Position numbers and translations under genes: made by a program. The notes under the pieces were generated by a model. That model did no database searches, was not told the origin of the DNA, and was given only the letters and a program-made list of their open reading frames with translations. From NCBI GenBank assembly GCA_016234725.1, contig JACRAK010000007.1, positions 2,121 to 66,120 of the forward strand: DNA of 64,000 nucleotides, in the 5' to 3' direction. The DNA is from Candidatus Azambacteria bacterium. Lineage in GTDB: Bacteria; Patescibacteriota; Minisyncoccia; GWC2-36-17; WO2-46-25. Positions 1 to 64,000 of the stretch are shown here, piece after piece (within the stretch, counting starts at the first letter, position 1; every line of letters starts with the position of its first letter).

Positions 1-197
1 TCCAACGTGCAATCAGCAAGGAGCTCTGTTCCAAGAAGGATGATGTCTTTTTTACTCCTTCTGTTTTTTTCGTCTTCCCTCCTTTCAGCATTAGTTCTCC
101 TTGCGATATATGCAGTGACCACGCGATCTTTTCCAAACCATTTAATGGTTGCATACGCGTAATCAGCCCGTCTTTTTGTGCCATCTGCATACGTCAT
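1..197 (-). CDS. hypothetical protein, 3' partial (runs off the window start); N-terminus MTYADGTKRRADYAYATIKWFGKD...
   Basis: ATG (minus) at 195-197 with a GGAGAGGGAGAAGAG SD-like stretch just upstream; open to the window edge; not in the ORF track because it is truncated. Confidence 0.3.
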   Translation of the reverse strand, partial: MTYADGTKRRADYAYATIKWFGKDRVVTAYIARRTNAERREDEKNRRSKKDIILLGTELLADCTL

Positions 198-385
198 CTC
201 TTCTCCCTCTCCATTCACATAATCGCCCTCCCACCGTAAACCAGCTGTAAGGACATACTCCCGTGACTCGGGGATAAGCAACTCCTTATTAAAGCCCGTG
301 TCAATGTGTACCTCTAACAGATCTGGACACCCGACAAACTGCAAACGCACACAGGGGAAAAGAAACTTATCTAAAAACCCCTCCA

Positions 386-685
386 TTATTTCCATGTTTC
401 TCCCTCCTCAAAAAGGATTTCATCGTCTGCCCCGATCTTATAACAAAAAATGGGGCGCTGATGAAAATGCAAAAATGCCTTTTGCCGCCCTTCGCGAGAA
501 TCTTCAGTGATCAGATATTCTCTCGTCTTAGTATCGATTGCTATAAGCTTGCCGTCATTTCCCGGACGAAGCGCGCGCCGAAGATATTTGTACACCGCTA
601 ATCCTTGCGTAACGATCCTGTCATATTTTTTCTTCTGAATATCCTTATTATCAATCACTCCATAACTCCATATGATGGTGATCAT
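386..685 (-). CDS. hypothetical small protein (99 aa)
   Basis: ORF-track entry; AGGAGGAGC SD about 6 nt upstream of the ATG; AT-rich codon usage unlike its neighbours. Confidence 0.45.
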   Translation of the reverse strand: MITIIWSYGVIDNKDIQKKKYDRIVTQGLAVYKYLRRALRPGNDGKLIAIDTKTREYLITEDSREGRQKAFLHFHQRPIFCYKIGADDEILFEEGETWK

Positions 686-898
686 ATTCGCTCCTCCTGT
701 TTATGTGTAATTGTTAAGTTACAACTCCTTTCTTGCTTATAAATTATGCTTCTCTTAGCGGCATGTCAACCACACACATCCTCTCCTTTTTCATAAGTAA
801 AAAGAAGAGGTGGCAATTGTGCGCCCCGTTCCAACACGGATCATTTCACTGGCAGGATATCACCGGAAATTATCAGTATGCTTTAAGAGAAATATATA

Positions 899-2479
899 CT
901 ATTCTGCTTTTATTGCCTCCGATACTCCGCCAAGGTGTTCCAGAAAATCAACAAGCAAGCGGACGCCGAAACCGGAGCCGCCTTTCGGCCGGTAATGATT
1001 TTTCTCTGAAAGGATCGCCGTGCCCGCGATATCAATATGCGCGTATCCTTTATGTTCTCCGACAAATTCTTTCAAGAATAATGAGGAAGTGATAACACCC
1101 GCCGTCTTTCCTCCTATGTTTTTCACATCAGCAACATCACTTTCGATCTGCTTTTTATAGCAATCATCGAACGGGAAAAGCCATACCTTTTCTCCGGTGC
1201 GCTCCGATGCCTCCGTGATCAGCCCCAATAATTCATCGTTATTCCCTAAAAGTCCCGCGTAATGATTCCCAAGCGCGAGTTCACATGCATAGGTAAGCGT
1301 CGCAAGATCGATTACATACGTCGGCTTAAGCTCCGCTGCCGCATAATGCAGCGCATCAGCAAGAATAATGCGTCCTTCCGCATCGGTATTAAGCACTTCG
1401 ATCGTTTTGCCTGAAGCGGACGTGATGATATCACCCGGCTTATATGCCGTAGGACTCGGCACATTCTCAACCGCCGGAATTACTGCGCTCACTTTCACCG
1501 GCAATTGAAGCCGTGCCGCCGTAACGATCGCGCCCATGACCGCTGCCGCTCCCGCCATATCCATTTTCATTTCCATCATGTTTTCAGCAGATTTCAACGA
1601 CAAACCACCGGAATCAAAGCACACCCCTTTCCCGACAAGCGCGACGGTCTTTTCCGATGCGGAAGCAGGAGAATACTCAAGTGTAATTAAAACAGGCTCT
1701 TTGTCCGATCCTCCTCCCACGGTAAGAATGCCGTTCATTCCGCGATCCTTCAGTTCGGTCTTTCTCATCACGCGCACTGAAATACCCGGGTATTGTTTTG
1801 CGAGCGCCTCCGCTGTTTCTGCTAGGAATTGCGGGGTCACCACGCTCGACGGTTGATTCACGATATTACGCGCAAAATACACCGCTTCCGCGATCGTCAC
1901 ATTCCGCTCGAGTTGCTTTTGCCATGCGCTCACCTCGTCTGCCTCGATGATCTCAGGAAGCAGAAATTCCACCTCGGTTATTTTTGCTCCGCTTTCTTTT
2001 TCCGCTCCTTTGCTTTTATACGCGTTGAATTTATACAGCGTAAGCACAGCACCCTCAAAAATATACCGCAACCGATCTTCTGCTCTCTGAAGCGGCGAGC
2101 CAAACAGCGTGAATGAAATTTTTGCCGCGTCTGTCGCTTCAGCCGCCGCGATCGCCTGCGAGGCGACCTGCCGGAGCTTTTCCGCATCGAGTTCTTCTTT
2201 CTTCCCGAGGCCGCACAGAATAACGCGTTTATACAGCACATTTTCCGGATATATCACCGCCACCTTCCCGAGCTTGCCCGAAAAATCCTTATGCGCGAAA
2301 TATCGTTTTATCTTTGAGAAAATAGGGAATAACAGCTCCGCTTCTTTCTCTGCGGTTTCTTTCTTAAACCCGAGCCCGCATGGTATCTCTTCGCCCTCAA
2401 ATACGCCAAATACCACCGCGTCTTTTTCGGTGAGCCAGCCCTGATTCAATGAGAATTTTGTCGTCAGCGTATTATCCAT
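899..2479 (-). CDS. pepA: leucyl aminopeptidase, M17 family
   Basis: 526 aa; M17 signature VLNTDAEGRIILADAL (NTDAEGRL motif); typical length. Confidence 0.9.
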   Translation of the reverse strand: MDNTLTTKFSLNQGWLTEKDAVVFGVFEGEEIPCGLGFKKETAEKEAELLFPIFSKIKRYFAHKDFSGKLGKVAVIYPENVLYKRVILCGLGKKEELDAEKLRQVASQAIAAAEATDAAKISFTLFGSPLQRAEDRLRYIFEGAVLTLYKFNAYKSKGAEKESGAKITEVEFLLPEIIEADEVSAWQKQLERNVTIAEAVYFARNIVNQPSSVVTPQFLAETAEALAKQYPGISVRVMRKTELKDRGMNGILTVGGGSDKEPVLITLEYSPASASEKTVALVGKGVCFDSGGLSLKSAENMMEMKMDMAGAAAVMGAIVTAARLQLPVKVSAVIPAVENVPSPTAYKPGDIITSASGKTIEVLNTDAEGRIILADALHYAAAELKPTYVIDLATLTYACELALGNHYAGLLGNNDELLGLITEASERTGEKVWLFPFDDCYKKQIESDVADVKNIGGKTAGVITSSLFLKEFVGEHKGYAHIDIAGTAILSEKNHYRPKGGSGFGVRLLVDFLEHLGGVSEAIKAE

Positions 2480-2511
2480 AATACAAGCGTTCTACCAGAT
2501 TCTCACCCTGT

Positions 2512-3261
2512 TTGTCAATCAACTTTACGAGGTCGCACCTCGTAAGATATAATGAAATAGTGAAACGCCCTACTTTTGCCAACGAACACATTTACCATGC
2601 ATACAACAGAGGCGTGGAAAAACGAAATGTCTTTCTCGACGAGGAGGATTATTTTCGCTTCATACACGACCTTTTTGAATTTAATGATGTAAACCCTGCC
2701 CTGCCAAGTTCTTACCAATCTTACGAGGTCGCACCTCGTAAGATTGGGGTTGGGAAAAACAAGCGAAAACCGAGGGAATTTCTCGTTCATATACTTGCTT
2801 TTACTCTTATGCCAAATCATTTTCATCTTCTTCTTATGCAAAAACGGGAGAATGGAATTTCGGAATTTCTCAGAAAATTAAGTGGTGGGTACACAATGTA
2901 TTTTAATCAGAAATATGAAAGATCGGGCGTTCTTTTTCAGGGAAGATTCAAGGCGGCACTCGTTGAGCGAGACGCCCACTTTATCCATCTCCCGTATTAT
3001 ATTCATGCGAACCCCCTCGATCTTGTCATGCCGGAATGGCGCGAGGGGAACTTGAAAAATCCGGAAGCCGCATTCACCTTTCTTACGTCCTATAAGTGGA
3101 GCAGTTTTTCTGATTATATTGGCAAGAGAAATTTTCCATCCGTCACACAAAGGGAGTTTCTACTCAATGGTGCGGGTAACGAAGAAAGATATAAATCCGA
3201 TTTTATTTCATGGTTGAAAAGCATACAACTCGACACCATCTCGGATATAATCATTGAATAA
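2512..3261 (+). CDS. REP-associated tyrosine transposase (RAYT, IS200/IS605-like Y1 HuH transposase); TTG start in the track, true start uncertain
   Basis: HuH motif LMPNHFHLLL; YHAYNRG(V)EKRNVF N-terminal motif; flanked by and containing its cognate REP palindromes. Confidence 0.75.
   Translation: MSINFTRSHLVRYNEIVKRPTFANEHIYHAYNRGVEKRNVFLDEEDYFRFIHDLFEFNDVNPALPSSYQSYEVAPRKIGVGKNKRKPREFLVHILAFTLMPNHFHLLLMQKRENGISEFLRKLSGGYTMYFNQKYERSGVLFQGRFKAALVERDAHFIHLPYYIHANPLDLVMPEWREGNLKNPEAAFTFLTSYKWSSFSDYIGKRNFPSVTQREFLLNGAGNEERYKSDFISWLKSIQLDTISDIIIE
2525..2545. repeat. REP palindrome copy 1 (ttacgaggt-cgc-acctcgtaa) at the 5' end of the RAYT gene
   Basis: perfect 9-bp-arm palindrome, identical core to copies 2 and 3. 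Confidence 0.85.
2715..2747. repeat. REP palindrome copy 2 (15-bp arms) inside the RAYT ORF, in-frame (encodes YQSYEVAPRKIGVG)
   Basis: ccaatcttacgaggt cgc acctcgtaagattgg. Confidence 0.85.
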
Positions 3262-3300
3262 ACCAATTCTTACGAGGTCGCACCTCGTAAGAATTGGTTT
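3260..3300. repeat. REP palindrome copy 3 (19-bp arms) overlapping the RAYT stop codon
   Basis: aaaccaattcttacgaggt cgc acctcgtaagaattggttt. Confidence 0.85.
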
Positions 3301-3313
3301 ATTGTAAATAAAA

Positions 3314-3339
3314 GGCCCCACGGCTTTCGCCGTGGGGCC
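3314..3339. terminator. bidirectional rho-independent terminator between RAYT (+) and the giant gene (-)
   Basis: ggccccacgg-ctttcg-ccgtggggcc with A/T runs on both sides. Confidence 0.7.
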
Positions 3340-3420
3340 CTCTCGTTGTGTGGAATATCTGTTCGCAAGCCCTGCTCCCTCCGTTCTCTTCGCTACTCCC
3401 TACTGGCTATCTTCTTGCCC

Positions 3421-6400
3421 TTAGAGCTGCTTCAAGAACCCGAAGATGTCCTGGAAGTTGGTGATGATAAGGTCGATCACGGTTTCGCCTTTCTTGGGCG
3501 TCAGGATGGTAAAGTCGGTCGAGCGTCCTTTGTTGTTGGACGGATCTGCCGACTCGACCTGGAAGCGGTACACCGCGCCCGGCTTGAAGCTCGTGATCAC
3601 CATCACATGGCTTGTCGTATACTCCTGGTCGAGCTTCGAGAATTCGACAAGGTCGCCTTTGCCCACGCCCTCTTTCCAGAATATCTGTGAAGTGGACGGC
3701 TCGTCCGTTTCCCAATAGATGAGCGTCTGCGTCCGTTCCGTTTTGCCCGGGAATATCGTGGACTCGGAGCGTACCTTGCTGATCACCGGCGCTTTCTCGT
3801 CCACCGTCGTGCGGATCGTGCCGATCACTTTGGAGGCGCGCGCATCGGTCACGTCCGCGCTCGATATCTCGATAAGGAAGTTGGTATTCGACGTAAGGTT
3901 CGCCACCGTCACTTCGTGGTCTTTCACGAATTCCGGCTTGCCCTGCGTCCTTGCTTCTTTGCTCAACAGCTCTCCGTCATCAAACGGCGTGTAGCGCACC
4001 TGCGAATTGGAAAGCGTGTTCGTCTTCCACACGACCGTGATGGAGTTTTCCGTGATGCGTTTGAATGAGTAATCAAGGATCTGCGGCAATTCCGGCTTGG
4101 TCTCAAACACAAAGTCGCGCGATTTGCCTTCCGGCCCCACTTTCGCCTGCGAACGGATCTGGAAATGATACGCCGTTGCGGGCTCAAGGTTCGGCACCGT
4201 CACGACGTGCGTCGTCACCTCTTCCCGCGGCTGGCCGACCTGCACGGTGTAGGGGTCCTTCGCATTCGGATCGTATTCGTCCTGCGGCACCAGCGCGATC
4301 AGCGAACCGGCCGGCTTGTTCGTGCGCCACGTCACCGTCGCTTTGTTCGAGTCGATATCCACCTGCGGCACGCCGCCGATGATCGCAGGCGGCACGACTT
4401 CCTGCGTGATCTCTGAAATGGTGTCGGTGATCTCGGTCGTCAACTCTTCAAGATCCGAAAGCGACACATCGGTGGACACGCTCTTGAGGATCGATTTGAA
4501 CCGCTGCACCGCGTCTCTGAGTGAATCCTGCGTCTTTGCCTTGCCGCGCAATTCTTCGAGTTCTTTTTTAAGCGATTCCAGATCTTCTTTCGCAAGCAAC
4601 GCTTCTTCTTCGACGGTAAGCGTCGTGAATGTCTGGTCGCCCGAGTACGCGCGATTCCCGCGCTGATCGGCGGACATCACTTTGAAATTGTATGCGGTCT
4701 TCGGATTAAGCCCCGACACCGTCACGGTATGATCGGTCGCCATTTCTTCCGAACCGGCGAGGCCCCCATAGTTCATCGTTACGCCGTATTTCACCAGCGA
4801 ATCGGCCGATTCGTCGGTCGTCCACGCGATCGTCGCCGCTGTCGCCTTGATGTCTTTGATCACGAGCGACGCGATGAGCGGCGGCGTCACATCGCCCACC
4901 TCTACGATGGTCCTGCCCACCGTTACCACGTCTTTTGCGATGGTGGCGCATGAAAGCGTCGCTGATACTTCGCCGCCGGAAGCGTTGAGTGACCGCACTT
5001 TCGCATAATAGGTCGTACTTTCGGTGAGGCCGGTGAACGTATTGGAGTGCGCGGTCACATAACCCGCCGCAGCGCGCGATGCGTTATCGATCGTCCCTGT
5101 CGGATACTGCGCAACCTGCGCGCCAGCTACGGTCGAGAAATAATTTGCACCGACATCAGCAGAAAGCAAGGAAAGTTCTGTCGTGGAGAACTGGTCGGTC
5201 GTCCACGTCACCGTTGCGGTGGAAGAGGTCGTGGAACATGCCGCCATCGTCGTTATTGCCGGCGGCGTTTGGGTGGTTGTTGTCAGAGAGCGGATCGTTG
5301 ATTCATCGTACTGCGTGTACGAATCGCTTGATGAGTTTTGGTCCGTAGAGCGCACTTTATAATAGTAGGTTGCCGAGTATGTCAGGTTCGGAATAACGAC
5401 CGTATGCACATACTGCCCGTTGCCGTCCGCCGAGGTTACCTGCGCGCTTGAACCGACTGATATCGGATTGACGAGCGCCGATGCGCTTGTCGTCGCGTAA
5501 AACACGATGGAGTCGGATGCCTTATCCGTTTTCCATGTAATAGAGGCAGAGTCAAACGCCGGCGTCGCCACGATGCTTCCGGAGACAATCGCGGGGCCAT
5601 TTTGCGTGGTGAATGTGTAGCCCGCATCCGACGCGCCTTCAAATGCGCAATTGCCCGTCGCATCGCACGACTCCGCGGCATACCGGTACTGCATGTTCTT
5701 GGTCAGATTTGAAAGCGCGATCGTATGCGTTGCGGGCGTGCTTGTCGCGACCGTGAGATAGCCGGGATTTCCCAACTTCGAGGTATATCGCTCGCGGCCA
5801 ACTTTTCCGCTATTCACGTTATTCGTGAAATCCTGCTGTGTCGCAAAATATACCGCGGCATTCGTCGCGCCCGACGCGCCATCCGTCGCGTTAAACGAGA
5901 CCGTCGCCGATGTCGCCTTCACCAGCGAACTCGCCACGTTCGTGACCACCGGCGCCGTAGCGTCATTGCCGCCGCCTCCTTCGCCGAGATTTACCGCCCC
6001 GTCCGGTTTCGCCGTCGTCGAGGCATTCGAACGAATGGACGTATTGCCGTTTGCCGCGGTCACGCCCAAGCGATACCGATAATACAGGTTCGTATTAAGA
6101 TTCTGATGCACATAGTAGTTGGTGGAAATGCTCGTGATCGGCGTCGTAGCGTTTATATAAGAAGAAAATGTCGTGTTGTTGGTCGATGTCGCGTATTCGA
6201 TCTTATATGAAGCGAAATCAGACGATGTCGCCGTTTCCCACCCGATGAATAAGCGCCAGTCGCTCGTGCCAACCTTGGAAACATCCTGCACCAAAAATGA
6301 GCTTGATGCCGCCGGCATGATCGTCGATGCGGTGGATGTTGCCGCGGTGTTCGCGTACGGGTCGCGTACCTGCACCTTCAATGTCTTTACTTCAAAATCG

Positions 6401-9400
6401 CTGTCAAATGTCCATGCTCTCGTGCCGGGTGTCGTAAATGTGGTCCACGGGGTCGAGCTTGCGGTCGAATGTGTTGCCGCATCATCAGCGATCATATACT
6501 GCGCCGTGCTTGTCGCATCGCCCGATGTCGACATGCTTACCGTTGCGCTTCCGGTCTCGCCCGCCACACCCGCATCGAATGTAAACCCGAATGTCGGCGC
6601 GACATTGTCAATAATGACGTTCGCGGATGAGTCGGTCGAGGAAACGCTCTGCGACGAAAGCTGATTTGCGAGATTATTATCATGCACAAGCACGCGCACC
6701 TTCGCGGTGTAATTTGAATAATTTGCAAGTTGCGATTCCGCCCGTTGATTCCATACAATTGATTTACCGGTTCCTTTCGTCACCGAACCGACATCGCCTG
6801 TTGTTCCGCTCGCCTTTATCCATACCGTGGTGCCGGAAGAATACGCTTTCGTGTGCCGCGTAGAAGCGCCCGGCCACGAAAGGTCGCTTGAACCGCGCGT
6901 CAATGTGCCAAGCGTCGTGCCGTTCACGATCGCGGCATATTTCACCACTTCAGTACCTATCTGCACATACCCTGACGACGGCATTTTTGATGTATCCGAT
7001 ACGGTCAGCGTCGTCGTGTTGTCACTGGTTAAAGTTACGCCCGCATCATAAAAAAGATATGCTTCGTAGGCATCGCTTGTTTCCGATGGATCATCGGCAA
7101 GATCATACGTCACCGTAACTTTCCCGGCATCAGCTACCGTGGCGCCATTGGTCGTCGCCGCCGTGGTCGCAACAACATTCGTCACGGTCGGTGCGGTATT
7201 CACCACATACGTCACGCTCGCGCTCGCAACATACGGCGCATTCAAATAATTAGAAGAAGGAATAAGCGTGATGCGATACTGATACCACTGGTCATTCGAG
7301 CCGTCGGCAAGCGCCGCGGGGATAGTTGAGAAAGTGTTCAGCCCCGTTCCTGTCGCGACCCAATATGTGTCAACGCCCGAAGGGCCGTACCATGATGCCG
7401 CAGAAAGTCCGCCCGATGCCGATGCGGTGCGCACCTGTATCTTTGCCGCGGTACCTGTTGGCAGTGTACTGACACTCATACGCACATCACCGATCACATT
7501 TGCAGCAGAACCGGAATCATACGGGGAAGAAATAAGCGTATAGCCGTTCGTGCTATCGAGCGGCTTTAGATAATTTACGGTTATGTCGTTTAATTGTGGC
7601 GTTGACCCACCATCGGTGGTCTGGAGTATGGCATCATATTGAAACCATCGGTCACCAGATCCGTCGGTCAACGCAGTGTTTGCAATAGCCCCCCTATTAT
7701 TCGCATCGACAAAATAATCGGTGCCGGAACAATTTGTCGGACCGCACCATGATGCCGTCGCAAGTCCCGAAAGCGAACTTGCGGTACGGATACGGAATTT
7801 CAAAACTGCACTACTTGACGTTACCCCACTCCAGCTGATCGAAGATATGCCGTTGCCGTCATTTTCGGTATCAAATGGCGAAGAAACAAGTGAATAATTA
7901 GTACCGGGAGCAGCAATAGGATATTGCTGATATGAAACGGTAATATCGCTCAATGATGGCGTTGTGTTGGCATATACAACGGTGCCTGTCGTAGATACGA
8001 ACGCCTTATATCGGAAATATCTGTTGCCGTTGATGATACTTGCAAGCGCGGATTGTATAATACATGTCACCGCATACGGATTCGAACCGGTCACTGTACA
8101 ATTTGTATTGTCTTTACTGAATTTTGAAGTACCAGACAGCGAACCGACCGCAGTTGTTGATCCATCGTAATTATAGTATGTCCACGGTCCGCTTGCGCTA
8201 TTTGAAGATGCAACCTGTATGTCTAGATCGGTGTTTGCCGGCTGGTTCAAATTAAACGCAAGTGAAGAAATGGTTGCTGCACCCCCAAGATCAATGACTC
8301 CTGATTCAAAATTTCCCGAAGTGGCGTAATTGTCCTTGGTGTTGAATCGTCCAGAATTAGTACCAAGCTCCGCTGCGACAAAAATATTGCCGTTGTCTAT
8401 AGAAACTATTGATGATTCACCGAATACTGAAACACCCCATGGATTCGGATACGTGGTCGACAAATTAGTCCATGCACCGCTTGCAATAGTATATTTCGCG
8501 AAATAGGGAGCAGAGTTATAGAAGGAATAAAGGGTGCCGACTCCATCAAAGACAATGTATCCGTAATTTAACATTGCGTTAGACGATGTCAGATCGGTCC
8601 ACGTATTTGAAACGATATTAAACTTGGCAAAATCTGTAGGAGCGCCTCCTACAAGCTGATGGGCAGAAATATAAATATCTCCATTCACGCTATCATGCGT
8701 CATGCTCGCGGCACCAACCGTCCACGGCAATGGTTTGGTAGCTGTTAGATTTGTCCACACGCCGGTCGCGGTATCATACTTCGCAAATTGTGCAGTTGGA
8801 GTGCTTCCTCCTGCACCAGCAAGATAAAGAGTACCGCTGCCATCGGAAACTAGAGCGCCATTGGATACAGAAAATGGTGGGGGATTCGTGCTGGTGAGAT
8901 TTGTCCAGGTGTTTGTTCCCGGATTATATTTGGCAAAATTAGTAGTCCCCAATCCCCCTATAACAAAAATATTTCCCGTGACGCTATCATACACAACTCC
9001 TCCTCCGCCCACGTTAAATGGTACCGGTTTCGTGCTTGTAAGATCCGTCCATGCATTTGACATTACGCTATATCGTGCAAACCCGTTAGTAGAATACCCT
9101 TTCACGCTATAAATTGTCGCATTGCCGTCATACGCTAATCCGCCAATGTAACTGTTATAAGGAACTGGAGCAACTTCAGTGAGATTAACCCACGCATTAG
9201 CTGATATCTCTTTATATAAATTAACGCTGCCCGCACCCGCTGATCCATTTACCTCGGTGCTTGAGTTGGTGCCATTATAAAAACCAAGTCCATTTACCGA
9301 TACGCCTGCCGCTCCGCTATTTGCGCCACTTCCGCCGGTCACTGTGGGAGCTGAACCCGATACACTCCCTCTCAAAATAACTCTTCCTCCACCTCCTCCG

Positions 9401-10695
9401 CCGCCGCTAGCCGAAGAACCGCTGCCGCCTGCGCCGCCGCTTGCGGAAATAACGCCGCTGTTTGAGATGCTTGCACTTGTTAATTCTATTCTTCCTCCTG
9501 CGCCGCCGCCGCCGCCAAATGTACATCCGGTACCGCCTGCGCCGCCGTTTTCGGTTACCGCACCAGTCACTGTAATGTTGCCGCTACTTATTATTTTAAG
9601 ATATCCGCCACCTGCGCCGCCGCCGCCACCTGGATTATATGTGCTATTTCCACTACCGCCGCCGCCACCTGCGCCGCCGAGTTCAAGATTATACGCGGAG
9701 CTACCCCTCCCGTAACTTGTACCGCCGCCATTGCCGCCTGCGCCCCCATATCCGCCGCCGCCGCCGCTACCATAAGTACTGTAACCTCCCATACCGCCAA
9801 CAGTACCAGCGCCACCGCCACGCCCTGAATTCCCATTTGTATAACTTCCGGATGTCCCAGATCCGCCACTACCGCCATTATACCCGCCCGCAACACCCGT
9901 TGCACCAGCACCCGTTGTTCTTCCCGATACTCCACAATTTGTCGCACTACCACCGTTCGCACCATTGAGATTAATGGTACCGCTGACAGTGACATTTCCT
10001 GTGGCATTGATAGTAATGGCCGTAGAACCGGTCGCGGTTAAGGTAACTCCAGAATCAATATTAAAAGAAGTATAATTATAAGTTCCCGCGGCAATTACAC
10101 AATTCGGCGCAGTGCCGCTGATACCGGTGCCACTGCATGAACTAGTGGTCAGATTGACCGCTCCATCAGTGCCCGTGCCTCCACTAAAAGTAATCGCCGC
10201 CGATCCAGTAGTGGTTAACGTGCCGTCATCCGTAACAGTACCGTTTACAACAGCAAGCCGTAAACCCCCTGGCGTAGTTGTATAATCAATATGTGCATCG
10301 GTGGTGCTTGCGCTTGTCCACCCGGTTTGGTTGCTGGTGTGATTTGCAGAAGTCGTTTGATTCACCGACGACCAAGTGGTCTGTGCGAAACTGCCCGTCG
10401 AGGTGGCGACGGTCAGATCGGTTCCCGTAGTAAGATACGACGAGCTGGTGGAATAAAAGCTCGTCACACCAGTTTGTGCCGCACCACCCGTGTGGCCTGC
10501 AGTCGCATTGGTATCGGCAGAGGCCGCCCAATCATTTTGCGTGAACGTGAAGCTCGCCGCGAGCGCGGGAGCAGAAGGTGTAAGCGTGACGCTCACCACG
10601 TTCACCGCGACAAACGCAGTGACAAATATTTTCCTCACAAGACCTTTAAACTTTGAAGCTTTTAAACTTCTGCTCCCCTTTCCACCTCGACTCAT
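3421..10695 (-). CDS. giant surface protein (2424 aa): N-terminal signal/TM anchor, long Gly-rich low-complexity tract, Kelch-like beta-propeller repeats (FAKY..W.NLT), multiple Fn3/Ig-like domains, C-terminal coiled coil
   Basis: single uninterrupted ORF; N-terminal hydrophobic segment VTAFVAVNVVSVTL...ALAASFTF; recurring ~50-aa FAKYN.GTNTWT.LTS repeats; Fn3-like blocks (ITWKTD...YYYKV). Confidence 0.8.
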   Translation of the reverse strand: MSRGGKGSRSLKASKFKGLVRKIFVTAFVAVNVVSVTLTPSAPALAASFTFTQNDWAASADTNATAGHTGGAAQTGVTSFYSTSSSYLTTGTDLTVATSTGSFAQTTWSSVNQTTSANHTSNQTGWTSASTTDAHIDYTTTPGGLRLAVVNGTVTDDGTLTTTGSAAITFSGGTGTDGAVNLTTSSCSGTGISGTAPNCVIAAGTYNYTSFNIDSGVTLTATGSTAITINATGNVTVSGTINLNGANGGSATNCGVSGRTTGAGATGVAGGYNGGSGGSGTSGSYTNGNSGRGGGAGTVGGMGGYSTYGSGGGGGYGGAGGNGGGTSYGRGSSAYNLELGGAGGGGGSGNSTYNPGGGGGAGGGYLKIISSGNITVTGAVTENGGAGGTGCTFGGGGGAGGRIELTSASISNSGVISASGGAGGSGSSASGGGGGGGRVILRGSVSGSAPTVTGGSGANSGAAGVSVNGLGFYNGTNSSTEVNGSAGAGSVNLYKEISANAWVNLTEVAPVPYNSYIGGLAYDGNATIYSVKGYSTNGFARYSVMSNAWTDLTSTKPVPFNVGGGGVVYDSVTGNIFVIGGLGTTNFAKYNPGTNTWTNLTSTNPPPFSVSNGALVSDGSGTLYLAGAGGSTPTAQFAKYDTATGVWTNLTATKPLPWTVGAASMTHDSVNGDIYISAHQLVGGAPTDFAKFNIVSNTWTDLTSSNAMLNYGYIVFDGVGTLYSFYNSAPYFAKYTIASGAWTNLSTTYPNPWGVSVFGESSIVSIDNGNIFVAAELGTNSGRFNTKDNYATSGNFESGVIDLGGAATISSLAFNLNQPANTDLDIQVASSNSASGPWTYYNYDGSTTAVGSLSGTSKFSKDNTNCTVTGSNPYAVTCIIQSALASIINGNRYFRYKAFVSTTGTVVYANTTPSLSDITVSYQQYPIAAPGTNYSLVSSPFDTENDGNGISSISWSGVTSSSAVLKFRIRTASSLSGLATASWCGPTNCSGTDYFVDANNRGAIANTALTDGSGDRWFQYDAILQTTDGGSTPQLNDITVNYLKPLDSTNGYTLISSPYDSGSAANVIGDVRMSVSTLPTGTAAKIQVRTASASGGLSAASWYGPSGVDTYWVATGTGLNTFSTIPAALADGSNDQWYQYRITLIPSSNYLNAPYVASASVTYVVNTAPTVTNVVATTAATTNGATVADAGKVTVTYDLADDPSETSDAYEAYLFYDAGVTLTSDNTTTLTVSDTSKMPSSGYVQIGTEVVKYAAIVNGTTLGTLTRGSSDLSWPGASTRHTKAYSSGTTVWIKASGTTGDVGSVTKGTGKSIVWNQRAESQLANYSNYTAKVRVLVHDNNLANQLSSQSVSSTDSSANVIIDNVAPTFGFTFDAGVAGETGSATVSMSTSGDATSTAQYMIADDAATHSTASSTPWTTFTTPGTRAWTFDSDFEVKTLKVQVRDPYANTAATSTASTIMPAASSSFLVQDVSKVGTSDWRLFIGWETATSSDFASYKIEYATSTNNTTFSSYINATTPITSISTNYYVHQNLNTNLYYRYRLGVTAANGNTSIRSNASTTAKPDGAVNLGEGGGGNDATAPVVTNVASSLVKATSATVSFNATDGASGATNAAVYFATQQDFTNNVNSGKVGRERYTSKLGNPGYLTVATSTPATHTIALSNLTKNMQYRYAAESCDATGNCAFEGASDAGYTFTTQNGPAIVSGSIVATPAFDSASITWKTDKASDSIVFYATTSASALVNPISVGSSAQVTSADGNGQYVHTVVIPNLTYSATYYYKVRSTDQNSSSDSYTQYDESTIRSLTTTTQTPPAITTMAACSTTSSTATVTWTTDQFSTTELSLLSADVGANYFSTVAGAQVAQYPTGTIDNASRAAAGYVTAHSNTFTGLTESTTYYAKVRSLNASGGEVSATLSCATIAKDVVTVGRTIVEVGDVTPPLIASLVIKDIKATAATIAWTTDESADSLVKYGVTMNYGGLAGSEEMATDHTVTVSGLNPKTAYNFKVMSADQRGNRAYSGDQTFTTLTVEEEALLAKEDLESLKKELEELRGKAKTQDSLRDAVQRFKSILKSVSTDVSLSDLEELTTEITDTISEITQEVVPPAIIGGVPQVDIDSNKATVTWRTNKPAGSLIALVPQDEYDPNAKDPYTVQVGQPREEVTTHVVTVPNLEPATAYHFQIRSQAKVGPEGKSRDFVFETKPELPQILDYSFKRITENSITVVWKTNTLSNSQVRYTPFDDGELLSKEARTQGKPEFVKDHEVTVANLTSNTNFLIEISSADVTDARASKVIGTIRTTVDEKAPVISKVRSESTIFPGKTERTQTLIYWETDEPSTSQIFWKEGVGKGDLVEFSKLDQEYTTSHVMVITSFKPGAVYRFQVESADPSNNKGRSTDFTILTPKKGETVIDLIITNFQDIFGFLKQL

Positions 10696-10726
10696 ATAAT
10701 GGTATTAATGATAACGACTACTCCAC

Positions 10727-10757
10727 AATTCCTACGAGGTGCGACCTCGTAGGAATT
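10727..10757. repeat. REP-like palindrome, variant copy 4 (aattcctacgaggt-gcg-acctcgtaggaatt)
   Basis: same acgaggt/acctcgt core as the RAYT REPs with a different loop; sits between the giant-gene start and the HEPN gene stop. Confidence 0.75.
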
Positions 10758-11184
10758 ATTTTATTTTTCCCAATACAAACTCCTTAATTTTCTTTGCCGC
10801 TTCATATGCCTTTCTTGCTTCTTGAAATGTAAACTCGGGGTAATCTCCTGTATATCGGGTCTCTACATAATATCTATTAAGGAGAACAAGATCGTCTTCA
10901 TAATTCTTGATCTCTTTTTCATAGTGCAATAATAGGTCTTCTAATTTTAACAAGTCATGTATTTTGGGAAATCTTTTATCATAAAACACAAGCATTCCTT
11001 TTAGGTATTTTTCCGCCATTTGTTGTGAAAGAAAGCATGCGGTGCTTGGCGCGCCGCGCTCATCTCTTAAAATTGCGCCGATAGAGAGCTCATCCTCTTG
11101 CGCTTTCTTAAACAATTCGTGATGTTTTGTTTCATTATTCATTGCCATATAAAACCTTCCCTTTTTCAAAAATATCTTCCACAA
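10756..11184 (-). CDS. HEPN domain protein (toxin-like partner of the upstream nucleotidyltransferase); true start probably an internal Met near 11148
   Basis: HEPN (PF05168-like) motifs QQMAEKYLKGML and LLNRYYVETRY; overlaps the MNT gene. Confidence 0.7.
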   Translation of the reverse strand: MWKIFLKKGRFYMAMNNETKHHELFKKAQEDELSIGAILRDERGAPSTACFLSQQMAEKYLKGMLVFYDKRFPKIHDLLKLEDLLLHYEKEIKNYEDDLVLLNRYYVETRYTGDYPEFTFQEARKAYEAAKKIKEFVLGKIK

Positions 11185-11452
11185 AAAAATCCTTCAATTC
11201 CATTCTTTTTTGCACTTGTGCCGGAGTATATACAATTAAATCCATTGCGAACTGCCTTGGAAAAACAAAGCGATCTATTTTTCGCGCCATATCCCTCGTG
11301 TTTTCAGTTTCCTTCACAATAAACAAATCTACATCGCTGTCTTCGGTAGGGTTTCCCCACGCGTAAGAGCCGAAAAGAATAATTTTTTCCGGATTATATT
11401 CCTTGCCAATCCTATCCGCTGTTTCCTGAATTTTTTCAAAAGCTATTTTCAT
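11135..11452 (-). CDS. minimal nucleotidyltransferase (MNT, Pol-beta superfamily) paired with HEPN
   Basis: GSYAWGNPTEDSDVDLFIV = GS..G..x(n)..D.D nucleotidyltransferase motif; 105 aa. Confidence 0.8.
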   Translation of the reverse strand: MKIAFEKIQETADRIGKEYNPEKIILFGSYAWGNPTEDSDVDLFIVKETENTRDMARKIDRFVFPRQFAMDLIVYTPAQVQKRMELKDFFVEDIFEKGKVLYGNE

Positions 11453-11457
11453 TTTTA

Positions 11458-11604
11458 TTATTTTCTCCTGGCATCCATGTACAAGCGCAACGCCTGGCGG
11501 ATGAATTCGCTCTTTGTCTTCTCCTCTTTTTTCACCAGCTGCGCCGCCTCTTTCTCAAGCTTAGGGGGCAACGATATCACCCACACTTTTCTCTGGATCG
11601 CCAT
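11458..11604 (-). CDS. ribbon-helix-helix (CopG/MetJ-like) small DNA-binding protein, 48 aa; not in the ORF track (<60 aa)
   Basis: manual translation MAIQRKVWVISLPPKLEKEAAQLVKKEEKTKSEFIRQALRLYMDARRK; stop 6 nt upstream of the MNT start. Confidence 0.55.
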   Translation of the reverse strand: MAIQRKVWVISLPPKLEKEAAQLVKKEEKTKSEFIRQALRLYMDARRK

Positions 11605-11739
11605 ACTGTATTACTTTGTATTACATACCCCTTCTCCCCCTTCTTTCTTTTTCTAGATTCTAAATCCTAGATTCTAACTTCTATGTGCTGTATTACTTTC
11701 ATTATACATACAACGAAAATAATAGGGAAATCCGCATAG

Positions 11740-11750
11740 TGTGGATAACT
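11740..11750 (-). promoter_or_regulatory. DnaA-box-like 11-mer AGTTATCCACA (reverse orientation)
   Basis: tgtggataact; one of four identical 11-mers in the window. Confidence 0.5.
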
Positions 11751-11865
11751 TCCTTATTCACATTTCTGACTTCCCTATCATTTCCTTATTCCTCATGAGG
11801 GAAGTCGGATTTCACTCACCAATAAAAAAGCTCCTCGTACATGAGGTGCTTATGCTCTGTCTATT

Positions 11866-11886
11866 CTCTACTCCCTACTCGCTAAT
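11866..11886. repeat. GTAG-repeat family copy (tctactccctactcgctaa) at the yraN 3' end
   Basis: nearly identical to cctactccctactcgctaat at 56786-56806. Confidence 0.6.
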
Positions 11887-12256
11887 GTATGTTGATATTC
11901 TCTATATGCCGTATCTCGGCTTCCCCGCTTACATCGTCAAACACTGCAGAAATGCTGTCCATCTGCCACTTTTGCTCAGGGGAGATCTTGCGCACGAACA
12001 AAAACATCTCGACTGTCCTGGCGAACTTTCTCAGTTTATGAAAGGTGATGTTTTCCTCCGGCGCGATGTAACTCCCCTTCTTTACGCTCTTTACCTCCAC
12101 AAAAACAATATCGCCGCCAGGACTTCTGGCGACGACATCTATCTCTCCGAACTTCGTATTAAAATTGCGCTCAATTATCGAATACCCTTCAGAAATAAGA
12201 TATTCTGCCGCTTTTTCTTCCCCCGTATTTCCCGTTGCGCGCCTTTGAGTGATCAT
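11882..12256 (-). CDS. yraN: YraN family (UPF0102) endonuclease; start moved to the Met at 12256 because the track's N-terminal extension is encoded by tRNA-derived repeats
   Basis: EKAAEYLISEGYSIIERNFNTKFGEIDVVA...VFVEVK matches UPF0102; upstream 144 nt of the track ORF are tRNA fragments. Confidence 0.75.
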   Translation of the reverse strand: MITQRRATGNTGEEKAAEYLISEGYSIIERNFNTKFGEIDVVARSPGGDIVFVEVKSVKKGSYIAPEENITFHKLRKFARTVEMFLFVRKISPEQKWQMDSISAVFDDVSGEAEIRHIENINIH

Positions 12257-12262
12257 CTTTTG

Positions 12263-12297
12263 TGGACTCACCGGGAATCGAACCCGGAACTCAGCAA
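12263..12297 (-). other. orphan 3' half of tRNA-Ala (anticodon-stem 3' strand to discriminator), preceded by GC-rich leader TTTAGGCGGGCAGG
   Basis: 35 nt identical to positions 38-73 of the adjacent complete tRNA-Ala. Confidence 0.8.
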
Positions 12298-12316
12298 CCT
12301 GCCCGCCTAAATTTTG

Positions 12317-12387
12317 TGGACTCACCGGGAATCGAACCCGGAACTCAGCAATGCGAATGCTGCGTAATACCATTTTACTACGAGCCC
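12317..12387 (-). tRNA. tRNA-Ala (anticodon CGC)
   Basis: hand-folded cloverleaf: acceptor GGGCTCG/TGAGTCC with G3:U70 Ala identity pair, D-stem GTAA/TTAC, anticodon stem CAGCA/TGCTG, loop TTCGCAT, T-arm CCGGG-TTCGATT-CCCGG. Confidence 0.8.
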
Positions 12388-12418
12388 TTTTAAAGTCCAC
12401 AAAACTTGGGCGGGTGAA

Positions 12419-12452
12419 CGAATGCTGCGTAATACCATTTTACTACGAGCCC
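12419..12452 (-). other. orphan 5' half of tRNA-Ala (positions 1-35, ends ...CAGCATTCG), followed by 31-nt element TTCACCCGCCCAAGTTTTGTGGACTTTAAAA (12388-12418)
   Basis: 34 nt identical to the 5' half of the complete tRNA-Ala. Confidence 0.8.
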
Positions 12453-12483
12453 TTTTAAAGTCCACAAAACTTGGGCGGGTGAA

Positions 12484-12519
12484 CGAATGCCGCGTACTAC
12501 GACTATACTATGAGCCCCC
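12484..12519 (-). other. orphan 5' half of a different tRNA (GGGGGCTCATAGTATAGTCGTAGTACGCGGCATTCG), followed by the same 31-nt element (12453-12483)
   Basis: tRNA-like acceptor, D-arm and anticodon-stem 5' strand ending at TTCG, then an identical junction sequence. Confidence 0.65.
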
Positions 12520-12613
12520 TCTTTTCTTTTAAAACGAAATCATTATAATGCATGCATTGCAATTTGACAACTTCATACTACCAAAATCGTTTTAACGAAA
12601 AAGGAGGTGTCTT

Positions 12614-12982
12614 ATGATGGACAAAAATGAAAGAGAGATACTTGTCAATGCTCTAAAGGTTATAAAGGGAACTCGTTTCATTCCTCACGTATATTCAAAC
12701 ATGGCCTACAATAGCCGAGAATATACTGATGCCGTCGACGCATTGGTGAAGCTTTCCGGGGACAATGAAATCAGGGAAAAAGCGCAGCACTACGCCTTAA
12801 AATGGGAAGAGCGATTGAAGGAAAGAGGGGAGAAGGATCTCAAAGAATCAACAAAAAACGGCACTGGAAAGACGTTAAAGATACTAGGGGGATGTCTTTT
12901 TGCGCTTGCCGCGATTGGCACAACCGCGGGGATTGTGCATCATAGGAGAAAAAAAAATGAACAAAAGAAAACAGGGGAATAA
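12614..12982 (+). CDS. hypothetical protein with C-terminal transmembrane segment
   Basis: strong SD AAGGAGGTG 7 nt upstream; 122 aa; C-terminal hydrophobic stretch ILGGCLFALAAIGTTAGIV. Confidence 0.55.
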   Translation: MMDKNEREILVNALKVIKGTRFIPHVYSNMAYNSREYTDAVDALVKLSGDNEIREKAQHYALKWEERLKERGEKDLKESTKNGTGKTLKILGGCLFALAAIGTTAGIVHHRRKKNEQKKTGE

Positions 12983-13055
12983 TCCCCTGTTTTCCATTTT
13001 TTGCGTTTCTTTAAACTTCCAGATTCTATTTTCTAGTTTCTAGATTCTGCCTTAA

Positions 13056-13095
13056 TGGTCGGAATGCCGGGAATCGAACCCGGATTACACGCACC
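13056..13095 (-). other. orphan tRNA 3' half with encoded CCA (GTGCGTG-TAAT-CCGGGTTCGATTCCCGG-CATTCCG-A-CCA), preceded by leader TTTAGGCGGGTGAGAGG
   Basis: T-arm identical to the tRNA-Ala T-arm; its acceptor strand has no partner in the adjacent complete tRNA. Confidence 0.65.
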
Positions 13096-13123
13096 TCTCA
13101 CCCGCCTAAATTTCGTCTTGTTG

Positions 13124-13194
13124 TCGGGGTACTCGGAATCGAACCGAGACCACACGCACCCGAAGCGTGCGTACTGCCACTATACTATACCCCG
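13124..13194 (-). tRNA. tRNA-Pro (anticodon CGG)
   Basis: hand-folded: acceptor CGGGGTA/TACCCCG, anticodon stem CACGC/GCGTG, loop TTCGGGT, T-arm CTCGG-TTCGATT-CCGAG. Confidence 0.75.
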
Positions 13195-13450
13195 AAACTT
13201 TGGCGGGCGGGGCGTGCGTAATGCTTCACCCTCCCACCTTTTACACATATTAACTCCTCTAGAAACCAATCACCAATTCTGCTGGACGCTATGCAACTGC
13301 GTGCAGATGTAAAAAGGCGGGAGGGCAAGCTATACCACATTCCGAAATCCCCTATTTTCACACACCCGAAACGTCTTATGCGGGCTTCTCCGATAATGCG
13401 CCTTTTCGGGATATGTTACCATTTCCCGAAAACCCGCGCTATACCTGCTG

Positions 13451-14989
13451 TTACACGCGAAACTTCCTCTGTTCTTCCTCCTCAAGCAACTTAACCTTCT
13501 CCTCGCCTTTCTTTATCATCTCCGAAAGCTCGCTGATAGAAAACTTATCCAACACAACCGCCCGCGCTTCCAGATAATCTTTATCGTTTTTTTGCGGGTC
13601 GTCAAGAACCTCTGAAAACAAGGCATTGAGAATGACCCCCACTTTCGGCCCCGGCGCAATGCCCAATATCCGCATCACCTCGTTTCCGTCAATTTTGAGC
13701 ATTTTAACGGAGATCGGGTCTTTTGACACCTTCTCGACCATATACCTGAAATGGCGCAATTTATAGGGCTCCGCCTTTGGCACGCCCGACCCTATCCTAT
13801 CGGCAAACCGAACATTGACGAGATCGTCCATATTTTCAAGCCCGACATTCCGTACCAGCCGCCGCACGGAAGACGCCGTCACCTCGTCTACATTATAGTA
13901 AAAGAGGTGATAGCGGATGAGTCGCGCGACATCCTCGATTTCCTTATTCGAGAACTTCAATCGGCTCATCGCCTGTGCGGCGATGCGCGCGCCGATCATG
14001 TCGTGGTTGTAAAACGTGGCATTCGGTCCCTCGCCCTGTTTTGCCTTCGGCTTCCCAACGTCATGGAGCAACGCCGCAAATCGCACCGTAAAACTAAACC
14101 CTTGCTCTGCGGCATAGCGGAGCGATTTTAAATTATGCTCATACACATCGAATATATGGTGTTTGTTTTGTGAAACGTGATACCCGTCAAGCAATTCCGG
14201 CAAAACGAAATGCAAGAGCCCGACCTGGCGCAATAGATCGATGCCGTCTGCCGCGTTTTTGCACATGACTATTTTTATGAGTTCGTCGCGGATGCGCTCG
14301 TGTGAAACAACGCGAATGAGAGCGGCGTGTTCCTTAACCGCGACGAGCGTTTGTTCTTCTATGGTAAACTCAAGCTGTGTCGCAAATCGCACCGCGCGCA
14401 CCAAGCGCAACGCGTCTTCATTGAACCGCTCACTTGCGTTTCCAACCGCACGCACTATTTTTTCTTTCAGGTCTTTTTGTCCACCGAATGGATCGATGAT
14501 CGTGAAACGTAAATCCTGAATCTTGGAGCTTGCATCTTGAATCATGGATCTTGAATCCTGGGTTTCGGGTTTCAAGTTTTGAGTTTCAAGATCGAGCGCC
14601 ATCGCGTTGATCGTAAAATCTCTCCGCGCAAGATCTTCTTGTAAATGCGTCGTATATTGCACGCTGTCCGGATGGCGTTTGTCGGAATATGCATTATCGA
14701 CGCGATATGTCGTGATCTGAATTTCCATGCCGTCAATGAACGCGGTCACTGTGCCGAATTTGTTTTCGTAAAAACTTTTGGGGAACACTGCCTGTACTTC
14801 CTCCGGCTTCGCGTTGGTCGCCACGTCCCAATCATTCGGTTCGCGCCCGAGCAACACGTCGCGCACGCAACCGCCGACGGCATACGCCGCAAATCCCGCG
14901 CGCGCCAGCTCGCTCCCGACGTACATCACTTCTTTCGGAATTACCTCATGCATGCGCATACTATAATACGCTAACGCGCTCCGGCGCAA
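13451..14989 (-). CDS. cca: CCA-adding tRNA nucleotidyltransferase (head domain + HD domain), carrying an in-frame ~25-aa repeat-derived insertion
   Basis: GGCVRD...DWD, RDFTINAMA...IIDPFGG and HD-domain HDVGK motifs; insertion LETQNLKPETQDSRSMIQDASSKIQDL between them. Confidence 0.85.
   Translation of the reverse strand: MRRSALAYYSMRMHEVIPKEVMYVGSELARAGFAAYAVGGCVRDVLLGREPNDWDVATNAKPEEVQAVFPKSFYENKFGTVTAFIDGMEIQITTYRVDNAYSDKRHPDSVQYTTHLQEDLARRDFTINAMALDLETQNLKPETQDSRSMIQDASSKIQDLRFTIIDPFGGQKDLKEKIVRAVGNASERFNEDALRLVRAVRFATQLEFTIEEQTLVAVKEHAALIRVVSHERIRDELIKIVMCKNAADGIDLLRQVGLLHFVLPELLDGYHVSQNKHHIFDVYEHNLKSLRYAAEQGFSFTVRFAALLHDVGKPKAKQGEGPNATFYNHDMIGARIAAQAMSRLKFSNKEIEDVARLIRYHLFYYNVDEVTASSVRRLVRNVGLENMDDLVNVRFADRIGSGVPKAEPYKLRHFRYMVEKVSKDPISVKMLKIDGNEVMRILGIAPGPKVGVILNALFSEVLDDPQKNDKDYLEARAVVLDKFSISELSEMIKKGEEKVKLLEEEEQRKFRV
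14511..14590. repeat. tandem ATCTTGAAT-type repeat block lying in-frame inside cca
   Basis: gaatcttggagcttgcatcttgaatcatggatcttgaatcctgggtttcgggtttcaagttttgagtttcaagatcg; related to blocks at 45784-45905 and 46341-46450. Confidence 0.7.
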
Positions 14990-15124
14990 TAATAATGACC
15001 GCGGTGATATGTATTACAGTGTATTACTCTATCTCGGTTCTTACTATGCCTGTTATTACTACGGGACGAAAGAGAGGAGAGGGGAGGGGAGAGAAAAAGA
15101 AGAAAGGAATTTGTAATACACTCG

Positions 15125-15156
15125 TCACAAACTCACGCGTATGCGTGAGTTTGTGA
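15125..15156. repeat. dispersed palindromic element copy 1 (tcacaaactcacgc-gtat-gcgtgagtttgtga), preceded by tgtaataca
   Basis: perfect 14-bp arms; near-identical copies at 15756-15789 and 24111-24142. Confidence 0.8.
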
Positions 15157-15169
15157 TTTTCCTGTTCTC

Positions 15170-15718
15170 TTATTCAATTCCGAATACGCGCTTTAATTTT
15201 TCTTCCCCTTCAAAGCGGGACACATACATGAGTATGATGTGATCCCGAACACCCCAAAATACGCCAAGCGCATCTATTTCCTTCTCGCATGGAAACGGAG
15301 ATAAAAACACGCTCTTTTGCAGCTGATAAAAATCGAGTTCTTTTAATTTCCGTCGCAGCGCATCGCGCGCCGTATTCTTATGGCTCGGGATATCAAACAT
15401 CACCAACCGCCATGTACCATCCCAGCGCTTCGGCCGTGCAAGCGTCATGGTTTCAAGATTATATTTCAACACCGCTTCTTTTCCGCCCGCCTTTAATCGC
15501 AAACGGATCGTCCCATCTGCGGCCTCATGTATATCGATCAATTCTCGTTTCTGCAGGCGCTTCAGATCCTGCATAAATTTGTTTTTTTCAAATTTTTTCG
15601 CGCGCATATACTCCCGTAGCAATTGGCGGGGGAGAAGAGGATTTGCGACGGAAAGCGCCGCAACACCGCCGGCAAGCGCCACGAAATGCAAAATCTTTTT
15701 TGTATGCGAATCTTTCAT
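15170..15718 (-). CDS. hypothetical protein: N-terminal hydrophobic segment, wHTH-like region, C-terminal Cas2/VapD-like (PaaX-C-like) fold suggested by WRLVMFDIPSHKNTARDALRRKLKELDFYQLQKSVF
   Basis: 182 aa ORF; the motif resembles the Cas2/VapD beta-alpha-beta core; weak, family not certain. Confidence 0.4.
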   Translation of the reverse strand: MKDSHTKKILHFVALAGGVAALSVANPLLPRQLLREYMRAKKFEKNKFMQDLKRLQKRELIDIHEAADGTIRLRLKAGGKEAVLKYNLETMTLARPKRWDGTWRLVMFDIPSHKNTARDALRRKLKELDFYQLQKSVFLSPFPCEKEIDALGVFWGVRDHIILMYVSRFEGEEKLKRVFGIE

Positions 15719-15755
15719 ATATATCTATATCCTATCTCCAGTATATCAGATATTT

Positions 15756-15789
15756 GTCACAAAATCACGCATACGCGTGATTTTGTGAC
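15756..15789. repeat. dispersed palindromic element copy 2 (gtcacaaaatcacgc-atac-gcgtgattttgtgac)
   Basis: variant of the 15125 and 24111 copies. Confidence 0.75.
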
Positions 15790-15904
15790 AAGCTTATGAA
15801 AAGATGTAGCGCACGGTGGGCGCGTACTATGCATTGTGCAACCATAAAAAAGGTGGTATAAAAGCCTGGTATCGTTATCGTATTTACTGCGCGCGCGCCT
15901 GTAG

Positions 15905-15979
15905 CTCAACGGATAGAGCGCATCCCTGCGAAGGATGAGACCGAGGTTCAATTCCCCGCAGGCGCACCAATAGCATTTC
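15905..15979 (+). tRNA. tRNA-Arg (anticodon GCG) with encoded CCA
   Basis: acceptor GCGCCTG/CAGGCGC, D-arm GCTC-AACGGATA-GAGC, anticodon stem CATCC/GGATG, loop CTGCGAA, T-loop TTCAATT, one A-C mismatch in the T-stem. Confidence 0.7.
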
Positions 15980-16121
15980 ATACATTGTTGGCTCTCAAAG
16001 AAACACTGTATGACACGCCCATAATTGAACCAGGGAAGGGGTCGGGAAACCTATGGGTTTCCCGTTGCGGAAATATTAAAACCGAAGGGTTTTAAAAAGT
16101 GAGCGAGGTGACGAGCGAGCG

Positions 16122-16144
16122 CGTTCAATTCCCCGCAGGCGCAC
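16122..16144 (+). repeat. 23-nt direct repeat of the tRNA-Arg 3' end (gttcaattccccgcaggcgcacc), att-like scar
   Basis: exact copy of 15956-15978, about 165 bp downstream. Confidence 0.75.
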
Positions 16145-16190
16145 CGAAGCAAAACCCTCTCGCACATACGCGCGAAGGGGTTTTGCACAT

Positions 16191-16610
16191 ATGCACATAG
16201 CGGGGAAGCGAGCTTCCGTATATAATGGAGGCATGGCGAAAAAGAGAAAGAGTATCCTTATCATAGAAGACGAGGCGGCGCAGATCCACGCGCTCGAAAA
16301 AACATTTCTCAAAGAGGGGTATGCCGTGCATGCCGCGGAAAACGGACAGGAAGGATTCGAGAAAGCAAAAGTGGAAACGCCCGATGTCATTCTGCTTGAT
16401 ATCATCATGCCGGTCATGGACGGCATCACCGCGCTTGAAAAAATAAACGGCGACGATGACACAAAACACATTCCCGTGATCGTGCTCACCAATTTCGCGC
16501 TGTATGAACAAGTGCGCCCGTTCATGGACCAGGGCAAAGACCATTTCCTTACCAAGATCAACACGTCGCTTAAAGACGTCGTTACAAAAGCAAACACCAT
16601 TCTCTCGTGA
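16191..16610 (+). CDS. standalone response-regulator receiver (CheY-like REC) protein; probable start at the Met at 16233
   Basis: ILIIEDE...DVILLDIIMPVMDG...KHIPVIVLT...K motifs; no output domain. Confidence 0.8.
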   Translation: MHIAGKRASVYNGGMAKKRKSILIIEDEAAQIHALEKTFLKEGYAVHAAENGQEGFEKAKVETPDVILLDIIMPVMDGITALEKINGDDDTKHIPVIVLTNFALYEQVRPFMDQGKDHFLTKINTSLKDVVTKANTILS

Positions 16611-18517
16611 AACTCTCCCTTACACAACAAGCATTGCTGTTGTGCGCCATCACCCTGCTTTCAAGCGGCATCGCGCTGATATGGTTTGGCACCGATGCGC
16701 GCGTTCTTGTCCTTGCGATCACCATATCCATCGCAATGGCCGCATTCGGCGTGCGCATTCTTTTTTCCACGATACGATCCCTCAGCGATCTGCGTTCCCG
16801 CGTCGACCAAGTGGCAAAAGGGAACTATGACGTCATCACGCCGGTGCGCGGCATCGGCGAGATCGAAAAACTCGTCGACGCGTTCAACGTCATGGCGTTC
16901 CGGCTGAAACATCATGAGCGGCATCTCGCGCACAAAGCATACCAAGCCGCAGTGCTCAAAGAGATCTCGGAGCGCATCACCGCGTCGCTCGACGAAAGCG
17001 AAGCGGTGGAGATCATCGCGGGATCGCTCGGCAAGGTCGTGCCCTACAGCATCGCTTCGTATCTCACGCTCAAAAACAACGGCGCCGCGCTCCTCAAGTG
17101 CCACATCGAAGAATCGGTCAACAAAGCATTCGCGGAGGAAGCAAAGCGCATCCTGTTTGGCGCGCTCGCTGCGCTTGGAAACAGCACGCTCTCAGAAGAA
17201 CAGATCGAAAAAACGATATGTTTTGGCGCATTCTTTGACGAGGAAGCAAAAGCCCCCGTGCGCTCGCACTTTACGCTTCCCATATATGTGAATAGCGCGC
17301 TCACCGGGATCATCACCGTCACCTCCGCAACGCCGAATCTGTATAAGGAAGAGGAGATAGGTATTTTATACACTGTCACGGAACAGGCGGGCGCGACGAT
17401 ATCGAAAACGAAAGCTCTCATCGCCGAGGAGTCGAACAAGACCCAGTCCATGCTTTCGTCCATCAACGAAGGACTCATTATGGTCACCACCGGACAGAAA
17501 ATATCGATCATCAATGAAAAAGCGAAAGAGATCATCGGCATCCCGCACCAGGACAACCCCACATTGCTCGATGTCATTCAGGCGCTCTACGGTACATTCG
17601 ATTTTCGCGGCGCCACCGACCGCGTGCTTGCGTCCAAACAAACGCAATCATTCCAAGAATTCACCGCGGGGGCCAGCGCATACAAGATCATCGCGAACCC
17701 CGTGAAAGAAAAAGATGGGGACATCGTCGGCGTCGTATTCATCTTTTCCGACATCACGAAAGAAAAAGAGATCGACCGGATGAAAACGGAATTCATTTCC
17801 ATCACCTCGCACCAACTGCGCACGCCGCTCTCATCCATGAAATGGTTCCTTGAAATGCTCATCAACAAAGATGCCGGCGAACTGCCGGAAAAAGCAAAAA
17901 CGATCGTTGAGGATGTATACAGATCGAACGAGCGCATCATCACGCTCGTGAACGACCTGCTTGATGTATCGCGCATCGAGGCGGGCAAGATGCAGAACGA
18001 ACCGACGCCGACCAACCTCATTGAATTCCTCAAAAGCATGCTTCCGGAAGCAGAGCAACAATTCAAGCAACGGTGTCAAACATTCGAATTCCGCCGGCCG
18101 GATACGCTTCCGCGCGCGATGGTGGACCCCAAGCTCGTATGGCAGGTGATCGGGAATCTTTTGAGCAATGCGTCCAAATACACGCCGGAAGGAGGGAAAA
18201 TATCGCTTGAGCTTTCTATTCACGATGATGCCGTTCTTTGTGCGATCACCGACAACGGCTACGGCATCCCTGAATTCCAACAGCATCGGATATTCGAGAA
18301 ATTCTTCCGCGCGGACAATACCGCGAAAATGGAAGGCACCGGGCTTGGCATGCACATCGCGCGGCAGATCACCAACGCGATGGGAGGAACACTATGGTTT
18401 GAATCCGCAGAAGGAAAAGGAACGGCGTTTTATCTTTCGCTGCCGATCACCGGCGCAAAAAAACAGGAAAAACCCGTGCGGTCACGCGCTAAAAATGATA
18501 CACTGCAACCCATATGA
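16607..18517 (+). CDS. membrane sensor histidine kinase (2 TM, HAMP, GAF/PAS-like, HisKA, HATPase_c)
   Basis: H-box EFISITSHQLRTPLSSMKWFLEML; G-boxes GTGLGMHIARQI; GTG start overlapping the REC stop. Confidence 0.85.
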   Translation: MKLSLTQQALLLCAITLLSSGIALIWFGTDARVLVLAITISIAMAAFGVRILFSTIRSLSDLRSRVDQVAKGNYDVITPVRGIGEIEKLVDAFNVMAFRLKHHERHLAHKAYQAAVLKEISERITASLDESEAVEIIAGSLGKVVPYSIASYLTLKNNGAALLKCHIEESVNKAFAEEAKRILFGALAALGNSTLSEEQIEKTICFGAFFDEEAKAPVRSHFTLPIYVNSALTGIITVTSATPNLYKEEEIGILYTVTEQAGATISKTKALIAEESNKTQSMLSSINEGLIMVTTGQKISIINEKAKEIIGIPHQDNPTLLDVIQALYGTFDFRGATDRVLASKQTQSFQEFTAGASAYKIIANPVKEKDGDIVGVVFIFSDITKEKEIDRMKTEFISITSHQLRTPLSSMKWFLEMLINKDAGELPEKAKTIVEDVYRSNERIITLVNDLLDVSRIEAGKMQNEPTPTNLIEFLKSMLPEAEQQFKQRCQTFEFRRPDTLPRAMVDPKLVWQVIGNLLSNASKYTPEGGKISLELSIHDDAVLCAITDNGYGIPEFQQHRIFEKFFRADNTAKMEGTGLGMHIARQITNAMGGTLWFESAEGKGTAFYLSLPITGAKKQEKPVRSRAKNDTLQPI

Positions 18518-19947
18518 CGTTTCAGATCAAGCTCACGCTCCTTTTCACCCTTCTCATCGCCGTTCTCATTGGCGGGCTTTTTTATGAGTTCGACACCACG
18601 GTAGAAAGCTATTTGAGAAACACGGCGATCAAAAATTTTCACGCCATCGTTGAAACAAGCGAAGGAGCGTATTTCGCGTTCGCCGATAAAATAAAAACGA
18701 GGACGCTTGACTGGAGCTCGGACGGCGCCATCCGCGCCGCGACAGGGAACATCCTCTCGCTCCCGGAAGGGGAAGAGCATGCGGCTGCCGTAAACAACCT
18801 TGCTCGCTACCTCCGCGAAGAAAAACTGAAACATGATCCCTCGATAAGCATCATCGATATTCTCGATAAAAACGGCATCGTCGTCGTTTCTTCGCGCGCC
18901 GACCGCATCGGCATCGATGAAAAAAAGGAAGAAGAAAAATTCCACGCGCACCGATTCAGCGAAGCGATCGCTTCGCCATTATTCCGCGAAGTGTTCGTCA
19001 CCAATGTCGTCTATGAGCCCGACGAAGGCATGGAGCCGATGATCCACGCCGTCACGCGCATCTTCTCTGCGGTGAAAGACGCGCAGGGCAACCTCGTGCC
19101 GATGGATGCGGTGATGCTCCTGCACTTCACCAATATCGATGAGCTCGGCAACATACTCTCGGGCCAACAGCAGATCGAGCAGGGCGCGCTCAGCGGACGC
19201 GTGCTGTTTGAATACCTCAAAACCGCCGACATCTACATGGTGAACAAAGACAATCTCATCATCACCCCTTCCCGTTTTGTCGGAGACGCGCTTCTGAAAC
19301 TCCGCGTCAACACGTATCCGGTGAAGGCGTGCCTTGAGGAAGGGCGTGAGATCGCGGGGGAATACACCAACTACCGGGGCATCAGGGTGTTTGGCGCGTC
19401 CATGTGCCTTGTGCGCGACCATACCGTGCTTATTGCGGAAGTGCAAGCAGACGAGATATTGGCGCCGATAAAAGCATTTCGCTCAAAACTCGCGCTTGCG
19501 AGCATTCTTATCGCGCTTGCGGGCGCGCTCGGTGTTTCGCTGTTAAGCCGTTTCTTTTTGAGAAATCTCAAGCCGATCGCACTCGCGGTAAACGAAGTTG
19601 CGCTTGGGAACGCTTCTGTCCGCGCGAAAATAAAAGGGCATGATGAGATCGCACAGGTGGGACTCGTGTTCAACCAGATGCTTGATGCCATTGAAAAAAC
19701 CGGCCGCGAGCTGCAAGACGCGCAAACCAAGCTCACGAGCATCAATACCGATCTTGAACAGCGCGTGAAAGAACGCACCGGGGAGTTGGAACAGCTGAAA
19801 GCGGGTCTTGAACAAACCGTCATGGAACGGACACAGGAAATGAAAGAAAAAATGGAAGAACTCGAAAAATTCAAAAAACTCACCGTCGGCAGAGAATTAA
19901 AAATGATAGAACTTAAAAAAGAGATCGAAATGTTAAAAAATAAGTAG
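18514..19947 (+). CDS. membrane sensor protein with periplasmic Cache-like region, HAMP domain and C-terminal coiled coil (no kinase or MCP signalling domain)
   Basis: N-terminal TM LTLLFTLLIAVLIGGLF; second TM then HAMP (LKPIALAVNEVALGNASVRAKIKGHDEIAQVGLVFNQMLDAI); heptad-rich C-terminus. Confidence 0.6.
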   Translation: MTFQIKLTLLFTLLIAVLIGGLFYEFDTTVESYLRNTAIKNFHAIVETSEGAYFAFADKIKTRTLDWSSDGAIRAATGNILSLPEGEEHAAAVNNLARYLREEKLKHDPSISIIDILDKNGIVVVSSRADRIGIDEKKEEEKFHAHRFSEAIASPLFREVFVTNVVYEPDEGMEPMIHAVTRIFSAVKDAQGNLVPMDAVMLLHFTNIDELGNILSGQQQIEQGALSGRVLFEYLKTADIYMVNKDNLIITPSRFVGDALLKLRVNTYPVKACLEEGREIAGEYTNYRGIRVFGASMCLVRDHTVLIAEVQADEILAPIKAFRSKLALASILIALAGALGVSLLSRFFLRNLKPIALAVNEVALGNASVRAKIKGHDEIAQVGLVFNQMLDAIEKTGRELQDAQTKLTSINTDLEQRVKERTGELEQLKAGLEQTVMERTQEMKEKMEELEKFKKLTVGRELKMIELKKEIEMLKNK

Positions 19948-19970
19948 CGATGCGAATATACGAATTATAC
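19944..19970. repeat. left inverted repeat of the GxxExxY cassette (gtagcgatgcgaatatacgaattatac)
   Basis: 25/27 nt perfect reverse complement of 20369-20404. Confidence 0.85.
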
Positions 19971-19972
19971 TA

Positions 19973-20374
19973 ATGATACAAATAGCTGAAAAGAAAAATA
20001 AAATTATATGTCCGGAGTTGTCCTATTTATTAACCGGTATTTGTTTTGATGTTCACAACACAAAAGGGAGGTTTTTAAGAGAAAAACAATATGGGGATGA
20101 AATTGAATTACGATTAAAAGAAGCGGGCTTGCCTTATATACGAGAAGCTTCAATCGAAAAAACAGGCAATATTATAGATTTTATTATTGATGAGAAAATT
20201 ATTTTAGAAATTAAAGCAAAACGGCTTTTAGAAAAAGGGGATTTTTACCAAACCCAACGCTATTTGCAAATAACAAATTTTAAACTTGGGCTTTTAGTAA
20301 ATTTTCGCAATCGTTATCTAAAACCAGTAAGGATTATTAAGATAGAAACAGACAATAGGCATAAATTTGTATAA
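19973..20374 (+). CDS. GxxExxY protein (PD-(D/E)XK nuclease superfamily; a family typically encoded in 23S rRNA intervening sequences)
   Basis: REKQYGDEIELRLKEAG...IIDFIIDEKIILEIKAKRLL...QTQRYLQITNFKLGLLVNF; AT-rich relative to neighbours. Confidence 0.75.
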   Translation: MIQIAEKKNKIICPELSYLLTGICFDVHNTKGRFLREKQYGDEIELRLKEAGLPYIREASIEKTGNIIDFIIDEKIILEIKAKRLLEKGDFYQTQRYLQITNFKLGLLVNFRNRYLKPVRIIKIETDNRHKFV

Positions 20375-20404
20375 TTCGCATAATTCGTATATTCGCATCG
20401 CTAC
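20369..20404. repeat. right inverted repeat of the GxxExxY cassette (with a 9-bp internal duplication)
   Basis: reverse complement gtagcgatgcgaatatacgaattat[gcgaattat]ac. Confidence 0.85.
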
Positions 20405-20418
20405 TCTTAATAAAATAT

Positions 20419-20919
20419 ATGGCCCAACAAAACGACGTATTGAAAAAAATAACCCCGCGAAATCCGGCCGACCTCGCGCTCGCGAACCTCATGCCGCGCC
20501 GCCCCACGATGGGCCCCGATGTACCGGTCGTATTGTGGCGGGTATTGCGCCTGGTAAGCTTGCACGACATACTCGGAGATGAAACGCCGGCCATCGCATA
20601 TCTTATGGGTAAGCGCCTCGGCGCCATGCTCGGCGCGAAAACCATCGAAGAACTGCACGAACAGCTCACCCGGATGAAGATCGGCAGGCTTGATCTTTCC
20701 GTGAACACGCCCGATGCCGTGCATCTTGCGATCGGCGAATGCCTCACGTGCGACGGCATCACGCCGCCTATCGGCAGGGCGATATGCCAGCTTGAAGCGG
20801 GCGTCATCGCGGGGGCGCTTGAGACCATCTATCCGGGGAGAAAGGCCGCGGGCGAAGAAACAAAATGCATCGGCGGGCTTGGCGATGACGTGTGTCTTAT
20901 TGAATGCCGCATTATTTAG
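20419..20919 (+). CDS. V4R (4-vinyl reductase-like) small-molecule-binding domain protein
   Basis: C-terminal IGECLTCDG...CQLEAGVIAGALE resembles the V4R ExxxCxxxG core; translationally coupled to the downstream kinase (15-nt overlap). Confidence 0.5.
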   Translation: MAQQNDVLKKITPRNPADLALANLMPRRPTMGPDVPVVLWRVLRLVSLHDILGDETPAIAYLMGKRLGAMLGAKTIEELHEQLTRMKIGRLDLSVNTPDAVHLAIGECLTCDGITPPIGRAICQLEAGVIAGALETIYPGRKAAGEETKCIGGLGDDVCLIECRII

Positions 20920-22280
20920 CCCTTATGAAAGAGCACCCTTCCGCGCCCCTCAGCGCGGCACAGCGCGAGATAGAGCGCGTCAAGATCGTCTATGAAGAAG
21001 ACGCTATGGCGCGCCGGGTACGCGCCCAAGCCGAGGAACGACTTCATGAAAAAAGGATCGAAGATCAATCGCTGCGGCTTAAAAGCAAAATGGAGGAATT
21101 GCGCGATGGCGAGATCGCCACGCTCAACATCCTCGAAGACACGCGCGAGCTGGAGCTCACGCTGGAATCAGAGCGCGACCGGCTTTCCCATATTATCGCA
21201 TCCATGAACGAAGGATTAGTGTTCATCGATAACGCATATCGCATCATTCTTGCCAACCCTGTCGCGGCTAACATGCTTGAGATCGCCGTGGAAAAAGCAC
21301 CCGGCATAAATCTGATCGACATCACCACCCTCTGGAAGGGAAACAAAAAACTTTCCACCGAAGAGCGGTTCAGCACGAAAGCACTGACGACCGGCAAGCC
21401 CGTTTTTGCCTCGCTCGCAGATGATATTTTTATAGAGACGCAGAGCGGAAGAAAATTCCCTGTCGCGTTCATGATCTCTCCGCTCACCGAGAAAAACGAC
21501 GCGACAGAAGCGGTGATAGTGTTTCGCGACATCACCGAAGAAAAAAATCTTGCTGAAGCGCAGAAGAGCTTCGCATCGGTCGCGTCGCATCAGCTCCGCA
21601 CGCCGCTCACCGCCGTCCAATGGAATCTTGAACTCCTGATGGGCAAAGAAGTGGGAACGCTCACCGACAAACAAAAACAATTCGCCCTCGATGCATATGA
21701 AGGAGCGGAAAAGCTCGTCGAAACGATCAACCTGCTTCTTTCGCTCACGCGGGTGGAAAGCGGATTTGTTCAAATAGATCCTTCGCCGATCGCGATCCCT
21801 GATTTCATGCGCGCCATTGCGGATGAGCTCGCGCCGCTTGCCGCCCAAAAAGAACTTACGCTCACCATGCGTGAGCCCCAAGATCCGATACCGCACATCA
21901 TGCTTGATGCGCCCATGCTCCGTGAAGTTGCCGTGAACATTCTTTCAAACGCGATCCGCTATTCCAACCCGGGAGGCGCGGTGGAGGTGGCATTCGAAAC
22001 AAGCGATAGCGCCGTCACGATATCGGTGAAAGACAACGGTATCGGGATCCCCGCGGCGCAGCATTCCCGCATCTTTGAAAAATTCTTCCGTGCGGACAAC
22101 GCCATCCGCAAAACCGCGGACGGCACGGGGCTCGGCCTCAACCTCGCCAAAGCGCTCGTCACGCTGTGGCACGGTACGCTATGGTTTGCATCAGAAGAAG
22201 GAAAGGGCACGACGTTCTATTTCACCATTCCCTACGAAGGCATAAAAGAAAAGCGCGAAGGAAAATCACTTGTCATGTGA
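20904..22280 (+). CDS. cytoplasmic PAS-domain sensor histidine kinase
   Basis: H-box FASVASHQLRTPLTAVQWNLELL; HATPase G-boxes DNGIGIP, GTGLGLNLAK; no TM segments. Confidence 0.85.
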   Translation: MPHYLALMKEHPSAPLSAAQREIERVKIVYEEDAMARRVRAQAEERLHEKRIEDQSLRLKSKMEELRDGEIATLNILEDTRELELTLESERDRLSHIIASMNEGLVFIDNAYRIILANPVAANMLEIAVEKAPGINLIDITTLWKGNKKLSTEERFSTKALTTGKPVFASLADDIFIETQSGRKFPVAFMISPLTEKNDATEAVIVFRDITEEKNLAEAQKSFASVASHQLRTPLTAVQWNLELLMGKEVGTLTDKQKQFALDAYEGAEKLVETINLLLSLTRVESGFVQIDPSPIAIPDFMRAIADELAPLAAQKELTLTMREPQDPIPHIMLDAPMLREVAVNILSNAIRYSNPGGAVEVAFETSDSAVTISVKDNGIGIPAAQHSRIFEKFFRADNAIRKTADGTGLGLNLAKALVTLWHGTLWFASEEGKGTTFYFTIPYEGIKEKREGKSLVM

Positions 22281-22305
22281 TCCCTATTGGAACTACTATT
22301 AATCT

Positions 22306-22557
22306 ATGACCGACACAAAAAATCTTATCGCCGCCTGCATCACCGCGCACATGCATGTGCTCGGGCCTGTCGCCGCACTCGCGCTCGCGCGAAAAATAGC
22401 ATCGCTGACCATAGCCGACAACGGCGACGTGCTTGCGATCGCTGACAACCCCGAAGCGGCGCTGGAAGAACTCAAAAACGCGTATCTCTCCTTTGCGCAA
22501 GAAGCATCACGGGCGATCCTGCGCGCCCTCGCGCAAAAACACCCGCCACTGCCTTAA
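22306..22557 (+). CDS. hypothetical small protein (83 aa)
   Basis: ORF directly after the kinase stop; Ala/Leu-rich, no recognised motif. Confidence 0.4.
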   Translation: MTDTKNLIAACITAHMHVLGPVAALALARKIASLTIADNGDVLAIADNPEAALEELKNAYLSFAQEASRAILRALAQKHPPLP

Positions 22558-22627
22558 CTGTTACCGATCTTCCGTCGTCCGACGACCGAATGCCCCGTTG
22601 TTCGAGATCGGACTCCAAATACTGAAA

Positions 22628-24085
22628 ATGACACGTCATAGAGCGCTGCAATTTCTCGCGTTTCTCGCATTGACGATACCAGCGCTCCCGCCGGCGCTTT
22701 TTCCCTTCTTTCAACCCTACACCTTCGGCAAAACAACGTTGTTTGAGATCATCGTCGAAGCGATGGCGTTGGTATGGCTTTCCACACGGCTCTTCCGCGC
22801 ATGGACGATCTTCACGAGACCGTATCTCGTGAAAATTGCCCTGCTGACTTTTGCGGTCGCCGCAACGCTTTCCACTCTTTTTGCGGATAATCCCGTGACA
22901 AGCTTCTGGGGATCAAGCGCGCGGATGGACGGCCTGTTCACGCTCTTTCATTTCGTTATATTCTTTTTCATGCTCGCCGCATCATTCGCTGAAAACGCAT
23001 GGCGCCGCCTTATGCAGGTTTCCGTAGGCGCGGGGACATTTGCGGCGCTGTATGGCATCGCGCAATGGTTTGGCGCGCCGTTTGTTGTAGCAAGCGGGGG
23101 GGAGATATTCGGGACGCTCGGCAACCCGTCATATCTCGCGCTGTATCTTTTGTTCACCGTCTTCCTTGCGCACCATCTCGCACAACAAGAAAGCAAACGA
23201 GAAACCGCTATCCTTTTGTATTGTGCGGCGGCGATACAGGTCATCGCGCTGCTGCTTACGCAGGTGCAGGCGGCAACGCTCGCGCTTGCGGCCGGCGCGC
23301 TTGTTGCGGCATATCCGCATATCCGCGCACGCATCACCCTCACGCGCAGCGCTGTCGCGCTCATAAGCATAGGCGCGCTTATCTTTTTATTTTCTTTCAG
23401 CGCGAATTTTGCGAAGCTCGCTTCGTTGTCGGAAGGAGGCGCGTCACTGTACAATAGAATTGCGGTGTGGCGCATCGCACTCTCAGGCATCGCGGAAAAA
23501 CCGCTTTTCGGCCACGGAGCAAATAATTTTGAGTCGTATTACCTTGCGCAAAAAAATATGGGGGGCGTCCCTCTTCCGGCAACAGGCGAAACATTCGACA
23601 AACCGCACAACGCATATCTTGAACTCGCGTTTTCCTACGGCATCGTCGGGCTTGCCGCATATCTTTTTTTTGTGGGGATGATCATACGCCGCGCGCGGGC
23701 GTTTCCCGCGCTTTGGGGCGCGCTTATGAGTTATCTCGCGTTTCTCTTTTTCTTTTTTGACACGTTCGCATCGCTTCTTGTGTTCTTTTTTGTCGCGGCA
23801 TTTCTGTTCTCTTCTTCTCCCGAAGAGAACAGTGATAGCGCTGTACAAAAAACCGTTTCTCCTTTTACTCTTGTCGCAGGCGGCATCGCGCTTGCGGCGA
23901 TCTTTTTCACATTTCATTTCAGGCCGCTCTATTCCGCATACTTTGCCCGTCAATTTCTCATGCAAACAGCAACAACGCAAACCTCCAATGAGACGCTCAA
24001 AGCAAAGGCACTTCGGCACCATGCCTTTAACGCTCCTTTTATCGAACGCGCCATCTTGCTTGCCGAGCGTGTGATTAAAAAATAA
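22628..24085 (+). CDS. O-antigen ligase / Wzy_C-family polytopic membrane protein (possibly a pilin O-oligosaccharyltransferase, PglL/PilO-type); start moved to the Met at 22628
   Basis: about 10 TM helices; Wzy_C core RIAVWRIALSGIAEKPLFGHGANNFESYY...HNAYLELAFSYGIVGL. Confidence 0.7.
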   Translation: MTRHRALQFLAFLALTIPALPPALFPFFQPYTFGKTTLFEIIVEAMALVWLSTRLFRAWTIFTRPYLVKIALLTFAVAATLSTLFADNPVTSFWGSSARMDGLFTLFHFVIFFFMLAASFAENAWRRLMQVSVGAGTFAALYGIAQWFGAPFVVASGGEIFGTLGNPSYLALYLLFTVFLAHHLAQQESKRETAILLYCAAAIQVIALLLTQVQAATLALAAGALVAAYPHIRARITLTRSAVALISIGALIFLFSFSANFAKLASLSEGGASLYNRIAVWRIALSGIAEKPLFGHGANNFESYYLAQKNMGGVPLPATGETFDKPHNAYLELAFSYGIVGLAAYLFFVGMIIRRARAFPALWGALMSYLAFLFFFFDTFASLLVFFFVAAFLFSSSPEENSDSAVQKTVSPFTLVAGGIALAAIFFTFHFRPLYSAYFARQFLMQTATTQTSNETLKAKALRHHAFNAPFIERAILLAERVIKK

Positions 24086-24110
24086 GCGGAAGGAATGTGT
24101 AATACAATTA

Positions 24111-24142
24111 TCACAAACTCACGCATACGCGTGAGTTTGTGA
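24111..24142. repeat. dispersed palindromic element copy 3 (tcacaaactcacgc-atac-gcgtgagtttgtga) followed by a T-run; likely also the terminator of the Wzy_C gene
   Basis: same arms as 15125-15156; followed by tttatcttgttctttt. Confidence 0.8.
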
Positions 24143-24225
24143 TTTATCTTGTTCTTTTGCAAAAATCAACGATACGCAATCCACAGAAAGAAAAAAGGTA
24201 ATGATTATGCTATACTGAAAACACC

Positions 24226-24615
24226 ATGGAGAAGAAGGACGCGAAAATACTGATCGTCGAAGATGACATCATGCTCAATAAAATATATCAAACCAAGCTT
24301 ACTCTGCTTGGGTATCAAGTGCTGGCCGCATACGACGGGGACGAAGGGCTTACGATGATGGGGGAGCACCAGCCGCATTTGGTGCTTCTTGACCTCATGC
24401 TCCCCAAAAAGAACGGGTTTGAAGTGCTTGAAGCGGCAAAGCAAGACGTGAAGATAAGCCGTATCCCCGTTATCATCCTTTCCAACCTCGGGCAGGGGGG
24501 GGACATCCAAAAAGGCATGGAGCTTGGCGCGGTCGATTTTCTCGTGAAAAGCAACGTAAAGCTGGAAGCGGTTGTGGATAAAATAGGAATTGTTTTGCAA
24601 AAGTACTATGGGTAG
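24226..24615 (+). CDS. standalone response-regulator receiver (REC) protein
   Basis: KILIVEDD...HLVLLDLMLPKKNGFEVLE...IPVIILSNLG...K. Confidence 0.8.
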   Translation: MEKKDAKILIVEDDIMLNKIYQTKLTLLGYQVLAAYDGDEGLTMMGEHQPHLVLLDLMLPKKNGFEVLEAAKQDVKISRIPVIILSNLGQGGDIQKGMELGAVDFLVKSNVKLEAVVDKIGIVLQKYYG

Positions 24616-24713
24616 GGTATACTATTAACTAACCCATTCGATAGACTCAGGGTTAGTCCTGAGTGCAGTCGAAGGACTAATAACTTTTAACTAACAATTA
24701 ATAACTCACACAC

Positions 24714-25415
24714 ATGGTCCAAACGAATAAAAAAGGATTCACGTTGCTTGAGCTTTTGATCGTCATCACCATTTTGTCGATCCTCACGCTCGTGATAGTC
24801 CTGTTCATTAACCCGGTCGAACTGCTTAAAAAATCACGCGATGTGCAAAGAATGTCCGACCTCGCTACGATGAAAACGGCGATTGCATTATATCTGCAGG
24901 ACAGGTCAACCAACAATTTGGGGGGAGCACCGTACTGCGGCACCGGAACGCTTTCTGACGCCACGCTCGCCGCGACATCTCCGCACATATCGATTGCCGA
25001 CTCCACTCCTGCAACCGGGGCAACTTTTACGACGGGAGGTGTTGCGTGCGCCACCAGCGGCGGATATAACGCAACCACCACTGCTGATCTCTACAAAAAT
25101 AACGGACAAGGATGGATCCCTTACATGGACTTCTCCACATTCACCGGCGGTGCGCCGATCGAAAAGCTTCCCGTTGACCCGACCAATACGGCTACTGCCG
25201 GCACATGTGGGGTAAACAGCTTGTACTATCGCTACGGTTGCAAGACAAACAACACATTCGAGCTTGATGCGACACTTGAAAGCGACACGTATAAATTAGG
25301 CGGAACCGATTCCAAAGTAGAAAAAGACGGTGGTAACAGCGAGATGCGCTTTGAAGTCGGTACTGACTTAAGCATTCTCCCGAGCTCTGCTCCTGTAGGA
25401 TTCTCCGCCCTCTAA
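24714..25415 (+). CDS. type IV pilin (prepilin-type N-terminal cleavage/methylation domain)
   Basis: leader MVQTNKKG then FTLLELLIVITILSIL (G/F cleavage site, E+5). Confidence 0.85.
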   Translation: MVQTNKKGFTLLELLIVITILSILTLVIVLFINPVELLKKSRDVQRMSDLATMKTAIALYLQDRSTNNLGGAPYCGTGTLSDATLAATSPHISIADSTPATGATFTTGGVACATSGGYNATTTADLYKNNGQGWIPYMDFSTFTGGAPIEKLPVDPTNTATAGTCGVNSLYYRYGCKTNNTFELDATLESDTYKLGGTDSKVEKDGGNSEMRFEVGTDLSILPSSAPVGFSAL

Positions 25416-25522
25416 CATTTCTCTGATCTCTCCAACCACCCCTCCCATGCTCGCATGCGAGGGGTTTTTGTTTTATTCATGCAAAAAATGGTATAATTGA
25501 AAACACTTAAACCTATACCATT

Positions 25523-26140
25523 ATGTTTTTTTCACTTCTTGATTCCGCGCTTAACTGGGTGCCGCTTGTTGCGGGTGTTGCGGCGATCGTATTTGTATAC
25601 ATCAGACATCGGAAAGGCACGTGCGAGATACGCATCATGAAAAAGGTGGTGCTTTCACTCGCGGGGTTCCTTGCATGCATTGTCGTTTTCAAGATCGCGG
25701 TGCATTATTTCATCCTTCGAAGCGACGCTTCGTTTGGCATTGGCCTTTTGCCGCCGCACACGCCGTTATGGGATTGGTTTGCACCCATGGCGATCGCGCG
25801 CTATGTCTTTCCTTTTGCAGTGGCACTTGCGGCCGCCGGAATTGCGTTTCTTGTCACGCCGCTCGTCAATAAACTATTCAAAGGAGAGCTTTTTGCCGAG
25901 GAAGACAAATACATCGTTGCGCTTGCCGCGCTTATCGTCGGGTGGCCGAACTTTGTGCTGTATTTGGGCGCGGCGGTCATGCTCACCGTGCTGCTTTCTA
26001 TCCGCGAAACGCTGCGGTACGGCATTGAGGCGCGCATCGTACTGACCGACGCACTTATTTTTTCCGTGCCGCTCGTGCTGTTATTCGGCGACATCGTCGC
26101 GCCGCATCTGTATCTGTACAAACTTACTATCTTCGCATAA
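25523..26140 (+). CDS. polytopic membrane protein, possible short prepilin peptidase (A24-like)
   Basis: about 6 TM helices; located between the pilin and pilB genes; GD in LLFGDIVAP resembles the second catalytic-Asp motif; weak. Confidence 0.4.
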   Translation: MFFSLLDSALNWVPLVAGVAAIVFVYIRHRKGTCEIRIMKKVVLSLAGFLACIVVFKIAVHYFILRSDASFGIGLLPPHTPLWDWFAPMAIARYVFPFAVALAAAGIAFLVTPLVNKLFKGELFAEEDKYIVALAALIVGWPNFVLYLGAAVMLTVLLSIRETLRYGIEARIVLTDALIFSVPLVLLFGDIVAPHLYLYKLTIFA

Positions 26141-26143
26141 CGC

Positions 26144-27856
26144 ATGCATATTTCTGAGGCGAACCTCAAAAAGATCGTCGTCGCATCGGGCATCATCTCT
26201 GATGCGCAATTTGAAGCGGCGCGGCAGGAAGCGCTGCGGTCAAACCGCACCATCGGCAACGTACTCATCGGCAAAGGAGATATCACGGAAAATTATTTCG
26301 CCGAGATCGTCGCGAACTATTTTGCCGTGCCCATCGTGAATTTCCAGGCCGCGCCGCCCGATGACGCCGCGCTTCACTTGCTCCCCGAACAATTCTCGAA
26401 AGCAAAACGCATCGCGCTGTTTGCCATCGATCATGAGAAAAAAACGGCAAAGCTCGCGATGGAAGACCCGGGCGACCTTAAAACCATCGACCTTGTTGCC
26501 GCAAAATTCGATATGCGCGTTGAGCCGCATCTCGCCACATCGTTATCGATGAAGGTCGCTTTTAAAGAATACAAGAAAGATATTTACAAAGAATTCAACA
26601 CGATCATCGAGGAGTCCATCAAGGAAGCGCTTGCGGCGGGCAACGTCAAAGACATCGGGAAAATGGCCGAGCATGTGCCCATCATCGCCATCACCGACGG
26701 ACTCATGGAGTACGCGGTCGCGCTCGGCGCATCCGATATTCATATCGAACGCCTGCCGGAAAAAGTGCTCGTGCGCTACCGCATCGACGGCATCCTGCGC
26801 GACATCGTGGAACTCCCCAAAGAGATCGACGACGCCATCATCGCCCGCATCAAAATACTTTCAAGCCTCCAGATCGATGTCCACTTCACGCCGCAAGACG
26901 GCCGGTTCAAGTTCAAACTTGAAGACCAATCCATCGACGTACGCGTATCCGTCATGCCCACGTTCTACGGCGAAAAAGTGGTCATGCGCCTCCTCCGCGG
27001 CTCGATCCGTCCTTTGAACCTTGCCGAACTCGGCATATCCGAACGGGACATCGCCACTATCAATGAAGCCATCAAACGGACGTTCGGCATGATCCTCATC
27101 ACCGGCCCGACCGGCTCAGGTAAGACCACCACGCTGTATGCGATACTCCACAAGCTCAATACGCCGACGGTCAACATCGCCACGATCGAAGACCCTATCG
27201 AGTACGACGTCGAGCGCATCAACCAAACACAGGTGAACCCCAAAGCCGGCATCACCTTCGCCAACGGCCTGCGCAGCTTGATGCGCCAGAACCCCGACAT
27301 CATCATGGTGGGGGAGATCCGCGACGAAGAAACCGTTTCTATTTCACTCAACGCCGCGATGACCGGCCACCTTGTGCTTTCCACACTCCACACCAACGAC
27401 GCGCCCACCGCGATCCCGCGGTTCATCGATATGGGCGGCGAGCCGTTCCTTGTGGCAAACACGCTCAATGTCATCATCGCCCAGCGGCTCGTACGCCGCA
27501 TCTGCACCGTCTGCGTTTCAAGCTATACGCCGACACCAGAAGCGAAAGAATCCATGAAAAAACAGCTTGCGCTCTACCATGCCGACCCCGCCCGCATCAA
27601 GATCCCTTCCCAGCTATACAAAGGAAAAGGGTGTCAGGCATGTTCAGGCACCGGCTATTCGGGACAGATCGGGATCTTTGAGGTGCTCAATGTAAGTCCG
27701 CGCATCAGAGAACTTATCAAACCGGGCGTTGCCATCGACCAATTGCGCGCGGTCGCCGAGGAAGAAGGGATGCGCCGCATGTTCGAGGACGGCCTCGCAA
27801 AAGCGGAGGCCGGCGCCACCACCATCGAAGAAGTGTTCAGGGTCATTATGGAGTAA
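26144..27856 (+). CDS. pilB: type IV pilus assembly ATPase PilB (GspE family)
   Basis: GSPII_E N-terminal domain; Walker A GPTGSGKTT; Asp-box MVGEIRD; CxxC...CxxC tetracysteine. Confidence 0.9.
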   Translation: MHISEANLKKIVVASGIISDAQFEAARQEALRSNRTIGNVLIGKGDITENYFAEIVANYFAVPIVNFQAAPPDDAALHLLPEQFSKAKRIALFAIDHEKKTAKLAMEDPGDLKTIDLVAAKFDMRVEPHLATSLSMKVAFKEYKKDIYKEFNTIIEESIKEALAAGNVKDIGKMAEHVPIIAITDGLMEYAVALGASDIHIERLPEKVLVRYRIDGILRDIVELPKEIDDAIIARIKILSSLQIDVHFTPQDGRFKFKLEDQSIDVRVSVMPTFYGEKVVMRLLRGSIRPLNLAELGISERDIATINEAIKRTFGMILITGPTGSGKTTTLYAILHKLNTPTVNIATIEDPIEYDVERINQTQVNPKAGITFANGLRSLMRQNPDIIMVGEIRDEETVSISLNAAMTGHLVLSTLHTNDAPTAIPRFIDMGGEPFLVANTLNVIIAQRLVRRICTVCVSSYTPTPEAKESMKKQLALYHADPARIKIPSQLYKGKGCQACSGTGYSGQIGIFEVLNVSPRIRELIKPGVAIDQLRAVAEEEGMRRMFEDGLAKAEAGATTIEEVFRVIME

Positions 27857-27867
27857 CTCCCAACTAA

Positions 27868-27885
27868 TAACTAACAACTTATAAC
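27868..27885. repeat. left inverted repeat of 4HB cassette 1 (taactaacaacttataac)
   Basis: 17/18 match to the reverse complement of 28292-28310. Confidence 0.7.
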
Positions 27886-27897
27886 AAATAACACACT

Positions 27898-28257
27898 GTG
27901 GAGGCTTTCCGATTCAAAAACTGGAGCGTTTATAAAGAAGCAAAGGCCTTATTCATGTCTGTCGTAAAAATAACACACGAGCTACCCAGTGAATACAGAT
28001 ACACAATAGGCGACCAAATGATCCGCTCGGGGCTATCAATCGTTTTAAACATTGCGGAAGGAAGCGGTAAAGAATCGGACAAGGAATTGAACAGATATTT
28101 CAACATCGCCATGGGTTCGACCAATGAAACGCTTGCGGTTATTGATGTCCTTAGCGATCTTCGTATAGCGGATGAAAAGAAAATGGAAGAAGCAGAAAAG
28201 TTATGCGTAAGCATTTCGAAACAGCTTGGCGGATTTAAAAAGAAGTTAAAAAAATAA
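27898..28257 (+). CDS. four-helix-bundle protein (23S rRNA intervening-sequence protein family, Avd-like)
   Basis: FKNWSVYKEAKAL...SGLSIVLNIAEGSGKESDKELNRYFNIAMGSTNET. Confidence 0.8.
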   Translation: MEAFRFKNWSVYKEAKALFMSVVKITHELPSEYRYTIGDQMIRSGLSIVLNIAEGSGKESDKELNRYFNIAMGSTNETLAVIDVLSDLRIADEKKMEEAEKLCVSISKQLGGFKKKLKK

Positions 28258-28291
28258 GTCCACGTAAGTTATCAGTTAATGGTTATAAGTT

Positions 28292-28310
28292 TTTAGTTAA
28301 CGGCCATGCC
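28292..28310. repeat. right inverted repeat of 4HB cassette 1 (gttataagtttttagttaa)
   Basis: reverse complement ttaactaaaaacttataac. Confidence 0.7.
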
Positions 28311-29517
28311 CTTATTCACATACGTCGCATCGAAAAAAGACGGCACGATTGTAGAAGAAGAGATCGAAACAAAAGACCAGGCGTCCGTCGTCGCCTATCT
28401 GGAAAAACACGACTACTTTCCGGTTTCTGTTAAGGAAAAAAAGGTGTATCGCTCTCTTTCTATCTCATTTTCAAGCAAAATAACCCTGCTTGAAAAAGTG
28501 ACATTCGCCCGCAATCTCGCGCTCATGATAAAGTCGGGCATCGGCATGTCGGAGGCGGTCGCCATTCTCCTTGAAGACGCCGAGCGGGCGCCTCTCCGAA
28601 AAGTTCTTTCAAAAATAAAAGCGGACCTCGAAAAAGGGCTTCAGCTTTCCGCTGCGCTTGAAACATTCCCTTCGCAATTTTCTACCGTGTTCATCAGCCT
28701 CCTGCGAGCGGGAGAGACATCGGGAAATCTTGAAATGTCACTGCTTCAAATAGCCACCCAGCTTAAAAAAGAGAACGATCTCAAAAAGAAAGTGCTGTCT
28801 GCCATGGCGTATCCCGCGATCCTTCTTTCACTTGCGTTCGGCGTCGTGGCACTGCTAGTCACCGTGGTGCTTCCGCGCGTCAGCAAAATATTCACGCAGG
28901 CGCATGTACAACTGCCGCTCCTCACCCGCATCTTGCTTGGCATTTCCGATTTTGTCGCGAGCCAATTTTTCGCAACGCTCGCGATCATTGCGGGCATCGT
29001 CGCGATCATCGCGCTTGCCCGCAGGTCATCTGCCGGCAAGCGCGCCTTGCAGGTCCTTTTCATCAAAACACCGCTTATCGCGCCGCTCATGAAAAAGATC
29101 GCGCTGGTCCGTTTCACCGGCACCCTCCATTCGCTTATGAAAGCAGGCGTGCCGCTCACCAAAGCGCTTGAAATCACCGCGCAGGCGATCGGCAACGCAT
29201 CATACCGGCAGGTACTTTTAGATATCGCAAAAAACGAGATATCTAAAGGCATTTCATTCGGCATGGCGCTCAAACAGCGACCGGAATATTTCCCGCGGCT
29301 CACGTCAAGCATGATCGTCATAGGGGAAAAATCGGGAAACCTTGAAAACGTACTTGAAAACTTGAGCTCCTTTTACGAGGAAGAGGTGGACGGCACGATC
29401 AAGTCGCTTATCACTATTTTAGAGCCGGCATTGTTGCTCTGCATCGGCCTCATCATCGGCGCGATCGCGCTCTCTATCGTCATGCCGATCTATCAGATGA
29501 TCAATGTGGTGCGGTAG
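28306..29517 (+). CDS. pilC: type IV pilus inner-membrane platform protein PilC (GspF family)
   Basis: two T2SS-F repeats and 3 TM segments; 403 aa. Confidence 0.85.
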   Translation: MPLFTYVASKKDGTIVEEEIETKDQASVVAYLEKHDYFPVSVKEKKVYRSLSISFSSKITLLEKVTFARNLALMIKSGIGMSEAVAILLEDAERAPLRKVLSKIKADLEKGLQLSAALETFPSQFSTVFISLLRAGETSGNLEMSLLQIATQLKKENDLKKKVLSAMAYPAILLSLAFGVVALLVTVVLPRVSKIFTQAHVQLPLLTRILLGISDFVASQFFATLAIIAGIVAIIALARRSSAGKRALQVLFIKTPLIAPLMKKIALVRFTGTLHSLMKAGVPLTKALEITAQAIGNASYRQVLLDIAKNEISKGISFGMALKQRPEYFPRLTSSMIVIGEKSGNLENVLENLSSFYEEEVDGTIKSLITILEPALLLCIGLIIGAIALSIVMPIYQMINVVR

Positions 29518-29527
29518 GGTTATAACA

Positions 29528-29556
29528 GCGAGTAGAATGTAGCGAGTAGGGAGTAG
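29528..29556. repeat. left inverted repeat of 4HB cassette 2, GTAG-repeat family (gcgagtagaatgtagcgagtagggagtag)
   Basis: 15-mer gcgagtagaatgtag is the exact reverse complement of part of 29971-29992. Confidence 0.8.
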
Positions 29557-29616
29557 AAGAAATGCAAAAGAGAAGCAAAAATCAGAACTTAGGGAGTAGG
29601 GAAAAGAGCGTGAGAA

Positions 29617-30465
29617 ATGAAAACGCAAACATATAAAGATCTGATAGTGTGGCAGAAATCCAAAAAACTTGTTTTGGAGATCTATGCTCTTGCCGAGCAA
29701 TTTCCTCCCAGCGAAAAATTCGGGATCACCTCCCAGCTTACGCGCGCGGCGATCTCCATCCCGTTAAACATCGCTGAAGGGTATAGACGAAGGGGGGATA
29801 AGGAAAGAGCGCAGTTTTTTTCTATTGCTTTTGGTTCGGCCGCAGAAGTCGAAGCATTGATCGATATCTGTAAAGATTTGCACCTTTTCAAAAATTGTAA
29901 TTTCACCGCCAGCGAGAATCTTTTAGACGAAGTATTGCGCATGCTAAATGTTTTCATAAAAAATTCTTCCCTACATTCTACTCGCTACTCGCCGCCTTCT
30001 CCACAAAAGGGTTTCACTATTCTCGAACTTATCGTTGTACTCGGTATTTTCGCCGTCATTGCCGGCGTTGCGGCGGTACAACTTGCCAACTTCCAGCGCG
30101 GCACCGTGCTTGAAAGCACATCAAAAGACGTCGTGAGCGCGTTGCGCTTGGCGCACGACAAAGCAATGCTCGGAGAGGACGGTGACAGCAACGGACAAGG
30201 TGATGCGTGGGGCATCCGTTTTGCCAACAGCACAACAGATACGTATGCTTCTTTTTATGGTGCAGCGTACAATGTAAACAATGTGAAAGAAACGGTTTAT
30301 CTTTCTCCGCCGCTCGCATTCAGCGCGCCCACTGAAGGAAACAATACCGATGTGATATTCACCAAGCTTTCAGGGACAACGACTTCGGCGAACATCACCA
30401 TCGGTGACAACGGCCAGATAAAGACGGTCACCGTGGACGCGTCGGGAAGGATCAGCTCAAATTAA
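29617..30465 (+). CDS. composite ORF: four-helix-bundle (IVS-family) protein (residues 1-~118) reading through, with no stop, into a pseudopilin (from ~PQKGFTILELIVVLGIF). The pilin part may start at the internal Met at 29941 (24-aa leader)
   Basis: N-terminal part DLIVWQKSKKLVLEIY...TSQLTRAAISIPLNIAEGYRRR...AFGSAAEVEAL = 4HB family; C-terminal part has a class III signal (G/FTILELIVV); the junction coincides with the right IR of the cassette. Confidence 0.65.
   Translation: MKTQTYKDLIVWQKSKKLVLEIYALAEQFPPSEKFGITSQLTRAAISIPLNIAEGYRRRGDKERAQFFSIAFGSAAEVEALIDICKDLHLFKNCNFTASENLLDEVLRMLNVFIKNSSLHSTRYSPPSPQKGFTILELIVVLGIFAVIAGVAAVQLANFQRGTVLESTSKDVVSALRLAHDKAMLGEDGDSNGQGDAWGIRFANSTTDTYASFYGAAYNVNNVKETVYLSPPLAFSAPTEGNNTDVIFTKLSGTTTSANITIGDNGQIKTVTVDASGRISSN
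29971..29992. repeat. right inverted repeat of 4HB cassette 2 (ctacattctactcgctactcgc), in-frame inside the composite ORF (encodes LHSTRYS)
   Basis: reverse complement gcgagtagcgagtagaatgtag. Confidence 0.8.
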
Positions 30466-30483
30466 ACATTTGACATTTAACAT

Positions 30484-31197
30484 ATGACATTTGACGATAA
30501 AAATTCAAATGTCAGATACCGGATGTTACATATGAAAAGTCAAAAGTCAAAAGTCAAACGTTGGGAGAAAGGTTTCTCCCTTTTTGAAGTCCTCATCGCC
30601 ATTTCCGTTTTTGCCGTTATCGGCGTCGTCGCGGCACAGTTGATCGGCATTTCTCTGCAATCCGACAAAACAAGCGGGCAAAAGACCGTCGCGCTCCAGC
30701 TTACGCAAGAAACCGCTGAAGCGCTCGATTCGCTTGCTGGAGAGTCGTGGCAGAACATCTACGGCCTTTCCAAGGGATCCGCGAACCATTATTACACCGT
30801 AGTCAGCGGCAGTAAGTGGGCGACTTCCACCGGCGACGAACTGCTCACGATAAACGCCGGTTCATACAAGCGGTATTTCTATATAGAAAATGTGTCCCGT
30901 AGCAGCGGAGGCGCCATCGTCGTTTCCGGAGGCAACAACGACCCCTCTACCCAAAAAGCTACGGTGGTCGCCTCATGGCAAAACGACGGGGGCGTGGATA
31001 TCGGCTTCGCCACAACGACAAAATATCTCATGCGCGCGCGCAACACCGCCGCCACGCAAACTTCATGGGCATATTCCGGACAAGGATCGAATCCTTCTTC
31101 CGGCGAAACAGCGGACTTCAACAGCGACTACGCATCGGATGCCGGCAACATCAGCACCTCCACCCCCTCGGGAAGCTTGACCCTTACACAACAATAA
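30484..31197 (+). CDS. pseudopilin / minor pilin (prepilin-type N-terminal domain); true start probably an internal Met (MLHMKSQ... or MKSQ...)
   Basis: KG/FSLFEVLIAISVFAVIGVV. Confidence 0.75.
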   Translation: MTFDDKNSNVRYRMLHMKSQKSKVKRWEKGFSLFEVLIAISVFAVIGVVAAQLIGISLQSDKTSGQKTVALQLTQETAEALDSLAGESWQNIYGLSKGSANHYYTVVSGSKWATSTGDELLTINAGSYKRYFYIENVSRSSGGAIVVSGGNNDPSTQKATVVASWQNDGGVDIGFATTTKYLMRARNTAATQTSWAYSGQGSNPSSGETADFNSDYASDAGNISTSTPSGSLTLTQQ

Positions 31198-31279
31198 CTT
31201 TATTCACAGCCCTCTTTTGGGTGTTTTGAGGAACTCTGTTATATAATCAAAAGCACCGTTATCAGTAATATAAAAAATT

Positions 31280-31570
31280 ATGGGGGAGATAGTTATCATG
31301 ATCGTTGATATTGCCTTGGTCGCGTGCGGAATCTTAGCCGCATATTACGCAAAACAGGTCGGCGGCAGTATAGGACACAAAAGCATCCAGCTTATGGCTT
31401 CCGGTTTTTTGCTTCTGGGGGTCGCTCATATTCTTGAAACCGCGCTCCTTACTTCCTTCCCTCAGCTCGATCTGGAAACAGTGGAAATAAGCCATCGCGT
31501 TTTGGTGCTTGTTGCGACGCTATTGATCTTGATCGGCTATGCGCGCTTGGCGCGGTTTGTCAGATCGTGA
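31280..31570 (+). CDS. small membrane protein (3 predicted TM helices)
   Basis: 96 aa ORF; hydrophobic segments; no recognised family. Confidence 0.45.
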   Translation: MGEIVIMIVDIALVACGILAAYYAKQVGGSIGHKSIQLMASGFLLLGVAHILETALLTSFPQLDLETVEISHRVLVLVATLLILIGYARLARFVRS

Positions 31571-32019
31571 GCTTATTACGTGTGGGGATAAACCCCCTTT
31601 CACACTCTATGAAAAAAGTCCTCATTATAGAAGATGATGCCATCATCGGAAAGATCATTCAGCTAAAGATCGAGTATGCCGCCGCGCAAAACAGCATTGC
31701 AGTAGAGGTCTCGAGAGTGTTTGACGGAGAAGAAGGTTTGCGCGCGGTCGCGGAGAAAAACCCCGACCTCATCGTGCTTGACCTCATGATGCCGAAAAAA
31801 TCAGGGTTTGAAGTGCTTGAGAGCATGAAGAATGCGGGAACGAAAGAGGGGGGCGCTCCTCACATCATGGTTTTGACCAATCTTTCGGGAGAAGGGCATA
31901 AAGATAAAGTGACGGAACTTGGCGCTTCCGCCTATTTCATCAAATCGGGCACGACCATTCAGCAAATAGCCGATTACGTCGTCACACAACTTGGCGCGAC
32001 GCCTGCACCCATTCAGTAG
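31567..32019 (+). CDS. standalone response-regulator receiver (REC) protein (likely start at MKKVLIIEDD, about 31609)
   Basis: KVLIIEDD...DLIVLDLMMPKKSGFEVLE...HIMVLTNLS...K. Confidence 0.8.
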   Translation: MSLLRVGINPLSHSMKKVLIIEDDAIIGKIIQLKIEYAAAQNSIAVEVSRVFDGEEGLRAVAEKNPDLIVLDLMMPKKSGFEVLESMKNAGTKEGGAPHIMVLTNLSGEGHKDKVTELGASAYFIKSGTTIQQIADYVVTQLGATPAPIQ

Positions 32020-32038
32020 CTTTTATTCTGAATCAAAC

Positions 32039-32064
32039 AAAACCCCCGCATTCGCGGGGGTTTT
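32039..32064. terminator. bidirectional rho-independent terminator
   Basis: aaaacccccgc-attc-gcgggggtttt between convergent genes. Confidence 0.8.
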
Positions 32065-32100
32065 GTGTCTTACGCCAACGCGTCGAGAAAGAGATCGTTG

Positions 32101-32775
32101 TTATAAGAGCGCCGCGGTTGGCGACAATACTTTTAAATTGTTCCCCACTTCATATCGGTCGTTTGCCATCGTGCCGCTCGGGCTTGTATTGCTGTTACCG
32201 CCATCAAGCGCGCCTTTATCCTCACACCCGGACACCGTACACCCCGGTTTATACTTCGCGCTTTCGAGTGCGGCATCGATCTCATACTGATATTTTGAGC
32301 CATTATAGTTGCACCCCCAGCGGTAATACAGGCCTGACGTGAGCGTATTGGTCGGGTCCATCGGCAAACTGGCAAGCGCGCTCCCCGAGGAAAGGCCGGT
32401 AAAGTTTGCCCGCACCCATCCGGTGCCATCAGCAAGCTGGCGAGTAGAGGTCGCAGTAACCACATAGGCGGTAGTCCGCGCCACATCCGGAAATGACACA
32501 TAGGTGTTTGCGTCCGGGTTAGTCGTCGTCTCCGGCGGGTTCGTTGAATAACATATGCCTGTTGCAGGAAGTGCGTTGCTCAACACCAGCTGTGTGGCGC
32601 CTTTGAGCGCGGCGAGGTCGGAAATACGCTGGGAATCCCGAGACTGCGCGAGAATTTCGGCCGGGTCGATAAGCACGACGACCACGACACCGAGAATGAC
32701 AAGGATCGTGATCACGATGAGAAGTTCAACCAATGTGAACCCTTTTTGCATTTTGCGTTTGGTATGATGCATCAC
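32101..32775 (-). CDS. type IV pilin (second major-pilin-like gene, convergent)
   Basis: leader ...MQKG then FTLVELLIVITILVILGVVVVV. Confidence 0.85.
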   Translation of the reverse strand: MMHHTKRKMQKGFTLVELLIVITILVILGVVVVVLIDPAEILAQSRDSQRISDLAALKGATQLVLSNALPATGICYSTNPPETTTNPDANTYVSFPDVARTTAYVVTATSTRQLADGTGWVRANFTGLSSGSALASLPMDPTNTLTSGLYYRWGCNYNGSKYQYEIDAALESAKYKPGCTVSGCEDKGALDGGNSNTSPSGTMANDRYEVGNNLKVLSPTAALL

Positions 32776-32866
32776 AAAAATTATAATTAATGATTATGTA
32801 AATAACAGCATTAGTATACCAGATACACCCATACAAGCAACTATAATTGTCCACCAAGGCAGGAGC

Positions 32867-33508
32867 ATGTATAATGAAGAACATATGCTGACCTCAAAGT
32901 CGCTTTTTCATTCTAATCTCGCGATCCTTTTCCCCGAGCAAGGGTTTGCGGCGCCCGACAACGGCGCATTCGCGGCGCTGTGCGGCGGCAAAGGCGCGGA
33001 AGGCGCCCGGTTTTTCGACGATCCGTTCGCGCGTACCAAAATGCTCACGCTTCCAGCGCTCGGACTAAAAGCGGTGCTGGAAGGAAGACGGCTCCGCGTA
33101 GAAGACGAATCGGCAAGCGAGCCGGATAAGAGCCGACTTACCGTGGAAGCGTCGCGCATCGCGCACGCGCTTTTCCCAAATACCGCACTCGAAGGGTTCG
33201 GGCTTAATATCGATGCGACCTGCCGCTTCAACAATGTCATCCGCATCCAGAATATGTTCGAGCATTTTTTTGGCGCAGAACCGCTTGGGCGAGCCGACCT
33301 GCGCGACTTCGGCTTTCAATTCACCATCGACCGCGGCGCAGGCAACACCGATATTTACTTCATCAAGATCACCGCGCCGCTTGAGATAGCGCTGCATGTA
33401 AACCGCCATTTCGCGGAGCGCACACTACCCGCGCCAGACCGTTTGCAACAGCTTTTTGAGGACTGTTATAATGAAATAGATACCATCATCGCTCATTTGA
33501 AAGCGTAA
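32867..33508 (+). CDS. hypothetical protein (213 aa)
   Basis: ORF-track entry; no recognised motif. Confidence 0.45.
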   Translation: MYNEEHMLTSKSLFHSNLAILFPEQGFAAPDNGAFAALCGGKGAEGARFFDDPFARTKMLTLPALGLKAVLEGRRLRVEDESASEPDKSRLTVEASRIAHALFPNTALEGFGLNIDATCRFNNVIRIQNMFEHFFGAEPLGRADLRDFGFQFTIDRGAGNTDIYFIKITAPLEIALHVNRHFAERTLPAPDRLQQLFEDCYNEIDTIIAHLKA

Positions 33509-36058
33509 TTGCGTATGTCATTTTCTTCCAACGGCGTACAACTGAATGTGTGGAAAAAAAAGAGCTGGCTCTTTTCGTTCGCGGTGCGCGCGGCGGAGCT
33601 CGTGCTTTCCGTCATGTTCATCATCGCGCTCGGAGGCGTTGCGCTTATGCCTCACGACAGCAAGGCGGCGCTCGGTGTTTCCAATATTCTTTCGTATCAG
33701 GGGCGACTCACCGACGCAAGCGGCAATCCGCTCGGCGGCTCGGGCACAAATTACTGCGCCGCCTTTTCCATCTGGGACGCTTCAAGCGGTGGCACAAAAT
33801 TATGGCCGACCGCAACGTCAAGCACCACTATTTTGGTAACAAATGGCGTCTTTAACACGGGCATCGGTTTAGCGGACGATTTGAGCACATACAATTTTTA
33901 TGACAACAACACTACCTATCTGGAGGTTGATGTTGCCTCACAAGTTGGTGGAACGTGCACGGGGGTCAGCTGGGAAGCTCTCGCCCCGCGCCCCCGCATG
34001 GATGCCGCGGCGTATGCGCGTGTCGCGCGCGATGTCTACGGCGACCTTTTGCGCACCGACAATGCGAACGGCAGAGTGCAGGTCGGCACGGCGGGAACAA
34101 ATCCAACCCTACTTCTTCTTGGCACAAAAAATCTTGCCGACAGCACGCTTTCCTATGTCGGTCAGACCTGCACAACGAACGGTACGATGTGGTATAACTC
34201 CGCGACCACTCACTCGCTCCTGTGCGAGAATGGCTTCGTAAAAGCGCTCGCAAACGCCACCACCACTATTGACGCGCTCTTGCCCGCGGGAAACCTTGAT
34301 GTGGCGGCAACGGCGATAACAAACGGCACCATTACGCTTGCAGGGGGCAACAATATCACCTTAAGCCAGAACGGAAACGCGCTAACGATCCGCGCGGGAG
34401 CGGGTATTCCCGGCATTGCGGGTTCCGGCGCATCCACTGTTACCAACGGCACCCTGCAATTTGCCAATGCCAACAACATCAGCTTCGGCTTGAACGGTTC
34501 AACGATGACGGCTTCCTTCAGCCAATCGGCACAAACGCAAAACCTCCACAACATGACGCTTTCGGGGAACACCGCCGGCGTGATGGCGCAGGTATCAAGC
34601 GGCACCATGACGCTCGCGGGTGGGAATAATATCACTTTAAGCCAAAACGGGAATGCAATCACGATATCAGGTGGCGCAGGCGGGGGAGGAGCGGGAATAT
34701 CCGCGGGAACGCAGAGCGTCGCTACAGGCACCGTTATCTTTTCAAATGCCAATAATGTGAGCTTCGGCATGGCGGGAAGCCAGACCATTACAGCAAGCAT
34801 CCCGAGCATTCACAATGTCACTATGGGCGGAAACTCCACCAGCGCGGGCGCGGGATACATTCAGATTTCCTCCGGAACGATGTTGCTCGCGGGGGGTAAT
34901 AACATCACGCTGTCGCAAAATGGGGCATCAATAACGATCTCGGCATTTAATCAGACGGTGCAAACACAAAACCTCCACAACATGACGCTCGCAGGCAACA
35001 CCGCCGGCGTAATGGCGCAGATTTCTTCAGGCACGCTCACGCTCGCAGGAGGCAACAATATCACCTTAAGCCAGAACGGGAATGCAATCACGATATCAGG
35101 CGGCGCAGGCGGGGGAGGAGCGGCAATTTCTGCGGCAGGCAATTCAGTAAGTAACGGCACGGTAATATTTTCCAATGCAAACGGCGTGTCGTTCGGCATG
35201 GCCGGCTCCACGATCACCGCGACCGTCACTCCGGGAGCCGCCGCGGGCATCGCTGCTCTTGGCGCAAATACGCAAACAGCGACCAGCGGCACGATACTAT
35301 TTTCAAACGCAAATGGCGTGAGCTTCGGACTCAACAATCAAACGATCACGGCAAGCGTTGGCGGCGGCGCGGCACCCGTGCTCAACTATTATGACAACAT
35401 GCCATCGGGCGCCACCAACTCCGGCGGTGCGGGCTCTCTTGCTTTCACCGGCTCGCACCGCTCGCTCTTCGTTATGCCGTTTAACGGCTTTTATCATCCG
35501 TTCCCGGGCGACATCACCGCAAACACGGCGCATCTTAACCTCTCCATATCCGGCTCAACCGCCACAATGAGCGCCGTGTTTACCAGCAATTTTTATCTCG
35601 GTATTTATACCCTCAACACAGCTCAAAGTTCGTTAAGCTTGCTCAACTCCGCAAATATTTCTTTCGCGCAAAACCCCGCCGCCACCAACAACTCCACTGC
35701 GTTCGTCGGCCAGCGCTTTCTTTCTATCCACTCCTCGGTATGGTCCTCCCAGCCGGTATTTAAATACGGCAGTCAGTATTGGCTCGGGTATTTCTGGTCA
35801 TCCGCGGGGGCGTTAAACCAAACCGGCGGCCTCCTCGGCTTCTATCGTTATTCCACGGCACAACGATGGGGAACGATCACGCCGGCGGCAAGCAACACCG
35901 CGACCTCCATGGGCTGGGCGCCGTTTTACGGCATTTATACTGCGACAACCGCCGCACTTCCTACTGCTATAAACCGCACAGAACTAAACAAAGTAAACGC
36001 AAATGCCGGCTTTACCCCGCATGTCATTTTCAACGCCTCCGCGCAATCGGCGTTCTAA
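33509..36058 (+). CDS. large secreted/anchored repeat protein (849 aa) with ~4 tandem ~145-aa repeats (GTMTLAGGNNITLSQNGNAITISGGAGGGGAGIS...VIFSNANNVSFGMAGS), adhesin-like, probably parallel beta-helix
   Basis: N-terminal TM VLSVMFIIALGGVALMP; near-identical internal repeats visible in the translation. Confidence 0.7.
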   Translation: MRMSFSSNGVQLNVWKKKSWLFSFAVRAAELVLSVMFIIALGGVALMPHDSKAALGVSNILSYQGRLTDASGNPLGGSGTNYCAAFSIWDASSGGTKLWPTATSSTTILVTNGVFNTGIGLADDLSTYNFYDNNTTYLEVDVASQVGGTCTGVSWEALAPRPRMDAAAYARVARDVYGDLLRTDNANGRVQVGTAGTNPTLLLLGTKNLADSTLSYVGQTCTTNGTMWYNSATTHSLLCENGFVKALANATTTIDALLPAGNLDVAATAITNGTITLAGGNNITLSQNGNALTIRAGAGIPGIAGSGASTVTNGTLQFANANNISFGLNGSTMTASFSQSAQTQNLHNMTLSGNTAGVMAQVSSGTMTLAGGNNITLSQNGNAITISGGAGGGGAGISAGTQSVATGTVIFSNANNVSFGMAGSQTITASIPSIHNVTMGGNSTSAGAGYIQISSGTMLLAGGNNITLSQNGASITISAFNQTVQTQNLHNMTLAGNTAGVMAQISSGTLTLAGGNNITLSQNGNAITISGGAGGGGAAISAAGNSVSNGTVIFSNANGVSFGMAGSTITATVTPGAAAGIAALGANTQTATSGTILFSNANGVSFGLNNQTITASVGGGAAPVLNYYDNMPSGATNSGGAGSLAFTGSHRSLFVMPFNGFYHPFPGDITANTAHLNLSISGSTATMSAVFTSNFYLGIYTLNTAQSSLSLLNSANISFAQNPAATNNSTAFVGQRFLSIHSSVWSSQPVFKYGSQYWLGYFWSSAGALNQTGGLLGFYRYSTAQRWGTITPAASNTATSMGWAPFYGIYTATTAALPTAINRTELNKVNANAGFTPHVIFNASAQSAF

Positions 36059-36070
36059 ACACTCCCGCAT

Positions 36071-36577
36071 ATGTCAAAAAAAACAATACTGATCATCGCT
36101 TCTTTATGCCTCCTTGCCGTTGCGGCAGGTTCGCTATATTATTTTTTCTTGTATCGCCCGAACTGGGAGGTGCAAAAGATCGTGCGGGAAGGAGAATTAG
36201 CGGGGCAAACGGTACAGACCGTCACCGCCGAGCGCAGTTACCGCGACTTCACCTTTTCACCGACAATGAACGGGCTCACCGCGCACATTGCCGACCTGCC
36301 GGCAAACGCCAACATCCTGTCGCTCCATATTCAGATGGAGGATGTTTTTTTCGGTGAGCATGACGCCGTTCCTAATATGCAGATACTGATCCAAAACGAC
36401 GACGGCACAGCATGCACCATAGACATCAACACATTTACGGATGAAATACAGCAACTTACATCAGGAAAAATTTGCGCCATGGACATGCAAAGCACGGTGT
36501 TTCTACGGGACGCTTCCGCTATGCCGGCACTCATTTCCGGATCAATGAAAGTGCTTTTGTCGTATATAGTTTTTTAG
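36071..36577 (+). CDS. hypothetical membrane-anchored protein
   Basis: N-terminal signal anchor KTILIIASLCLLAVAAGSLYYFFL. Confidence 0.5.
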   Translation: MSKKTILIIASLCLLAVAAGSLYYFFLYRPNWEVQKIVREGELAGQTVQTVTAERSYRDFTFSPTMNGLTAHIADLPANANILSLHIQMEDVFFGEHDAVPNMQILIQNDDGTACTIDINTFTDEIQQLTSGKICAMDMQSTVFLRDASAMPALISGSMKVLLSYIVF

Positions 36578-36582
36578 ATCTC

Positions 36583-37299
36583 ATGCAACCACAAATTGTC
36601 ATAGAAAATCTTGCAGGGATACACAATACGCACCCCCAAACGGCGGAGCGCCTTGCGCTCGGCAAAGCATACAAAGACCTTTCTACCATCTGCATCGTGC
36701 CGACGCGCGGGGTCGTCCCCGCGAAAGTAGTGCAATCATGGATGGGAATGATCTCGCCGATGAACCAAAAGTTCACGCGCATTTTCGCCATCGGCATGGA
36801 GGTTGGGGAAGCGTACAGTTCCACCATCGCACAAATTTTAAGCCACCCGGAGCTTTCCCAATGGAAATATATCTTGACGCTTGAAGAAGATAATATGCCG
36901 CCTCAGGACGGTCTTTTAAAGCTCTATGAGAACATCGACAAATACGCCGCGGTCGGCGCGCTATACTGGACCAAAGGCGAAGGTGGCCAGCCGATGATCT
37001 ACGGCGAAGGAAAAGACAACGATATCCATTTCCGCCCCCAGCAGCCGACGCAAGATATCCAGGAATGCGACGGGCTCGGCATGGGGTTAACGCTATTTCA
37101 ACTGGATGTATTCAAGGACCCCCGGCTCTCGTACCCGTGGTTCAAAACACTCAACGACCTCGTACCGGGGCAAGGCGTGCAGATGATGACGCAAGACCTC
37201 TATTTCTTCAAAAACATCCGAGAACTCGGCTACAAGATCGCCTGCGACACACGCGTGAAAGTCGGCCATTATGATGTAAACGCGGACATCGTGTGGTAA
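36583..37299 (+). CDS. hypothetical protein, possibly a GT-A-fold glycosyltransferase; start moved to the Met at 36583
   Basis: TICIVPTRG (resembles the GT2 N-terminal beta-strand) and an acidic LEEDNMPPQDG patch; weak. Confidence 0.35.
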   Translation: MQPQIVIENLAGIHNTHPQTAERLALGKAYKDLSTICIVPTRGVVPAKVVQSWMGMISPMNQKFTRIFAIGMEVGEAYSSTIAQILSHPELSQWKYILTLEEDNMPPQDGLLKLYENIDKYAAVGALYWTKGEGGQPMIYGEGKDNDIHFRPQQPTQDIQECDGLGMGLTLFQLDVFKDPRLSYPWFKTLNDLVPGQGVQMMTQDLYFFKNIRELGYKIACDTRVKVGHYDVNADIVW

Positions 37300-37311
37300 A
37301 ATAGCGCTCGT

Positions 37312-38277
37312 ATGACGATTCATGTGAATATCAAAAAATTGGTCGTGATGGCGTCCGTGCTCGCGCTGGGCGCTTTATTGGGCGTTGGCGCATCGCGCTT
37401 TTTCCTCGCGCCTCCTTCTTCTCCATCCGCCATTACCGCTCCTTCCCCGTATGATCTCATCAATCCGGCGGCAACGGCGGATATCGGCAAGCACTTCATC
37501 ATCAATTTCAGCCCGCTTAAAAAAGAATTCGTCGCTATTCAAAACAAATATACGCAAAAAACCTATGTGTATTTCGTGTATCTCAATAACGCCTCATGGA
37601 TAGGGCTTGGGGAAAAAGATGTTTTTTACGCCGCGAGCACGGTCAAAGTGCCGCTTGCAATGGCCATTTTAAAAGCGGTTGAGGACGGCAAACTACGGCT
37701 CACCGACCGATACACACTTGAAGAGCTTGACCTGAATAAGGACTTCGGCGACCTCTATAAAGCAGGCGCAAACAAAGAGTTTACTGTCGAAGAATTGCTT
37801 GCGATCATGCTCAAGGAATCCGACAATACTGCGGCGGTCGCGCTGACGAGCATCTTTGCGAAAATCGGCGTTGCCGACCCGTTTCGCGCCGTATATGGCG
37901 CCATGGGTTGGGAATTCGACAACATGGAAGGCGTAGCGGATTACCGCGATATTAATTTGAAAACGCTCGCCAACGTGTTCATCGTTTTGTACAACGCCCG
38001 CTATCTGACAGCCGAACATTCGCAATTGATCCTCAAACACCTGTCCGTCACTCCGTTTGATAATAAAATCGCTGCAAGCGCTCCTTCTGACATCACCGTT
38101 GCCCATAAAGTGGGGATAGCTGCCGGCGTAAACACATTCTCCGACTGCGGAATCATTTATGCGCCAAACCGACACTACCTGCTGTGTGCCGGCTCTCAGA
38201 ACGCGGACGAAGCGACCGCCAACACATTTATGTCCGAGATCTCCAAAGCGGCATACAGTTATGTGATCGAACACTAA
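37312..38277 (+). CDS. class A beta-lactamase-like serine hydrolase
   Basis: S-x-x-K (ASTVK), SDN (KESDNTAA), K[TS]G-like HKVGIAAG; N-terminal signal anchor. Confidence 0.7.
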   Translation: MTIHVNIKKLVVMASVLALGALLGVGASRFFLAPPSSPSAITAPSPYDLINPAATADIGKHFIINFSPLKKEFVAIQNKYTQKTYVYFVYLNNASWIGLGEKDVFYAASTVKVPLAMAILKAVEDGKLRLTDRYTLEELDLNKDFGDLYKAGANKEFTVEELLAIMLKESDNTAAVALTSIFAKIGVADPFRAVYGAMGWEFDNMEGVADYRDINLKTLANVFIVLYNARYLTAEHSQLILKHLSVTPFDNKIAASAPSDITVAHKVGIAAGVNTFSDCGIIYAPNRHYLLCAGSQNADEATANTFMSEISKAAYSYVIEH

Positions 38278-38296
38278 CTATCGAAGTCCGACTTCA

Positions 38297-38345
38297 ATAA
38301 TATTTTATGAAACTTGATCTAGGGTGCGGGCAGAATAAACAGCAG
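38297..38345 (+). pseudogene. duplicated, truncated 5' fragment of the downstream SAM methyltransferase gene (MKLDLGCGQNKQQNV*)
   Basis: about 30 nt near-identical to 38899-38930; ends in a stop after 15 codons. Confidence 0.6.
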
Positions 38346-38406
38346 AATGTTTGACAGCCGAACGGTGTTTGCTATAATACAGTCTGTAACATAAAATATT
38401 ACACTT

Positions 38407-38622
38407 ATGCGAACCGTCATCAATATCTCTTTGCCGAAAAAAATGACCGAAGAAGTAGAAAAGGCGGTAAAAAGCGGCGGGTATGCCTCCAAAAGCGAGT
38501 TTTTTCGGGATATGATCCGCAGGTGGAGAGAAGAGCAGCTCTTGGAGGAAATAATGGAAAGCGAAAAAGAATTCGCGGCAGGAAAAGGGAAGGTTCTTCA
38601 TTCCTTGAAAGATCTTCGTTAA
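38407..38622 (+). CDS. type II antitoxin, ParD/RelB-like (RHH)
   Basis: 71 aa; ...SKSEFFRDMIRRW...; immediately upstream of the RelE/ParE toxin. Confidence 0.7.
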   Translation: MRTVINISLPKKMTEEVEKAVKSGGYASKSEFFRDMIRRWREEQLLEEIMESEKEFAAGKGKVLHSLKDLR

Positions 38623-38625
38623 GAC

Positions 38626-38883
38626 ATGAGGATCGAATACTCGCCAAAATTTAGGCGTTGTTTTAAAAAATTTCCACCGAAAATAAAAACGAGGACGGAA
38701 GAAATGATAGCCGTGTTTCTAGACAATCCTTTCGACTCAAAACTGAAAACTCATAAATTATCGGGTCCCCTGCGGAATTATTGGGCGTTTTGGATCGACC
38801 ATCGGCATCGAATTGTTTTTTCGTTTATGGGCGCCGCCACAGTTCGCTTTCATATTGTCGGCGATCATTCCATTTATCAGTAA
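38626..38883 (+). CDS. type II toxin, RelE/ParE/YafQ family
   Basis: 85 aa; KTHKLSGPLRNYWAFWIDHRHRIVFSF...FHIVGDHSIY. Confidence 0.75.
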   Translation: MRIEYSPKFRRCFKKFPPKIKTRTEEMIAVFLDNPFDSKLKTHKLSGPLRNYWAFWIDHRHRIVFSFMGAATVRFHIVGDHSIYQ

Positions 38884-38898
38884 CTTGGCACCGCTTAT

Positions 38899-39408
38899 AT
38901 GAAACTTGATCTTGCATGCGGACAAAATAAACGGGAAGGATTTAAAGGCGTGGACATCGCTTCGGGACCGGGCGTTGATTTTGTGGTGGATCTGGAAAAA
39001 TTCCCGTGGAAAGAATTCGAGGACGGTTCTATCGAAGAAATACACATAAGCCATTACGCGGAACACACGCCGGACCTGATGCAATTCATGAATGAAGTGT
39101 GGCGCATCTGCGAAGACAACGCGAAGATCACGATCATTTCTCCCTACTACACGTCCATCCGCGCATGGCAGGACCCGACGCATAAACGCACCATCTCGGA
39201 AGCGACATGGCTGTATTTCAACAAAGCGTGGCGCGAGGCGAACAAGCTCGCGCACTATCCCATCACCTGTAATTTTGATATCATACAGATGGTGGCGTTC
39301 TTCAATCCGCCATGGGATAAGAAATCGGAAGAAGCGCGCCAATTCGCGCAACAGCATTACTGGAATGCCGTGAGCGATATTCTCATAGAGCTCAAAGCGG
39401 TAAAATAA
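38899..39408 (+). CDS. class I SAM-dependent methyltransferase
   Basis: motif I LDLACGQN; 169 aa. Confidence 0.6.
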   Translation: MKLDLACGQNKREGFKGVDIASGPGVDFVVDLEKFPWKEFEDGSIEEIHISHYAEHTPDLMQFMNEVWRICEDNAKITIISPYYTSIRAWQDPTHKRTISEATWLYFNKAWREANKLAHYPITCNFDIIQMVAFFNPPWDKKSEEARQFAQQHYWNAVSDILIELKAVK

Positions 39409-39418
39409 TTATCCTCAC

Positions 39419-39961
39419 ATGAGGAAAAAACTAACACTTGTCATTGACGCCGTAGTCGTGCTTGCACTCATCGGCGCAGGCATATGGTGGTACGGCACAT
39501 CGCAAAAAACAGGGGGGAGGACGGTAAACATCGTTAAAACACCTACGACGCAGGAAACCGTGTCCGCAGAAAAAACGCCTGAACCGCTCAAAGAAGAATT
39601 CGTCGTGCCGGCAACTATCGCCGCCGCAACCTATGGCGATGAAAAAGTAACGACGGACGAACCGGCAAAGCTTCCCGAAGCAGTAAAATTCCAATCATTC
39701 TCCTATGACCCCGCGCAAGGCAAGGTCATCGCCATCTCGGGCGGGTGCACCGATGCCTATTACGCCGTACTCGTGTTTGACGCAAAGACCGACTATCGCA
39801 AAGACCCCGCCGCGGCGCGCGTAAATCGCGCATCCGAGTGCCCGGCAGACAAACTGTTCCGTACGCAGTTCGACTTTCGTGATTTTAACCTTCCTGCCGG
39901 CTCATACTATTTCTTTGTCGCCGATCAAGGCAACAAAGGAAGCTGGTATAATCCACGGTAA
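39419..39961 (+). CDS. hypothetical secreted/membrane-anchored protein
   Basis: N-terminal TM LTLVIDAVVVLALIGAGIWWY. Confidence 0.5.
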   Translation: MRKKLTLVIDAVVVLALIGAGIWWYGTSQKTGGRTVNIVKTPTTQETVSAEKTPEPLKEEFVVPATIAAATYGDEKVTTDEPAKLPEAVKFQSFSYDPAQGKVIAISGGCTDAYYAVLVFDAKTDYRKDPAAARVNRASECPADKLFRTQFDFRDFNLPAGSYYFFVADQGNKGSWYNPR

Positions 39962-39972
39962 CAACAAACAAC

Positions 39973-39998
39973 GTTTGACTTTTGACATTTAACTTTTC
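39973..39998 (+). promoter_or_regulatory. TTGACA-rich motif (gtttgacttttgacatttaacttttcc), recurs at 30467-30499
   Basis: shared 13-mer tttgacatttaac upstream of two genes. Confidence 0.35.
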
Positions 39999-40004
39999 CA
40001 CCCT

Positions 40005-40439
40005 ATGAACATACCGAAAAAAGCTCTCCTTATCACTTTTGTGATCGTCGCGGCGATCGTCGCTGTTGCGGCGGCGGCACCCAATACGAAACAGCGCGCA
40101 TGGCGCGACGCATTGCCCGCATGGTATGCGGTGCATCTCGCCAGCGGACAGACATATTACGGCCGCCTGCAGGCGATCACCGACACCACGCTCGCACTAA
40201 GCGACGCGCACTATTTTGAAGTATATGAAACAAAAACGGAGAATAAGACCGCAACAAGCACCAATTTTACGGTGACACAGGCACCGCAAACGATATATAA
40301 TCTCGTGCGCCAGGGGAGCGATCAAAACACGGCGACCGATCACACGATCTTTTTTAACCGCGCGGCGGTGCTTTTCTGGGAACGACTTGACCCCGCCGCG
40401 GGCGTGGTAAAAAACATCGTCGAAGCAGCAAAAAAATAA
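40005..40439 (+). CDS. membrane-anchored hypothetical protein; paralog of 61824-62294
   Basis: shared blocks LASGQTYYGRL / LSNGQVYFGAL, AHYFEV / AHYLQV, AVLFWERL / QILFWQNL. Confidence 0.55.
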   Translation: MNIPKKALLITFVIVAAIVAVAAAAPNTKQRAWRDALPAWYAVHLASGQTYYGRLQAITDTTLALSDAHYFEVYETKTENKTATSTNFTVTQAPQTIYNLVRQGSDQNTATDHTIFFNRAAVLFWERLDPAAGVVKNIVEAAKK

Positions 40440-40452
40440 CACGCATTTTTTC

Positions 40453-41679
40453 ATGCGATACACACGGGCGCTATCGCTCTCCATCATTTTTTTTATGCTG
40501 GTCGCCTCGTTTCTTGAAGCGGAGCTTTTTGTTCGTCCCGCGCGCGCGTTCGAATCGTCTTCGGCAGGTTTTGAAATGCACGCTGCCGATATCGGAACCA
40601 TCACCGGCTCGTCCAGCTCCGCGACCTTCGGCGTCCAGCATGCCGGGGGAAACACCGGCAGCGGCATCATCGCAAACGTAAAAAAGGTCTTTTCAAGCAT
40701 CATGCATTGGCTGTTTGATTGGTACGTGCCGCGCTACGACGAAATACACTATCGCTGGCGCAACGATGACGGCTCGGAAGTCGCGGCGACATTCTCCCCT
40801 TATGTGGAAGACGGCATTCTCACCGGACTCGCCAAAACCACCATCAAGCGCCTGCGATTTGAAATTTCAAACGAGGGATGGACACGCGGAAGCGGACCAA
40901 CATTCCAGCTTGAGGTCGCCCAAACCGCCACATGTTCTTCGGGGACCTACGCCGCAGTGCCTGCAACCGCCACCACCGAACATTGGGAAATGGCGGAGAC
41001 GGCCAATCTCACCGATGGCGCGGCGACCACCAATGTGGCGAGCGGACTCACCGATGCGAATGCGTCGTTTACCGCAGGAGAAACAAAGGACACCGGCAAT
41101 CAAACGACCGCGCTCACCGTCACTTCCGAACAATTTACCGAAATAGAATACAGTATCCGCGCTACCACCAATGCGGTTTCGGGCGCAACCTACTGCTTTC
41201 GCCTCACCAACGCCGGATCCACGACGAACTTCGTATACACGCGCTATGCGCGCGCCACCATCGCCGGCTATCCCGCCAATGGCACGCTCGAGTCATCTAC
41301 TTTTGACACCGGTATCACCGACGGCGCGGCATACAATTCGATCCTCTGGACCGGCTTCCTTAACGGAGGGAAAGTTGGATTACAGCTTGCAACCTCAAAT
41401 TGTTCCAACGGCGCAACAAACTATCCCACCTGCTCCACTGGCGTATGGGGAGCAACCGGAAGCGACTATCTGGGACCCGACTGTACCTCGGGAACATACT
41501 ATGAACAATCGCCTGGAGTTCCTGCTGAAATCAGTCTCGCATGTGCCACGCTTCAAAATAAACGATATTTCAGATACAAAGTACGGCTTTGCTCGACAAG
41601 CGACTGCTCGTCATCGGGAACCAACACACCAGAAATCAATGGCACTCAAGGCGGTATTATAATTAATTGGAGTCCATAA
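40453..41679 (+). CDS. secreted hypothetical protein (408 aa), Thr/Ser/Gly-rich
   Basis: signal peptide ALSLSIIFFMLVASFLEA. Confidence 0.55.
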   Translation: MRYTRALSLSIIFFMLVASFLEAELFVRPARAFESSSAGFEMHAADIGTITGSSSSATFGVQHAGGNTGSGIIANVKKVFSSIMHWLFDWYVPRYDEIHYRWRNDDGSEVAATFSPYVEDGILTGLAKTTIKRLRFEISNEGWTRGSGPTFQLEVAQTATCSSGTYAAVPATATTEHWEMAETANLTDGAATTNVASGLTDANASFTAGETKDTGNQTTALTVTSEQFTEIEYSIRATTNAVSGATYCFRLTNAGSTTNFVYTRYARATIAGYPANGTLESSTFDTGITDGAAYNSILWTGFLNGGKVGLQLATSNCSNGATNYPTCSTGVWGATGSDYLGPDCTSGTYYEQSPGVPAEISLACATLQNKRYFRYKVRLCSTSDCSSSGTNTPEINGTQGGIIINWSP

Positions 41680-41682
41680 AAC

Positions 41683-44600
41683 ATGTGTCCGACCCACAGC
41701 AATAAGATGTCAGTTGTAGCTTGGAGAATAATTTGCGTAGCGCTAATCGCGATAATTGTCTTTAATGGACAAAAAGCCAGCGCTGCTTTAATTCCTTTTA
41801 CTGCGGATACCAATATTGCGCAACATAAAATTATCTCTGCGGGAGGATCTCATTCCCTTGCCTTAAAATCAGATGGGACTGTGTGGGGGTGGGGATGGAA
41901 TGGGTTCGGGCAATTGGGAAACGGAACAACAATCAGCCAATCAATCCCTGTGCAGAGTAAGAAATATGACGGAACACATATAAATAACATTGTGGCAATT
42001 TCTGCTGGTTTAGCCCATTCTCTCGCCCTAAAATCAGACGGCACAGTGTGGGCGTGGGGACGCGGTAATTCCGGGCAACTAGGGAATGGAACCCTTATCT
42101 TTTACGATGGGCTAGCAAAACAAGTGCCTGGACTAAACAATATCGCGGCTATTGCCGCGGGTGGCAATTATTCTCTGGCCCTCAAATCAGATGGGACTGT
42201 GTGGGGGTGGGGAGCTAATTACTATGGACAACTAGGGGATGGAACCACTACTCAACAATTAACGCCAATTCAAGTTTATGGACTAACGGGAATCGTTGCC
42301 CTCGCCGCTGGAGACTACCATTCTCTGGCCCTCAAATCAGATGGGACTGTGTGGGGGTGGGGATATAATTTTGTTGGCCAACTTGGCGACGGAACAGCAG
42401 CTACCAGACTTATTCCTGTTCAAGTTAAAGGGCTTGGTGGCACAGGATTCCTGACTGACGTCATCGCTATTACAACTGGTCAAAATCATTCCCTTGCTCT
42501 TAAATCCGACAGAACATTGTGGGGGTGGGGGCGCAACGATTTTGGTCAATTAGGAGATGGGACAACAAATCACAGATACACGCCCATCCAGTCAACATTG
42601 ATAGGCATAACAGTTATATCAGCTAAAACCGACTACTCTTTTGCCCTCAAATCAGATGGGACTGTGTGGGGGTGGGGGCTTAACTTTGGATATTTAGGAA
42701 TTGGAACTAATTCTTATAGAGAAACCCTCCCTGTCCAGGTTATTGGTTTAACCGAAATCACAGCGCTAGCTACCGGATCAGGACATTCTCTGGCCCTCAA
42801 ATCAGATGGGACTGTGTGGGGGTGGGGAGAAAATTCATGGGGACAAATAGGTGACGGAACAGCGGCTACCAGACTTATTCCTGTTCAAGTTTTAATGGAA
42901 GCACCCTTAGATATTATTCCTCCTGATACGGTCATTATCTCAACCATTGATGGGGAAAATAATTCTATAGTAAACAATGGAACGACGACATCAGATTCCA
43001 TCACCCTCACATTCGGTGGTAGTGATAATGTTGGGATAGCTGGCTTTGAGTGCGGCTTTGATAATGGAACTTTTATTTCCTGTGTAAACCCCATTACGCT
43101 TACCAACCTTTCGCGTGACTTTCATATTTTTCAAGTACGCGCAAAAGATACAACTGGCAATATTGACCCGACGCCCCCAACATTTTTATGGAGAATTATG
43201 CTGCCCCAACAATTCTGGTCAGAAATCCAAAATGCCAATAAAGGATTGGGTTTGCGAACGACTCCGGGAACAATAAATAAACCGGCAAATGATATATTAA
43301 AAGTTGTTCCTAATAATTGGGCAATAAAAGTTATTGGCGCAGTTGATGCAAACGGCAATAATGTGGATGTTGACAATTACCGCTGGTATAAAGTTGAAGA
43401 TATGACCGATGGTACAATCGGTTGGATGGAGGTAAAAAATCTTTCGAGTGGAGCCGTGTATCTTGCGTATGATCCAAATTCGCAAGCCGATTTACAAAAT
43501 AAGGCGGCAGTTCAATTATCTACCGCGGAACAAAGAAAGTCGATTGTTCTGGATGCGGTTGATGTTTATTATACGAATCCCAATACAGTAGATTCACTCT
43601 ATGGCGGAGGCGGCGGCAAAGATGGATTAAATAATTTTCAAGGATTTATTAATGGTGCCGCCTTTCCTAAAGAGCTTATTTTATCCATCGCTGCACAGGA
43701 ATCCGGATTAAGCTCCAACAATGAAATATGCTCGGGTGCGAAGGACGGCGGAATAGGAATCATGCAAATCACCTCTCCTGATCTTAAAGGACTGGGAAGC
43801 GGATTAGATAACATTCAGAAAAAATACGATTGCGACGCAAAAACTGGCTGGATCGGTAATTTCAGCAAATATTATTCGAACGCCTTGCAGGGAATATACG
43901 CAAATATCAAAGATGGTTTCCGCGCTCTTCAGGGAAAGTATCGTCAAAAATGTCCGGGGGAAAACGCGATAATCAGCGGCTATACGTTTACCTGCCAGGA
44001 CATTGAGAAAATCCTCACCACGTGGGGATACAATGGATTTGCTAAAGATAAAGCTACGGGGCTTTATACGGGAAATTATCTTAAGTACATCGCCGATAAA
44101 TTGAGGAACCTAAACACATATTTTGCCGGAATTATTTATCCAAATACCGACAACCTCGTTGAAAAATTGGAAGTGGCAAATAACAATAAGCAAGTCATTC
44201 GGCTCTACAGCCCCGCGGTCTTACAGATTGTTGATACTGTGGGAAATATAACCGGGGTAACGGGCGATATCGTGCATGAGGATATTACCAACTCTTTATA
44301 TGAAAAAGATGCCGAGGGAGCAGTGATTTTTTTCCCACATAACAGGTATCGCTACCGCGTCATCGGCACCGCAACCGGAACATATGGTTTTACTGTAGAT
44401 TTTACAAAAAACGGAATACTTAAAACATTCAGAGCAACAGGCATCCCCATCACGACCGGTGAGATTCACGAATACTTAATCGACTGGGACGCGCTTGATC
44501 GCGGGGAACGGGGAGTAACAGTGAGCATAGATTATAACGGAGACGGGATTACTGATCAAATAATCATTTCTGATAGCGTGCTTACTGATATAGAACCTCC

Positions 44601-45264
44601 TTTCATATCCGCAATTCAATTAGATCAGGAGTATCTGTACGGCTCACCACTACAAATCTGGTTTAGCGCCACTGACAGCGTGTCAGGCATAGTAAGCGTT
44701 ACCGCAACCATAAACGGCATTGAAATAACTAACGATCAAATTCTGGTTTTTGATAAGCCGGGTACCAATGTTTTTCAAGTGATAGCCGTGGATAATGATG
44801 GAAATCAAACTACTCTTACACAAACATTTGAAGTAATTCTTGGCGCAACCCTACGCATTGAACCAAAAACGTTGAATCTCTCAAGTAAAGGAAAATATAT
44901 TGAAGTTGGGATTCGACTCCCTGAACCGTACGATATAGCGGATATCACTGTCGCAACAATACGATTGAATGGAGCGGTTCCCGCCATTAAATCAGAAATA
45001 GAGGTTGAAAATGAGCAGGGAGTCCTTACCAAGACCCTCAAGGTAAAGTTTGTGCGTACCGAGGCGCAAAAAACGGTCATTGTTGGCAAAAACATAGTGC
45101 TTGTTTCCGGAAACTTAAACGACGGCACCAGATTCAAAGGAACAGATATTCTTACTGTTATCAACCAACCCCATAAAAAGCTTTCTTCCTTCTTTGATTT
45201 TTTTCTAACACTGTTTAACAAATTTAGTCTAGCTAATATCCTGTCGTCTTTCAAAATAAAATGA
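41683..45264 (+). CDS. large exported protein: 7 RCC1-type beta-propeller repeats, central Ig/beta-sandwich-like region, lytic transglycosylase (SLT) catalytic domain, C-terminal domains
   Basis: 7x HSLALKSDGTVWGWG.N..GQLG.GT; SLT motifs LILSIAAQESGL and GGIGIMQITS; N-terminal TM. Confidence 0.75.
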   Translation: MCPTHSNKMSVVAWRIICVALIAIIVFNGQKASAALIPFTADTNIAQHKIISAGGSHSLALKSDGTVWGWGWNGFGQLGNGTTISQSIPVQSKKYDGTHINNIVAISAGLAHSLALKSDGTVWAWGRGNSGQLGNGTLIFYDGLAKQVPGLNNIAAIAAGGNYSLALKSDGTVWGWGANYYGQLGDGTTTQQLTPIQVYGLTGIVALAAGDYHSLALKSDGTVWGWGYNFVGQLGDGTAATRLIPVQVKGLGGTGFLTDVIAITTGQNHSLALKSDRTLWGWGRNDFGQLGDGTTNHRYTPIQSTLIGITVISAKTDYSFALKSDGTVWGWGLNFGYLGIGTNSYRETLPVQVIGLTEITALATGSGHSLALKSDGTVWGWGENSWGQIGDGTAATRLIPVQVLMEAPLDIIPPDTVIISTIDGENNSIVNNGTTTSDSITLTFGGSDNVGIAGFECGFDNGTFISCVNPITLTNLSRDFHIFQVRAKDTTGNIDPTPPTFLWRIMLPQQFWSEIQNANKGLGLRTTPGTINKPANDILKVVPNNWAIKVIGAVDANGNNVDVDNYRWYKVEDMTDGTIGWMEVKNLSSGAVYLAYDPNSQADLQNKAAVQLSTAEQRKSIVLDAVDVYYTNPNTVDSLYGGGGGKDGLNNFQGFINGAAFPKELILSIAAQESGLSSNNEICSGAKDGGIGIMQITSPDLKGLGSGLDNIQKKYDCDAKTGWIGNFSKYYSNALQGIYANIKDGFRALQGKYRQKCPGENAIISGYTFTCQDIEKILTTWGYNGFAKDKATGLYTGNYLKYIADKLRNLNTYFAGIIYPNTDNLVEKLEVANNNKQVIRLYSPAVLQIVDTVGNITGVTGDIVHEDITNSLYEKDAEGAVIFFPHNRYRYRVIGTATGTYGFTVDFTKNGILKTFRATGIPITTGEIHEYLIDWDALDRGERGVTVSIDYNGDGITDQIIISDSVLTDIEPPFISAIQLDQEYLYGSPLQIWFSATDSVSGIVSVTATINGIEITNDQILVFDKPGTNVFQVIAVDNDGNQTTLTQTFEVILGATLRIEPKTLNLSSKGKYIEVGIRLPEPYDIADITVATIRLNGAVPAIKSEIEVENEQGVLTKTLKVKFVRTEAQKTVIVGKNIVLVSGNLNDGTRFKGTDILTVINQPHKKLSSFFDFFLTLFNKFSLANILSSFKIK

Positions 45265-45782
45265 GCTTGTTTTCTTCTTCCCAAAAGGGTTTTTCCCTCG
45301 TTGAACTGCTGATCTACATCAGCATCTTTTCGGTCATTTCCGCTATTTTTATCGGCGTGCTGTCGCACGCGACGCTCGGGTGGACACGCTCGAAAGTAGA
45401 GTCGGAAGTACAGCAGAATCTGCGTTTTGCGATGGAAGATATCGCCCGCACCGCACAGAAAGCGACATCCATTTCTTCGCCGTCCGTCGGAAGCTCGGCA
45501 AGCGCGCTCACCGCGGTCGTCGGCGGACAAACCATACAATACTCGCTTTCGGGCACCGTACTGCAAAAACAAACTGGCGCAAACCCCGTAGAAAATATCA
45601 CTACCGATAAAGTAAAGGTGACCTATCTTTATTTCAAAACGCTCCAAAACACCGCACTATCAAACACCGGCGTACAGGCGACCTCGACCCGATTTGCCAT
45701 GACCGTGGAGTATAATTCCGACAACAATCAATTTTTCTACACCGAGCATGCCACATCGACCGCAACGCTTAAAAACAGGTGA
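45261..45782 (+). CDS. pseudopilin / minor pilin
   Basis: KG/FSLVELLIYISIFSVISAIFIGVL. Confidence 0.8.
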   Translation: MSLFSSSQKGFSLVELLIYISIFSVISAIFIGVLSHATLGWTRSKVESEVQQNLRFAMEDIARTAQKATSISSPSVGSSASALTAVVGGQTIQYSLSGTVLQKQTGANPVENITTDKVKVTYLYFKTLQNTALSNTGVQATSTRFAMTVEYNSDNNQFFYTEHATSTATLKNR

Positions 45783-45783
45783 T

Positions 45784-45905
45784 CATGAAACATAGATCGT
45801 GAAACTTGAAACATGAAACATCAGGGCTTGAAACATATAACATATAACTTGAAACTGAGCGATTCAGGATTCACGTTTCAGGATTCACGTTTCAGGATTC
45901 ATGAA
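45784..45905. repeat. intergenic repeat block (cttgaaacatgaaac ... 3x caggattcacgttt ... aggattcatga) upstream of and overlapping the PilX-like gene start
   Basis: shares start and end motifs with 46341-46450 and the in-frame block in cca. Confidence 0.7.
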
Positions 45906-46340
45906 CGGGGCGCCGCTCTGCTTGCAACCACGCTTGCCGTTATCATCATCCTGCTTGCGATGGGTCTTTCCATGACATCATCGGGCCTGTTTGAAGGGCT
46001 TATGTCGCAGGCGCAAAGCGACTCGCGCGAGGCGTTCGCGGCCGCGCAATCGGGCGTCAAAGACGCTTATTTGCGCATCGCGCGCAATAAGGGCTTTTCT
46101 TCCGCGGGATATTATATCCCGTCCGATCCCTCCAATTGCACGCTCAACAGCTCTTCTTTGTGCACAAAAGTGATCGTGGAAAAAGACACCGCCGCATCAT
46201 GTTCCCAGTCGATCAGCGCCGGACAGGACTGCCTTATCGTTGCCGGAACGCTCAAAAATACGACGCGAACGATAGAGGTCATTTTGAATGTCAATACAAC
46301 TAATGGTAAAATAAGCGAAGTGTTGTGGAAGGAAATATAG
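45813..46340 (+). CDS. PilX-like minor pilin (non-canonical prepilin N-terminus ERGAALLATTLAVIIILLAMGL); start codon uncertain
   Basis: hydrophobic N-terminal helix after an ERG motif; pilus-cluster context. Confidence 0.55.
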   Translation: MKHQGLKHITYNLKLSDSGFTFQDSRFRIHERGAALLATTLAVIIILLAMGLSMTSSGLFEGLMSQAQSDSREAFAAAQSGVKDAYLRIARNKGFSSAGYYIPSDPSNCTLNSSSLCTKVIVEKDTAASCSQSISAGQDCLIVAGTLKNTTRTIEVILNVNTTNGKISEVLWKEI

Positions 46341-46450
46341 GTCTTGAAACATGAAACGTAAAACTTATAACTCAAAACTTAAAGCTTCAAGACTCGAGTT
46401 CAAGGTTTATGACACATGTTTCAAGTTTCACGATTTAAGATTCAAGATTC
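46341..46450. repeat. intergenic repeat block (cttgaaacatgaaac ... ttcaagattcaagattcatgga) upstream of pilM
   Basis: related to 45784-45905. Confidence 0.7.
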
Positions 46451-47932
46451 ATGGATTTAGCACAACTTTTTAAGCCGGTTGAAAAGATCGTCGGCATGGA
46501 GATCGCGCACGGGCGCGTGTGCGCGGTGTTGCTTGAAAAAGACAAAAAGGGCGTTGTTACCGGCACGAAAAAGGAAGCGGTGATCCCCCATGATATCGTC
46601 GCGGAGGACGGCACGGTACTCGACAAGCAAAAGCTCGCCCTAGCGCTCAAAACGATCTGGCACGCGGGAAAGGATGTTCTCAGATCAAAATATGTCATCG
46701 TCGCGCTCCCTTCGGCGCCGGTGTTCACCGATATCGTCAGATTCCCCAAGGTCACCCAAGAACAACTGAAAGAGGCGATGGAGCTGCATATGGCGACGAA
46801 AACATCGTTTCCCATCGACACGAATGATATTTATTACGACTGGCAGCCGCTCACCGCGCATAATGTGTATCATGAGGATGTTCTTTTGAGCTTCGCAAAA
46901 CAGCCGTATATCCGCGACTTCGCGGAAGCGTGCGAAGCGGCGGGGCTTGAGCCGCTCGCGTTCGAAACGCCGCAACCCGCGACCCTGCGCGCGATCACCA
47001 ACTTTGAGAAAAAAACCGGTTTGCTTATCCGCGTCTCGCAGGAATGCGCGGAATTTTCCATTGCTGCCGGCGCCGACCTATTCTTCACTCGCACCATACC
47101 GCTTCCTCCTTCGTACGATCTTGAAACGCTCAAAAACGCTCTTGCGACCGAAGCGACGCATGCGCTCAACTATTACGCGACGGAAAACCCCGAAGAAGCG
47201 CCCGTGACGACCGCTGTTCTTCTTACGCATGTGCCGCAAAAACAAGAGCTTGCCGCCCATCTTCGCACAGCGCTCGGCATCGAAATTGCAGATGCGCGGT
47301 TCGCTCATGATACCGCCATAGGGGACTCGTGCGCGGCGGCGTTCGGCGCTGCGTTGCGCGGGCTTGTCCGCAGAGAGGAGGACACGCTCATCAGCCTTTT
47401 GCCGATCGGCACCGAAGAAGCATATCGCAAACGGCGCTTTCTCGCTTATGTATCGCTCTGGTCTGATATCATCAATGCAACCGCGCTCCTCCTTGTCGTT
47501 CTGTTTGGCGCGACATGGTTTTTCGTCAATATTGCCTACACGAATGCGGTCCGCCAGACGACCCAGCTGAAAGCGGCATCGGGCGCAAGCACAAAGAGCG
47601 ACGAACTGGAACAAAACGCGCAGCGCTTCAATGCGGCGGTCGGGCGCATCACAGCGGCAAATGATACCATCATGCCATGGTCTCTTTTCATAGAAAAAAC
47701 ACTTCCCTCATTCACCAAAAACGACATCACCATGGAAAGCGTTTCATTTCCCTCATTCCGTTCCGACGGATCGCTTCAGATCACGGCGAAAACGCGCGCC
47801 AGCGCGATCGCATTCCGTAAAGCGCTGGAAGAAGATCCTCTGTTTTCCGAAGTGCACATGCCCTTCCTCAGCGTGACGCAAAAAGAGAACATCCTCCTTA
47901 CCATTACTTTCCGCTTCGCACCACAACCATGA
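46451..47932 (+). CDS. pilM: type IV pilus assembly protein PilM (actin-like ATPase fold) fused to a PilN-like TM/periplasmic segment
   Basis: N-terminal 350 aa PilM-like; TM at LLLVVLFGATWFFVNIAY then a periplasmic tail. Confidence 0.7.
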   Translation: MDLAQLFKPVEKIVGMEIAHGRVCAVLLEKDKKGVVTGTKKEAVIPHDIVAEDGTVLDKQKLALALKTIWHAGKDVLRSKYVIVALPSAPVFTDIVRFPKVTQEQLKEAMELHMATKTSFPIDTNDIYYDWQPLTAHNVYHEDVLLSFAKQPYIRDFAEACEAAGLEPLAFETPQPATLRAITNFEKKTGLLIRVSQECAEFSIAAGADLFFTRTIPLPPSYDLETLKNALATEATHALNYYATENPEEAPVTTAVLLTHVPQKQELAAHLRTALGIEIADARFAHDTAIGDSCAAAFGAALRGLVRREEDTLISLLPIGTEEAYRKRRFLAYVSLWSDIINATALLLVVLFGATWFFVNIAYTNAVRQTTQLKAASGASTKSDELEQNAQRFNAAVGRITAANDTIMPWSLFIEKTLPSFTKNDITMESVSFPSFRSDGSLQITAKTRASAIAFRKALEEDPLFSEVHMPFLSVTQKENILLTITFRFAPQP

Positions 47933-48483
47933 TCGAATACAAACTTCATGTCGCCCGGCAAGCGCTCCGGCTTACCCTCAAATCATTCGCGATCGCCATC
48001 GTAAGCGTGACGGCGCTCATATTTCTCGCCGGGGCCATCGCCCGCACCACCGACAGCGCCGTGCGCGCGCGGAACGACTTCACGATGCTTACGAAGAAAT
48101 TCGGCGCCATTGACCAGCTTACCCGCGACAACGATTCGCTCGCGGGCGTAACAGAAAAGCTCGAGAGCGCCATTCCCACGATGGACGACCTCACCCGCGT
48201 CGAAGAGTATCTTACGGTGACCGCCGTACAAACGACAAATGATATTACGATGCAATTTTCAGGAGGCGTAGGGCCGAGCGTCGGCAATGCGCTTGCCGAA
48301 CTTCCGCTTACCATTCAGCTTTCCGGGACACAAAAAACGCTTTCGGATTTCCTGCGCACGCTTGAAAGCGCACCCTATCTTATTTCCGTAAAAAGTGTCT
48401 CGCTTTCTTTTTCTGACAGCGCGCCGGATGCGGTCACCGCACAGATCGCCGCAACATTATTCCTTGAAACAAATTCCCGATGA
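47929..48483 (+). CDS. PilO-like inner-membrane pilus assembly protein
   Basis: single TM (FAIAIVSVTALIFLAGAIA), periplasmic domain; overlaps the pilM stop. Confidence 0.5.
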   Translation: MIEYKLHVARQALRLTLKSFAIAIVSVTALIFLAGAIARTTDSAVRARNDFTMLTKKFGAIDQLTRDNDSLAGVTEKLESAIPTMDDLTRVEEYLTVTAVQTTNDITMQFSGGVGPSVGNALAELPLTIQLSGTQKTLSDFLRTLESAPYLISVKSVSLSFSDSAPDAVTAQIAATLFLETNSR

Positions 48484-48743
48484 TAAAGATCGACCTCAAA
48501 AAAATAAAAGAGCTCAATTGGATCCTTTTTTTTAAACAGAATAAGTACTCTTTTATTTCCTTGTTCATGCTCGCGCTTTATTTCTATGCCACATTTTTTG
48601 CGGTCGTATTTATCGTAAAAAATGCCCGCCACGCTTTCGACATCGACGAGCAAGCGGCGGAGCGCACCGTCGTCACTTTCGACACCGAAGGATACGCTTC
48701 CATCGCGCGGCGCTTCGGGCACAGTACGGAGCCGAAAAATTAA
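48480..48743 (+). CDS. small membrane protein (87 aa), hypothetical
   Basis: overlaps the upstream stop; one TM segment. Confidence 0.35.
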   Translation: MIKIDLKKIKELNWILFFKQNKYSFISLFMLALYFYATFFAVVFIVKNARHAFDIDEQAAERTVVTFDTEGYASIARRFGHSTEPKN

Positions 48744-49708
48744 TTCTTGTCTTTTTCGTCCCGCTTGGTGTCGTGAAATTTTTTGTGGATCTCCTTGAGC
48801 TTGCTGTCGGTGTAATGCGTGTAGATCTGCGTCGTCGTGATGCTTGCGTGGCCGAGCATCGCCTGCACCGAGCGGATGTCCGCCCCGCCTTGCAAGAGGT
48901 CGGTCGCGAAAAAATGCCGCAGCTGATGCGGCGTCACTTTTTTTACCACGCCCGCTTTCGCGGCGTATTTTTTTATCATCCGCTGGACGGAGCGGGGAGT
49001 GAGGCGCAGATCGGCCTTCGTGTTTTGCTTGATATCGTGGCGCACAAACAGCGCGTCATCGATATCTTCGCGCGCATCGTCATACGCTTTGAGCGCTTCT
49101 TTCGCGCGGTCAGACAAAAACACGACGCGCAGTTTTCCTCCTTTGCCGAGCACCGCGAACTCTCCGGTAGCGAGATTGATGTTTTTGCGGGAGAGCGAAC
49201 ACAGCTCGGACACGCGCAATCCGGTTGAAAATAACGTCTCGAGCATCGCGCGGTCGCGCAGCGCGGTGATGTCATTTCCTTCGGGCGCGCTCAACAGGCG
49301 CTCCATTTCGGCTTGCTCGAGAAAATCGAGCTCGCGTTCGCGCACTTTCCCAAGTTCTATTTTTTCGGGGGCCAATGTTTTTACGTCGCGCTTTTGCAAA
49401 AACTTCAAGAACGAGCGCAGGGCTATCATATAATACGCCTGCGTATTCGCTTTCAGCCGCGCACCGCTATGGTCTTCTTTGCGATGCAAATGAAGCCGAT
49501 AGTTTCGCACGAGTTCGGACGTAATTCCTGCCGGGTTGTTTATTTTTGCGAATGTAATGAAGTGCACAAGATACCGCCGATAATTTTCAAGCGTTTTCGG
49601 CGAGCGGTTTTTTTCTATTTCAAGATATTCAAGAAAATCGTCGATGTATTTTTGCATGCTTCTATTATACCCCTCTCCTCTGTTTATAAAAAACAATAAT
49701 GACTTCAT
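48740..49708 (-). CDS. xerD: tyrosine site-specific recombinase, XerC/XerD family
   Basis: catalytic region HQLRHFFATDLL...GGADIRSVQAMLGHASITTTQIYTHY; N-terminal SAM-like core-binding domain. Confidence 0.85.
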   Translation of the reverse strand: MKSLLFFINRGEGYNRSMQKYIDDFLEYLEIEKNRSPKTLENYRRYLVHFITFAKINNPAGITSELVRNYRLHLHRKEDHSGARLKANTQAYYMIALRSFLKFLQKRDVKTLAPEKIELGKVRERELDFLEQAEMERLLSAPEGNDITALRDRAMLETLFSTGLRVSELCSLSRKNINLATGEFAVLGKGGKLRVVFLSDRAKEALKAYDDAREDIDDALFVRHDIKQNTKADLRLTPRSVQRMIKKYAAKAGVVKKVTPHQLRHFFATDLLQGGADIRSVQAMLGHASITTTQIYTHYTDSKLKEIHKKFHDTKRDEKDKN

Positions 49709-49762
49709 TCGCTTATATCCCCCGCGATCACCTTAGTAAGGGCACGATCCACAAACCGTTGA

Positions 49763-49804
49763 TAAAAGCCCGTATATGCGTTTTTCAAGCTATCGCTTGA
49801 AAAA
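49763..49804. promoter_or_regulatory. perfect 19-bp-arm palindrome (gtatatgcgtttttcaagc-tatc-gcttgaaaaacgcatatac) between divergent xerD and rpsO
   Basis: read directly from sequence. Confidence 0.6.
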
Positions 49805-49894
49805 CGCATATACTCATAAAAACACCTCTGCCATACCACCTACCGCCCCGCCTTGCATTATTAAACGATGTGTGATATAGTGCATTTCATTGCT

Positions 49895-50161
49895 ATGATC
49901 CCTACAAAAGAAAAGCAAAAACTCATTAAAGACGTGCAGGTGCACGAAACCGATACTGGATCTCCCGAGGTCCAGATTTCATTGCTTTCCGAGGAGATCG
50001 GTCGGCTGACCGACCATCTCAAAACGCATCAAAAAGACAACCATTCACGGCGCGGGCTGTTGAAAATGGTGTCAAAACGGAAATCGCTCCTCGATTATCT
50101 GAACCATACCGACAAAAAGCGGTACAACGGGATCGTGAAAAAACTCGGATTGCGCAAATAA
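49895..50161 (+). CDS. rpsO: 30S ribosomal protein S15; start moved to MIPTKEK
   Basis: [25 protein letters not shown]. Confidence 0.9.
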
Positions 50162-50667
50162 TGCCGGTCATCAAACAAAAAAACCAGCGGGTGGGCATTT
50201 TTATCGATGTCCAGAACCTCTATCATTCGGCAAAGAACCTCTATCACGCGCGGGTGAATTTCCGTGAAGTGATCAAAAGCGCGCTCGCACAGCGCCAGCT
50301 CGTGCGGGCGATCGCCTATGTCATCAGCACCGAGTCGGGCGAAGAAAAAGGATTTTTTGAAGCGCTCGCGAAGCTCGGCATCGAAACGAGGGAAAAAGAA
50401 CTGCAGACATTCTACGGCGGCGCCAAAAAAGGCGACTGGGATGTCGGCATTACCGTCGATGCGCTGCGCATCGCACCGGCGGTGGACGCGGTCGTCATAT
50501 GTTCGGGGGACGGTGATTTTCTGCCGCTCATCGAACAGCTCAAAAGCATGGGCAAGCAGGCGGAAGTGGTGGCGTTCTCAAAGAGCGCGTCGTCGAAACT
50601 GCGAGAGGAAGCCGATGATTTCGTAGACCTGTGCGCCGATCAGCAAAAATATCTTTTCCGGAAATAA
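50161..50667 (+). CDS. NYN-domain (LabA-like, PIN-fold) protein
   Basis: VGIFIDVQNLYHSAKNL...DVGITVDAL...DAVVICSGDGDFLPLI. Confidence 0.8.
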   Translation: MPVIKQKNQRVGIFIDVQNLYHSAKNLYHARVNFREVIKSALAQRQLVRAIAYVISTESGEEKGFFEALAKLGIETREKELQTFYGGAKKGDWDVGITVDALRIAPAVDAVVICSGDGDFLPLIEQLKSMGKQAEVVAFSKSASSKLREEADDFVDLCADQQKYLFRK

Positions 50668-50948
50668 AGGCCGGCGTTTTGTGCGCTATCGGCTCATTCT
50701 CGCGCTTTTCTTTTATTTTTATCTTAACGGAAGTGCAGCCCTTCATTATTTTTTATATACAAGGGCGTGAATGGATTAAAATAAAAGAAAATCGCGAGGA
50801 TGAGCAGAAGAGTCTGTTTAAAAAAATAATTAAAAATAAGTAACGTCGCGGCGGGAGCAGAAGCCCAAATACAAAACCACAGCGTGAAGAGCGTTTTACC
50901 TTGTGGCTTTGGATTTCGGGATTCGATCTCTCTGCGAACACAAAATAC

Positions 50949-53066
50949 ATGGAAACGAAAGAATTTTCGCTCGCCCTTGGCAATAAGGCCATCGTCGTGC
51001 GCAAAAACTCGCTTGCGGGGCAGGCGAACGGGTCGGTGCTCGTCTCGTGCGGCGACACGGTGGTGCTCGCGACCGCGGTCATCAGCAAGAACGCAAAAGA
51101 AGGCATTGATTATTTTCCGCTCTCGGTTGAATACGAGGAGCGGTTTTACGCTGCGGGAAGGATCCCCGGCTCCCGGTTCATCAAACGGGAAACGCGGGCA
51201 TCACAGGAAGCAATCCTTACCGGCCGGCTTATCGACCGCACGCTTCGCCCGTTGTTTGATTCGGCGGTCCGCAATGAAGTACAGGTCATCGTGACCGTGC
51301 TTTCGATCGACCATGAAAACGACCCTGACGTGATCTCTATGGTCGCGGCATCTGCCGCGCTTGCCACCTCGAACATCCCATGGGCAGGCCCTATCGGCGC
51401 CGTGCGCATCGGGCGCGTGGACGGAACGCTTATTCTCAATCCGACATACGCGGAGCGGGAAAAGTCAGATATGGACATCGTGGTCGCGGGCATTCACGGC
51501 AGAGTAAATATGCTCGAGGGAGATGCCGCCCAGGTCGCGGAAGCAACGATCGTTGAGGCGATCACGCTTGCGCAAACGCATGTTGAAAAACTCATCGCGT
51601 TCCAAAACGATATCGTGAAAGCGATCGGCTCACAAAAGATCGCCGTTCCTGCAAAAGAAATCGATAAAGCATTCGTCGCATTCGTTGAATCGATCGTCCG
51701 CGCGGAGCTTGAAGAGATATTGTATCAACCGCACAAGCAAAAAAGATTGGACGCGCTCAATACGCTCAAAGATGCGCTCGCAGAAAAAGTCGCGCTCCAC
51801 TATCCTGATGACGCAAAGAAAGGAAAAGAAGCGATGAATTTGTTTGAAGAACTCATCAATGCGATCGTCCACGAAAACATTATTCATAAAGAGAAAAGGC
51901 CCGACGGAAGAAAGACCGACGAATTGCGGCATCTTTCAAGCTATGTTTCTTTTTTACCTCGTACGCACGGTTCCGGTATTTTCGTCCGGGGAGAAACACA
52001 GGTGCTTTCAGTGCTCACGCTTGGCGCTCCCGGCGACCAGCAGGTCATCGACACGATGGAAACAAAAGACGGCATGAAGCGCTTTATGCATCACTACAAT
52101 TTCCCGCCGTATTCGGTAGGAGAAGTAAAACCGTTACGAGGCCCGTCGCGGCGCGACGTTGGACACGGCGCACTTGCGGAACGCGCGCTTGCTCGTCTTA
52201 TCCCTCCGCAAATTGAATTTCCCTACACCATCCGCCTGGTCTCTGAAACACTGTCGTCCAACGGCTCATCGTCTATGGCATCGGTGTGCGCTTCGACGCT
52301 TGCACTTATGGACGGCGGGGTGCCGATCAAAGCGCTCGCGGCAGGCATCGCCATGGGCTTGATGTCCGATGACAAGGGAAACTATAAAGTGCTCACCGAT
52401 ATCCAGGGACCCGAAGATCATCATGGCGATATGGACCTGAAGGTCGCGGGGACAGAAAACGGCATCACCGCCTTACAGATGGATGTAAAAGTAGATGGGG
52501 TTACTATTGCGATCCTGGGCGAAACCTTCGCGCAAGCCAAAAAAGCCCGGCTTGAGATATTGTCGGTAATGAAAACCGCGCTTCCCGCGCCGCGCTCCGA
52601 GCTTTCCCAGCACGCGCCGCGCATTATTACGCTTCAGATCAACCCTGATAAGATCAGAGATGTTATCGGCCCCGGCGGCAAAGTGATCAACGAGATCATC
52701 AACTCGACCGGCGTATCCATCGACATTGAAGACGACGGTTCGGTATTCATCACCTCGGTCAACCAGGACTCGGCTCAAAAAGCGGTCGAATGGGTGAAAA
52801 ACCTCACCAGAGAGGCGAAAGTCGGCGAAGTATTCCAGGGCAAGGTGACGCGCATCATGGCGTTCGGTGCTTTTGTGGAGATCTTCCCAGGCACCGAAGG
52901 GCTCGTGCACGTATCGCAGCTCTCCGACAAATACGTAGGACATCCGGACGAAGTGGTGAAGATCGGCGACATCATCCCCGTCAAGCTCGTCGAGATCGAC
53001 TCGCAGGGGAGAATGAACCTCTCGCACAAAGTGCTGATACAAGCGGAGCAACGAAAGGAACAATAG
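50949..53066 (+). CDS. pnp: polynucleotide phosphorylase; start moved to METKEF
   Basis: two RNase PH domains, KH and S1; MDLKVAGTENGITALQMDVK. Confidence 0.9.
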   Translation: METKEFSLALGNKAIVVRKNSLAGQANGSVLVSCGDTVVLATAVISKNAKEGIDYFPLSVEYEERFYAAGRIPGSRFIKRETRASQEAILTGRLIDRTLRPLFDSAVRNEVQVIVTVLSIDHENDPDVISMVAASAALATSNIPWAGPIGAVRIGRVDGTLILNPTYAEREKSDMDIVVAGIHGRVNMLEGDAAQVAEATIVEAITLAQTHVEKLIAFQNDIVKAIGSQKIAVPAKEIDKAFVAFVESIVRAELEEILYQPHKQKRLDALNTLKDALAEKVALHYPDDAKKGKEAMNLFEELINAIVHENIIHKEKRPDGRKTDELRHLSSYVSFLPRTHGSGIFVRGETQVLSVLTLGAPGDQQVIDTMETKDGMKRFMHHYNFPPYSVGEVKPLRGPSRRDVGHGALAERALARLIPPQIEFPYTIRLVSETLSSNGSSSMASVCASTLALMDGGVPIKALAAGIAMGLMSDDKGNYKVLTDIQGPEDHHGDMDLKVAGTENGITALQMDVKVDGVTIAILGETFAQAKKARLEILSVMKTALPAPRSELSQHAPRIITLQINPDKIRDVIGPGGKVINEIINSTGVSIDIEDDGSVFITSVNQDSAQKAVEWVKNLTREAKVGEVFQGKVTRIMAFGAFVEIFPGTEGLVHVSQLSDKYVGHPDEVVKIGDIIPVKLVEIDSQGRMNLSHKVLIQAEQRKEQ

Positions 53067-53088
53067 GCATTGGCTTTGATGAGTGTGG

Positions 53089-53122
53089 AAAAGGCCGCGG
53101 GATGTTATCCGAGGCCTTTTTC
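53089..53122. terminator. rho-independent terminator after pnp (bidirectional)
   Basis: aaaaggcc-gcgggatgttatccga-ggccttttt. Confidence 0.7.
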
Positions 53123-53133
53123 TTTTTCCCTGC

Positions 53134-53211
53134 TTATTTTACGCAGAGAGGGCATGTGCCTGCGCCGGCGCAGGCAGTGCAACTGATACCACAACCATTC
53201 CCTTTCTTCAT
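53134..53211 (-). CDS. 25-aa Cys-rich mini-ORF MKKGNGCGISCTACAGAGTCPLCVK with a near-ideal SD; candidate small protein / RiPP-like precursor, or a chance ORF over a GC palindrome
   Basis: GGAGGTG 5 nt upstream of the ATG; Cys pattern C-x3-C-x2-C-x5-C-x2-C; the ORF spans the 18-bp palindrome gcctgcgccggcgcaggc; terminator just downstream. Confidence 0.35.
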   Translation of the reverse strand: MKKGNGCGISCTACAGAGTCPLCVK

Positions 53212-53343
53212 GCTCACCTCCGTTGGTGACAAATAAGCCTGTTGCCTCCATGACAACAAGCATTCGCCGTCAGAAAAGAGAACATAAATACATATATGTA
53301 TTATACGCGCTTTTTCCTGCAAAAGTATCTATATCCGCATAAA

Positions 53344-53354
53344 AGTTATCCACA
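53344..53354 (+). promoter_or_regulatory. DnaA-box 11-mer AGTTATCCACA about 12 bp upstream of a sigma70-like promoter (-35 TTGACG 53366-53371, -10 TATACT)
   Basis: exact TTATCCACA; promoter hexamers with 16-nt spacing. Confidence 0.5.
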
Positions 53355-53394
53355 ATTTACCTATTGACGCGCTTCATGGTTTTGCTATACTAAC

Positions 53395-53518
53395 AATATT
53401 GAAACATTAAGTTTCGATAAAAAAGCTTTGTAGCGGCTTAAAGCTACTAGAAATTCTTGGAGATCATAAGATCTCCATTCCAAATAAAAGTCCAAAGCTT
53501 CGGCTGAGGACTTTTTCA
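53395..53518 (+). ncRNA. candidate small RNA 1 (~120 nt): promoter, three hairpins, intrinsic terminator; no start codon
   Basis: hairpins gtagc-ggcttaaa-gctac, ggagatc-ataa-gatctcc; terminator aaagtcc-aaagcttcggctg-aggacttttt. Confidence 0.4.
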
Positions 53519-53540
53519 TTTATGCCGCCGCAGTAGTTAT

Positions 53541-53655
53541 TGACCCCGTTACAAGCTCGTCGATGGCTTTTTTCAGAAAGCGCTAAGGCGAAGCCGCCTT
53601 ACGGCTTATGCTCGTTGAGAGAAAATGCCTGATATAAGCTTGTAACGGGGTTGAC
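53541..53655 (+). repeat. structured repeated intergenic element copy 1 (tgaccccgttacaagctcgtcgat ... gctaaggcgaagccgccttacggct ... agcttgtaacggggttgac)
   Basis: 14-bp long-range inverted repeat plus an internal 7-bp-stem hairpin; partial copy at 63497-63564. Confidence 0.6.
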
Positions 53656-53686
53656 TTATTGCGTAAATAACCTTTATTATGCATGT

Positions 53687-53776
53687 ACCGTGGTGGCCAA
53701 AAGCCACCACCCAACTGAGGAGGGGACATAATCCCTTCACCTCAAAAGCTCCCTACCACAAGTCGGGAGCTTTTTA
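53687..53776 (+). ncRNA. candidate small RNA 2 (~90 nt): promoter (-35 TTGACT 53651, -10 TATTAT 53675), hairpin gtggtggc-caaaa-gccaccac, intrinsic terminator aaagctccc-taccacaagtc-gggagcttttt
   Basis: no ATG; read from sequence. Confidence 0.4.
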
Positions 53777-53794
53777 TTATCCCCCTGTCGGGAA

Positions 53795-53805
53795 AGTTAT
53801 CCACA
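53795..53805 (+). promoter_or_regulatory. DnaA-box 11-mer AGTTATCCACA about 10 bp upstream of the promoter -35 TTGACC (53816) / -10 TATAAT (53838)
   Basis: exact 11-mer; strong -10. Confidence 0.5.
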
Positions 53806-54072
53806 GGATATGCCTTTGACCGCCCTTCGCACGGTGGTATAATAAGTTCAACGAGAGATTGAGATCACTGTTATCAATATCGATCAAAAGTTTCTCGTAG
53901 TACCTTAAAAACAAGAACTGGCTCCTTTCTGAGCTAGAAAAAATAAATAGACCCTGAATTCTCTAAATTTTCAACGCATTATACACAGAGATCTCGGGGT
54001 CTTTTTTTATTATGTGAAAAACGGTATTATGAAGACAGGCCTACTGCCTGATAATTGCAGTAGATCCAACAT

Positions 54073-55308
54073 ATGAACCAAGACAACAAAATAGGACAGG
54101 GAGCTCCATCGACAAGCGGCGCGCCGGGCGAACTGCCGGTCGTCGGTGAAAAGAAATTTTTTACGCATACGATGCAAGAGGACGTTATGAGGGCAAAAAT
54201 GGACCCCGCGTCATTTGCAAAAGAAATAGCGGCAAAAAAGCCGTTTTCAGAATACATTCCTCCCGTGTCCGCTCCCAAAGAGCCGGAGATCGCCGATAGG
54301 TTCAGGGAACCGATCGAAGGCCTCCCTGACCGTGACCAGCCGTTCCCGCTTCCGGATACAAAAACTGAAAGGGAAGGCGACCAGCCGTTCCAAATACGCA
54401 TTCCTCAAAAACGCGGCGCGACCAGCGCGACCACGATCATGTTAGCGGTTGTGCTTTTGGTGCTTGTTGCGGGCGGCGGCGCGGCATATTGGTGGTTCTT
54501 CATGCGAACCCCCGCAGCGGAGGTTATCGTGCAAATACCTGAACAAAAAGCCGCTCCGCAGCCACAACCCGCACCGGTTATTCCCGTTCAGCCGGAACCC
54601 GAGCCTGAGCCGGAACCGCAACCAGAGCCCATCGCCACCACTACCGAGCCCATCGTGATGCCGGAGCCCGTTGCGACCACAACCCCGCCCGTGGTAACTC
54701 CGCCGCCCGCGCCGATACAAACCCCTGAACCGGCGCTTCCGGAGGCGGTCATTACGCTTGACCGCACTGCGATCATAGAGGTCGCAAAACTCGATAAGGC
54801 GCTTTTACTTGAAGCAATGGCCGCAGAGAATATAAAAATAACGGAAGGAAAAGCAACGATCCGTTACGCGGTAAAGCTTGTTACGGGATCGGAAAAAAGA
54901 TTTTTGACCGGCAATGAAACAGCACAGCTCCTGGAGCTTTCGGTGCCCGCCGATCTTTCGAAGCTCATGAACGCATCGGAGCTTATCGGGTATAAAAGCG
55001 GCGCGTCGTTCCGCTACGGCTTCGCGAGCGCGATCCAGGACAAAACAAACGTAAAAAATGCGGCGATTGCATGGGAACGCGCCATGCTTGATGATCTTGC
55101 CGCGTTGTACATCGAAAAAGCGTATCAAAAACCAGCAACCATCGCGTTCTCCACCAACACATACTTCGATTTCTACAAGCGCTTCATCAATATGCCGCAG
55201 CCGGACGTTTCATTTGACTGGGCGGTGTCTCCCCGCTATTTTGTCATCGCAACGTCAAAAGAAATGATCTACGCGGTACTCGACAAAGCGCGCCAGCCCG
55301 GCAAATAA
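54073..55308 (+). CDS. Pro-rich membrane-anchored hypothetical protein (central TM, P/E/Q-rich linker, C-terminal globular domain)
   Basis: TM IMLAVVLLVLVAGGGAAYWWFF; PEPEPEPEPQPEP tract. Confidence 0.6.
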   Translation: MNQDNKIGQGAPSTSGAPGELPVVGEKKFFTHTMQEDVMRAKMDPASFAKEIAAKKPFSEYIPPVSAPKEPEIADRFREPIEGLPDRDQPFPLPDTKTEREGDQPFQIRIPQKRGATSATTIMLAVVLLVLVAGGGAAYWWFFMRTPAAEVIVQIPEQKAAPQPQPAPVIPVQPEPEPEPEPQPEPIATTTEPIVMPEPVATTTPPVVTPPPAPIQTPEPALPEAVITLDRTAIIEVAKLDKALLLEAMAAENIKITEGKATIRYAVKLVTGSEKRFLTGNETAQLLELSVPADLSKLMNASELIGYKSGASFRYGFASAIQDKTNVKNAAIAWERAMLDDLAALYIEKAYQKPATIAFSTNTYFDFYKRFINMPQPDVSFDWAVSPRYFVIATSKEMIYAVLDKARQPGK

Positions 55309-55319
55309 CGCACCGCGGC

Positions 55320-56252
55320 ATGGGCGACACCCGTCATTCCATACTCTCACTCCTCGCGCTGGCACATGCGGAATCGCTGCCGGCGCTTTCGTTTACCGAC
55401 ATCTGCGCGCTTCTGCCCGTATCGAGCGCAAAGACCGCCGCACCCGAAGAAATAACATCTGTTCTTGCTCGCCTCGAAAAAGAGTGGGTTGTTGCCGCGC
55501 GCGACGGCTGGTATGCGCTCATGAAGCCGCCCGATACGGATGAAATACGGCGGCGTGCCGATATATCGCGCCAAAAGATCGCGCGCAACCGCTTTTTCTT
55601 TTTGCTTATGCAGGCGGTCCCGTTTGTGGAAGCTGCGGCGATCACCGGCTCGGTGTCGATGGAAAATGCGAATGAAAAAAGCGATATTGATATTCTCTGC
55701 ATCGTCAAAAAAGGGAGAATGTGGACCGCGCGGATACTGCTGCTATTTCTTGCGGAGCTGTTCGGCAAACGGCGCGACCACAAACGCTATTCAGACAAAG
55801 CATGCTTTAATTGTTTTGCCTCAAAAGACGCCTCGTTCCCTTTCCACAACATCGCCGCCGCGCACATGCTTGCGCGCGCGCTCCCTCTTTTTGGAAGCAA
55901 ACCGCTTGAAACATTTTTTACCACGAACGCATGGACACAAGAATACGTATCGCGCCCTACACGCACGCCGCTCATCCCCGCATCCCGCGCATTGCGCGCC
56001 GTTTCTGCGTCAACCGTATGGCTCCTTTCGGGAAGCGTTGGCAATGCGCTTGAGCGCGCGCTTGCGCGATGGCAAATAGATCGCCTGCGCCGCAAGGTGA
56101 AACAGGGAAGCGACGCTTCGGGCCTCGTGCTTCGCGATGATATCGTGACGCTCTATTACCCTGACATCAAAAACAAAGCGGTCATGGCGCTCTATACCGA
56201 TACAATAAATACTTTGGATTACGAAATGTCAGATTCGAGGCGCGCCGAGTAG
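55320..56252 (+). CDS. nucleotidyltransferase-domain protein (Pol-beta superfamily NTase with N-terminal wHTH-like region)
   Basis: GSVSMENANEKSDIDILCIV nucleotidyltransferase motif. Confidence 0.55.
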   Translation: MGDTRHSILSLLALAHAESLPALSFTDICALLPVSSAKTAAPEEITSVLARLEKEWVVAARDGWYALMKPPDTDEIRRRADISRQKIARNRFFFLLMQAVPFVEAAAITGSVSMENANEKSDIDILCIVKKGRMWTARILLLFLAELFGKRRDHKRYSDKACFNCFASKDASFPFHNIAAAHMLARALPLFGSKPLETFFTTNAWTQEYVSRPTRTPLIPASRALRAVSASTVWLLSGSVGNALERALARWQIDRLRRKVKQGSDASGLVLRDDIVTLYYPDIKNKAVMALYTDTINTLDYEMSDSRRAE

Positions 56253-56376
56253 AGAAGCCAAAGCTGTACTTATGTAGTACTGCGAGGCGAGACACGGAGG
56301 CGGAACGAAGAAAATGGCGTTTCGCAATGCAAAGTAAAAATTGATTTTTGAATAAAGCGGCAGTATACTATTTTAT

Positions 56377-56745
56377 ATGGAACGATCACGCATCACGCAC
56401 TTCAAAGAGCAATTGTTGAAAGAAAAAGAACAGCTTGAGGGCGACTTGAACGAATCCGCGACAAAAGACGACGGCCACTGGGAAACAAAGCGCCAGCCCT
56501 TCGACGAAGCGGGGCGATTTGATGAAGAAGAGCGCGCCGATGAAGTGGAGGAATACGAAAATGAAACTTCCATCGACCGCCAGCTTGAAACGCGCCTCGA
56601 GGACATCACTGGTGCGCTTCATAAAATAGACGCCGACACGTACGGCATCTGCGAACGATGCGGGAAGGCGATCGATGAAACGCGCCTTACCGCAAACCCC
56701 GCGGCGCACACGCATGTTCACTGCAACACAGCGAGTAGAACGTAG
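56377..56745 (+). CDS. DksA/TraR-family C4 zinc-finger protein
   Basis: C-terminal YGICERCGKAIDETRLTANPAAHTHVHC; acidic coiled-coil N-terminus. Confidence 0.7.
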   Translation: MERSRITHFKEQLLKEKEQLEGDLNESATKDDGHWETKRQPFDEAGRFDEEERADEVEEYENETSIDRQLETRLEDITGALHKIDADTYGICERCGKAIDETRLTANPAAHTHVHCNTASRT

Positions 56746-56800
56746 CGAGTGGCGAGTAAAAAACATCATGCGCGCCTACTTCCTACTCCCTACTCGCTAA
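56730..56800. repeat. GTAG-repeat palindromic element (gcgagtagaacgtagcgagtggcgagta ... cctacttcctactccctactcgct)
   Basis: left arm overlaps the last codons of the DksA-like ORF; right arm lies in the comM leader. Confidence 0.7.
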
Positions 56801-56820
56801 TTTCTAGCCTCTATCCTCCT

Positions 56821-58350
56821 ATGCCTGCAAAAGTTTTCTCTGCGACGCTCTGTGGGATCGACGCGAACATTATCACGGTGGAGACCGACATTTCGCACGG
56901 TCTCCATTGTTTTACCATTGTCGGCCTGCCGGACCAATCCGTCGGGGAGTCAAAGGACCGCGTCAACGCCGCGCTGAAGAATTCGGGATTTCAATACCCT
57001 AAAAAGACCAATCAAAAGATCGTCGTCAATCTCGCGCCTGCCGACGTTAAAAAAGAAGGATCGTCATACGACCTCCCTATTGCGCTCTCCTATCTTGCCG
57101 CATCCGACCAGCTTCGCTTTGACCCGAAAAAGAAACTTTTTGTAGGGGAGCTCGCGCTTGATGGAGGCGTGCGCCCCGTCCACGGCGCTCTTGCGATCGT
57201 CGCGCAGGCAAAGCGCGACGGATTTTCAGCTGTCGTTCTGCCGGCACAAAACGCAGAGGAAGCGCGCCTGATCTCGGGCATCACCATTATACCGGTCGCC
57301 ACTATTGCGGAGTGCGCCGACTATCTTTTGCACGGCACCGTCCCGGAACACGAAAGCACGCGTGAAGCCGACACGCTGCCCGCAAACGAAGCGCGCGATG
57401 CCGATGCGCTTGATTTCGCGCATATCAAAGGACAAAACCAAGCCAAGCGCGCCCTTGAGATCGCGGCGGCGGGCGGCCACAATGTGCTTTTATCCGGCCC
57501 GCCGGGAACGGGAAAAACAATGCTCGCAAAAGCGACCGTTTCCATCCTTCCTGAAATGGGAGAGGAAGAGATCATTGAAACAACAAAGATATACAGCATC
57601 GTCGGCCTGCTTGGCGCGCGCCATGCGATGACCGAACGCCCGTTCCGCTCGCCGCATCATTCCGCGTCCGACATCGCGCTCATCGGAGGAGGAAAGACCG
57701 CAAAGCTCGGCGAGATAACGCTTGCACACAACGGCGTGCTGTTTCTGGACGAATTCCCGGAGTTCCCGCGCGATGTCATTGAGGCATTGCGCCAACCGCT
57801 TGAAGATAAAACGATCACGGTGTCGCGCGCGCACGGCTCTTTTTCCTACCCCGCCAATTTCATTCTCATCGCCACCAAAAACCCGTGCCCCTGCGGGTAT
57901 TACCGTTCTGCCCAGCGCGAATGTTCCTGTTCGATGGCAACCATCATCAGATATCAGAAAAAGATCTCCGGCCCGATCGCCGACCGCATCGACATCCATG
58001 TTGAAGTGCCCTCAGTCACCTATGAAAAGCTCACCGAGGAATCCTCTGACCGCGAGAGCGCGCGCATACAAGCGCGCGTGTCGCGCGCGCGAGAGCTCCA
58101 GCGCGAACGGTTTGCAAAAACAGCGATCGCGCGCAACGCCGACATGTCCGCCGCGCACATAAAAAAGCACTGTTCGCTGGACAGCGCTTCGCTTGCGGTC
58201 CTTAAAAACGCGATGGAAAAATTAAATCTTTCTGCGCGCGCGTTCCACAAGATCATCAAACTTGCGCGCACGATCGCAGACCTTGAAGAAGCGCCGCACA
58301 TCCTCCCCACGCACATCGCGGAAGCCCTGCAATACCAACAAAGAACGTAG
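56821..58350 (+). CDS. comM: YifB/ComM-family Mg-chelatase-like AAA+ ATPase; start moved to MPAKVF
   Basis: ChlI-like N-terminal domain, Walker A GPPGTGKTM, C-terminal ComM domain. Confidence 0.85.
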   Translation: MPAKVFSATLCGIDANIITVETDISHGLHCFTIVGLPDQSVGESKDRVNAALKNSGFQYPKKTNQKIVVNLAPADVKKEGSSYDLPIALSYLAASDQLRFDPKKKLFVGELALDGGVRPVHGALAIVAQAKRDGFSAVVLPAQNAEEARLISGITIIPVATIAECADYLLHGTVPEHESTREADTLPANEARDADALDFAHIKGQNQAKRALEIAAAGGHNVLLSGPPGTGKTMLAKATVSILPEMGEEEIIETTKIYSIVGLLGARHAMTERPFRSPHHSASDIALIGGGKTAKLGEITLAHNGVLFLDEFPEFPRDVIEALRQPLEDKTITVSRAHGSFSYPANFILIATKNPCPCGYYRSAQRECSCSMATIIRYQKKISGPIADRIDIHVEVPSVTYEKLTEESSDRESARIQARVSRARELQRERFAKTAIARNADMSAAHIKKHCSLDSASLAVLKNAMEKLNLSARAFHKIIKLARTIADLEEAPHILPTHIAEALQYQQRT

Positions 58351-58452
58351 AACATAGCGAGTAGAACGTAGGACAAACACCAAAAAACAAAAACGGGGCT
58401 TCCACCCGTTTTTTTCTACTCGCTACCCCCTACTCCCTACGTTCTACATTCT
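58346..58452. repeat. GTAG-repeat palindromic element enclosing a bidirectional terminator (hairpin aaacggg-gcttcca-cccgttt at 58390-58417)
   Basis: arms gtagaacatagcgagtagaacgtagg / cctacgttctac...ctactcgctac. Confidence 0.75.
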
Positions 58453-58460
58453 GTGCGCCC

Positions 58461-59783
58461 CTAGCGCACCAAGTACGGATTCTTCGCGCCGCGCACCTCA
58501 AAGTGCAAGTGGCACCCCGTTGATCTGCCCGCGCCTTCCATGCGCACGCGCCTGCCGTCGATAACCTCGAAGCCGCCGCCCATCGTCGCGATCATGCTTC
58601 CTTGTTTCACTTCCTGCCCGTTGAACGCGAAGACATCTTTCAAATGCGCATAGAGCGTCACCACGCCGTTGGGGTGTTTGATTATGATATTATTGCCGTA
58701 ACCGGAATACACCGCCGCGCCGGTGCGCGCGCGGGATTCCGTGGTTCGTACCGCCGTCACCACGCCGTCTGCGGCCGCATAGATCGCCGTGCCGCACTGG
58801 TTACCGATGTCGGCGCCGTTATTCCCGTGGAGACCCTGCGTCTTCCTGCCGCTGGTCGGGAATATGAAATATTTATTGGAAACCGGCGATTGTTTTGCCG
58901 ACGCGACCGCGGTTGCCGGCTTCGGCGTGCGGATCGGCTGGGGCATTCTGCCGTCAGGAAGGATCACAACGTCGTCCACGCGGAGCGCACCGTCTGCGGG
59001 GAGATGATTATACGCAATGATGTCTTCTTCGTTCGCGCGGAACTGCTGCGCCAGTGACGCCACCGTATCGCCCTTCTTTACCGTATGCCTCACGCCATCC
59101 ACCGGCAAGATCTCGAGCCGCTGCCCTTCTTTTATGTAATCAGCGGACGACAGGTTATTCGCCCACAACAGGGTCGTGGGGGCAACGCCAAACATAGTGG
59201 CGATCTCTGAGATCGTGTCGCCCTCCTCTACCATATAATAGACGATCTGGTCGCGGGAGGTCTGGTTTTGGTCTATCGTCAGCGGCGCAAGGTCGGCGAC
59301 AAGTGCGTCATCGGCGGTCGTCGGATAGGCATATTCGTCTATTTGTTCTTCGTCGATACCTCCTCTCCCCTCGCCCATGCTATCATACACTGCCTCTTGA
59401 GAAATATGTCCCTGAGACGCCCTCACGGACACTTCGGTATAGCTATTCCCCGCGTTTTGCTGTATCGCCGCGAGCGTTATCGCCGAAAGCTTGCCGTTTG
59501 CGTCCGCAATATTGAAGAAAGACGCAAAAAACAGCATAATAACAAAAAACGCCGAGAAAACGTTGCTTTTTGCGAGGTCGAGTATATAAAAAAATCTATT
59601 CCCGGTAGGGAGTACAGGGAATTTCGTAGTAAGCGCATGGATCCCTCTCCGCAACGCAGAGAGGAAATTGGAGATCATGGTATGAATCGGTGTAAGATGA
59701 CTGTTCGTTCGCCCTTCTCGCCTCTTTTCTATGACCGCATACATAATACCACCGCGAGGGCCAAAGGTCAATCGTTCCAACAA
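58461..59783 (-). CDS. LysM + M23 (lysostaphin-like) peptidoglycan endopeptidase with N-terminal TM
   Basis: two LysM blocks (YYMVEEGDTISEIA, HTVKKGDTVASLA); M23 H.H motif HLHFEVR. Confidence 0.8.
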   Translation of the reverse strand: MLERLTFGPRGGIMYAVIEKRREGRTNSHLTPIHTMISNFLSALRRGIHALTTKFPVLPTGNRFFYILDLAKSNVFSAFFVIMLFFASFFNIADANGKLSAITLAAIQQNAGNSYTEVSVRASQGHISQEAVYDSMGEGRGGIDEEQIDEYAYPTTADDALVADLAPLTIDQNQTSRDQIVYYMVEEGDTISEIATMFGVAPTTLLWANNLSSADYIKEGQRLEILPVDGVRHTVKKGDTVASLAQQFRANEEDIIAYNHLPADGALRVDDVVILPDGRMPQPIRTPKPATAVASAKQSPVSNKYFIFPTSGRKTQGLHGNNGADIGNQCGTAIYAAADGVVTAVRTTESRARTGAAVYSGYGNNIIIKHPNGVVTLYAHLKDVFAFNGQEVKQGSMIATMGGGFEVIDGRRVRMEGAGRSTGCHLHFEVRGAKNPYLVR

Positions 59784-59794
59784 AGTTATCCACA
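59784..59794 (+). promoter_or_regulatory. DnaA-box 11-mer AGTTATCCACA in the divergent M23-peptidase / uvrD intergenic region
   Basis: exact 11-mer. Confidence 0.5.
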
Positions 59795-59817
59795 GTTAAA
59801 AAAGATACGGTAGCGCC

Positions 59818-61770
59818 TTGGTATTACTTAAAAACCCGCATACAATGGGAGATCTTTACGCCAATTTGAATGAGCGGCAGCGCGAGGCGGTCGCGACGGA
59901 AAACGGCCCGCTCTTGGTCATTGCGGGCGCAGGCTCGGGCAAAACAACGGTGCTGACCCGCCGCATCGCCTCTCTTATCGCCAAGGGGGTCGCCCGGCCC
60001 GATCAGGTGCTTGCCGTCACCTTCACCAATAAGGCGGCGGGGGAGATGAAAGAGCGGGTGCGCGCTCTCCTTGCGGGGGCTTCTGTCCACGCCGCACCCC
60101 TCATCGGCACGTTCCACTCCGTGTGCCTTACCATCCTCCGCGCCCACGCGGAGCTCCTCGGCTATGGCCGCGACTTCCTCATATTCGACAGCAAAGACCA
60201 GCAGGCGCTTCTGAAGTCCATATGCGAAGAATTGCGCATCGACACCGAGCGCTTCACGCCCGACTCGTTCGGGAACGCCATTTCCAAGCTCAAAAGCAGG
60301 CTCATCACCCCCGACGCGTTCACCGAAGACGCGCACGACCCATACCCGAAAATGGCGGCAACGGTATATGCGAAATATCAAGACGCGCTCAAGGAACATA
60401 ACGCCGTTGATTTTGACGACATGATCATGCTGTGCGTGCAGCTTTTTGAAGCGCGCAAAGATATTTTGGAGCGCTATCAGGAACAATTCCGGTATATCCT
60501 CATCGACGAATACCAAGACACCAACTTCGCCCAGCACCGTTTCGTGAACCTGCTTGCCGCTCGCTACCGGAACATCTGCGCGGTGGGCGACCTCGACCAG
60601 GCGATCTACGGGTGGCGGCAAGCGGATGTGGCGAACATCCTTAATTTTGAAACGCAGTATCCCGATGCGAAGGTCGTCGTGCTCGAAGAGAACTACCGCT
60701 CCACGCAAAACATCCTGTCGGCCGCAAACATGATCATCAGCAAGAACAAAATGCGGAAAGAAAAGAATCTCTTCACCAAAAACAAGGCGGGGGAGAAGAT
60801 CAGCGTGGTGGTCGCCGCGACCGAAACGGAAGAAGCGGAGTTCGTCGCGCGCACGGTCCGCGCGCTGGTGCGCGACAAGCGCTTTTCTTTGTCTGACATC
60901 GCGGTGCTGTACCGCACGAACGCGCAGTCCCGCGCGATCGAAGAAACGTTCGCACGGCGAAGCATCGCCTACAAGGTCATCGGGGGCTTGAAATTCTACG
61001 AACGCAAAGAGATCAAGGACGTCCTCGCGTATCTTCGCTGCATCGCAAACCCCCGCGACACCGTGAGTTTGAAGCGCGTCATCAATTTCCCGCCCCGCGG
61101 TATCGGCAAAGTGTCGCTGACGAATTTTTTCCAAAAAAAGGAGACCACGAAATCGATCGACGGATTTTTTGCGCTCATCGATGCGCTCAAAGAAGCGCGC
61201 GGCACACTTTCGCTTTCCGCATTCATGAAGCTCGTCATACACCGGTCGGGCATTGAAGCGCACCTCAAAGAACTCGGTGAAAAAGAAGAGACACGCTGGG
61301 AAAATGTGCGCGAACTGATATCGGCGGCGGCCGCCTATGATGCCGAAGCTCCGGAGCAGGCGCTCACATCATTTTTGGACAACGCCGCGCTTGCCTCGCA
61401 GGAAAGCAAAGAAGAGAACAAAGGCGCGGTGCACGTCATGACGATGCATTCGGCAAAAGGGCTTGAGTTCCGCGCAGTGTTTTGCATCGGCATGGAAGAT
61501 AACATCTTTCCCCATTCGCGGAGCAAGCAATCGCCCGCGGAAATGGAAGAGGAGCGGCGGCTCTGCTACGTTGCCGTCACGCGGGCGAAAGAACACGTCT
61601 GGCTCTTGTACGCCAGAGCACGGCGCACCTATGGCCAAACGCAAATGAACCCTCCCTCCCGTTTTCTGTTCGATATTCCCGAGCACCTTGTGTCATTTTC
61701 CGTATGCGGAGAAGAAGCGAGCATCAGCTATGATGACCTTGAGAGCGGCATCATCGGGTTTGAGACGTAG
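59818..61770 (+). CDS. uvrD: UvrD/PcrA/Rep-family ATP-dependent DNA helicase (TTG start in the track; likely start at the Met at 59845)
   Basis: Walker A AGAGSGKTTVL; helicase motifs through VTRAKE. Confidence 0.85.
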   Translation: MVLLKNPHTMGDLYANLNERQREAVATENGPLLVIAGAGSGKTTVLTRRIASLIAKGVARPDQVLAVTFTNKAAGEMKERVRALLAGASVHAAPLIGTFHSVCLTILRAHAELLGYGRDFLIFDSKDQQALLKSICEELRIDTERFTPDSFGNAISKLKSRLITPDAFTEDAHDPYPKMAATVYAKYQDALKEHNAVDFDDMIMLCVQLFEARKDILERYQEQFRYILIDEYQDTNFAQHRFVNLLAARYRNICAVGDLDQAIYGWRQADVANILNFETQYPDAKVVVLEENYRSTQNILSAANMIISKNKMRKEKNLFTKNKAGEKISVVVAATETEEAEFVARTVRALVRDKRFSLSDIAVLYRTNAQSRAIEETFARRSIAYKVIGGLKFYERKEIKDVLAYLRCIANPRDTVSLKRVINFPPRGIGKVSLTNFFQKKETTKSIDGFFALIDALKEARGTLSLSAFMKLVIHRSGIEAHLKELGEKEETRWENVRELISAAAAYDAEAPEQALTSFLDNAALASQESKEENKGAVHVMTMHSAKGLEFRAVFCIGMEDNIFPHSRSKQSPAEMEEERRLCYVAVTRAKEHVWLLYARARRTYGQTQMNPPSRFLFDIPEHLVSFSVCGEEASISYDDLESGIIGFET

Positions 61771-61823
61771 CATAAAAAGAAGAGCGCTGGTATAATTAAT
61801 TTTATTATCATTACTGTATATTC

Positions 61824-62294
61824 ATGGAAACTTCAGAAACTATGACGTGTCAAAAAAGGTGTTGCGTGAATGCCGCAAATCGCACCGTAAAAAAAGTGCT
61901 CTGCATCATCGTGGTCATCGCGGCGCTCGTGTGGGTCGATACGAATTTCAACATCATTGCGTCGTCACAAGCCAACAAACAAGCGCGCGCACACTTGCAA
62001 GCGGTGTTTTTATCCAACGGCCAGGTATATTTCGGCGCGCTGTCGCGCCACGGCATCGGCTTCTGGCGCCTCGACCGCGCGCACTATCTGCAAGTATCAA
62101 AAACTCCTTCGGCGCTTTCCCCCGAAACACCAGACGGCACCGCGCCCCAAGAAACGCGCACCACGCTCATGAAATTGAGCGACGACATGCACCGCCCGCA
62201 AAACACCTTATTCATTCCCGCATCGCAGATCCTTTTTTGGCAAAATCTGCAAAACGACTCTCCGGTCGCACAGGCGATCATATCAGGCCAATGA
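61824..62294 (+). CDS. membrane-anchored hypothetical protein, paralog of 40005-40439
   Basis: shared sequence blocks (see 40005). Confidence 0.5.
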   Translation: METSETMTCQKRCCVNAANRTVKKVLCIIVVIAALVWVDTNFNIIASSQANKQARAHLQAVFLSNGQVYFGALSRHGIGFWRLDRAHYLQVSKTPSALSPETPDGTAPQETRTTLMKLSDDMHRPQNTLFIPASQILFWQNLQNDSPVAQAIISGQ

Positions 62295-63208
62295 CCCCGC
62301 GGCCGAACAAGCGGCTCGGCCAAAATTTCCTCGTCAACCGCGGGATCATCGAGAAGATCATCGCCGCGGCCGCGCTTGAAAAAACAGATACCGTACTCGA
62401 GGTCGGCCCCGGGCACGGCGCGCTCACGCTTGAACTCGCTCAAAAAGCGGAGAGGGTCATCGCAATAGAAAAAGACAGGGGACTCGCAGAAATCCTGCGC
62501 GCAAAATTGGCTGAAAAAAAGATTGCGAACGTCGAAATTATCGAAGGCGACATCCTCGTGTTTCTTTCTACTCGCTACTCGCTACTGCCTACTCGCTACT
62601 GCGTCGTCGCCAATATCCCGTACTATCTCACCTCCGCGCTCATCCGCCAATTGCTTGAACTCGCGCATCCGCCGGAGCGCATCATTCTCACCATTCAAAA
62701 AGAAGTCGCCCAGCGCATCGCGGCGCACGGCGGTAAAGAAAGCATTCTTTCGCTCGCGGTGAAATTTTACGCGGACGCACAGATCCTTTTTTACGTTTCG
62801 CGCGGCTCGTTCTCGCCATCACCCAACGTGGACTCCGCGGTGATAGAAATAATCCCGCGAAAAGAAAAGCAGGCCGTCGCGCCCGAAGTGTTTTTTACCG
62901 TCGTAAAAGCGGGGTTCTCGGCGCCGCGCAAAAAACTACTCGGCAATCTTGCAAAAGGATTATCCATAGAAAAAGAGAAAATTGCGGCGATGTTCGCACG
63001 GCTCGGCGTGGATGCGGATGTCCGCTCCGAGCAGCTTTCGCTCGCCCAATGGCTCGCCCTTGCCCCCGCACTTATGTATGGGCGTGAGGGCTTGCCCCGT
63101 AGAAGCACTTCGGCTGCCGCAAAGCGGCAAAAAGACGTAGTCAGCCGAAGTCCTCTATCGGGGCTTGCGCGATCAAGTAAAAAAGATATACTGAAAGCAA
63201 ATAATTAA
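62291..63208 (+). CDS. rsmA: 16S rRNA (adenine1518/1519-N6)-dimethyltransferase RsmA/KsgA, with GTAG-repeat-derived codons in-frame and a ~25-aa C-terminal extension over a hairpin element
   Basis: RLGQNFLVN...VLEVGPGHGALT...VVANIPYY. Confidence 0.8.
   Translation: MTPRPNKRLGQNFLVNRGIIEKIIAAAALEKTDTVLEVGPGHGALTLELAQKAERVIAIEKDRGLAEILRAKLAEKKIANVEIIEGDILVFLSTRYSLLPTRYCVVANIPYYLTSALIRQLLELAHPPERIILTIQKEVAQRIAAHGGKESILSLAVKFYADAQILFYVSRGSFSPSPNVDSAVIEIIPRKEKQAVAPEVFFTVVKAGFSAPRKKLLGNLAKGLSIEKEKIAAMFARLGVDADVRSEQLSLAQWLALAPALMYGREGLPRRSTSAAAKRQKDVVSRSPLSGLARSSKKDILKANN
62563..62610. repeat. GTAG-repeat copy lying in-frame in rsmA (tctactcgctactcgctactgcctactcgctactgc, encoding STRYSLLPTRYC)
   Basis: same ctactcgctactcg motif as the intergenic copies. 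Confidence 0.7.
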
Positions 63209-63220
63209 TACGACACCATT

Positions 63221-63433
63221 ATGGGTAACAAAAATTTTGAATCATTTCCTGAAGCACCGGCGGAGGACGGAGAAAACAACAAGGAAGAAGCTGAAGCCGT
63301 CAGGGAGGGGGAAATAGGAACGGAAGAAAAGGTACTCCCGGAAACGCCGGATGAGCTACAAGAAATGGACCCGGAAGCATTAGAGTCATTCAAAGGAGTC
63401 CCGGAAGCTCCGCTGGAAGAGGACGAGGCGTAA
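63221..63433 (+). CDS. small acidic protein (70 aa; E/P-rich)
   Basis: ORF-track entry; low complexity. Confidence 0.35.
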   Translation: MGNKNFESFPEAPAEDGENNKEEAEAVREGEIGTEEKVLPETPDELQEMDPEALESFKGVPEAPLEEDEA

Positions 63434-63496
63434 CCGCTTTATTTATTCGCATAATTACCCAGAAAACACGCCTTCCTGGCGTGTTTTTGTTTGTTT

Positions 63497-63564
63497 TGAC
63501 CCCGCTACAACCTCATCGATACCCTCATTTCTGTTGGGAGCTAAGGCGAAGCCGCCTTACGGCT
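63497..63564 (+). repeat. structured repeated intergenic element copy 2 (tgaccccgctacaacctcatcgat ... gctaaggcgaagccgccttacggct)
   Basis: shares the 5' block and the exact 25-mer hairpin with 53541-53655; followed by a strong promoter (TTGACT-17-TATAAT). Confidence 0.6.
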
Positions 63565-63702
63565 CTTCCTGTTGCGTTAGTTTCTTGAAACCGCTAGGCC
63601 TCACATTGACTTTTTAGCTGTTTTTTTGTATAATAGCAATGCAAAAAATAAGGCTTCGATAAGCATTTCACCTTAAAAATTCAATAATAAAAGGGGGACG
63701 AA

Positions 63703-64000
63703 ATGAAAAAGGTAGTGATTTTCCTTGTTTTTCTTGTTTTAAGTGTCGTGGGGTGCGGCGCAATGGAACAAATCATCATAACAGACCCCTCTCATCTCCT
63801 CGTTCTTTTCGAGGCCTCGCCAAAAACATCATACGACCCGGGGGAATACGAATATGAGATTGAAGGAGCAATAAATGTTGAAATGAAGCCCGGGCAGAGC
63901 ATTGAAAGAAATATGGCGTGCGTGGGGGATTTCGAGATCAGGGTCCACGCCTACAAGGTCGTCGGAAGAACCGCTTCCGGAAAAGCCGCGAGGGAATACA
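63703..64000 (+). CDS. probable lipoprotein, 3' partial at the window edge
   Basis: MKKVVIFLVFLVLSVVGC lipobox-like signal; AGGGGGA SD. Confidence 0.5.
   Translation, partial: MKKVVIFLVFLVLSVVGCGAMEQIIITDPSHLLVLFEASPKTSYDPGEYEYEIEGAINVEMKPGQSIERNMACVGDFEIRVHAYKVVGRTASGKAAREY

Follow-up and report, generated by a model that had tools for sequence, protein, structure and literature searches.

A tRNA-Ala array in Patescibacteria as the probable scar of a tRNA-carrying, palindrome-ended cassette in the anticodon loop of a cognate tRNA gene

When genomic islands and prophages integrate into tRNA genes, the anticodon loop is often the target, and the incoming tRNA sequence preserves function while a displaced partial tRNA copy stays in place. 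Partial tRNA genes left by integrated elements of kilobase size have been described (10.1101/2022.07.05.498093). Among archaea, the split, permuted and bulge-helix-bulge (BHB) tRNAs of Nanoarchaeum, Caldivirga and the Thermoproteales come as half-genes broken in the anticodon loop, with complementary GC-rich sequences at the break. MITEs, REPINs and Rickettsia palindromic elements measure 35–125 bp, have inverted arms and many copies per genome, are polymorphic for presence and absence, carry 4-bp direct repeats at some copies and insert in functional genes; those of Rickettsia lie inside genes. Finally, group I introns interrupt tRNA genes of Patescibacteria, and such interrupted genes are missed by annotation tools (PMC13011429); a term search of that paper for nested tRNAs, pseudogenes and palindromes returned nothing. 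The locus described here, from the same phylum as these introns, recalls each of these systems and differs from each. We found no description of a complete tRNA between inverted arms within a cognate relic in the literature searched, which is not proof of novelty.

The window (the whole stretch of 64,000 nucleotides that was analysed) carries on its minus strand, in this order, a promoter, a 5′ tRNA half (A), a 31-nt element, a second 5′ half (B), the 31-nt element again, a tRNA-Ala(CGC), a 19-nt trailer, a 3′ half, CAAAAG and yraN. The features are as follows.

12542–12570, minus strand: strong sigma-70-type promoter, TTGTCA-17-TATAAT, upstream of the entire array
12484–12517, minus strand: 5′ relic A, positions 1–35 of a putative older resident tRNA-Ala allele, GGGCTCATAGTATAGTCGTAGTACGCGGCATTCG
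12453–12483, minus strand: left arm copy 1 (31-nt element), recognised as a sequence repeat and inverted repeat
12419–12452, minus strand: 5′ half B, an exact copy of positions 1–35 of the inner tRNA
12388–12418, minus strand: left arm copy 2, immediately flanking the intact tRNA
12317–12387 (start 12316 or 12317, depending on the tool), minus strand: intact inner tRNA-Ala(CGC), called by ARAGORN and Rfam
12298–12316, minus strand: trailer and right arm CAAAATTTAGGCGGG followed by CAGG, the stretch reading CAAAATTTAGGCGGGCAGG
12263–12297, minus strand: 3′ relic, tRNA-Ala positions 38–73, the same as the 3′ half of the inner tRNA
11882–12256, minus strand: yraN (UPF0102), with its ATG at 12256, 6 nt past the 3′ half

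A preliminary description of this DNA had reported one complete tRNA-Ala(CGC) among tRNA halves. ARAGORN and Rfam agree on that gene (62.5 bits in Rfam; G3:U70, A73, CCA not encoded), which is probably the sole functional RNA product of the array. The 31-nt element said to follow each 5′ half, TTCACCCGCCCAAGTTTTGTGGACTTTAAAA, occurs exactly twice (12388–12418 and 12453–12483), with matches in 0 of 100 shuffles. It is made up of TTCA, an arm core CCCGCCCAAGTTT, the complement of the tRNA 3′ end TGTGGACT, and TTAAAA, and the right arm at 12298–12316 is its inverted partner. Half B and the element together form a direct repeat of 65 nt (12354–12418 and 12419–12483; 100%), and the extra exact 3′ half of the preliminary description proves to be part of a 40-nt direct repeat that includes the trailer (12258–12297 and 12312–12351; 100%). 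The complementary motifs CCCGCC and GGCGGG, also noted previously, form the termini of a 21-nt inverted repeat (12302–12322 against 12394–12414 and 12459–12479; 90% complementary), which takes in the last 8 nt of the tRNA, and the start of yraN does lie beside the array. The account of the two extra 5′ halves holds in part: one is indeed an exact copy, whereas the other is not of a different isotype, since relic A joined in silico to CA and the 3′ half is called as tRNA-Ala(CGC) and represents a diverged tRNA-Ala allele. Relic A bears C in place of the conserved G18, and its end reads CGGCATTCG and not CAGCATTCG, as had been stated. C36 and A37 of the resident tRNA-Ala are absent, the break falling between positions 35 and 38.

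We consider it likely that the array is a scar at the DNA level, left by a tRNA-carrying, palindrome-ended cassette in the anticodon loop of a cognate tRNA-Ala gene. At the start, a resident tRNA-Ala(CGC) would have stood between the promoter (12570–12542) and yraN. A non-coding cassette of about 115–120 bp would then have entered the part of the gene that encodes the anticodon loop, replacing C36-A37; it would have consisted of inverted arms, TTCA-CCCGCCYAARTTT... and ...AAAYTTRGGCGGG-CARG, whose cores are the two given here, around a complete tRNA-Ala(CGC) of a different allele. Co-oriented and read from the resident promoter, the cassette tRNA would have assumed the function of the gene, and the outer 5′ and 3′ halves would have become dead relics. 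Unequal recombination between the direct repeats of the 5′ half may later have doubled the 65-nt unit, yielding the second 5′ half, and gene conversion may have made half B and the 3′ relic match the inner gene. By way of these direct repeats, relics could also be lost, which would explain loci with a 5′ relic only, clean sites and allele turnover. In the predicted fold, the arm joins the tRNA 3′ end and trailer in a helix of some 22 bp, so processing may start with a double-strand-specific cut: this helix may be an RNase III site, and cleavage there might free the pre-tRNA ahead of RNase P, RNase Z and CCA addition. One of the options raised in the preliminary description, a tRNA element bounded by terminal inverted repeats, is supported by these results; beyond that option, the element appears to sit within an older cognate tRNA gene, in its anticodon loop.

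Orthologous loci, fetched from metagenome contigs through YraN homologues of 52–83% identity, keep the gene order CCA enzyme, tRNA-Pro, variable DNA, tRNA-Ala and yraN. The content ahead of tRNA-Ala, back to tRNA-Pro, varies among strains, and yraN lies downstream of tRNA-Ala in most relatives examined (the context differs in L024 and L026). In L152, promoter and leader (to 12520) match the window at 50 of 50 nt and lead directly into a single intact tRNA-Ala(CGC) that abuts yraN; relic A begins where the L152 tRNA starts, and the 3′ relic lies where it stops. With the same promoter and leader and one uninterrupted tRNA-Ala, L152 thus represents an empty site. One clean tRNA-Ala is present in each of L001–L004, while L151 and L016–L023 combine the same promoter with a decayed 5′ relic and a full tRNA, and L005–L015 and L149 have at least one 5′ relic bearing small hairpin insertions. 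The tRNA-Ala(CGC) at this position comes in three different sequences among relatives. Empty and filled alleles can therefore be set side by side for tRNA-Ala (L152 and the window) and for tRNA-Pro (L001/L015 and the window). The preliminary description had named, as a pattern that would speak against its account, a single tRNA-Ala in relatives with a prophage or integrase nearby: the single gene is found, the prophage or integrase is not (among the neighbouring ORFs scanned), and the nesting recurs widely.

The 100% identity of half B and the 3′ relic with the inner gene means that the window by itself also fits duplication in situ. A palindromic hairpin already present in or close to the tRNA gene could have provoked template switching or unequal exchange and the halves could have been duplicated around it with no mobile cassette, although we regard this as unlikely; that the inner and outer copies both arose from the resident gene, as it entails, is equally unlikely. 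Such a rearrangement would account for the identity of half B and the 3′ relic with the inner tRNA of the window, for a left arm that holds the inverted tRNA 3′ end and trailer, as if the palindrome had grown by arm copying, and, automatically, for the cognate siting of every listed tRNA-bearing element (see below). It is opposed by diverged loci. A metagenome scan with the 21-nt arm returned six JGI contigs, independent of the window (L024–L029), with the layout 5′ half, arm, (5′ half, arm,) intact tRNA-Ala, arm, 3′ half; the 5′ half is double in L024 and L026 and single in L025 and L027–L029. Their outer and inner genes differ in the acceptor stem (GGGCCTA/TAGGTCC vs GGGCTCA/TGAGTCC) and in the anticodon stem (TGGCA/TGCCA vs CGGCA/TGCCG). 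When the outer 5′ half is paired with the outer 3′ half in L025, L027 and L029, 7/7 acceptor and 5/5 anticodon-stem pairs form, as against 6/7 and 4/5, or more wobble pairs, in mixed combinations of outer and inner halves. Because the outer halves pair best together, they were once one tRNA-Ala gene, and the inner one represents another allele. These compensatory stem differences, seen in L025, L027 and L029 and again in the tRNA-Pro of the window, indicate that inner and outer copies diverged as functional genes in different lineages. The relics decay: A3 with loss of G3:U70 is found in L024 and L026, a C27-A43 mismatch in L028 and the C18 of relic A in the window.

The tRNA-Pro(CGG) gene is the only other place in the 64-kb window at which the arm motif occurs, and it is nested in the same manner.

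13056–13094, minus strand: outer tRNA-Pro(CGG) 3′ half, positions 37–73 and CCA of the putative resident allele
13095–13123, minus strand: right arm of the tRNA-Pro cassette, CAACAAGACGAAATTTAGGCGGGTGAGAG (includes AAATTTAGGCGGGTGAGAG)
13124–13194, minus strand: intact inner tRNA-Pro(CGG)
13195–13211, minus strand: left arm of the tRNA-Pro cassette, CCCGCCCGCCAAAGTTT
13212–13224, minus strand: outer tRNA-Pro relic, D stem to 5′ strand of the anticodon stem, GCATTACGCACGC
13225–13329, minus strand: second palindrome-ended insert, 105 bp, without a tRNA
13330–13344, minus strand: outer tRNA-Pro relic, positions 1–15, CGGAATGTGGTATAG, the same as in the intact tRNA-Pro of L001/L015

The acceptor stems of the inner and outer tRNA-Pro differ throughout, and the differences are compensatory. 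By eye, the outer relic equals the intact tRNA-Pro of L001/L015 at all but one retained position, and when rejoined in silico it is called as tRNA-Pro; a match of the outer allele to the intact gene of a relative argues further against an origin of both copies in situ. The 105-bp insert (CTTG CCCTCCCGCCTTTTTACA ... TGTAAAAGGTGGGAGGG TGAA) interrupts the outer tRNA-Pro in its D loop, where it replaces TG. Two concentric palindromic shells surround the tRNA-Pro of L016, whose outer 3′ Pro relic has an internal deletion, and L029 has the second shell family only.

Duplication in situ is also opposed by how widely these arms and their TTCA/CAAG ends recur, at many isotypes and in numerous distant genomes. 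When one genome per species was scanned with the pattern CCCGCCHAARTTT-N(72–100)-AAAYTTDGGCGGG, at least 119 loci were identified, nearly all in MAGs labelled Patescibacteria/CPR; the labels among the matches listed include Uhr-, Kaiser-, Wolfe-, Sungii-, Buchanan- and Tagabacteria, Paceibacterota and Saccharibacteria. Arm pairs often number several per genome (for example H14-bin029_1, MAG041 and H41-bin211_1), and the exact 21-mer arm gave no match in species-representative genomes. A tRNA is enclosed in 24 of the 122 arm pairs among the matches listed and AT-rich sequence in the other 98, and the enclosed tRNAs cover at least eight isotypes (Ala, Val, Met, Pro, Arg, Glu, Leu and Trp). By inspection, each of the 24 listed tRNA-bearing copies adjoins a piece of a tRNA of matching isotype on one side at least and usually on both, co-oriented with the inner tRNA and broken in the anticodon, D or T loop; none of the tRNA-bearing copies listed lies outside a cognate gene. 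A stricter automatic test (flanking self-match score of 15 or more) was passed by 13 of 22 arm-flanked tRNAs listed, by 18 of 50 other tRNAs in the listed loci and by 1 of 72 shuffled controls; some of those 18 show the same nesting, with arms that are diverged or of other families.

In our judgement the arms probably constitute a palindromic family resembling MITEs or REPINs, found widely in Patescibacteria, in which a minority of copies carry a tRNA. As in MITEs, terminal inverted repeats bound a short non-coding body, the family is multicopy, and empty and filled alleles exist. In contrast to MITEs and REPINs, the cargo is an entire tRNA gene, cognate to the disrupted one, nested copies lose CA without target duplication, and the arm core crosses candidate phyla. 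The pairing of REPINs with RAYT is not seen either: the RAYT-like Y1 transposase gene of the window (2512–3261) is flanked by a different palindrome, TTACGAGGTCGCACCTCGTAA, and not by CCCGCC arms. Several of these properties count against a cassette. Cognate-only siting is poorly explained by random transposition followed by selection; it could reflect survival only when the cargo complements a broken essential gene, or homology-assisted targeting. An arm core kept across very distant lineages is unusual for a MITE and may be a sign of host function. Nested copies have no target-site duplication, their TTCA/CAAG ends are constant and 2 nt are lost. In about 0.9 Mb of fetched loci, we found no convincing longer, possibly autonomous element with these arms and no cognate transposase; arm pairs more than 150 bp apart are essentially absent there, with two exceptions (163 and 1494 bp).

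The junctions follow a strand-symmetric rule. In one polarity, TTCA-CCCGCC...GGCGGG-CAAG replaces CA in tRNA genes for Ala, Val and Met (CAGG in place of CAAG in the window), the lost CA being C36-A37 in Ala and Val and C34-A35 in Met. In the opposite polarity, CTTG-...-TGAA replaces TG, for example T34-G35 of tRNA-Pro(TGG) or a D-loop TG, as in the D-loop insert of the window. The inner tRNA is always in the orientation of the outer gene, as expected if the cargo relies on the resident promoter. The tRNA-less copies bear other signs: perfect 4-bp direct repeats flank 12 of the 98 listed, against a chance expectation of about 0.4, and seven of these 12 are TATG at start codons; among hairpin-only copies of 31–35 nt, two of four have direct repeats (CTTA/CTTA and CTGG/CTGG), and many other copies stand at the apex of longer palindromes. 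On these sequence signs the arm family looks mobile.

Sequence reasoning was applied to several known target rules, none of which accounts for TTCA[...]CAAG with loss of CA: the G|TT core of integrons, the central dinucleotide of serine recombinases, the overlap region of tyrosine recombinases, the target tetranucleotide of IS200/IS605, the CTTG/GTTC target of IS91 and a simple target duplication of 2 or 4 bp. GGCGGG-loop-CCCGCC hairpins, considered as circle junctions or terminators, are rare and unrelated. As a separate observation, TTCA and CAAG joined together equal the intact anticodon loop of tRNA-Val(CAC) plus G39.

The neighbourhood of the array contains genes for a CCA-adding enzyme, tRNA-Pro(CGG), a HEPN/nucleotidyltransferase pair, a PaaX/Cas2-like protein, a response regulator and histidine kinases. 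YraN itself falls in the UPF0102/YraN family and, by homology search, is 100% identical to an NCBI YraN family protein of Candidatus Azambacteria. Pfam scans covered ORFs at 899–3261 and 10756–30465, with the 2424-aa ORF at 3421–10695 outside the set, and contained no integrase or resolvase. The tRNA-Arg gene of the window has a 3′ fragment 150 nt downstream of it, which fits the pattern of an integrase scar.

That tyrosine- or serine-integrase scars accumulated in the anticodon loop, each integration displacing a portion of the tRNA gene and the elements afterwards being almost wholly deleted, appears very improbable to us, and the serial scars suggested in the preliminary description do not agree with the data. 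Integrases classically target anticodon and T loops and usually leave partial tRNA copies behind (10.1101/2022.07.05.498093); the tRNA-Arg fragment of the window, and the gene content that varies among strains between tRNA-Pro and tRNA-Ala, would fit as well. However, the flanks are complementary halves and not one repeated att core, the 5′ halves standing upstream and the 3′ half downstream, and no shared core sequence is left because CA was lost. What separates the halves in more than 30 loci is only the inverted arms and a whole tRNA. Unlike an island, the cassette would be a non-coding insert of about 115 bp with inverted arms, a whole tRNA and both halves of the target kept. No integrase is found in the scanned neighbouring ORFs, and viral contigs gave no match at long or short arm spacing.

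A functional intron-containing or split tRNA, in which the arms would unite the outer halves, is highly improbable, and no less so in the form in which RNase P and RNase Z would excise the inner tRNA and leave the halves to be ligated or to work as a tRNA in two pieces. Acceptor and anticodon stems can still form from the outer halves, and AlaRS requires the acceptor stem only. Folding predicts strong structure in the array transcript (−99.8 kcal/mol, z = −4.9), with arm–arm helices. With C36-A37 missing, however, joined halves cannot restore a 7-nt loop. The junction forms an 8×5-nt internal loop beside the CCCGCC/GGCGGG helix and has no BHB motif, and the intron mode of ARAGORN, proposed earlier as a check for a split gene, calls only the inner gene. 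The halves are absent in relatives, including L152 with its identical promoter, and the relics decay; an intact cognate tRNA always stands beside the halves. Both cassette polarities occur under one strand-symmetric rule, which points to a DNA event and not to RNA splicing. Unlike archaeal split tRNAs, the array has an intact copy between halves that are dispensable, vary among strains and decay; its junction is imprecise and its host bacterial. At lenient thresholds, Rfam searches of the window and its relatives returned tRNAs only, with no intron match at E<=1; in contrast to the group I introns of the phylum, the insert lacks a group I fold, is too short, shows no sign of splicing and has a second tRNA inside. 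The split or permuted tRNA genes offered in the preliminary description, and the intron reading with them, are thus largely refuted.

That metagenome assembly produced the repeated halves is scarcely credible: the window does come from a MAG, its exact repeats of 65 and 40 nt are shorter than typical reads and close to the k-mer size of assembly, and a similar array in L015 contains an N gap, but the same architecture stands in six independent, diverged contigs and at the tRNA-Pro of the window, and the inverted repeat contains mismatches, which an assembler cannot produce in such a repeat.

A DNA-level scar of a tRNA-carrying cassette therefore remains our preferred reading for the window. 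It is possible, though we offer this only tentatively, that tRNA-carrying cassettes of Patescibacteria generally target CA in the DNA that encodes loops of cognate tRNAs, that the cargo directs them there (by homology or guided by the tRNA) and not selection alone, that they become impossible to lose because they break an essential single-copy gene and provide its substitute, and that loss of relics through recombination of direct repeats then turns over tRNA alleles between lineages.

If the cassette reading is true, a DNA element can disrupt an essential single-copy gene and persist because it brings its own copy. This would amount to a minimal, protein-free addiction, whether the element is selfish or domesticated, and it would account for the three tRNA-Ala(CGC) sequences at one locus in close relatives. 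Annotation of tRNAs in Patescibacteria will hold relics and hidden nesting. The array is also a bacterial counter-example at the DNA level, in that tRNA halves with complementary GC-rich sequence need not indicate split genes, and it bears on arguments for an origin of split tRNAs through insertion of mobile elements. Finally, the constant TTCA/CAAG ends and the replacement of CA pose a biochemical question, that of a recombination activity acting on loop-coding, hairpin-forming DNA.

All three tRNA genes of the window have partial copies close by, since the third, tRNA-Arg(GCG), is also accompanied by a fragment of itself:

15895-15969, plus strand: tRNA-Arg(GCG) gene, with a copy of its 3′ end downstream
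16123-16145, plus strand: 23-nt copy of that 3′ end, GTTCAATTCCCCGCAGGCGCACC

The copy lies about 150 nt downstream of the gene with its break point in the T loop, and the pair looks like a classic att-type duplication enclosing a very short remnant.

Repeats of other kinds occur in the window and among its relatives. An IS200-type gene and a palindrome were located in the window:

2512-3261, plus strand: RAYT-like Y1 transposase gene with HFH motif
2526-2544, 2722-2740, 3271-3289 and 10733-10751: palindrome TTACGAGGTCGCACCTCGTAA

The palindrome is found on both flanks of the transposase gene, with one copy in frame within the ORF as listed, and its fourth copy separates the giant-protein gene from the HEPN gene. 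Two further features of the window were recorded:

10756-11452, minus strand: HEPN/nucleotidyltransferase (MNT-type) gene pair, toxin-antitoxin-like, directly downstream of yraN
29617-30465, plus strand: ORF with a pilin-like N-terminal-methylation motif as well as a 23S rRNA intervening-sequence protein domain; it may be two neighbouring genes read as one

In several metagenomic relatives (L005 2090-2420, and L008, L011-L015, L149 and L151 upstream of tRNA-Ala), the 5′ relic of tRNA-Ala bears a hairpin, CCCGTC...GACGGG, in place of the anticodon loop. Behind this hairpin come a second palindrome, CTGTTTGT...ACAAACAG, whose copies differ from one another by compensatory changes, and a short anticodon-loop fragment. 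As this second palindrome is also present at an unrelated site in the metagenome contig L029 (7686-7740), it constitutes a separate repeat family.

Among the palindromic elements without tRNA cargo, a subgroup in the species-representative genomes (L031, L033, L035, L052, L074, L082 and L086) is positioned exactly at start codons, as in GGAGTATG, the element and then TATGAAC. TATG flanks the element on either side, and the downstream gene therefore retains its ATG.

tRNAs for Arg, Gly and Pro are nested in cognate relics at the following loci, between other arms (CTGCCCGCCA.../...TGGCAGGCGGG; CCTCCGTAGCAG...):

L074, 3578-3649
L145, 4953-5026
L080, 3686-3756
L135, 3300-3372

The nested tRNA design is spread over more than one arm family. 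At the orthologous tRNA-Ala(CGC) position, the window and four relatives (L001, L005, L016 and L152), the relatives' YraN being 52-83% identical to that of the window, carry three clearly different sequences at one locus. Such turnover is unusually fast for a tRNA gene.

Follow-up and report, generated by a model that had tools for sequence, protein, structure and literature searches.

The split tRNA-Pro gene

In the window, i.e. the whole 64-kb stretch of Candidatus Azambacteria (Patescibacteria) DNA that was analysed, a tRNA-Pro gene is found on the minus strand in three separate pieces, interrupted by two elements with inverted arms that are here designated E1 and E2. From the 5' end of the gene onwards the locus reads as follows.

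13330-13344, minus strand: resident tRNA-Pro(CGG), piece 1, nt 1-15, CGGAATGTGGTATAG; 15/15 against the uninterrupted tRNA-Pro of the relatives L123, L126 and L121
13225-13329, minus strand: element E2, CTTG + CCCTCCCGCC ... GGTGGGAGGG + TGAA, with inverted arms and a non-tRNA interior; no counterpart at the L123, L126 and L121 sites
13212-13224, minus strand: resident tRNA-Pro, piece 2, nt 18-31, GCATTACGCACGC; 12/13 against the relatives' gene
13195-13211, minus strand: left junction CCCG and left arm CCCGCCAAAGTTT of E1, from inverted-repeat search and junction comparison
13124-13194 (start at 13123 or 13124), minus strand: cargo of E1, a complete tRNA-Pro(CGG) with no encoded CCA; ARAGORN, and Rfam at 61.8 bits
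13096-13123, minus strand: linker CAACAAGACG, right arm AAATTTAGGCGGG and right junction TGAGA of E1
13056-13095, minus strand: resident tRNA-Pro, piece 3, nt 36-73 plus CCA; identical to the resident genes of L123 and L126
12966-12995, minus strand: terminator-like hairpin downstream of the locus, common to a convergent 122-aa gene

E1 is about 115 bp long and consists of an inverted repeat (27 nt, 78% complementarity) around a whole tRNA-Pro, and it is located in the anticodon loop of the resident tRNA-Pro, the gene being split by it. E2 is found in the D loop of the same gene, where it substitutes the TG of ...TATAG-TG-GTATTAC, and its arms (13229-13242 and 13312-13325) are 14 nt long and 93% complementary with 69 nt between them. 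A single resident gene thus holds two elements, one with and one without a tRNA, and the inner tRNA-Pro(CGG) is presumed to be the working gene of the locus. The complete tRNA-Pro at 13124-13194 had been recognized in an earlier note on this DNA, as had the 3' half with CCA at 13056-13095, the string TTTAGGCGGGTGAGAGG and the fragment GAAGCATTACGCACG that passes into CCCCGCCCGCCAAAGTTT, and all of these are indeed present. The resident 5' start CGGAATGTGGTATAG at 13330-13344, and E2 between this start and GCATTACGCACGC, had been overlooked.

Which of the two tRNAs is the newcomer can be judged from L123, L126 and L121, in which the CCA-adding enzyme is 85-88% identical, gene order is conserved, and an uninterrupted tRNA-Pro occupies the syntenic position. 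The relatives stem from the Hainich wells H41/H52, and the organism of the window is present in SRR12113407. MAFFT paired the tRNA of these relatives with the inner copy and not with the outer pieces, and the pieces were therefore compared directly. The three outer pieces match the relatives' tRNA-Pro at 64/65 positions and hence represent the resident gene, whereas the inner tRNA-Pro matches this resident type at 56/71 positions (79%), compensated stem changes being among the 15 differences. The acceptor stem starts with CGGGGTA in the inner tRNA, whereas the resident type has CGGAATG.../...CATTCCG. Judged by these matches, the complete inner tRNA-Pro is the incomer and the outer pieces are the resident gene. 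This reverses the polarity of the earlier note, in which the 3' half with CCA was taken to be foreign; this half is identical to the relatives' resident tRNA-Pro, and the L121 tRNA-Pro likewise encodes CCA. Other metagenomic contigs (L130-L133 and L135), Patescibacteria-like in appearance, furthermore have a tRNA-Pro with the 5' half of the cargo as their ordinary resident gene.

The tRNA-Ala locus

About 800 bp away, a tRNA-Ala locus has a layout like that of the tRNA-Pro locus, with a complete tRNA bracketed by the CCCGCCAAAGTTT / AAATTTAGGCGGG pair and by tRNA fragments.

12542-12570, minus strand: promoter-like TTGTCA-17-TATAAT upstream of the outermost 5' half, 11/12 consensus positions
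12484-12517, minus strand: outermost tRNA-Ala 5' half, type A, nt 1-35; 30/34 against the plain tRNA-Ala(CGC) of L123
12388-12483, minus strand: TTCA, left arm CCCGCCCAAGTTTTGTGGACT and TTAAAAG, a type B 5' half, and then junction, arm and linker repeated
12317-12387, minus strand: cargo, a complete tRNA-Ala(CGC) of type B; ARAGORN and Rfam
12298-12316, minus strand: right arm and junction, CAAAATTTAGGCGGG + CAGG, from inverted-repeat search
12263-12297, minus strand: outer tRNA-Ala 3' half, nt 38-73, identical to the 3' half of the cargo (direct repeat D1, 40 nt, 100%)

The arms form an inverted repeat of 21 nt with 90% complementarity that encloses the complete tRNA, and the element is located in the anticodon loop of an identical tRNA-Ala, with an older 5' half further upstream. 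By its match to L123, which has a plain tRNA-Ala at the syntenic position, this outermost type A half is a remnant of an older resident gene. The type B cargo agrees with the working tRNA-Ala of L121 at 70/71 positions and with type A of L123 at 52/71. Exact repeats are found at this locus, namely a 65-nt unit present twice in tandem with 100% identity (direct repeat D2) and the two copies of D1 at a spacing of 54 nt, and since the cargo is identical to the outer halves, local duplication is a possible origin of the Ala arrangement. Tandem tRNA-Ala 5' partial copies that end in the anticodon loop and have no arms occur in L121, L125 and L126. Small GIY-YIG nucleases are encoded close to tRNA loci of the relatives.

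In the window AAATTTAGGCGGG is found exactly at 12302-12314 and 13101-13113 and its inverted partner, with two mismatches, at 12402-12414, 12467-12479 and 13195-13207, so that the repeat pair described in the earlier note as common to the two loci is real. At up to two mismatches the arm motif has eight matches as compared with 2.7 expected, a number reached by 0/100 shuffles. Other regularities pointed out at the same time are incidental. Both complete tRNAs do have CGN anticodons, but hosts elsewhere include Val, Met, Arg, Leu, Glu and Trp tRNAs; the statement that every 5' half ends in TTCG holds for the three Ala copies but not for the Pro fragment, which ends in ...CACGC; and the tctagattct repeats said to flank both loci exist but lie outside the element. 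The latter are weakly above chance (six matches, 2.3 expected, reached by 5/100 shuffles), one copy (13017-13048) being within the native tRNA-Pro trailer, a trailer recognisable in L126, and the other in the 5' leader of an RHH gene, some 600 bp distant from the Ala locus.

A family of palindromic elements in Patescibacteria

The repeat pair bracketing about 70-100 nt is found at at least 119 loci, nearly all of them from Patescibacteria, against an estimated 0.15 expected by chance, and the fetched loci (815 kb) contain 267 arm motifs of which 244 are paired. Element size peaks at 103-107 bp within a range of 96-121 bp, and the arms comprise 13 bp plus 0-8 further perfect pairs with the consensus (TTYA)CCCGCC-YAAR-TTT(T) ... 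(A)AAA-YTTR-GGCGGG, TTYA being the consensus of the tetranucleotide that flanks each arm on its outer side. Mismatches are frequent at arm positions 7 and 10, which do not covary, G-C being avoided at position 10. While arms and size are conserved among copies, the interiors are variable and mostly unrelated, even within one genome. Several copies occur per genome, with up to nine loci in a single genome among the matches listed (at least 119 loci), and some interiors are 87-100% identical at different loci.

A complete tRNA is found inside 25 of 122 copies among the matches listed, and in all 25 the element is flanked on both sides by pieces of a broken tRNA that has the orientation of the cargo, this host being of the cargo's isotype wherever enough of it remains to assign. 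The anticodon loop is not the only site, as D-loop insertions occur elsewhere too, and recursive nesting is seen at L070, L082 and the Ala locus of the window. E2 and 97 other copies have no tRNA inside, and non-tRNA interiors examined as degraded tRNAs, by relaxed ARAGORN thresholds and a T-loop motif, showed no excess over shuffles. Other copies occupy start codons, hairpins between genes, and 16S, 23S and 5S genes (L078, L105, L089 and L096), dispersed singly in operons and RNA genes. Clustering of the ORFs at the 119 loci gave only housekeeping genes as recurrent neighbours, e.g. EF-G, S7, S12 and a pilus ATPase, with no transposase or recombinase beside any copy and no recurrent transposase-like neighbour. 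Likewise, no long element with the same arms was found in the 815 kb of fetched loci and no copy in 2.9 million viral contigs.

The clean genes of the relatives, the at least 119 loci and the 25 nested-tRNA copies bear out the proposal of the earlier note that the layout results from a recurrent targeted process and not from random decay. It had also been suggested there that motifs confined to the two loci and absent from close relatives would indicate a local duplication. The motifs are indeed missing from close relatives at both loci, because the sites are empty there, but they extend far beyond these two sites, and local duplication is thereby excluded for the Pro locus.

Junctions and target sites

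In the frame of the element, the CA of the host loop is replaced by TTCA-element-CAAG. This TTCA...CAAG signature or its reverse complement occurs 15 times, its orientation tracking the strand that carries the CA, and the empty-site comparison bears out the rule for E2. There is no target duplication at tRNA sites, where two bases are replaced and six added, and this matches no known transposition chemistry: CA to TTCA...CAAG is reproduced neither by a 2-bp or 4-bp target duplication nor by a serine-recombinase central dinucleotide, a tyrosine-recombinase overlap region or an IS200/IS605 target tetranucleotide. Four-base direct repeats are found at 12 of the 122 copies (CATA/TATG eight times, CAAG/CTTG three times and TCAA once), all of them without tRNA, and the TATG cases are in 8/8 instances placed exactly at a start codon. 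TTCAAG-type excision footprints, sought in tRNA-like hairpins of the fetched loci, gave 626 matches that were indistinguishable from noise.

Relation to known palindromic elements

REPINs and REP sequences are mobilised by RAYT transposases (PMC3116915, PMC3337134). A REPIN has two inverted REP units about 70-110 bp apart that make a hairpin. The present elements are reminiscent of REPINs in being about 100 bp long and non-coding, in consisting of two short inverted units across a spacer that are predicted to form a hairpin, in occurring in many copies without an internal transposase, and in having a conserved tetranucleotide at the foot of each arm. However, this tetranucleotide is TTYA and not GTAG or CGTC as in REPs, the interiors are unrelated, the targets include tRNA and rRNA loops and start codons, and some copies contain a whole tRNA; no RAYT, the Y1 transposase that is encoded once per genome between REPs in such systems, was seen near the copies examined. 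The elements are also small, non-coding and flanked by terminal inverted repeats, as are MITEs, but a classical MITE family, in which the copies have a common interior and descend from an autonomous IS with the same ends, is in poor agreement with the mostly unrelated interiors and with the fact that no long element with these arms was found in the 815 kb. The Correia/NEMIS elements of Neisseria and the Rickettsia palindromic elements are 100-150 bp long, have terminal inverted repeats, are co-transcribed with host genes and, being self-folding, are tolerated even inside functional RNA and protein genes; Correia elements are RNase III substrates. They are thus similar to the element of the window in being palindromic and in occurring in transcribed genes, but they differ in that their interiors are conserved and that they carry no genes, and to our knowledge neither family brings a replacement for the gene that it disrupts. 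Integron attC sites are imperfect palindromes of 57-141 bp, variable in the centre and conserved at the ends, which work as folded single strands and are situated between genes. The element resembles them in its palindromic structure with conserved ends and a variable centre and in its predicted folding, and some copies are likewise intergenic, but its arms are CCCGCC-YAAR-TTT and not RYYYAAC/GTTRRRY, neither an integrase nor cassette arrays next to intI are seen, and copies are found inside RNA genes.

Short unclassified insertions of less than 200 bp, many of them ORF-less, are known from the tips and bases of stem-loops in Patescibacteria rRNA genes (PMC11270868), and the copies at L078, L105, L089 and L096 agree with these in phylum, host genes and stem-loop positions. 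Neither the repeat pair nor the tRNA-in-tRNA nesting is described in that study or in PMC13011429, and the literature searched on bacterial split or nested tRNAs, Patescibacteria introns, MITEs, REPINs and the arm sequences likewise yielded no description of the element.

Origin of the nested arrangement

We consider it probable that the structures are copies of a non-autonomous palindromic insertion element of about 105-115 bp, belonging to a Patescibacteria-wide family and inserted into the loops of tRNA genes, and that they arose by insertion and not by decay. The family points to an undescribed way of overwriting tRNA genes. A bolder and rather doubtful version, which we put forward tentatively, is that this is unrecognised mobile DNA guided by structure to hairpin loops, the tRNA-cargo form overwriting cognate tRNA genes by a chemistry that matches no described enzyme.

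An alternative would be that the arms constitute an RNA-level leader/trailer processing stem of promoterless tRNA units, nesting having been spread by transformation and recombination with no insertion enzyme. This notion stems from the long leader-trailer complementarity, of unrelated sequence, seen in many Patescibacteria tRNAs (L110, L018, L003, L070 Gln, L053 Gly and L134), from arm position 10, where nine G.U pairs as against only two A.C pairs are counted on the sense strand of the tRNA, and from the occurrence of copies in transcribed regions, among them tRNA and rRNA genes and 5' leaders. It should also be mentioned that no transposase was found and that a nested allele could spread by recombination via the outer halves. 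Nonetheless this explanation is unlikely, since recombination of homologous tRNA genes cannot originate a nested insertion, since E2 and 97 other copies have no tRNA and twelve copies have flanking four-base direct repeats, and since the conservation of the arm sequence across distant Patescibacteria, with positions 7 and 10 often mismatched, suggests that a protein recognises each arm rather than the helix.

The elements could also be new bacterial introns that are removed from the RNA to restore the outer tRNA, one locus thereby giving two tRNAs. Patescibacteria tRNA genes often contain group I introns (PMC13011429), 64/65 positions of the outer Pro pieces are intact, the outer tRNA of L013 keeps perfect acceptor, anticodon and T stems, and pairing of the arms would bring the halves together. 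The insertion is however absent from a relative with 88% identity, so that intact outer pieces may merely mean that it is recent. In the seemingly older L021, L049 and L065, truncation of the outer 5' halves or loss of their pairing with the 3' halves is seen, and an acceptor stem is no longer made. Furthermore, a 7-nt loop could not be regained by taking the element out, as the loop lacks CA and has gained TT..AG. In archaea, bulge-helix-bulge motifs are the processing sites of split, permuted and intron-containing tRNA genes (PMC4390854, PMC4033280, PMC4090602). The present halves resemble those of archaeal split tRNAs in being broken in or near the anticodon loop and flanked by GC-rich complementary sequences, but they belong to a bacterium, a complete tRNA lies between them, and the older-looking ones have decayed. 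Splicing of the archaeal type also calls for the endonuclease EndA in the host. A bulge-helix-bulge is made up of two 3-nt bulges separated by a 4-bp helix, whereas inspection of the junctions revealed 8 and 5 unpaired bases between anticodon stem and arm helix, the sole regular feature being a 2x2 CA/CA internal loop. A functional tRNA from joined halves is made improbable by the 11-nt or 5-nt loop that the Ala join would give, and an Rfam scan of 11600-13450 at E <= 1 returned no intron family, group I included, but only the two tRNAs and sub-threshold noise. All in all, we regard introns as a very unlikely explanation.

Hardly better is an origin in place, by slippage or template switching at hairpin-forming tRNA DNA, with partial tandem duplications and no mobile DNA. 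The exact tandem units of the Ala locus and the armless tandem 5' copies of L121, L125 and L126 are what such events could leave behind, but at the Pro locus they are refuted by a cargo that differs from the resident gene at 15/71 positions, compensated stem changes included, and the arms are foreign to the empty site and recur at at least 119 unrelated loci.

Still less credible is the possibility that prophages or islands once integrated at attachment sites in the tRNA genes and, after their almost complete deletion, left the fragments as scars. tRNA genes are classic integration sites, and crossover sites in the anticodon loop are known; integrative elements of this kind span kilobases, encode an integrase and duplicate the att segment only, leaving a chimeric working tRNA. 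Like these, the present element targets a tRNA, its incoming DNA would keep a working tRNA and a displaced fragment is left behind. In addition, the 3' end of the tRNA-Arg(GCG) gene of the window is directly repeated over 23 nt on either side of a 154-bp insert, as might be expected of a scar. However, the element measures about 115 bp and has an entire tRNA aboard, the resident tRNA-Pro is split without a duplicated att segment, and the incomer is a whole, different tRNA and not a chimera. Moreover, more than 100 copies of about 105 bp are not expected from independent deletions, no integrase was found among the neighbouring genes (ten proteins scanned in the 64 kb), and no copy was found in the 2.9 million viral contigs. 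Finally, a metagenome assembly artefact caused by repeated tRNA sequence is scarcely conceivable, for although an independent assembly of the same organism (L120) breaks in the Ala repeat at window position 12287, the same architecture is found in more than 100 independent assemblies from various groups and assemblers, and the Pro locus has no long exact repeat able to mislead an assembler.

Possible mode of spread and implications

If the structures are indeed copies of a non-autonomous insertion element, this would be mobilised by an enzyme encoded elsewhere and would probably move as a folded single strand, like REPINs or the hairpin elements derived from IS200/IS605, with a preference for the exposed loops of hairpin-forming DNA. 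The bolder version would include among these targets the D and anticodon loops of tRNAs, the tips of rRNA hairpins and leaders at start codons. A hit in a single-copy tRNA gene would be lethal unless the element brings along a working tRNA of the same identity, and we propose that copies with a cognate tRNA survive because they replace the gene that they destroy. Such a viability filter would account for the restriction of tRNA-bearing copies to cognate tRNA genes and of cargo-less ones to genes that are already dead, but homology-dependent spread could likewise confine tRNA cargo to cognate hosts. The outer halves would be dead relics, decaying or lost via recombination between direct repeats. 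Should the bolder version be true, the cell would come to depend on the cargo and the element would be fixed as a result, and as cassettes move between lineages the tRNA genes of the phylum would be serially exchanged for incoming ones.

Essential single-copy tRNA genes in a vast bacterial radiation would then be overwritten by tiny self-complementing mobile cassettes, a natural example of gene replacement via disruption and complementation. This would explain many Patescibacteria 'tRNA fragments' and missed or odd tRNA calls, and it would provide a candidate identity for unexplained short insertions in rRNA genes. It would furthermore imply an enzyme, possibly of practical use, by which a 13-17-bp arm is recognised and DNA is placed in hairpin loops, and it makes testable predictions on how tRNAs are processed out of long leader-trailer helices in organisms now becoming accessible to genetics, a tractable Saccharibacterium (PMC10633639) among them.

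Expression of the cargo tRNA

The cargo would be transcribed from the resident promoter. At the Ala locus the site at 12542-12570, upstream of the outermost fragment, is the sole strong promoter-like site, and the same site precedes the Ala array in L126. Folding predicts that the arms form a long helix around the cargo tRNA (z = -5.0 and -3.9), and release may be achieved by way of this arm-plus-acceptor helix together with RNase P/Z and possibly RNase III. The 3' end of the cargo would be completed by the CCA-adding enzyme encoded next door at 13451-14989. The hairpin at 12966-12995 has a homologue after the tRNA-Pro of L126.

Structure of the nested tRNA loci

In the tRNA-Pro locus a resident tRNA-Pro gene is split into three outer pieces by two elements, E1 and E2, each bounded by a CCCGCC-type and a GGCGGG-type arm, and the tRNA inside E1 is the only one recognised there by ARAGORN and Rfam. 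The two arm motifs are mutual inverted repeats and occur in the window at a frequency well above chance. The tRNA-Ala locus, about 800 bp off, follows the same design with two sequence types of tRNA-Ala, here called A and B.

The tRNA-Pro locus in order, within 13344-13056
First, minus strand, as located by reading the sequence: CGGAATGTGGTATAG, first piece of the resident tRNA-Pro
Second, minus strand: E2, inverted-repeat element of 105 bp, CTTG-CCCTCCCGCC...GGTGGGAGGG-TGAA
Between E2 and E1, minus strand: GCATTACGCACGC, second piece of the resident tRNA-Pro
After GCATTACGCACGC, minus strand: E1, CCCG-CCCGCCAAAGTTT, complete tRNA-Pro(CGG), then CAACAAGACG-AAATTTAGGCGGG-TGAGA
Last, minus strand: GGTGCGTG...CATTCCGACCA, third piece of the resident tRNA-Pro

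The tRNA-Ala locus in order
First: outermost tRNA-Ala 5' half, type A
After it: 65-nt unit in two exact copies, each made up of TTCA (the junction), arm CCCGCCCAAGTTTTGTGGACT, a short linker and a 5' half of type B
Continuing the second type B 5' half: complete tRNA-Ala(CGC), type B
End: CAAAATTTAGGCGGG-CAGG, then an extra 3' half identical to that of the complete tRNA-Ala

Resident and incoming tRNAs

The window is part of a Candidatus Azambacteria genome: the CCA-adding enzyme encoded beside the Pro locus shows 100% identity to an NCBI protein carrying this name, and contigs encoding this enzyme at 85-88% identity keep the gene order. In the related contig L123 the enzyme gene precedes a tRNA-Pro(CGG) and then a tRNA-Ala(CGC), both plain, and in L126, the closest relative found, a plain tRNA-Pro comes before a trailer and terminator shared with the window. 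The three outer Pro pieces match the relatives' resident gene at 64/65 positions, the inner tRNA-Pro only at 56/71, with differences in the acceptor and T stems. By this sequence comparison the 3' half with CCA, regarded as foreign in the earlier note, is therefore native, and it is the complete tRNA-Pro that came in with the element. A tRNA-Pro sharing the incomer's 5' half is an ordinary resident gene in other metagenomic contigs of Patescibacteria-like appearance; in four of these (L131-L133, L135) it directly follows an ORF which by eye resembles the C-terminal part of a CCA-adding enzyme, and in L134 other inverted repeats enclose this gene in turn.

The outermost 5' half at the Ala locus belongs to the L123 type (30/34 identical), and the complete tRNA-Ala is of a second type that also serves the relatives L121 and L126, there without arms. 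Since cargo and host halves are identical at this locus, it may have arisen by self-insertion, by insertion from a near-identical donor or by local duplication. Each of the three tRNA genes in the window bears inserted DNA; the inserts of tRNA-Pro and tRNA-Arg are missing from all relatives examined, including the 88% relative L126, and the arm-flanked Ala element is likewise missing in relatives, L126 and L121 having their own partial 5' duplications at that site. What is seen is insertion relative to empty sites, with recent activity in the lineage of the window.

A conserved element family and its junctions

When one genome per prokaryotic species was searched for two arms 70-100 nt apart, at least 119 loci were found, nearly all in Patescibacteria and spread over many lineages, against a chance expectation estimated at about 0.15, and in 815 kb of fetched loci the arm motif is seldom found outside such pairs. 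Among the matches listed, the elements are 96-121 bp long with a peak at 103-107, conservation continues four bases outward of the arms (consensus TTYA), the arms lengthen inward by up to eight further pairs, and the interiors are mostly unrelated even within one genome. It is the arms and the element size that are conserved. Some genomes hold several copies with interiors 87-100% identical, and there are a few empty hairpins of arms alone (L076, L097). No element was found in the viral contigs searched, and a literature search for the arm sequences returned nothing relevant.

Across 122 copies, arm positions 7 and 10 are frequently mismatched without covariation: position 10 is A-T in 58 copies, G.T or A.C in 63 and G-C in one, and at position 7 an A-type arm nearly always lies opposite one of T type. 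Within a copy the arms thus differ from each other in a systematic way, as though the element needed distinct left and right ends. Read on the tRNA sense strand, nine G.U stand against two A.C.

A complete tRNA is enclosed by 25 of the 122 copies among the matches listed, and all 25 are flanked by pieces of a disrupted tRNA that runs in the same direction, the host being interrupted in its anticodon loop or D loop and, in occasional cases, in the T loop. Wherever the host of these 25 could be assigned its isotype is that of the cargo, so cargo and host agree. The junctions likewise follow a rule, namely TTCA-element-CAAG or its reverse complement (15 cases): when the outer halves are set against the inner copy or against empty sites, a CA of the host loop, TG on the other strand, is seen to have been swapped for TTCA-element-CAAG, and the orientation of the signature tracks the CA-bearing strand, not the cargo. 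E2 obeys this rule, its site being the TG in the D loop of the resident tRNA-Pro, and E1 has the variant CCCG...TGAGA in a loop without CA or TG. To our knowledge this junction chemistry matches no known transposase or recombinase. Nesting is recursive in L070, L082 and the Ala locus of the window, and other small GC-rich hairpins have also gathered in the broken outer copies of L013, L016, L048 and L067.

Copies without tRNA

Copies without tRNA in intergenic spacers typically lie 41-47 nt upstream of a start codon. Some belong to larger hairpin modules spanning the entire stretch between the stop codon (TAAGGGCTTTGT...) and the next gene's ...ATTGGC-ATG; these have three hairpins with the element in the middle and are found at 16 loci (among them L001, L011, L040, L051, L072, L104, L108 and L118), including rpsL-rpsG-fusA spacers, and their flanking hairpins are also conserved across genomes. 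Other copies sit exactly at a start codon or at hairpin tips in rRNA genes.

Copies at start codons and in rRNA genes
Start codon: L002, L004, L025, L032, L047, L055, L100, L114
16S rRNA, hairpin tip: L078 1313-1420
23S rRNA, hairpin tip: L105 2153-2273
5S rRNA, hairpin tips: L089 7391-7496; L096 3947-4054

All eight start-codon copies are flanked on either side by TATG as a direct repeat. From the upstream ATG the sequence runs ATG-CCC-GCC-TAA, which makes a mini-ORF of three codons whose end falls in the left arm, and the right arm (..TTTAGGCGGG) brings an AGG to 5 nt ahead of the real ATG; as judged from these sequences, translation may be kept by termination and re-initiation. Short unclassified insertions have been reported in rRNA genes of Patescibacteria (CPR) (PMC11270868), and the element family may account for some of them.

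Nature and proposed movement of the element

We file the element as a miniature palindromic mobile element. It works like the palindromic miniature insertion elements (REPIN, Correia, Rickettsia palindromic element) and, like integrative elements at tRNA genes, offsets the damage it causes. Its variable interiors are unlike a classical MITE. Unusual are its targets, the loops of structural RNA genes, and its cargo of whole tRNA genes. The arms might otherwise be read as a processing stem spread by recombination, or the whole as an intron of a novel type; integrase scars, slippage and assembly error are most strongly contradicted by the Pro locus with its empty sites and divergent cargo. The targeted mechanism inferred in the earlier note stands, and its description of the layout was accurate, but its generalisation that every 5' half ends in TTCG and the relevance it gave to flanking tctagattct repeats were not borne out.

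Identity with REPIN, Correia, Rickettsia palindromic or tRNA-integrative elements was also considered, and the element failed defining tests for each of them, and likewise for archaeal split tRNAs, integron attC sites and group I introns.

Since the mobile element has no coding capacity it would be moved by an enzyme encoded elsewhere, and none was found around the copies or in the fetched loci (815 kb). By analogy with REPINs or IS200/IS605-derived elements the intermediate would be single-stranded, because the element is too small for a duplex circle, has hairpin form and prefers the loops of hairpin DNA. A hit in a single-copy tRNA gene would be lethal unless the element brought a working tRNA of the same identity, and this filter would explain that tRNA-bearing copies are seen solely in cognate genes and cargo-less copies, such as E2, solely in genes already dead; selection for expression would likewise explain the uniform cargo orientation. 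At the Ala locus a strong promoter-like site is present solely upstream of the outermost fragment, a terminator-like hairpin lies downstream of the Pro locus, and transcript folding predicts one long helix of arms and acceptor stem around the cargo. The tRNA would be freed by RNase P and RNase Z, possibly with assistance from RNase III, and its CCA, which neither cargo gene encodes, would be supplied by the CCA-adding enzyme of the adjacent gene. Direct repeats created by nesting would then permit tandem amplification, as of the 65-nt unit, and to deletions, which may be how the resident type A 3' half was lost at the Ala locus.

Other arrangements and neighbouring features

Around other Patescibacteria tRNAs the leader and trailer form long enclosing inverted repeats whose sequences are unrelated, for example TCCCGTTAC/GTAACGGGA, TCCCGCACAAAA/TTTTGTGCGGGA and AT-rich repeats of 24-28 nt, and some of these tRNAs likewise lie between tRNA fragments; the tRNA-in-hairpin-in-tRNA arrangement therefore goes beyond one repeat family. 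Hairpin-enclosed tRNAs are seen at L134 about 6090-6260, L070 1763-1835, L053 3686-3756, L110 3300-3372 and L018 3041-3115.

In the relatives, dead partial 5' copies of tRNA-Ala (L121 5520-5650; L125 6646-6760; L126 6698-6960) have a conserved two-hairpin insert of 80-95 nt, CCCGTCA...GACGGG plus ...TTTGT..ACAAA..GGGAxCA, between nt 31 and 32, and after each come the loop TTCGCAT, a native-leader copy and the next tRNA copy. These arrays are a second style of serial tRNA-Ala replacement, without CCCGCC arms. Small GIY-YIG nuclease genes (90-103 aa) occur beside the relatives' tRNA-Pro/Ala loci (L121 5090-5401; L129 5627-5899), that of L121 embedded in repeats of its own 5' region; the gene is absent at the corresponding position in the window.

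Downstream of the tRNA-Arg(GCG) at 15895-15969 (plus strand) lie a 154-bp insert and then the last 23 nt of the gene once more, 15946-15968 recurring at 16123-16145 (whole feature 15895-16145, plus strand). Insert and repeat are absent in L121, L123, L124 and L126, and the repeat looks like an att duplication, made by another small insert that has no CCCGCC arms.

The tagaatctag/tctagattct repeats lie at 11640-11690 and 13017-13048. One set is within the native tRNA-Pro trailer; the other is in the 5' leader of the RHH gene heading an RHH-MNT-HEPN module, where 20 nt of unrelated sequence stand in the relatives, and may be a small transferred segment or an operator. The module (10756-11604, minus strand), comprising RHH (48 aa in L120, an independent assembly of the same organism), MNT nucleotidyltransferase and HEPN, lies directly downstream of the YraN gene adjoining the Ala locus and is a putative toxin-antitoxin system; systems of this type have been reported to act on RNA. 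Finally, 3421-10695 (minus strand) encodes a protein of 2424 aa with Kelch, fibronectin III and purple-acid-phosphatase N-terminal domains, which is unusually large for a reduced genome.

Follow-up and report, generated by a model that had tools for sequence, protein, structure and literature searches.

An in-frame, hairpin-type heptamer array as probable passenger sequence in the CCA-adding enzyme gene of Candidatus Azambacteria

The gene for the CCA-adding enzyme (cca) in a 64-kb stretch of Candidatus Azambacteria DNA (the window, by which the whole stretch analysed is meant) carries an in-frame block of 84 nt built from degenerate 7-nt repeats in inverted orientation. This block is probably a coding-region copy of a phylum-wide class of hairpin-forming heptamer arrays, its peptide being a passenger and selection acting on the reading frame and on the nucleotide sequence. 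It lies in the DNA for the tip of a β-hairpin between motifs B and C of the enzyme, and would be transcribed and translated with cca to give ∼26 additional residues, probably disordered and protruding from the head domain, with all of the catalytic motifs left untouched.

The mechanically derived cca ORF (13451..14989, minus strand, 512 codons) includes an upstream extension as far as a TTG at 14989. The annotated protein is 500 aa in length, and an NCBI 'Candidatus Azambacteria' protein (P0001) matches the ORF at 100% identity; the exact protein of the window was found on one contig only. The product contains the Pfam domains PolyA_pol, PolyA_pol_RNAbd, HD, and tRNA_NucTran2_2, with the head domain (PF01743) detected at an E-value of 3e-36 and the RNA-binding neck (PF12627) at 1.6e-19. 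CCA enzymes in the PDB match it at 3e-55, and an AF2 model of the protein was related to 1miv and 6qxn with a Foldseek probability of 1.00. Despite the insert, motifs A-E are complete in the translation (GGCVRD..DWD, RRDFTINA, DPFGGQKDL, EDALRLVRAVRF, and ERIRDE, according to the patterns GGxVRD..DxD, RRD, DxxGGxxDL, EDxxRxxRxxRF, and ERxxxE), and their columns are invariant in the homologue alignment (A1). The adjoining tRNA-Ala gene does not encode its CCA end, and for this reason cca is predicted to be an essential gene, needed for tRNA CCA addition.

A previous reading of the sequence alone had described ∼80 nt of tandem repeats in cca, adding ∼25 residues between RDFTINAMA and IIDPFGG. 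The repeats are real, their in-frame translation (LETQNLKPETQDSRSMIQDASSKIQDL) is correct and their placement between the two motifs is confirmed, whereas the exact extent is 84 nt, or 28 codons (Table 1), corresponding to an excess of ∼26 aa over the shortest loops of Patescibacteria. Repeats were detected by TRF at 14512-14561 and 14569-14590 with periods of 7, 14, and 21, the last two being harmonics, and with matches of 74-78% between the degenerate units. The unit is thus a heptamer and not the 9-mer originally proposed, 'ATCTTGAAT' representing one and a bit units. In place of the single direct array that had been supposed there are two arrays in inverted orientation, able to form a hairpin and consisting of (CTTGAAA)4, a turn, and (ATTCAAG-like)7. 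The right arm, read in a shifted register ([AT]TTCA[ACG]G), is the reverse complement of the left-arm family, and the arms can be paired in three registers (inverted repeats I1-I3, 72-78% complementary). The copy in the window folds weakly, with z-scores of -1.1 to -1.6 against dinucleotide shuffles and -2.6 against mononucleotide shuffles.

Table 1. Coordinates of the cca insert, its surroundings, and related features of the window.
Feature	Position	Strand	Basis or remark
cca, class II CCA-adding enzyme with C-terminal HD domain	13451..14953	minus	Pfam, PDB homologues, 100% identical NCBI protein, AF2 model
Motif B codons (RRDFTINA)	14603..14626	minus	upstream side of insert; translation, invariant in alignment A1
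cca insert, 12 heptamers = 84 nt = 28 codons, encoding LETQNLKPETQDSRSMIQDASSKIQDLR	14507..14590	minus	TRF, PDB alignment, direct reading, homologue alignment
Left arm (coding strand), CTTGAAA CTCAAAA CTTGAAA CCCGAAA	14563..14590	minus	direct reading
Turn unit between the arms, CCCAGGA	14556..14562	minus	direct reading and fold
Right arm, TTCAAGA TCCATGA TTCAAGA TGCAAGC TCCAAGA TTCAGGA TTTACGT	14507..14555	minus	inverted repeats I1-I3
Motif C codons (IIDPFGG)	14480..14500	minus	downstream side of insert; translation, PDB homologues, alignment A1
Pilus-cluster hairpin 1, (C[ATG]TGAAA)n then ([AT]TTCA[CG]G)n	45782..45907	plus	overlaps 5′ end of PilX-like ORF (Pfam PilX_N)
Pilus-cluster hairpin 2, heptamer family of the cca insert	46337..46462	plus	ends at ATG of PilM-like gene (46451; Pfam PilM_2)
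Two PF05635 cassettes with inverted-repeat heptamer stem	27851-28299 and 29521-29995		stem encloses ORF
RAYT-like Y1 transposase gene	2512..3261		weak: 38 bits against a cut-off of 80

In alignment with 6ibp, query residues 134-162 lie opposite 3 residues, and solved CCA enzymes possess 3-4 residues at this position. In the AF2 model the insert is the only region where pLDDT drops under 50; this applies to residues 125-147 in the numbering of the 500-aa protein, which are flanked by strands at 119-122 and 150-153, and the model suggests that the peptide is probably disordered. No Rfam match was obtained at the insert when 11000-16500 was searched in E-value mode, and a search of the whole window in gathering mode returned three tRNAs only; likewise, no intron features were found at the insert, and a promoter and terminator scan of 13000-15400 detected nothing there. 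No target-site duplication flanks the insert, the sole direct repeat being one of 14 nt (86% match) in conserved codons (FTIN/FTII) that is probably due to chance.

Codon-level patterns argue that the block is read as protein and that the constraint upon it lies elsewhere. The second left-arm unit deviates from the consensus precisely where the latter would give an in-frame TGA, which is avoided at this unit in 10 of 10 CTTGAAA-type orthologues; this invariable avoidance indicates that the insert is translated, as does the finding that, in more than 100 homologues, every insert in the loop is in frame and lacks a stop codon. Where amino acids are identical between homologues, the same codon is used in 47% of cases outside the insert and in 78% inside. 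For the L092-L170 pair, the same codon is found at 17/17 positions within the insert versus 136/317 outside (p = 1e-6), and the edges of this synonymous conservation are sharp. The insert does not exceed the rest of the protein in amino-acid identity but does so by far in codon identity, and because synonymous sites are so much more conserved inside, constraint appears to fall on the nucleic acid of the insert and not on the peptide.

The corresponding loop of relatives contains between 0 and 56 extra residues. Conservation of the segment as a native linker, raised in the sequence-only reading, applies in part: some relatives at 68-93% identity retain the insert's length and much of its sequence, whereas the insert is absent at 85% and replaced at 86-87%. 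On syntenic contigs, L005 and L088 (88% identity) carry (CATGAAA)n...(TTTCANG)n at the insert site, L001 and L087 (86-87%) carry a different complementary heptamer family, (ATAACNN)n...(NNGTTAT)n, and cca of L003 (85%) lacks an insert. Kept in some relatives and absent or replaced in others, the insert is neither a linker that the enzyme requires nor a rapidly varying contingency locus. The arms in independent lineages comprise CATGGAA/CTCCATG, CGTGGAA/ATCCACG, AGGAATT/AATTCAT, and CTCATAA/GAGTTAC, with fold z-scores of -2.5 to -7.9, and a compensatory switch to CCTGAAA/TTTCAGG is evident in L171, where the fold reaches -32.7 kcal/mol. A GC-rich palindromic repeat of another kind fills the same loop in L093-L097. 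Inserts agree with the other repeats of their genomes, in that L032 contains (AAAATTG)n in cca and at four intergenic sites, and the two array-free loci that were checked (L010 and L038, ∼21 kb) have a minimal 9-aa loop. All CTTGAAA-type inserts have a common frame and boundaries. In a neighbour-joining tree, short loops with an ancestral-looking S-E-x-G-E turn are scattered among insert-bearing sequences, a topology compatible with one old insertion followed by losses and replacements and also with repeated gains.

The class of arrays to which the insert would belong is abundant. Period 7 is the sole enriched period in autocorrelation scans of the window, which contains 13 period-7 arrays versus 0-1 in 20 shuffles and 0-1 for other periods with the exception of the harmonic 14. 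A total of 20 heptamer arrays is distributed over the 64 kb, only two of which, those of cca and ksgA, lie inside long ORFs. The heptamer families number at least five (units CNTGAAA, CTACNNN, TTCTAGA, AACTAAT, and GACATTT), so that the cca repeat, previously regarded as a second family beside GTAG, is one of a larger set. The two pilus-cluster blocks do belong to the cca family, as had been recognized, with units of C[ATG]TGAAA followed by [AT]TTCA[ACG]G; the first folds as RNA to -32.4 kcal/mol (z -4.1, as good in 0/200 shuffles) and the second with z -2.95. A strict CNTGAAA pattern search detects only this 45.8-kb cluster because the units are degenerate, and family assignment is therefore based on arrays read in register. 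The suggestion that such repeats tolerate coding sequence is borne out by the GTAG/CTACTCG family, an array of which lies in frame in ksgA (62556-62605). In KsgA, one and the same loop contains a heptamer array in three lineages, and in-frame arrays were also found in loops of a UvrD-like protein and in other genes.

Across 1.43 Mb of Patescibacteria loci, 139 period-7 arrays were detected as opposed to 6-40 for other periods and 51 for the harmonic 14, the number of heptamer arrays in relatives ranging from 139 to 164 according to the scan. Both in the window and in this 1.4 Mb of DNA they are mostly intergenic hairpins. The consensus units are AT-rich (mean GC 21%), and this is the only trait that the diverse units have in common; UAG-N4 (HutP-like) sites and the CRISPR 5′-handle TTGAAAC were each considered as a shared motif and rejected, the units being too diverse. 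A limited literature search, extended to related topics, gave no description of heptamer repeats in the candidate phyla radiation.

Of 11 genes for the "23S rRNA intervening-sequence protein" (S23p/IVP, PF05635), 10 lie between inverted heptamer arrays. Such bracketed genes occur in the window and at 8 other Patescibacteria loci, and the groES/groEL and pilB/pilC intervals are among the places occupied by the cassettes. The RAYT-like gene of the window was considered as a mobilizer of the arrays and rejected, as it is flanked by TTACGAGGTCGCACCT hairpins and not by heptamers.

If the insert is a coding-region copy of this array class, selection would act on it in two ways. It would keep the reading frame open, the length being a multiple of 3 and the one unit in every 21 nt that would read TGA being always altered, and it would also act on the nucleotide sequence and the complementarity of the arms, as the high conservation of synonymous sites suggests. 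Arrays would gain and lose units through replication slippage, a 7-nt step having been proposed for bacterial polymerases, while selection on a hairpin, whether of DNA or of RNA, could keep the arms complementary, as could intrastrand template switching. The CCA loop, like one loop of KsgA, may be among the few places in housekeeping proteins that tolerate heptamer DNA, which would explain why different heptamer families or other palindromic repeats are found at exactly this site. Certain observations point the other way. The copy in the window is a poor hairpin, and given its weak fold z-score the structure may no longer be important here; synonymous conservation could instead have arisen from transfer of the element alone between lineages, without selection; and the left-arm peptide DLET.N.KHET, fairly conserved within a subgroup of CCA homologues, may reflect some role of the protein loop. 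A more far-reaching proposal, for the present a doubtful one, is that heptamer-array hairpins are the stems of intervening-sequence-like elements found throughout Patescibacteria. The full forms would carry an S23p/Avd-like four-helix-bundle gene in the loop and sit in operons (groES|groEL, pilB|pilC), even in frame ahead of pilin genes, instead of in rRNA, and derivatives without an ORF, to which the cca and ksgA inserts would belong, would colonize permissive loops and be kept by selection on nucleic-acid structure.

Several other explanations were weighed against that of a passenger array. The cca hairpin could be a cis-acting mRNA element, such as an RNase III or other processing site or a decay or pause signal, that tunes expression. 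This idea overlaps partly with the preferred explanation and draws on the sharp-edged synonymous conservation, on the strong hairpins of many orthologues, and on the similar stems that bracket S23p/IVP genes, as in rRNA intervening sequences cleaved by RNase III. It is nevertheless unlikely, given that the insert is missing from an orthologue of 85% identity and the loop is minimal in many relatives, that the window copy folds weakly, and that the same repeat class, found also in ksgA, other ORFs, and intergenic DNA, has no specific tie to cca. It is quite unlikely that a mobile intervening-sequence-like cassette with heptamer stems and a preference for this site entered here repeatedly in different lineages and left the insert as a derivative without an ORF. 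Such a cassette would account for the unrelated heptamer families and the GC-rich palindrome that fill one codon interval in different lineages, for the short S-E-x-G-E loops interspersed in the tree, and for an insert nucleotide sequence more conserved than cca itself, and IVP cassettes with heptamer stems do occur at groES/groEL, pilB/pilC, and elsewhere. However, no target-site duplication was found, copies within a genome are arrays of differing unit number and not discrete, near-identical units, the shared frame and boundaries of CTTGAAA-type inserts are expected under common descent, and no enzyme could be linked to the arrays, the RAYT-like gene having a different flanking hairpin. Recurrence at one site is explained equally well by survivorship bias, because insertions elsewhere would be lethal.

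An adaptive origin, in which the extra loop is a tRNA- or partner-binding extension of Patescibacteria CCA enzymes and the DNA repeat is incidental, is improbable: the loop is widespread in the group and its length and much of its sequence are kept at 68-93% identity, yet codon identity is raised where amino-acid identity is not, which is the opposite of protein-level selection, close relatives lack the insert or have unrelated sequences in its place, solved CCA enzymes have only 3-4 residues there, and the segment is predicted to be disordered. Phase-variable length had also been suggested for the tract, which would make it a contingency locus where slippage alters insert length or frame and so switches cca expression. 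A tandem repeat inside an ORF is in keeping with such a role, as is a one-unit difference between two orthologous arrays in the intergenic DNA before a pilin gene, at 24670-24710 of the window and at 642-686 of L001. The tract is degenerate though (∼75% matches), three samples with identical cca genes have identical inserts and 93%-identical lineages retain the same length, relatives do not differ in length by multiples of 7 aa, and the enzyme is needed, as the neighbouring tRNA-Ala gene has no encoded CCA. Slippage of one or two units would moreover frameshift an essential gene, and phase variation is highly improbable and finds no support. Hairpin-forming DNA within an ORF also recalls elements that are untranslated, either cut from the RNA or bypassed by the ribosome as with mitochondrial 'byp' elements or T4 gene 60. 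For cca this is scarcely credible, as the inserts of more than 100 homologues are all in frame and stop-free, the TGA-prone unit is altered in each of the ten orthologues examined, and neither an Rfam match nor intron features were found.

In these ultra-small groundwater bacteria, repeat DNA, and not the function of the protein, would determine part of the sequence of an essential enzyme, the CCA loop and one KsgA loop having been filled repeatedly with the 7-base hairpin repeats of each genome. This concerns the annotation and alignment of proteins from the candidate phyla radiation, in which what look like low-complexity "CPR-specific insertions" may consist of repeat DNA, and the two loops point to permissive sites for protein engineering. 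In the insert, constraint is stronger on synonymous sites than on amino acids, and the findings thus bear on how selfish or structural DNA can coexist with coding constraint. The association of S23p/IVP genes with heptamer stems opens a testable way towards the long-obscure function of the S23p family and of heptamer repeats such as cyanobacterial STRRs; were heptamer arrays the stems of intervening-sequence-like elements, they would constitute a class of mobile or RNA-processing element not described before, through which essential proteins of the candidate phyla radiation are shaped.

Among known systems, 23S rRNA intervening sequences (S23p/PF05635 ORF) resemble the cca insert in that an extended stem-loop replaces a small loop where continuity is not needed, and in their terminal inverted repeats, which in Coxiella form a stem of ∼28 bp (PMC4990558). 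The insert differs in containing no ORF (a 7-nt turn only), in being located in a protein gene and not in rRNA, and in having to be translated and not excised; an inverted-repeat stem around a PF05635 ORF is present in the two cassettes of the window but not in cca. REP/BIME-RAYT systems and MITEs are likewise short, dispersed, hairpin-forming repeats that are mostly extragenic, and the window has its weak RAYT-like gene. In contrast to REPs, the cca insert is AT-rich and has neither a GTAG/CGTC-headed GC-rich palindrome of 20-40 bp nor discrete copies, and unlike MITEs its inverted arms are not accompanied by a target-site duplication. Phase-variable SSRs of contingency loci are also tandem repeats inside ORFs, whereas the cca units are degenerate and not of 1-5 nt, the gene is an essential housekeeping one, and no length polymorphism was seen.

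The closest analogues are the Rickettsia palindromic elements (RPEs) and the short tandemly repeated repetitive (STRR) heptamers of cyanobacteria. In the account of PMC3184786, citing Ogata (2000), the RPE is a palindromic repeat that lies in frame in housekeeping genes, is translated as an extra surface peptide, and also occurs in intergenic DNA. In-frame insertion into an ORF of a palindromic repeat also found between genes is likewise what is seen in cca. Compared by description, an RPE is a discrete unit of 105-146 bp conforming to a family consensus, whereas the cca insert is a variable-number 7-nt array of 84 nt with a lineage-specific unit, and copies of its family vary in the number and order of units. 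STRRs share with the Patescibacteria arrays their tandem 7-nt units, the presence of several families per genome, and a mostly intergenic location, and reportedly they too occur within a functional gene, that for RNase P RNA, at a dispensable hairpin tip. According to PMC4679880, which summarises Mrazek (2007), long SSRs belong in many bacteria most often to the heptamer class, and slippage of the polymerase was put forward to explain this (see also PMC4692102). STRRs differ in being cyanobacterial, and the units of the window, from a Candidatus Azambacteria host, do not match the STRR consensus of heterocystous cyanobacteria; the Patescibacteria arrays have other, AT-rich units and inverted, hairpin-forming pairs. 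Furthermore, TAACTGA repeats in ORFs have been reported mostly at protein ends, whereas in the essential enzymes described here heptamer arrays are embedded in frame in the conserved catalytic domain.

The open reading frame that carries the insert encodes PolyA_pol head, PolyA_pol_RNAbd, HD and tRNA_NucTran2_2 domains, is matched by solved CCA-adding enzymes at E = 3e-55 and has motifs A to E all intact in translation. The cca gene should be essential in this genome, since the adjacent tRNA-Ala gene lacks an encoded CCA end. A 65-nt unit occurs 2.5 times (93% identity) at 12316-12517, copying the 5′ half of tRNA-Ala(CGC) together with upstream sequence, and may have been left by integration or by a tandem duplication. 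Tandem Repeats Finder assigns the insert a period of 7, with harmonics 14 and 21, in place of the 9-nt unit proposed in the sequence-only reading. Once the register is shifted (CTTGAAA versus TTTCAAG), the first four units are the reverse complement of the last seven, which makes the insert a pair of inverted arrays. Three registers allow pairing of the left arm with the longer right arm, and the predicted hairpin is weak (fold z -1.1 to -1.6 with dinucleotide shuffles, -2.6 with mononucleotide shuffles).

Coordinates of the principal features (window positions unless a relative's locus, L, is named)
Feature	Position	Strand	Detail
cca ORF	13451..14989	minus	100% identical to 500-aa NCBI 'Candidatus Azambacteria' protein
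cca insert	14590 down to 14507	minus (coding)	twelve heptamers, 84 nt, 28 codons; encodes LETQNLKPETQDSRSMIQDASSKIQDLR
Insert left arm		coding	CTTGAAA CTCAAAA CTTGAAA CCCGAAA
Insert turn unit		coding	CCCAGGA
Insert right arm		coding	TTCAAGA TCCATGA TTCAAGA TGCAAGC TCCAAGA TTCAGGA TTTACGT
ksgA/rsmA array (CTACTCG)n	62556-62605 (gene 62273..63208)		in frame; encodes LVFLSTRYSLLPTRYCV between GDIL and VANIPYY
Pilus-cluster block	45782-45907		CNTGAAA/TTCANG family; long hairpin, fold z -4.1
Pilus-cluster block	46337-46462		CNTGAAA/TTCANG family; long hairpin, fold z -2.95
First IVP cassette arrays	27851-27899 and 28264-28299
Second IVP cassette arrays	29521-29560 and 29968-29995
IVP cassettes elsewhere	L084 16435-16803; L051 4576-4950; L022 9609-9986; L168 1418-1789; L172-L175 around 1501-1869
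IS200/Y1-transposase-like gene	2512-3261		Pfam Y1_Tnp homologue

Comparison with CCA structures bears out the earlier placement of the insert between motifs B and C, query residues 134-162 lying opposite three residues in PDB homologues. Across 120 aligned homologues, every one of them from Patescibacteria, the NA-to-IIDPF spacing falls to 8-9 residues in the shortest versions; here it is 34. From 40 sequences, AlphaFold2 produced a model (mean pLDDT 82) whose top PDB matches are CCA-adding enzymes; its pLDDT falls below 50 only at residues 125-147 (500-aa numbering), which are flanked by strands 119-122 and 150-153. Together, these results place the insert in a loop predicted to be disordered, where it lengthens the tip of the beta-hairpin joining motif B to motif C.

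Inserts recur at this site. The loop holds 0 to 56 extra residues over the same Patescibacteria homologues, and most long inserts for which DNA was fetched have period 7. Among orthologues on syntenic contigs (percentages are protein identity), L005/L088 (88%) carry a left arm CTTGAAA CATACAA CATGAAA CATGAAA, a loop and a right arm TTTCAGG TCTCAAG ATTTAAG TTTCGAG, L001/L089 and L087/L095 (86-87%) carry another family, (ATAACNN)n followed by (NNGTTAT)n, and L003 (85%) lacks an insert in cca. Lineages further removed possess complementary arms of their own, namely CATGGAA/CTCCATG (Moranbacteria), CGTGGAA/ATCCACG (Moraniibacteriota), CTCATAA/GAGTTAC (Falkowbacteria) and, in another lineage, AGGAATT/AATTCAT, with fold z of -2.5 to -7.9; in L171 both arms have changed together, to CCTGAAA and TTTCAGG (-32.7 kcal/mol). 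In a sister lineage (L093-L097 and protein homologues P0024, P0025 and P0030) the loop is occupied by a GC-rich palindromic repeat with the peptide CHPERSEGSRD..., CHPERSEGSRDSSLIAQNDRY, in up to three partial copies, the loop of P0030 reaching 64 residues. The insert tracks the repeats of each genome. In L032, (AAAATTG)n is found both in cca and at four intergenic sites nearby, and the two loci among those checked that are array-free over ~21 kb, L010 and L038, have a minimal CCA loop. One CCA gene, that of L133, has arrays in two head-domain loops (2489-2544 and 2687-2744), the second between NKFGT and the next strand.

An autocorrelation scan detected 13 period-7 arrays in the window, compared with 0 or 1 array for each other period from 4 to 15, harmonic 14 excepted, and 0 or 1 period-7 arrays in 20 block shuffles; the period-7 signal exceeds chance. 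Non-redundant Patescibacteria loci around cca genes (1.43 Mb) contained 139 period-7 arrays, against 6-40 for other periods and 51 for harmonic 14. Window arrays are nearly all intergenic, typically in inverted pairs, and belong to at least five unit families: CNTGAAA, CTACNNN ('GTAG'), TTCTAGA, AACTAAT and GACATTT/AAAAGTC. The two pilus-cluster blocks attributed previously to the family of the cca insert do belong to it. The PilX-like (45813-46340) and pilin-like (30484-31197) ORFs start within heptamer arrays, their true start codons being uncertain; because CATGAAA units contribute the ATG-AAA, the leader peptides may be partly repeat-encoded. A long stem (z -5.8) at 58337-58458, composed of inverted GTAG-family arrays (AGAACGT/AGCGAGT and CTACTCG/CTACGTT), surrounds a classic intrinsic terminator hairpin and T-run where two genes converge. 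An AACTAAT array in the intergenic DNA 5′ of a pilin gene has orthologues (window 24670-24710, L001 642-686, L003 907-955) that differ by one unit among close relatives, so unit number changes in non-coding copies. The IS200/Y1-like gene, which matches REP-associated tyrosine transposase weakly (38 bits; cut-off 80) and has homologues in L014, L043, L011 and L168, is flanked by copies of TTACGAGGTCGCACCT at 2526-2540 and 3264-3290, the downstream copy being a perfect hairpin; nothing was found to link it to the heptamer arrays.

A search of all loci for arrays at least 50 codons inside long ORFs showed that cca is not the only host. The KsgA/RsmA loop between GD(I/A)L and VANxPYY bears an array in the window, L008 (1417-1473) and L030 (4300-4334), with a different unit in each of the three lineages; in B. 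subtilis KsgA the position of the window array is taken by a loop of much the same length, with loop length unchanged. Further hosts are a UvrD-like protein of L051, one PPDK-like and one CTP-synthase-like protein, and the second CCA loop of L133. Heptamer arrays carried in frame by loops of housekeeping proteins are thus general in this group.

The insert could be viewed as an untranslated block or as an adaptive protein loop. All CCA inserts in the homologues and DNA loci examined are in frame and stop-free. An unaltered consensus left-arm unit would put a TGA into the reading frame once per 21 nt, and in 10/10 CTTGAAA-type orthologues the second unit is altered precisely there (CTCAAAA, CATACAA, CACGCAA, CACAAAA, CGCGTAA, CTCGCAA, CATGCAA or CGCAAAA), direct evidence for ribosomes reading across the insert in the standard bacterial code. 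In pairwise comparisons of eight CTTGAAA-type cca genes, which are not independent of one another, third-codon-position identity in distant pairs is 0.6-0.92 inside the insert versus 0.37-0.50 outside, and codon pairs for the same amino acid use the same codon in 78% versus 47% of cases (pooled); for L092 and L170 the figures are 17/17 and 136/317 (p = 1e-6). The rise is limited to the insert, with sharp edges, and amino acid identity there is not above that of the rest of the protein, which indicates constraint on the insert as nucleotide sequence, not as peptide.

Selection on the hairpin would account for this constraint, as would be expected of a cis-regulatory mRNA hairpin; transfer of the element alone between lineages, as by a site-preferring mobile element, would give the same pattern, so that such selection is our inference. 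The window and L005, which form the closest pair, show the opposite trend, the window insert having diverged, its right arm expanded and its pairing weak; this copy looks eroded. The suggestion of phase-variable length, which would make the insert a contingency locus, finds no support: its units are degenerate, inserts do not differ between identical genes recovered from three samples, and insert length is unchanged between lineages at 93% identity. The length differences seen among relatives do not come in steps of 7 aa, and cca, as noted, is expected to be indispensable. What is established is the anatomy of the insert, its translation, its place in a loop predicted to be disordered, its recurrence at this site and the constraint on its nucleotides; as to origin, heptamer arrays would arise and alter through replication slippage, and the two arms could stay complementary through selection on a hairpin in DNA or RNA, through template switching, or through a combination of the two. 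The CCA loop would be refilled because few sites can take up such DNA without harm. In many bacteria, heptamers form the most frequent class of long simple repeat, and a polymerase contact of 7 nt has been put forward (Mrazek, 2007, as summarised in PMC4679880).

Two PF05635/TIGR02436 genes ('23S rRNA intervening sequence protein', IVP), encoding Avd-like four-helix bundles, lie in the pilus cluster, each between inverted heptamer arrays. Inverted arrays flanked the IVP gene on both sides in 10 of 11 cases (L034, one side only), a count that includes these two, the genes in L084, L051, L022 and L168, and four homologues fetched independently from Gottesman-, Harrison-, Lipton- and Taylorbacteria; the unit differs from case to case, across several candidate phyla. 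In the window, the second IVP gene continues in frame and stop-free through its right-hand array into a pilin (29617-30465; 282 aa, N_methyl motif KGFTILELIVV at about 30001), and in L168 the right-hand array provides the start codon and leader of the adjacent pilin (MKLTKLKASK/GFTILE). Given cassettes with heptamer stems, the cca insert might be an ORF-less relative, a kinship that we consider rather doubtful. rRNA intervening sequences have the same architecture and, according to PMC4990558 on Coxiella, are excised by RNase III; unlike them, the cassettes sit within operons, for example between pilB and pilC and, in one of the four fetched homologues, between groES and groEL, and their stems are heptamers.

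No description of heptamer arrays in Patescibacteria, or of array recurrence in CCA and KsgA loops, was found in the open-access literature text. The arrays closely resemble the cyanobacterial STRR heptamers, found also within an RNase P RNA gene to judge from the title of Vioque (1997), and the TAACTGA heptamer repeats of Beggiatoaceae, Cyanobacteria and Bacteroidetes, which PMC4679880 reports within ORFs mostly at protein ends. A close likeness is also seen to the RPEs of Rickettsia and other small repeats fused within ORFs, as described in PMC3184786.
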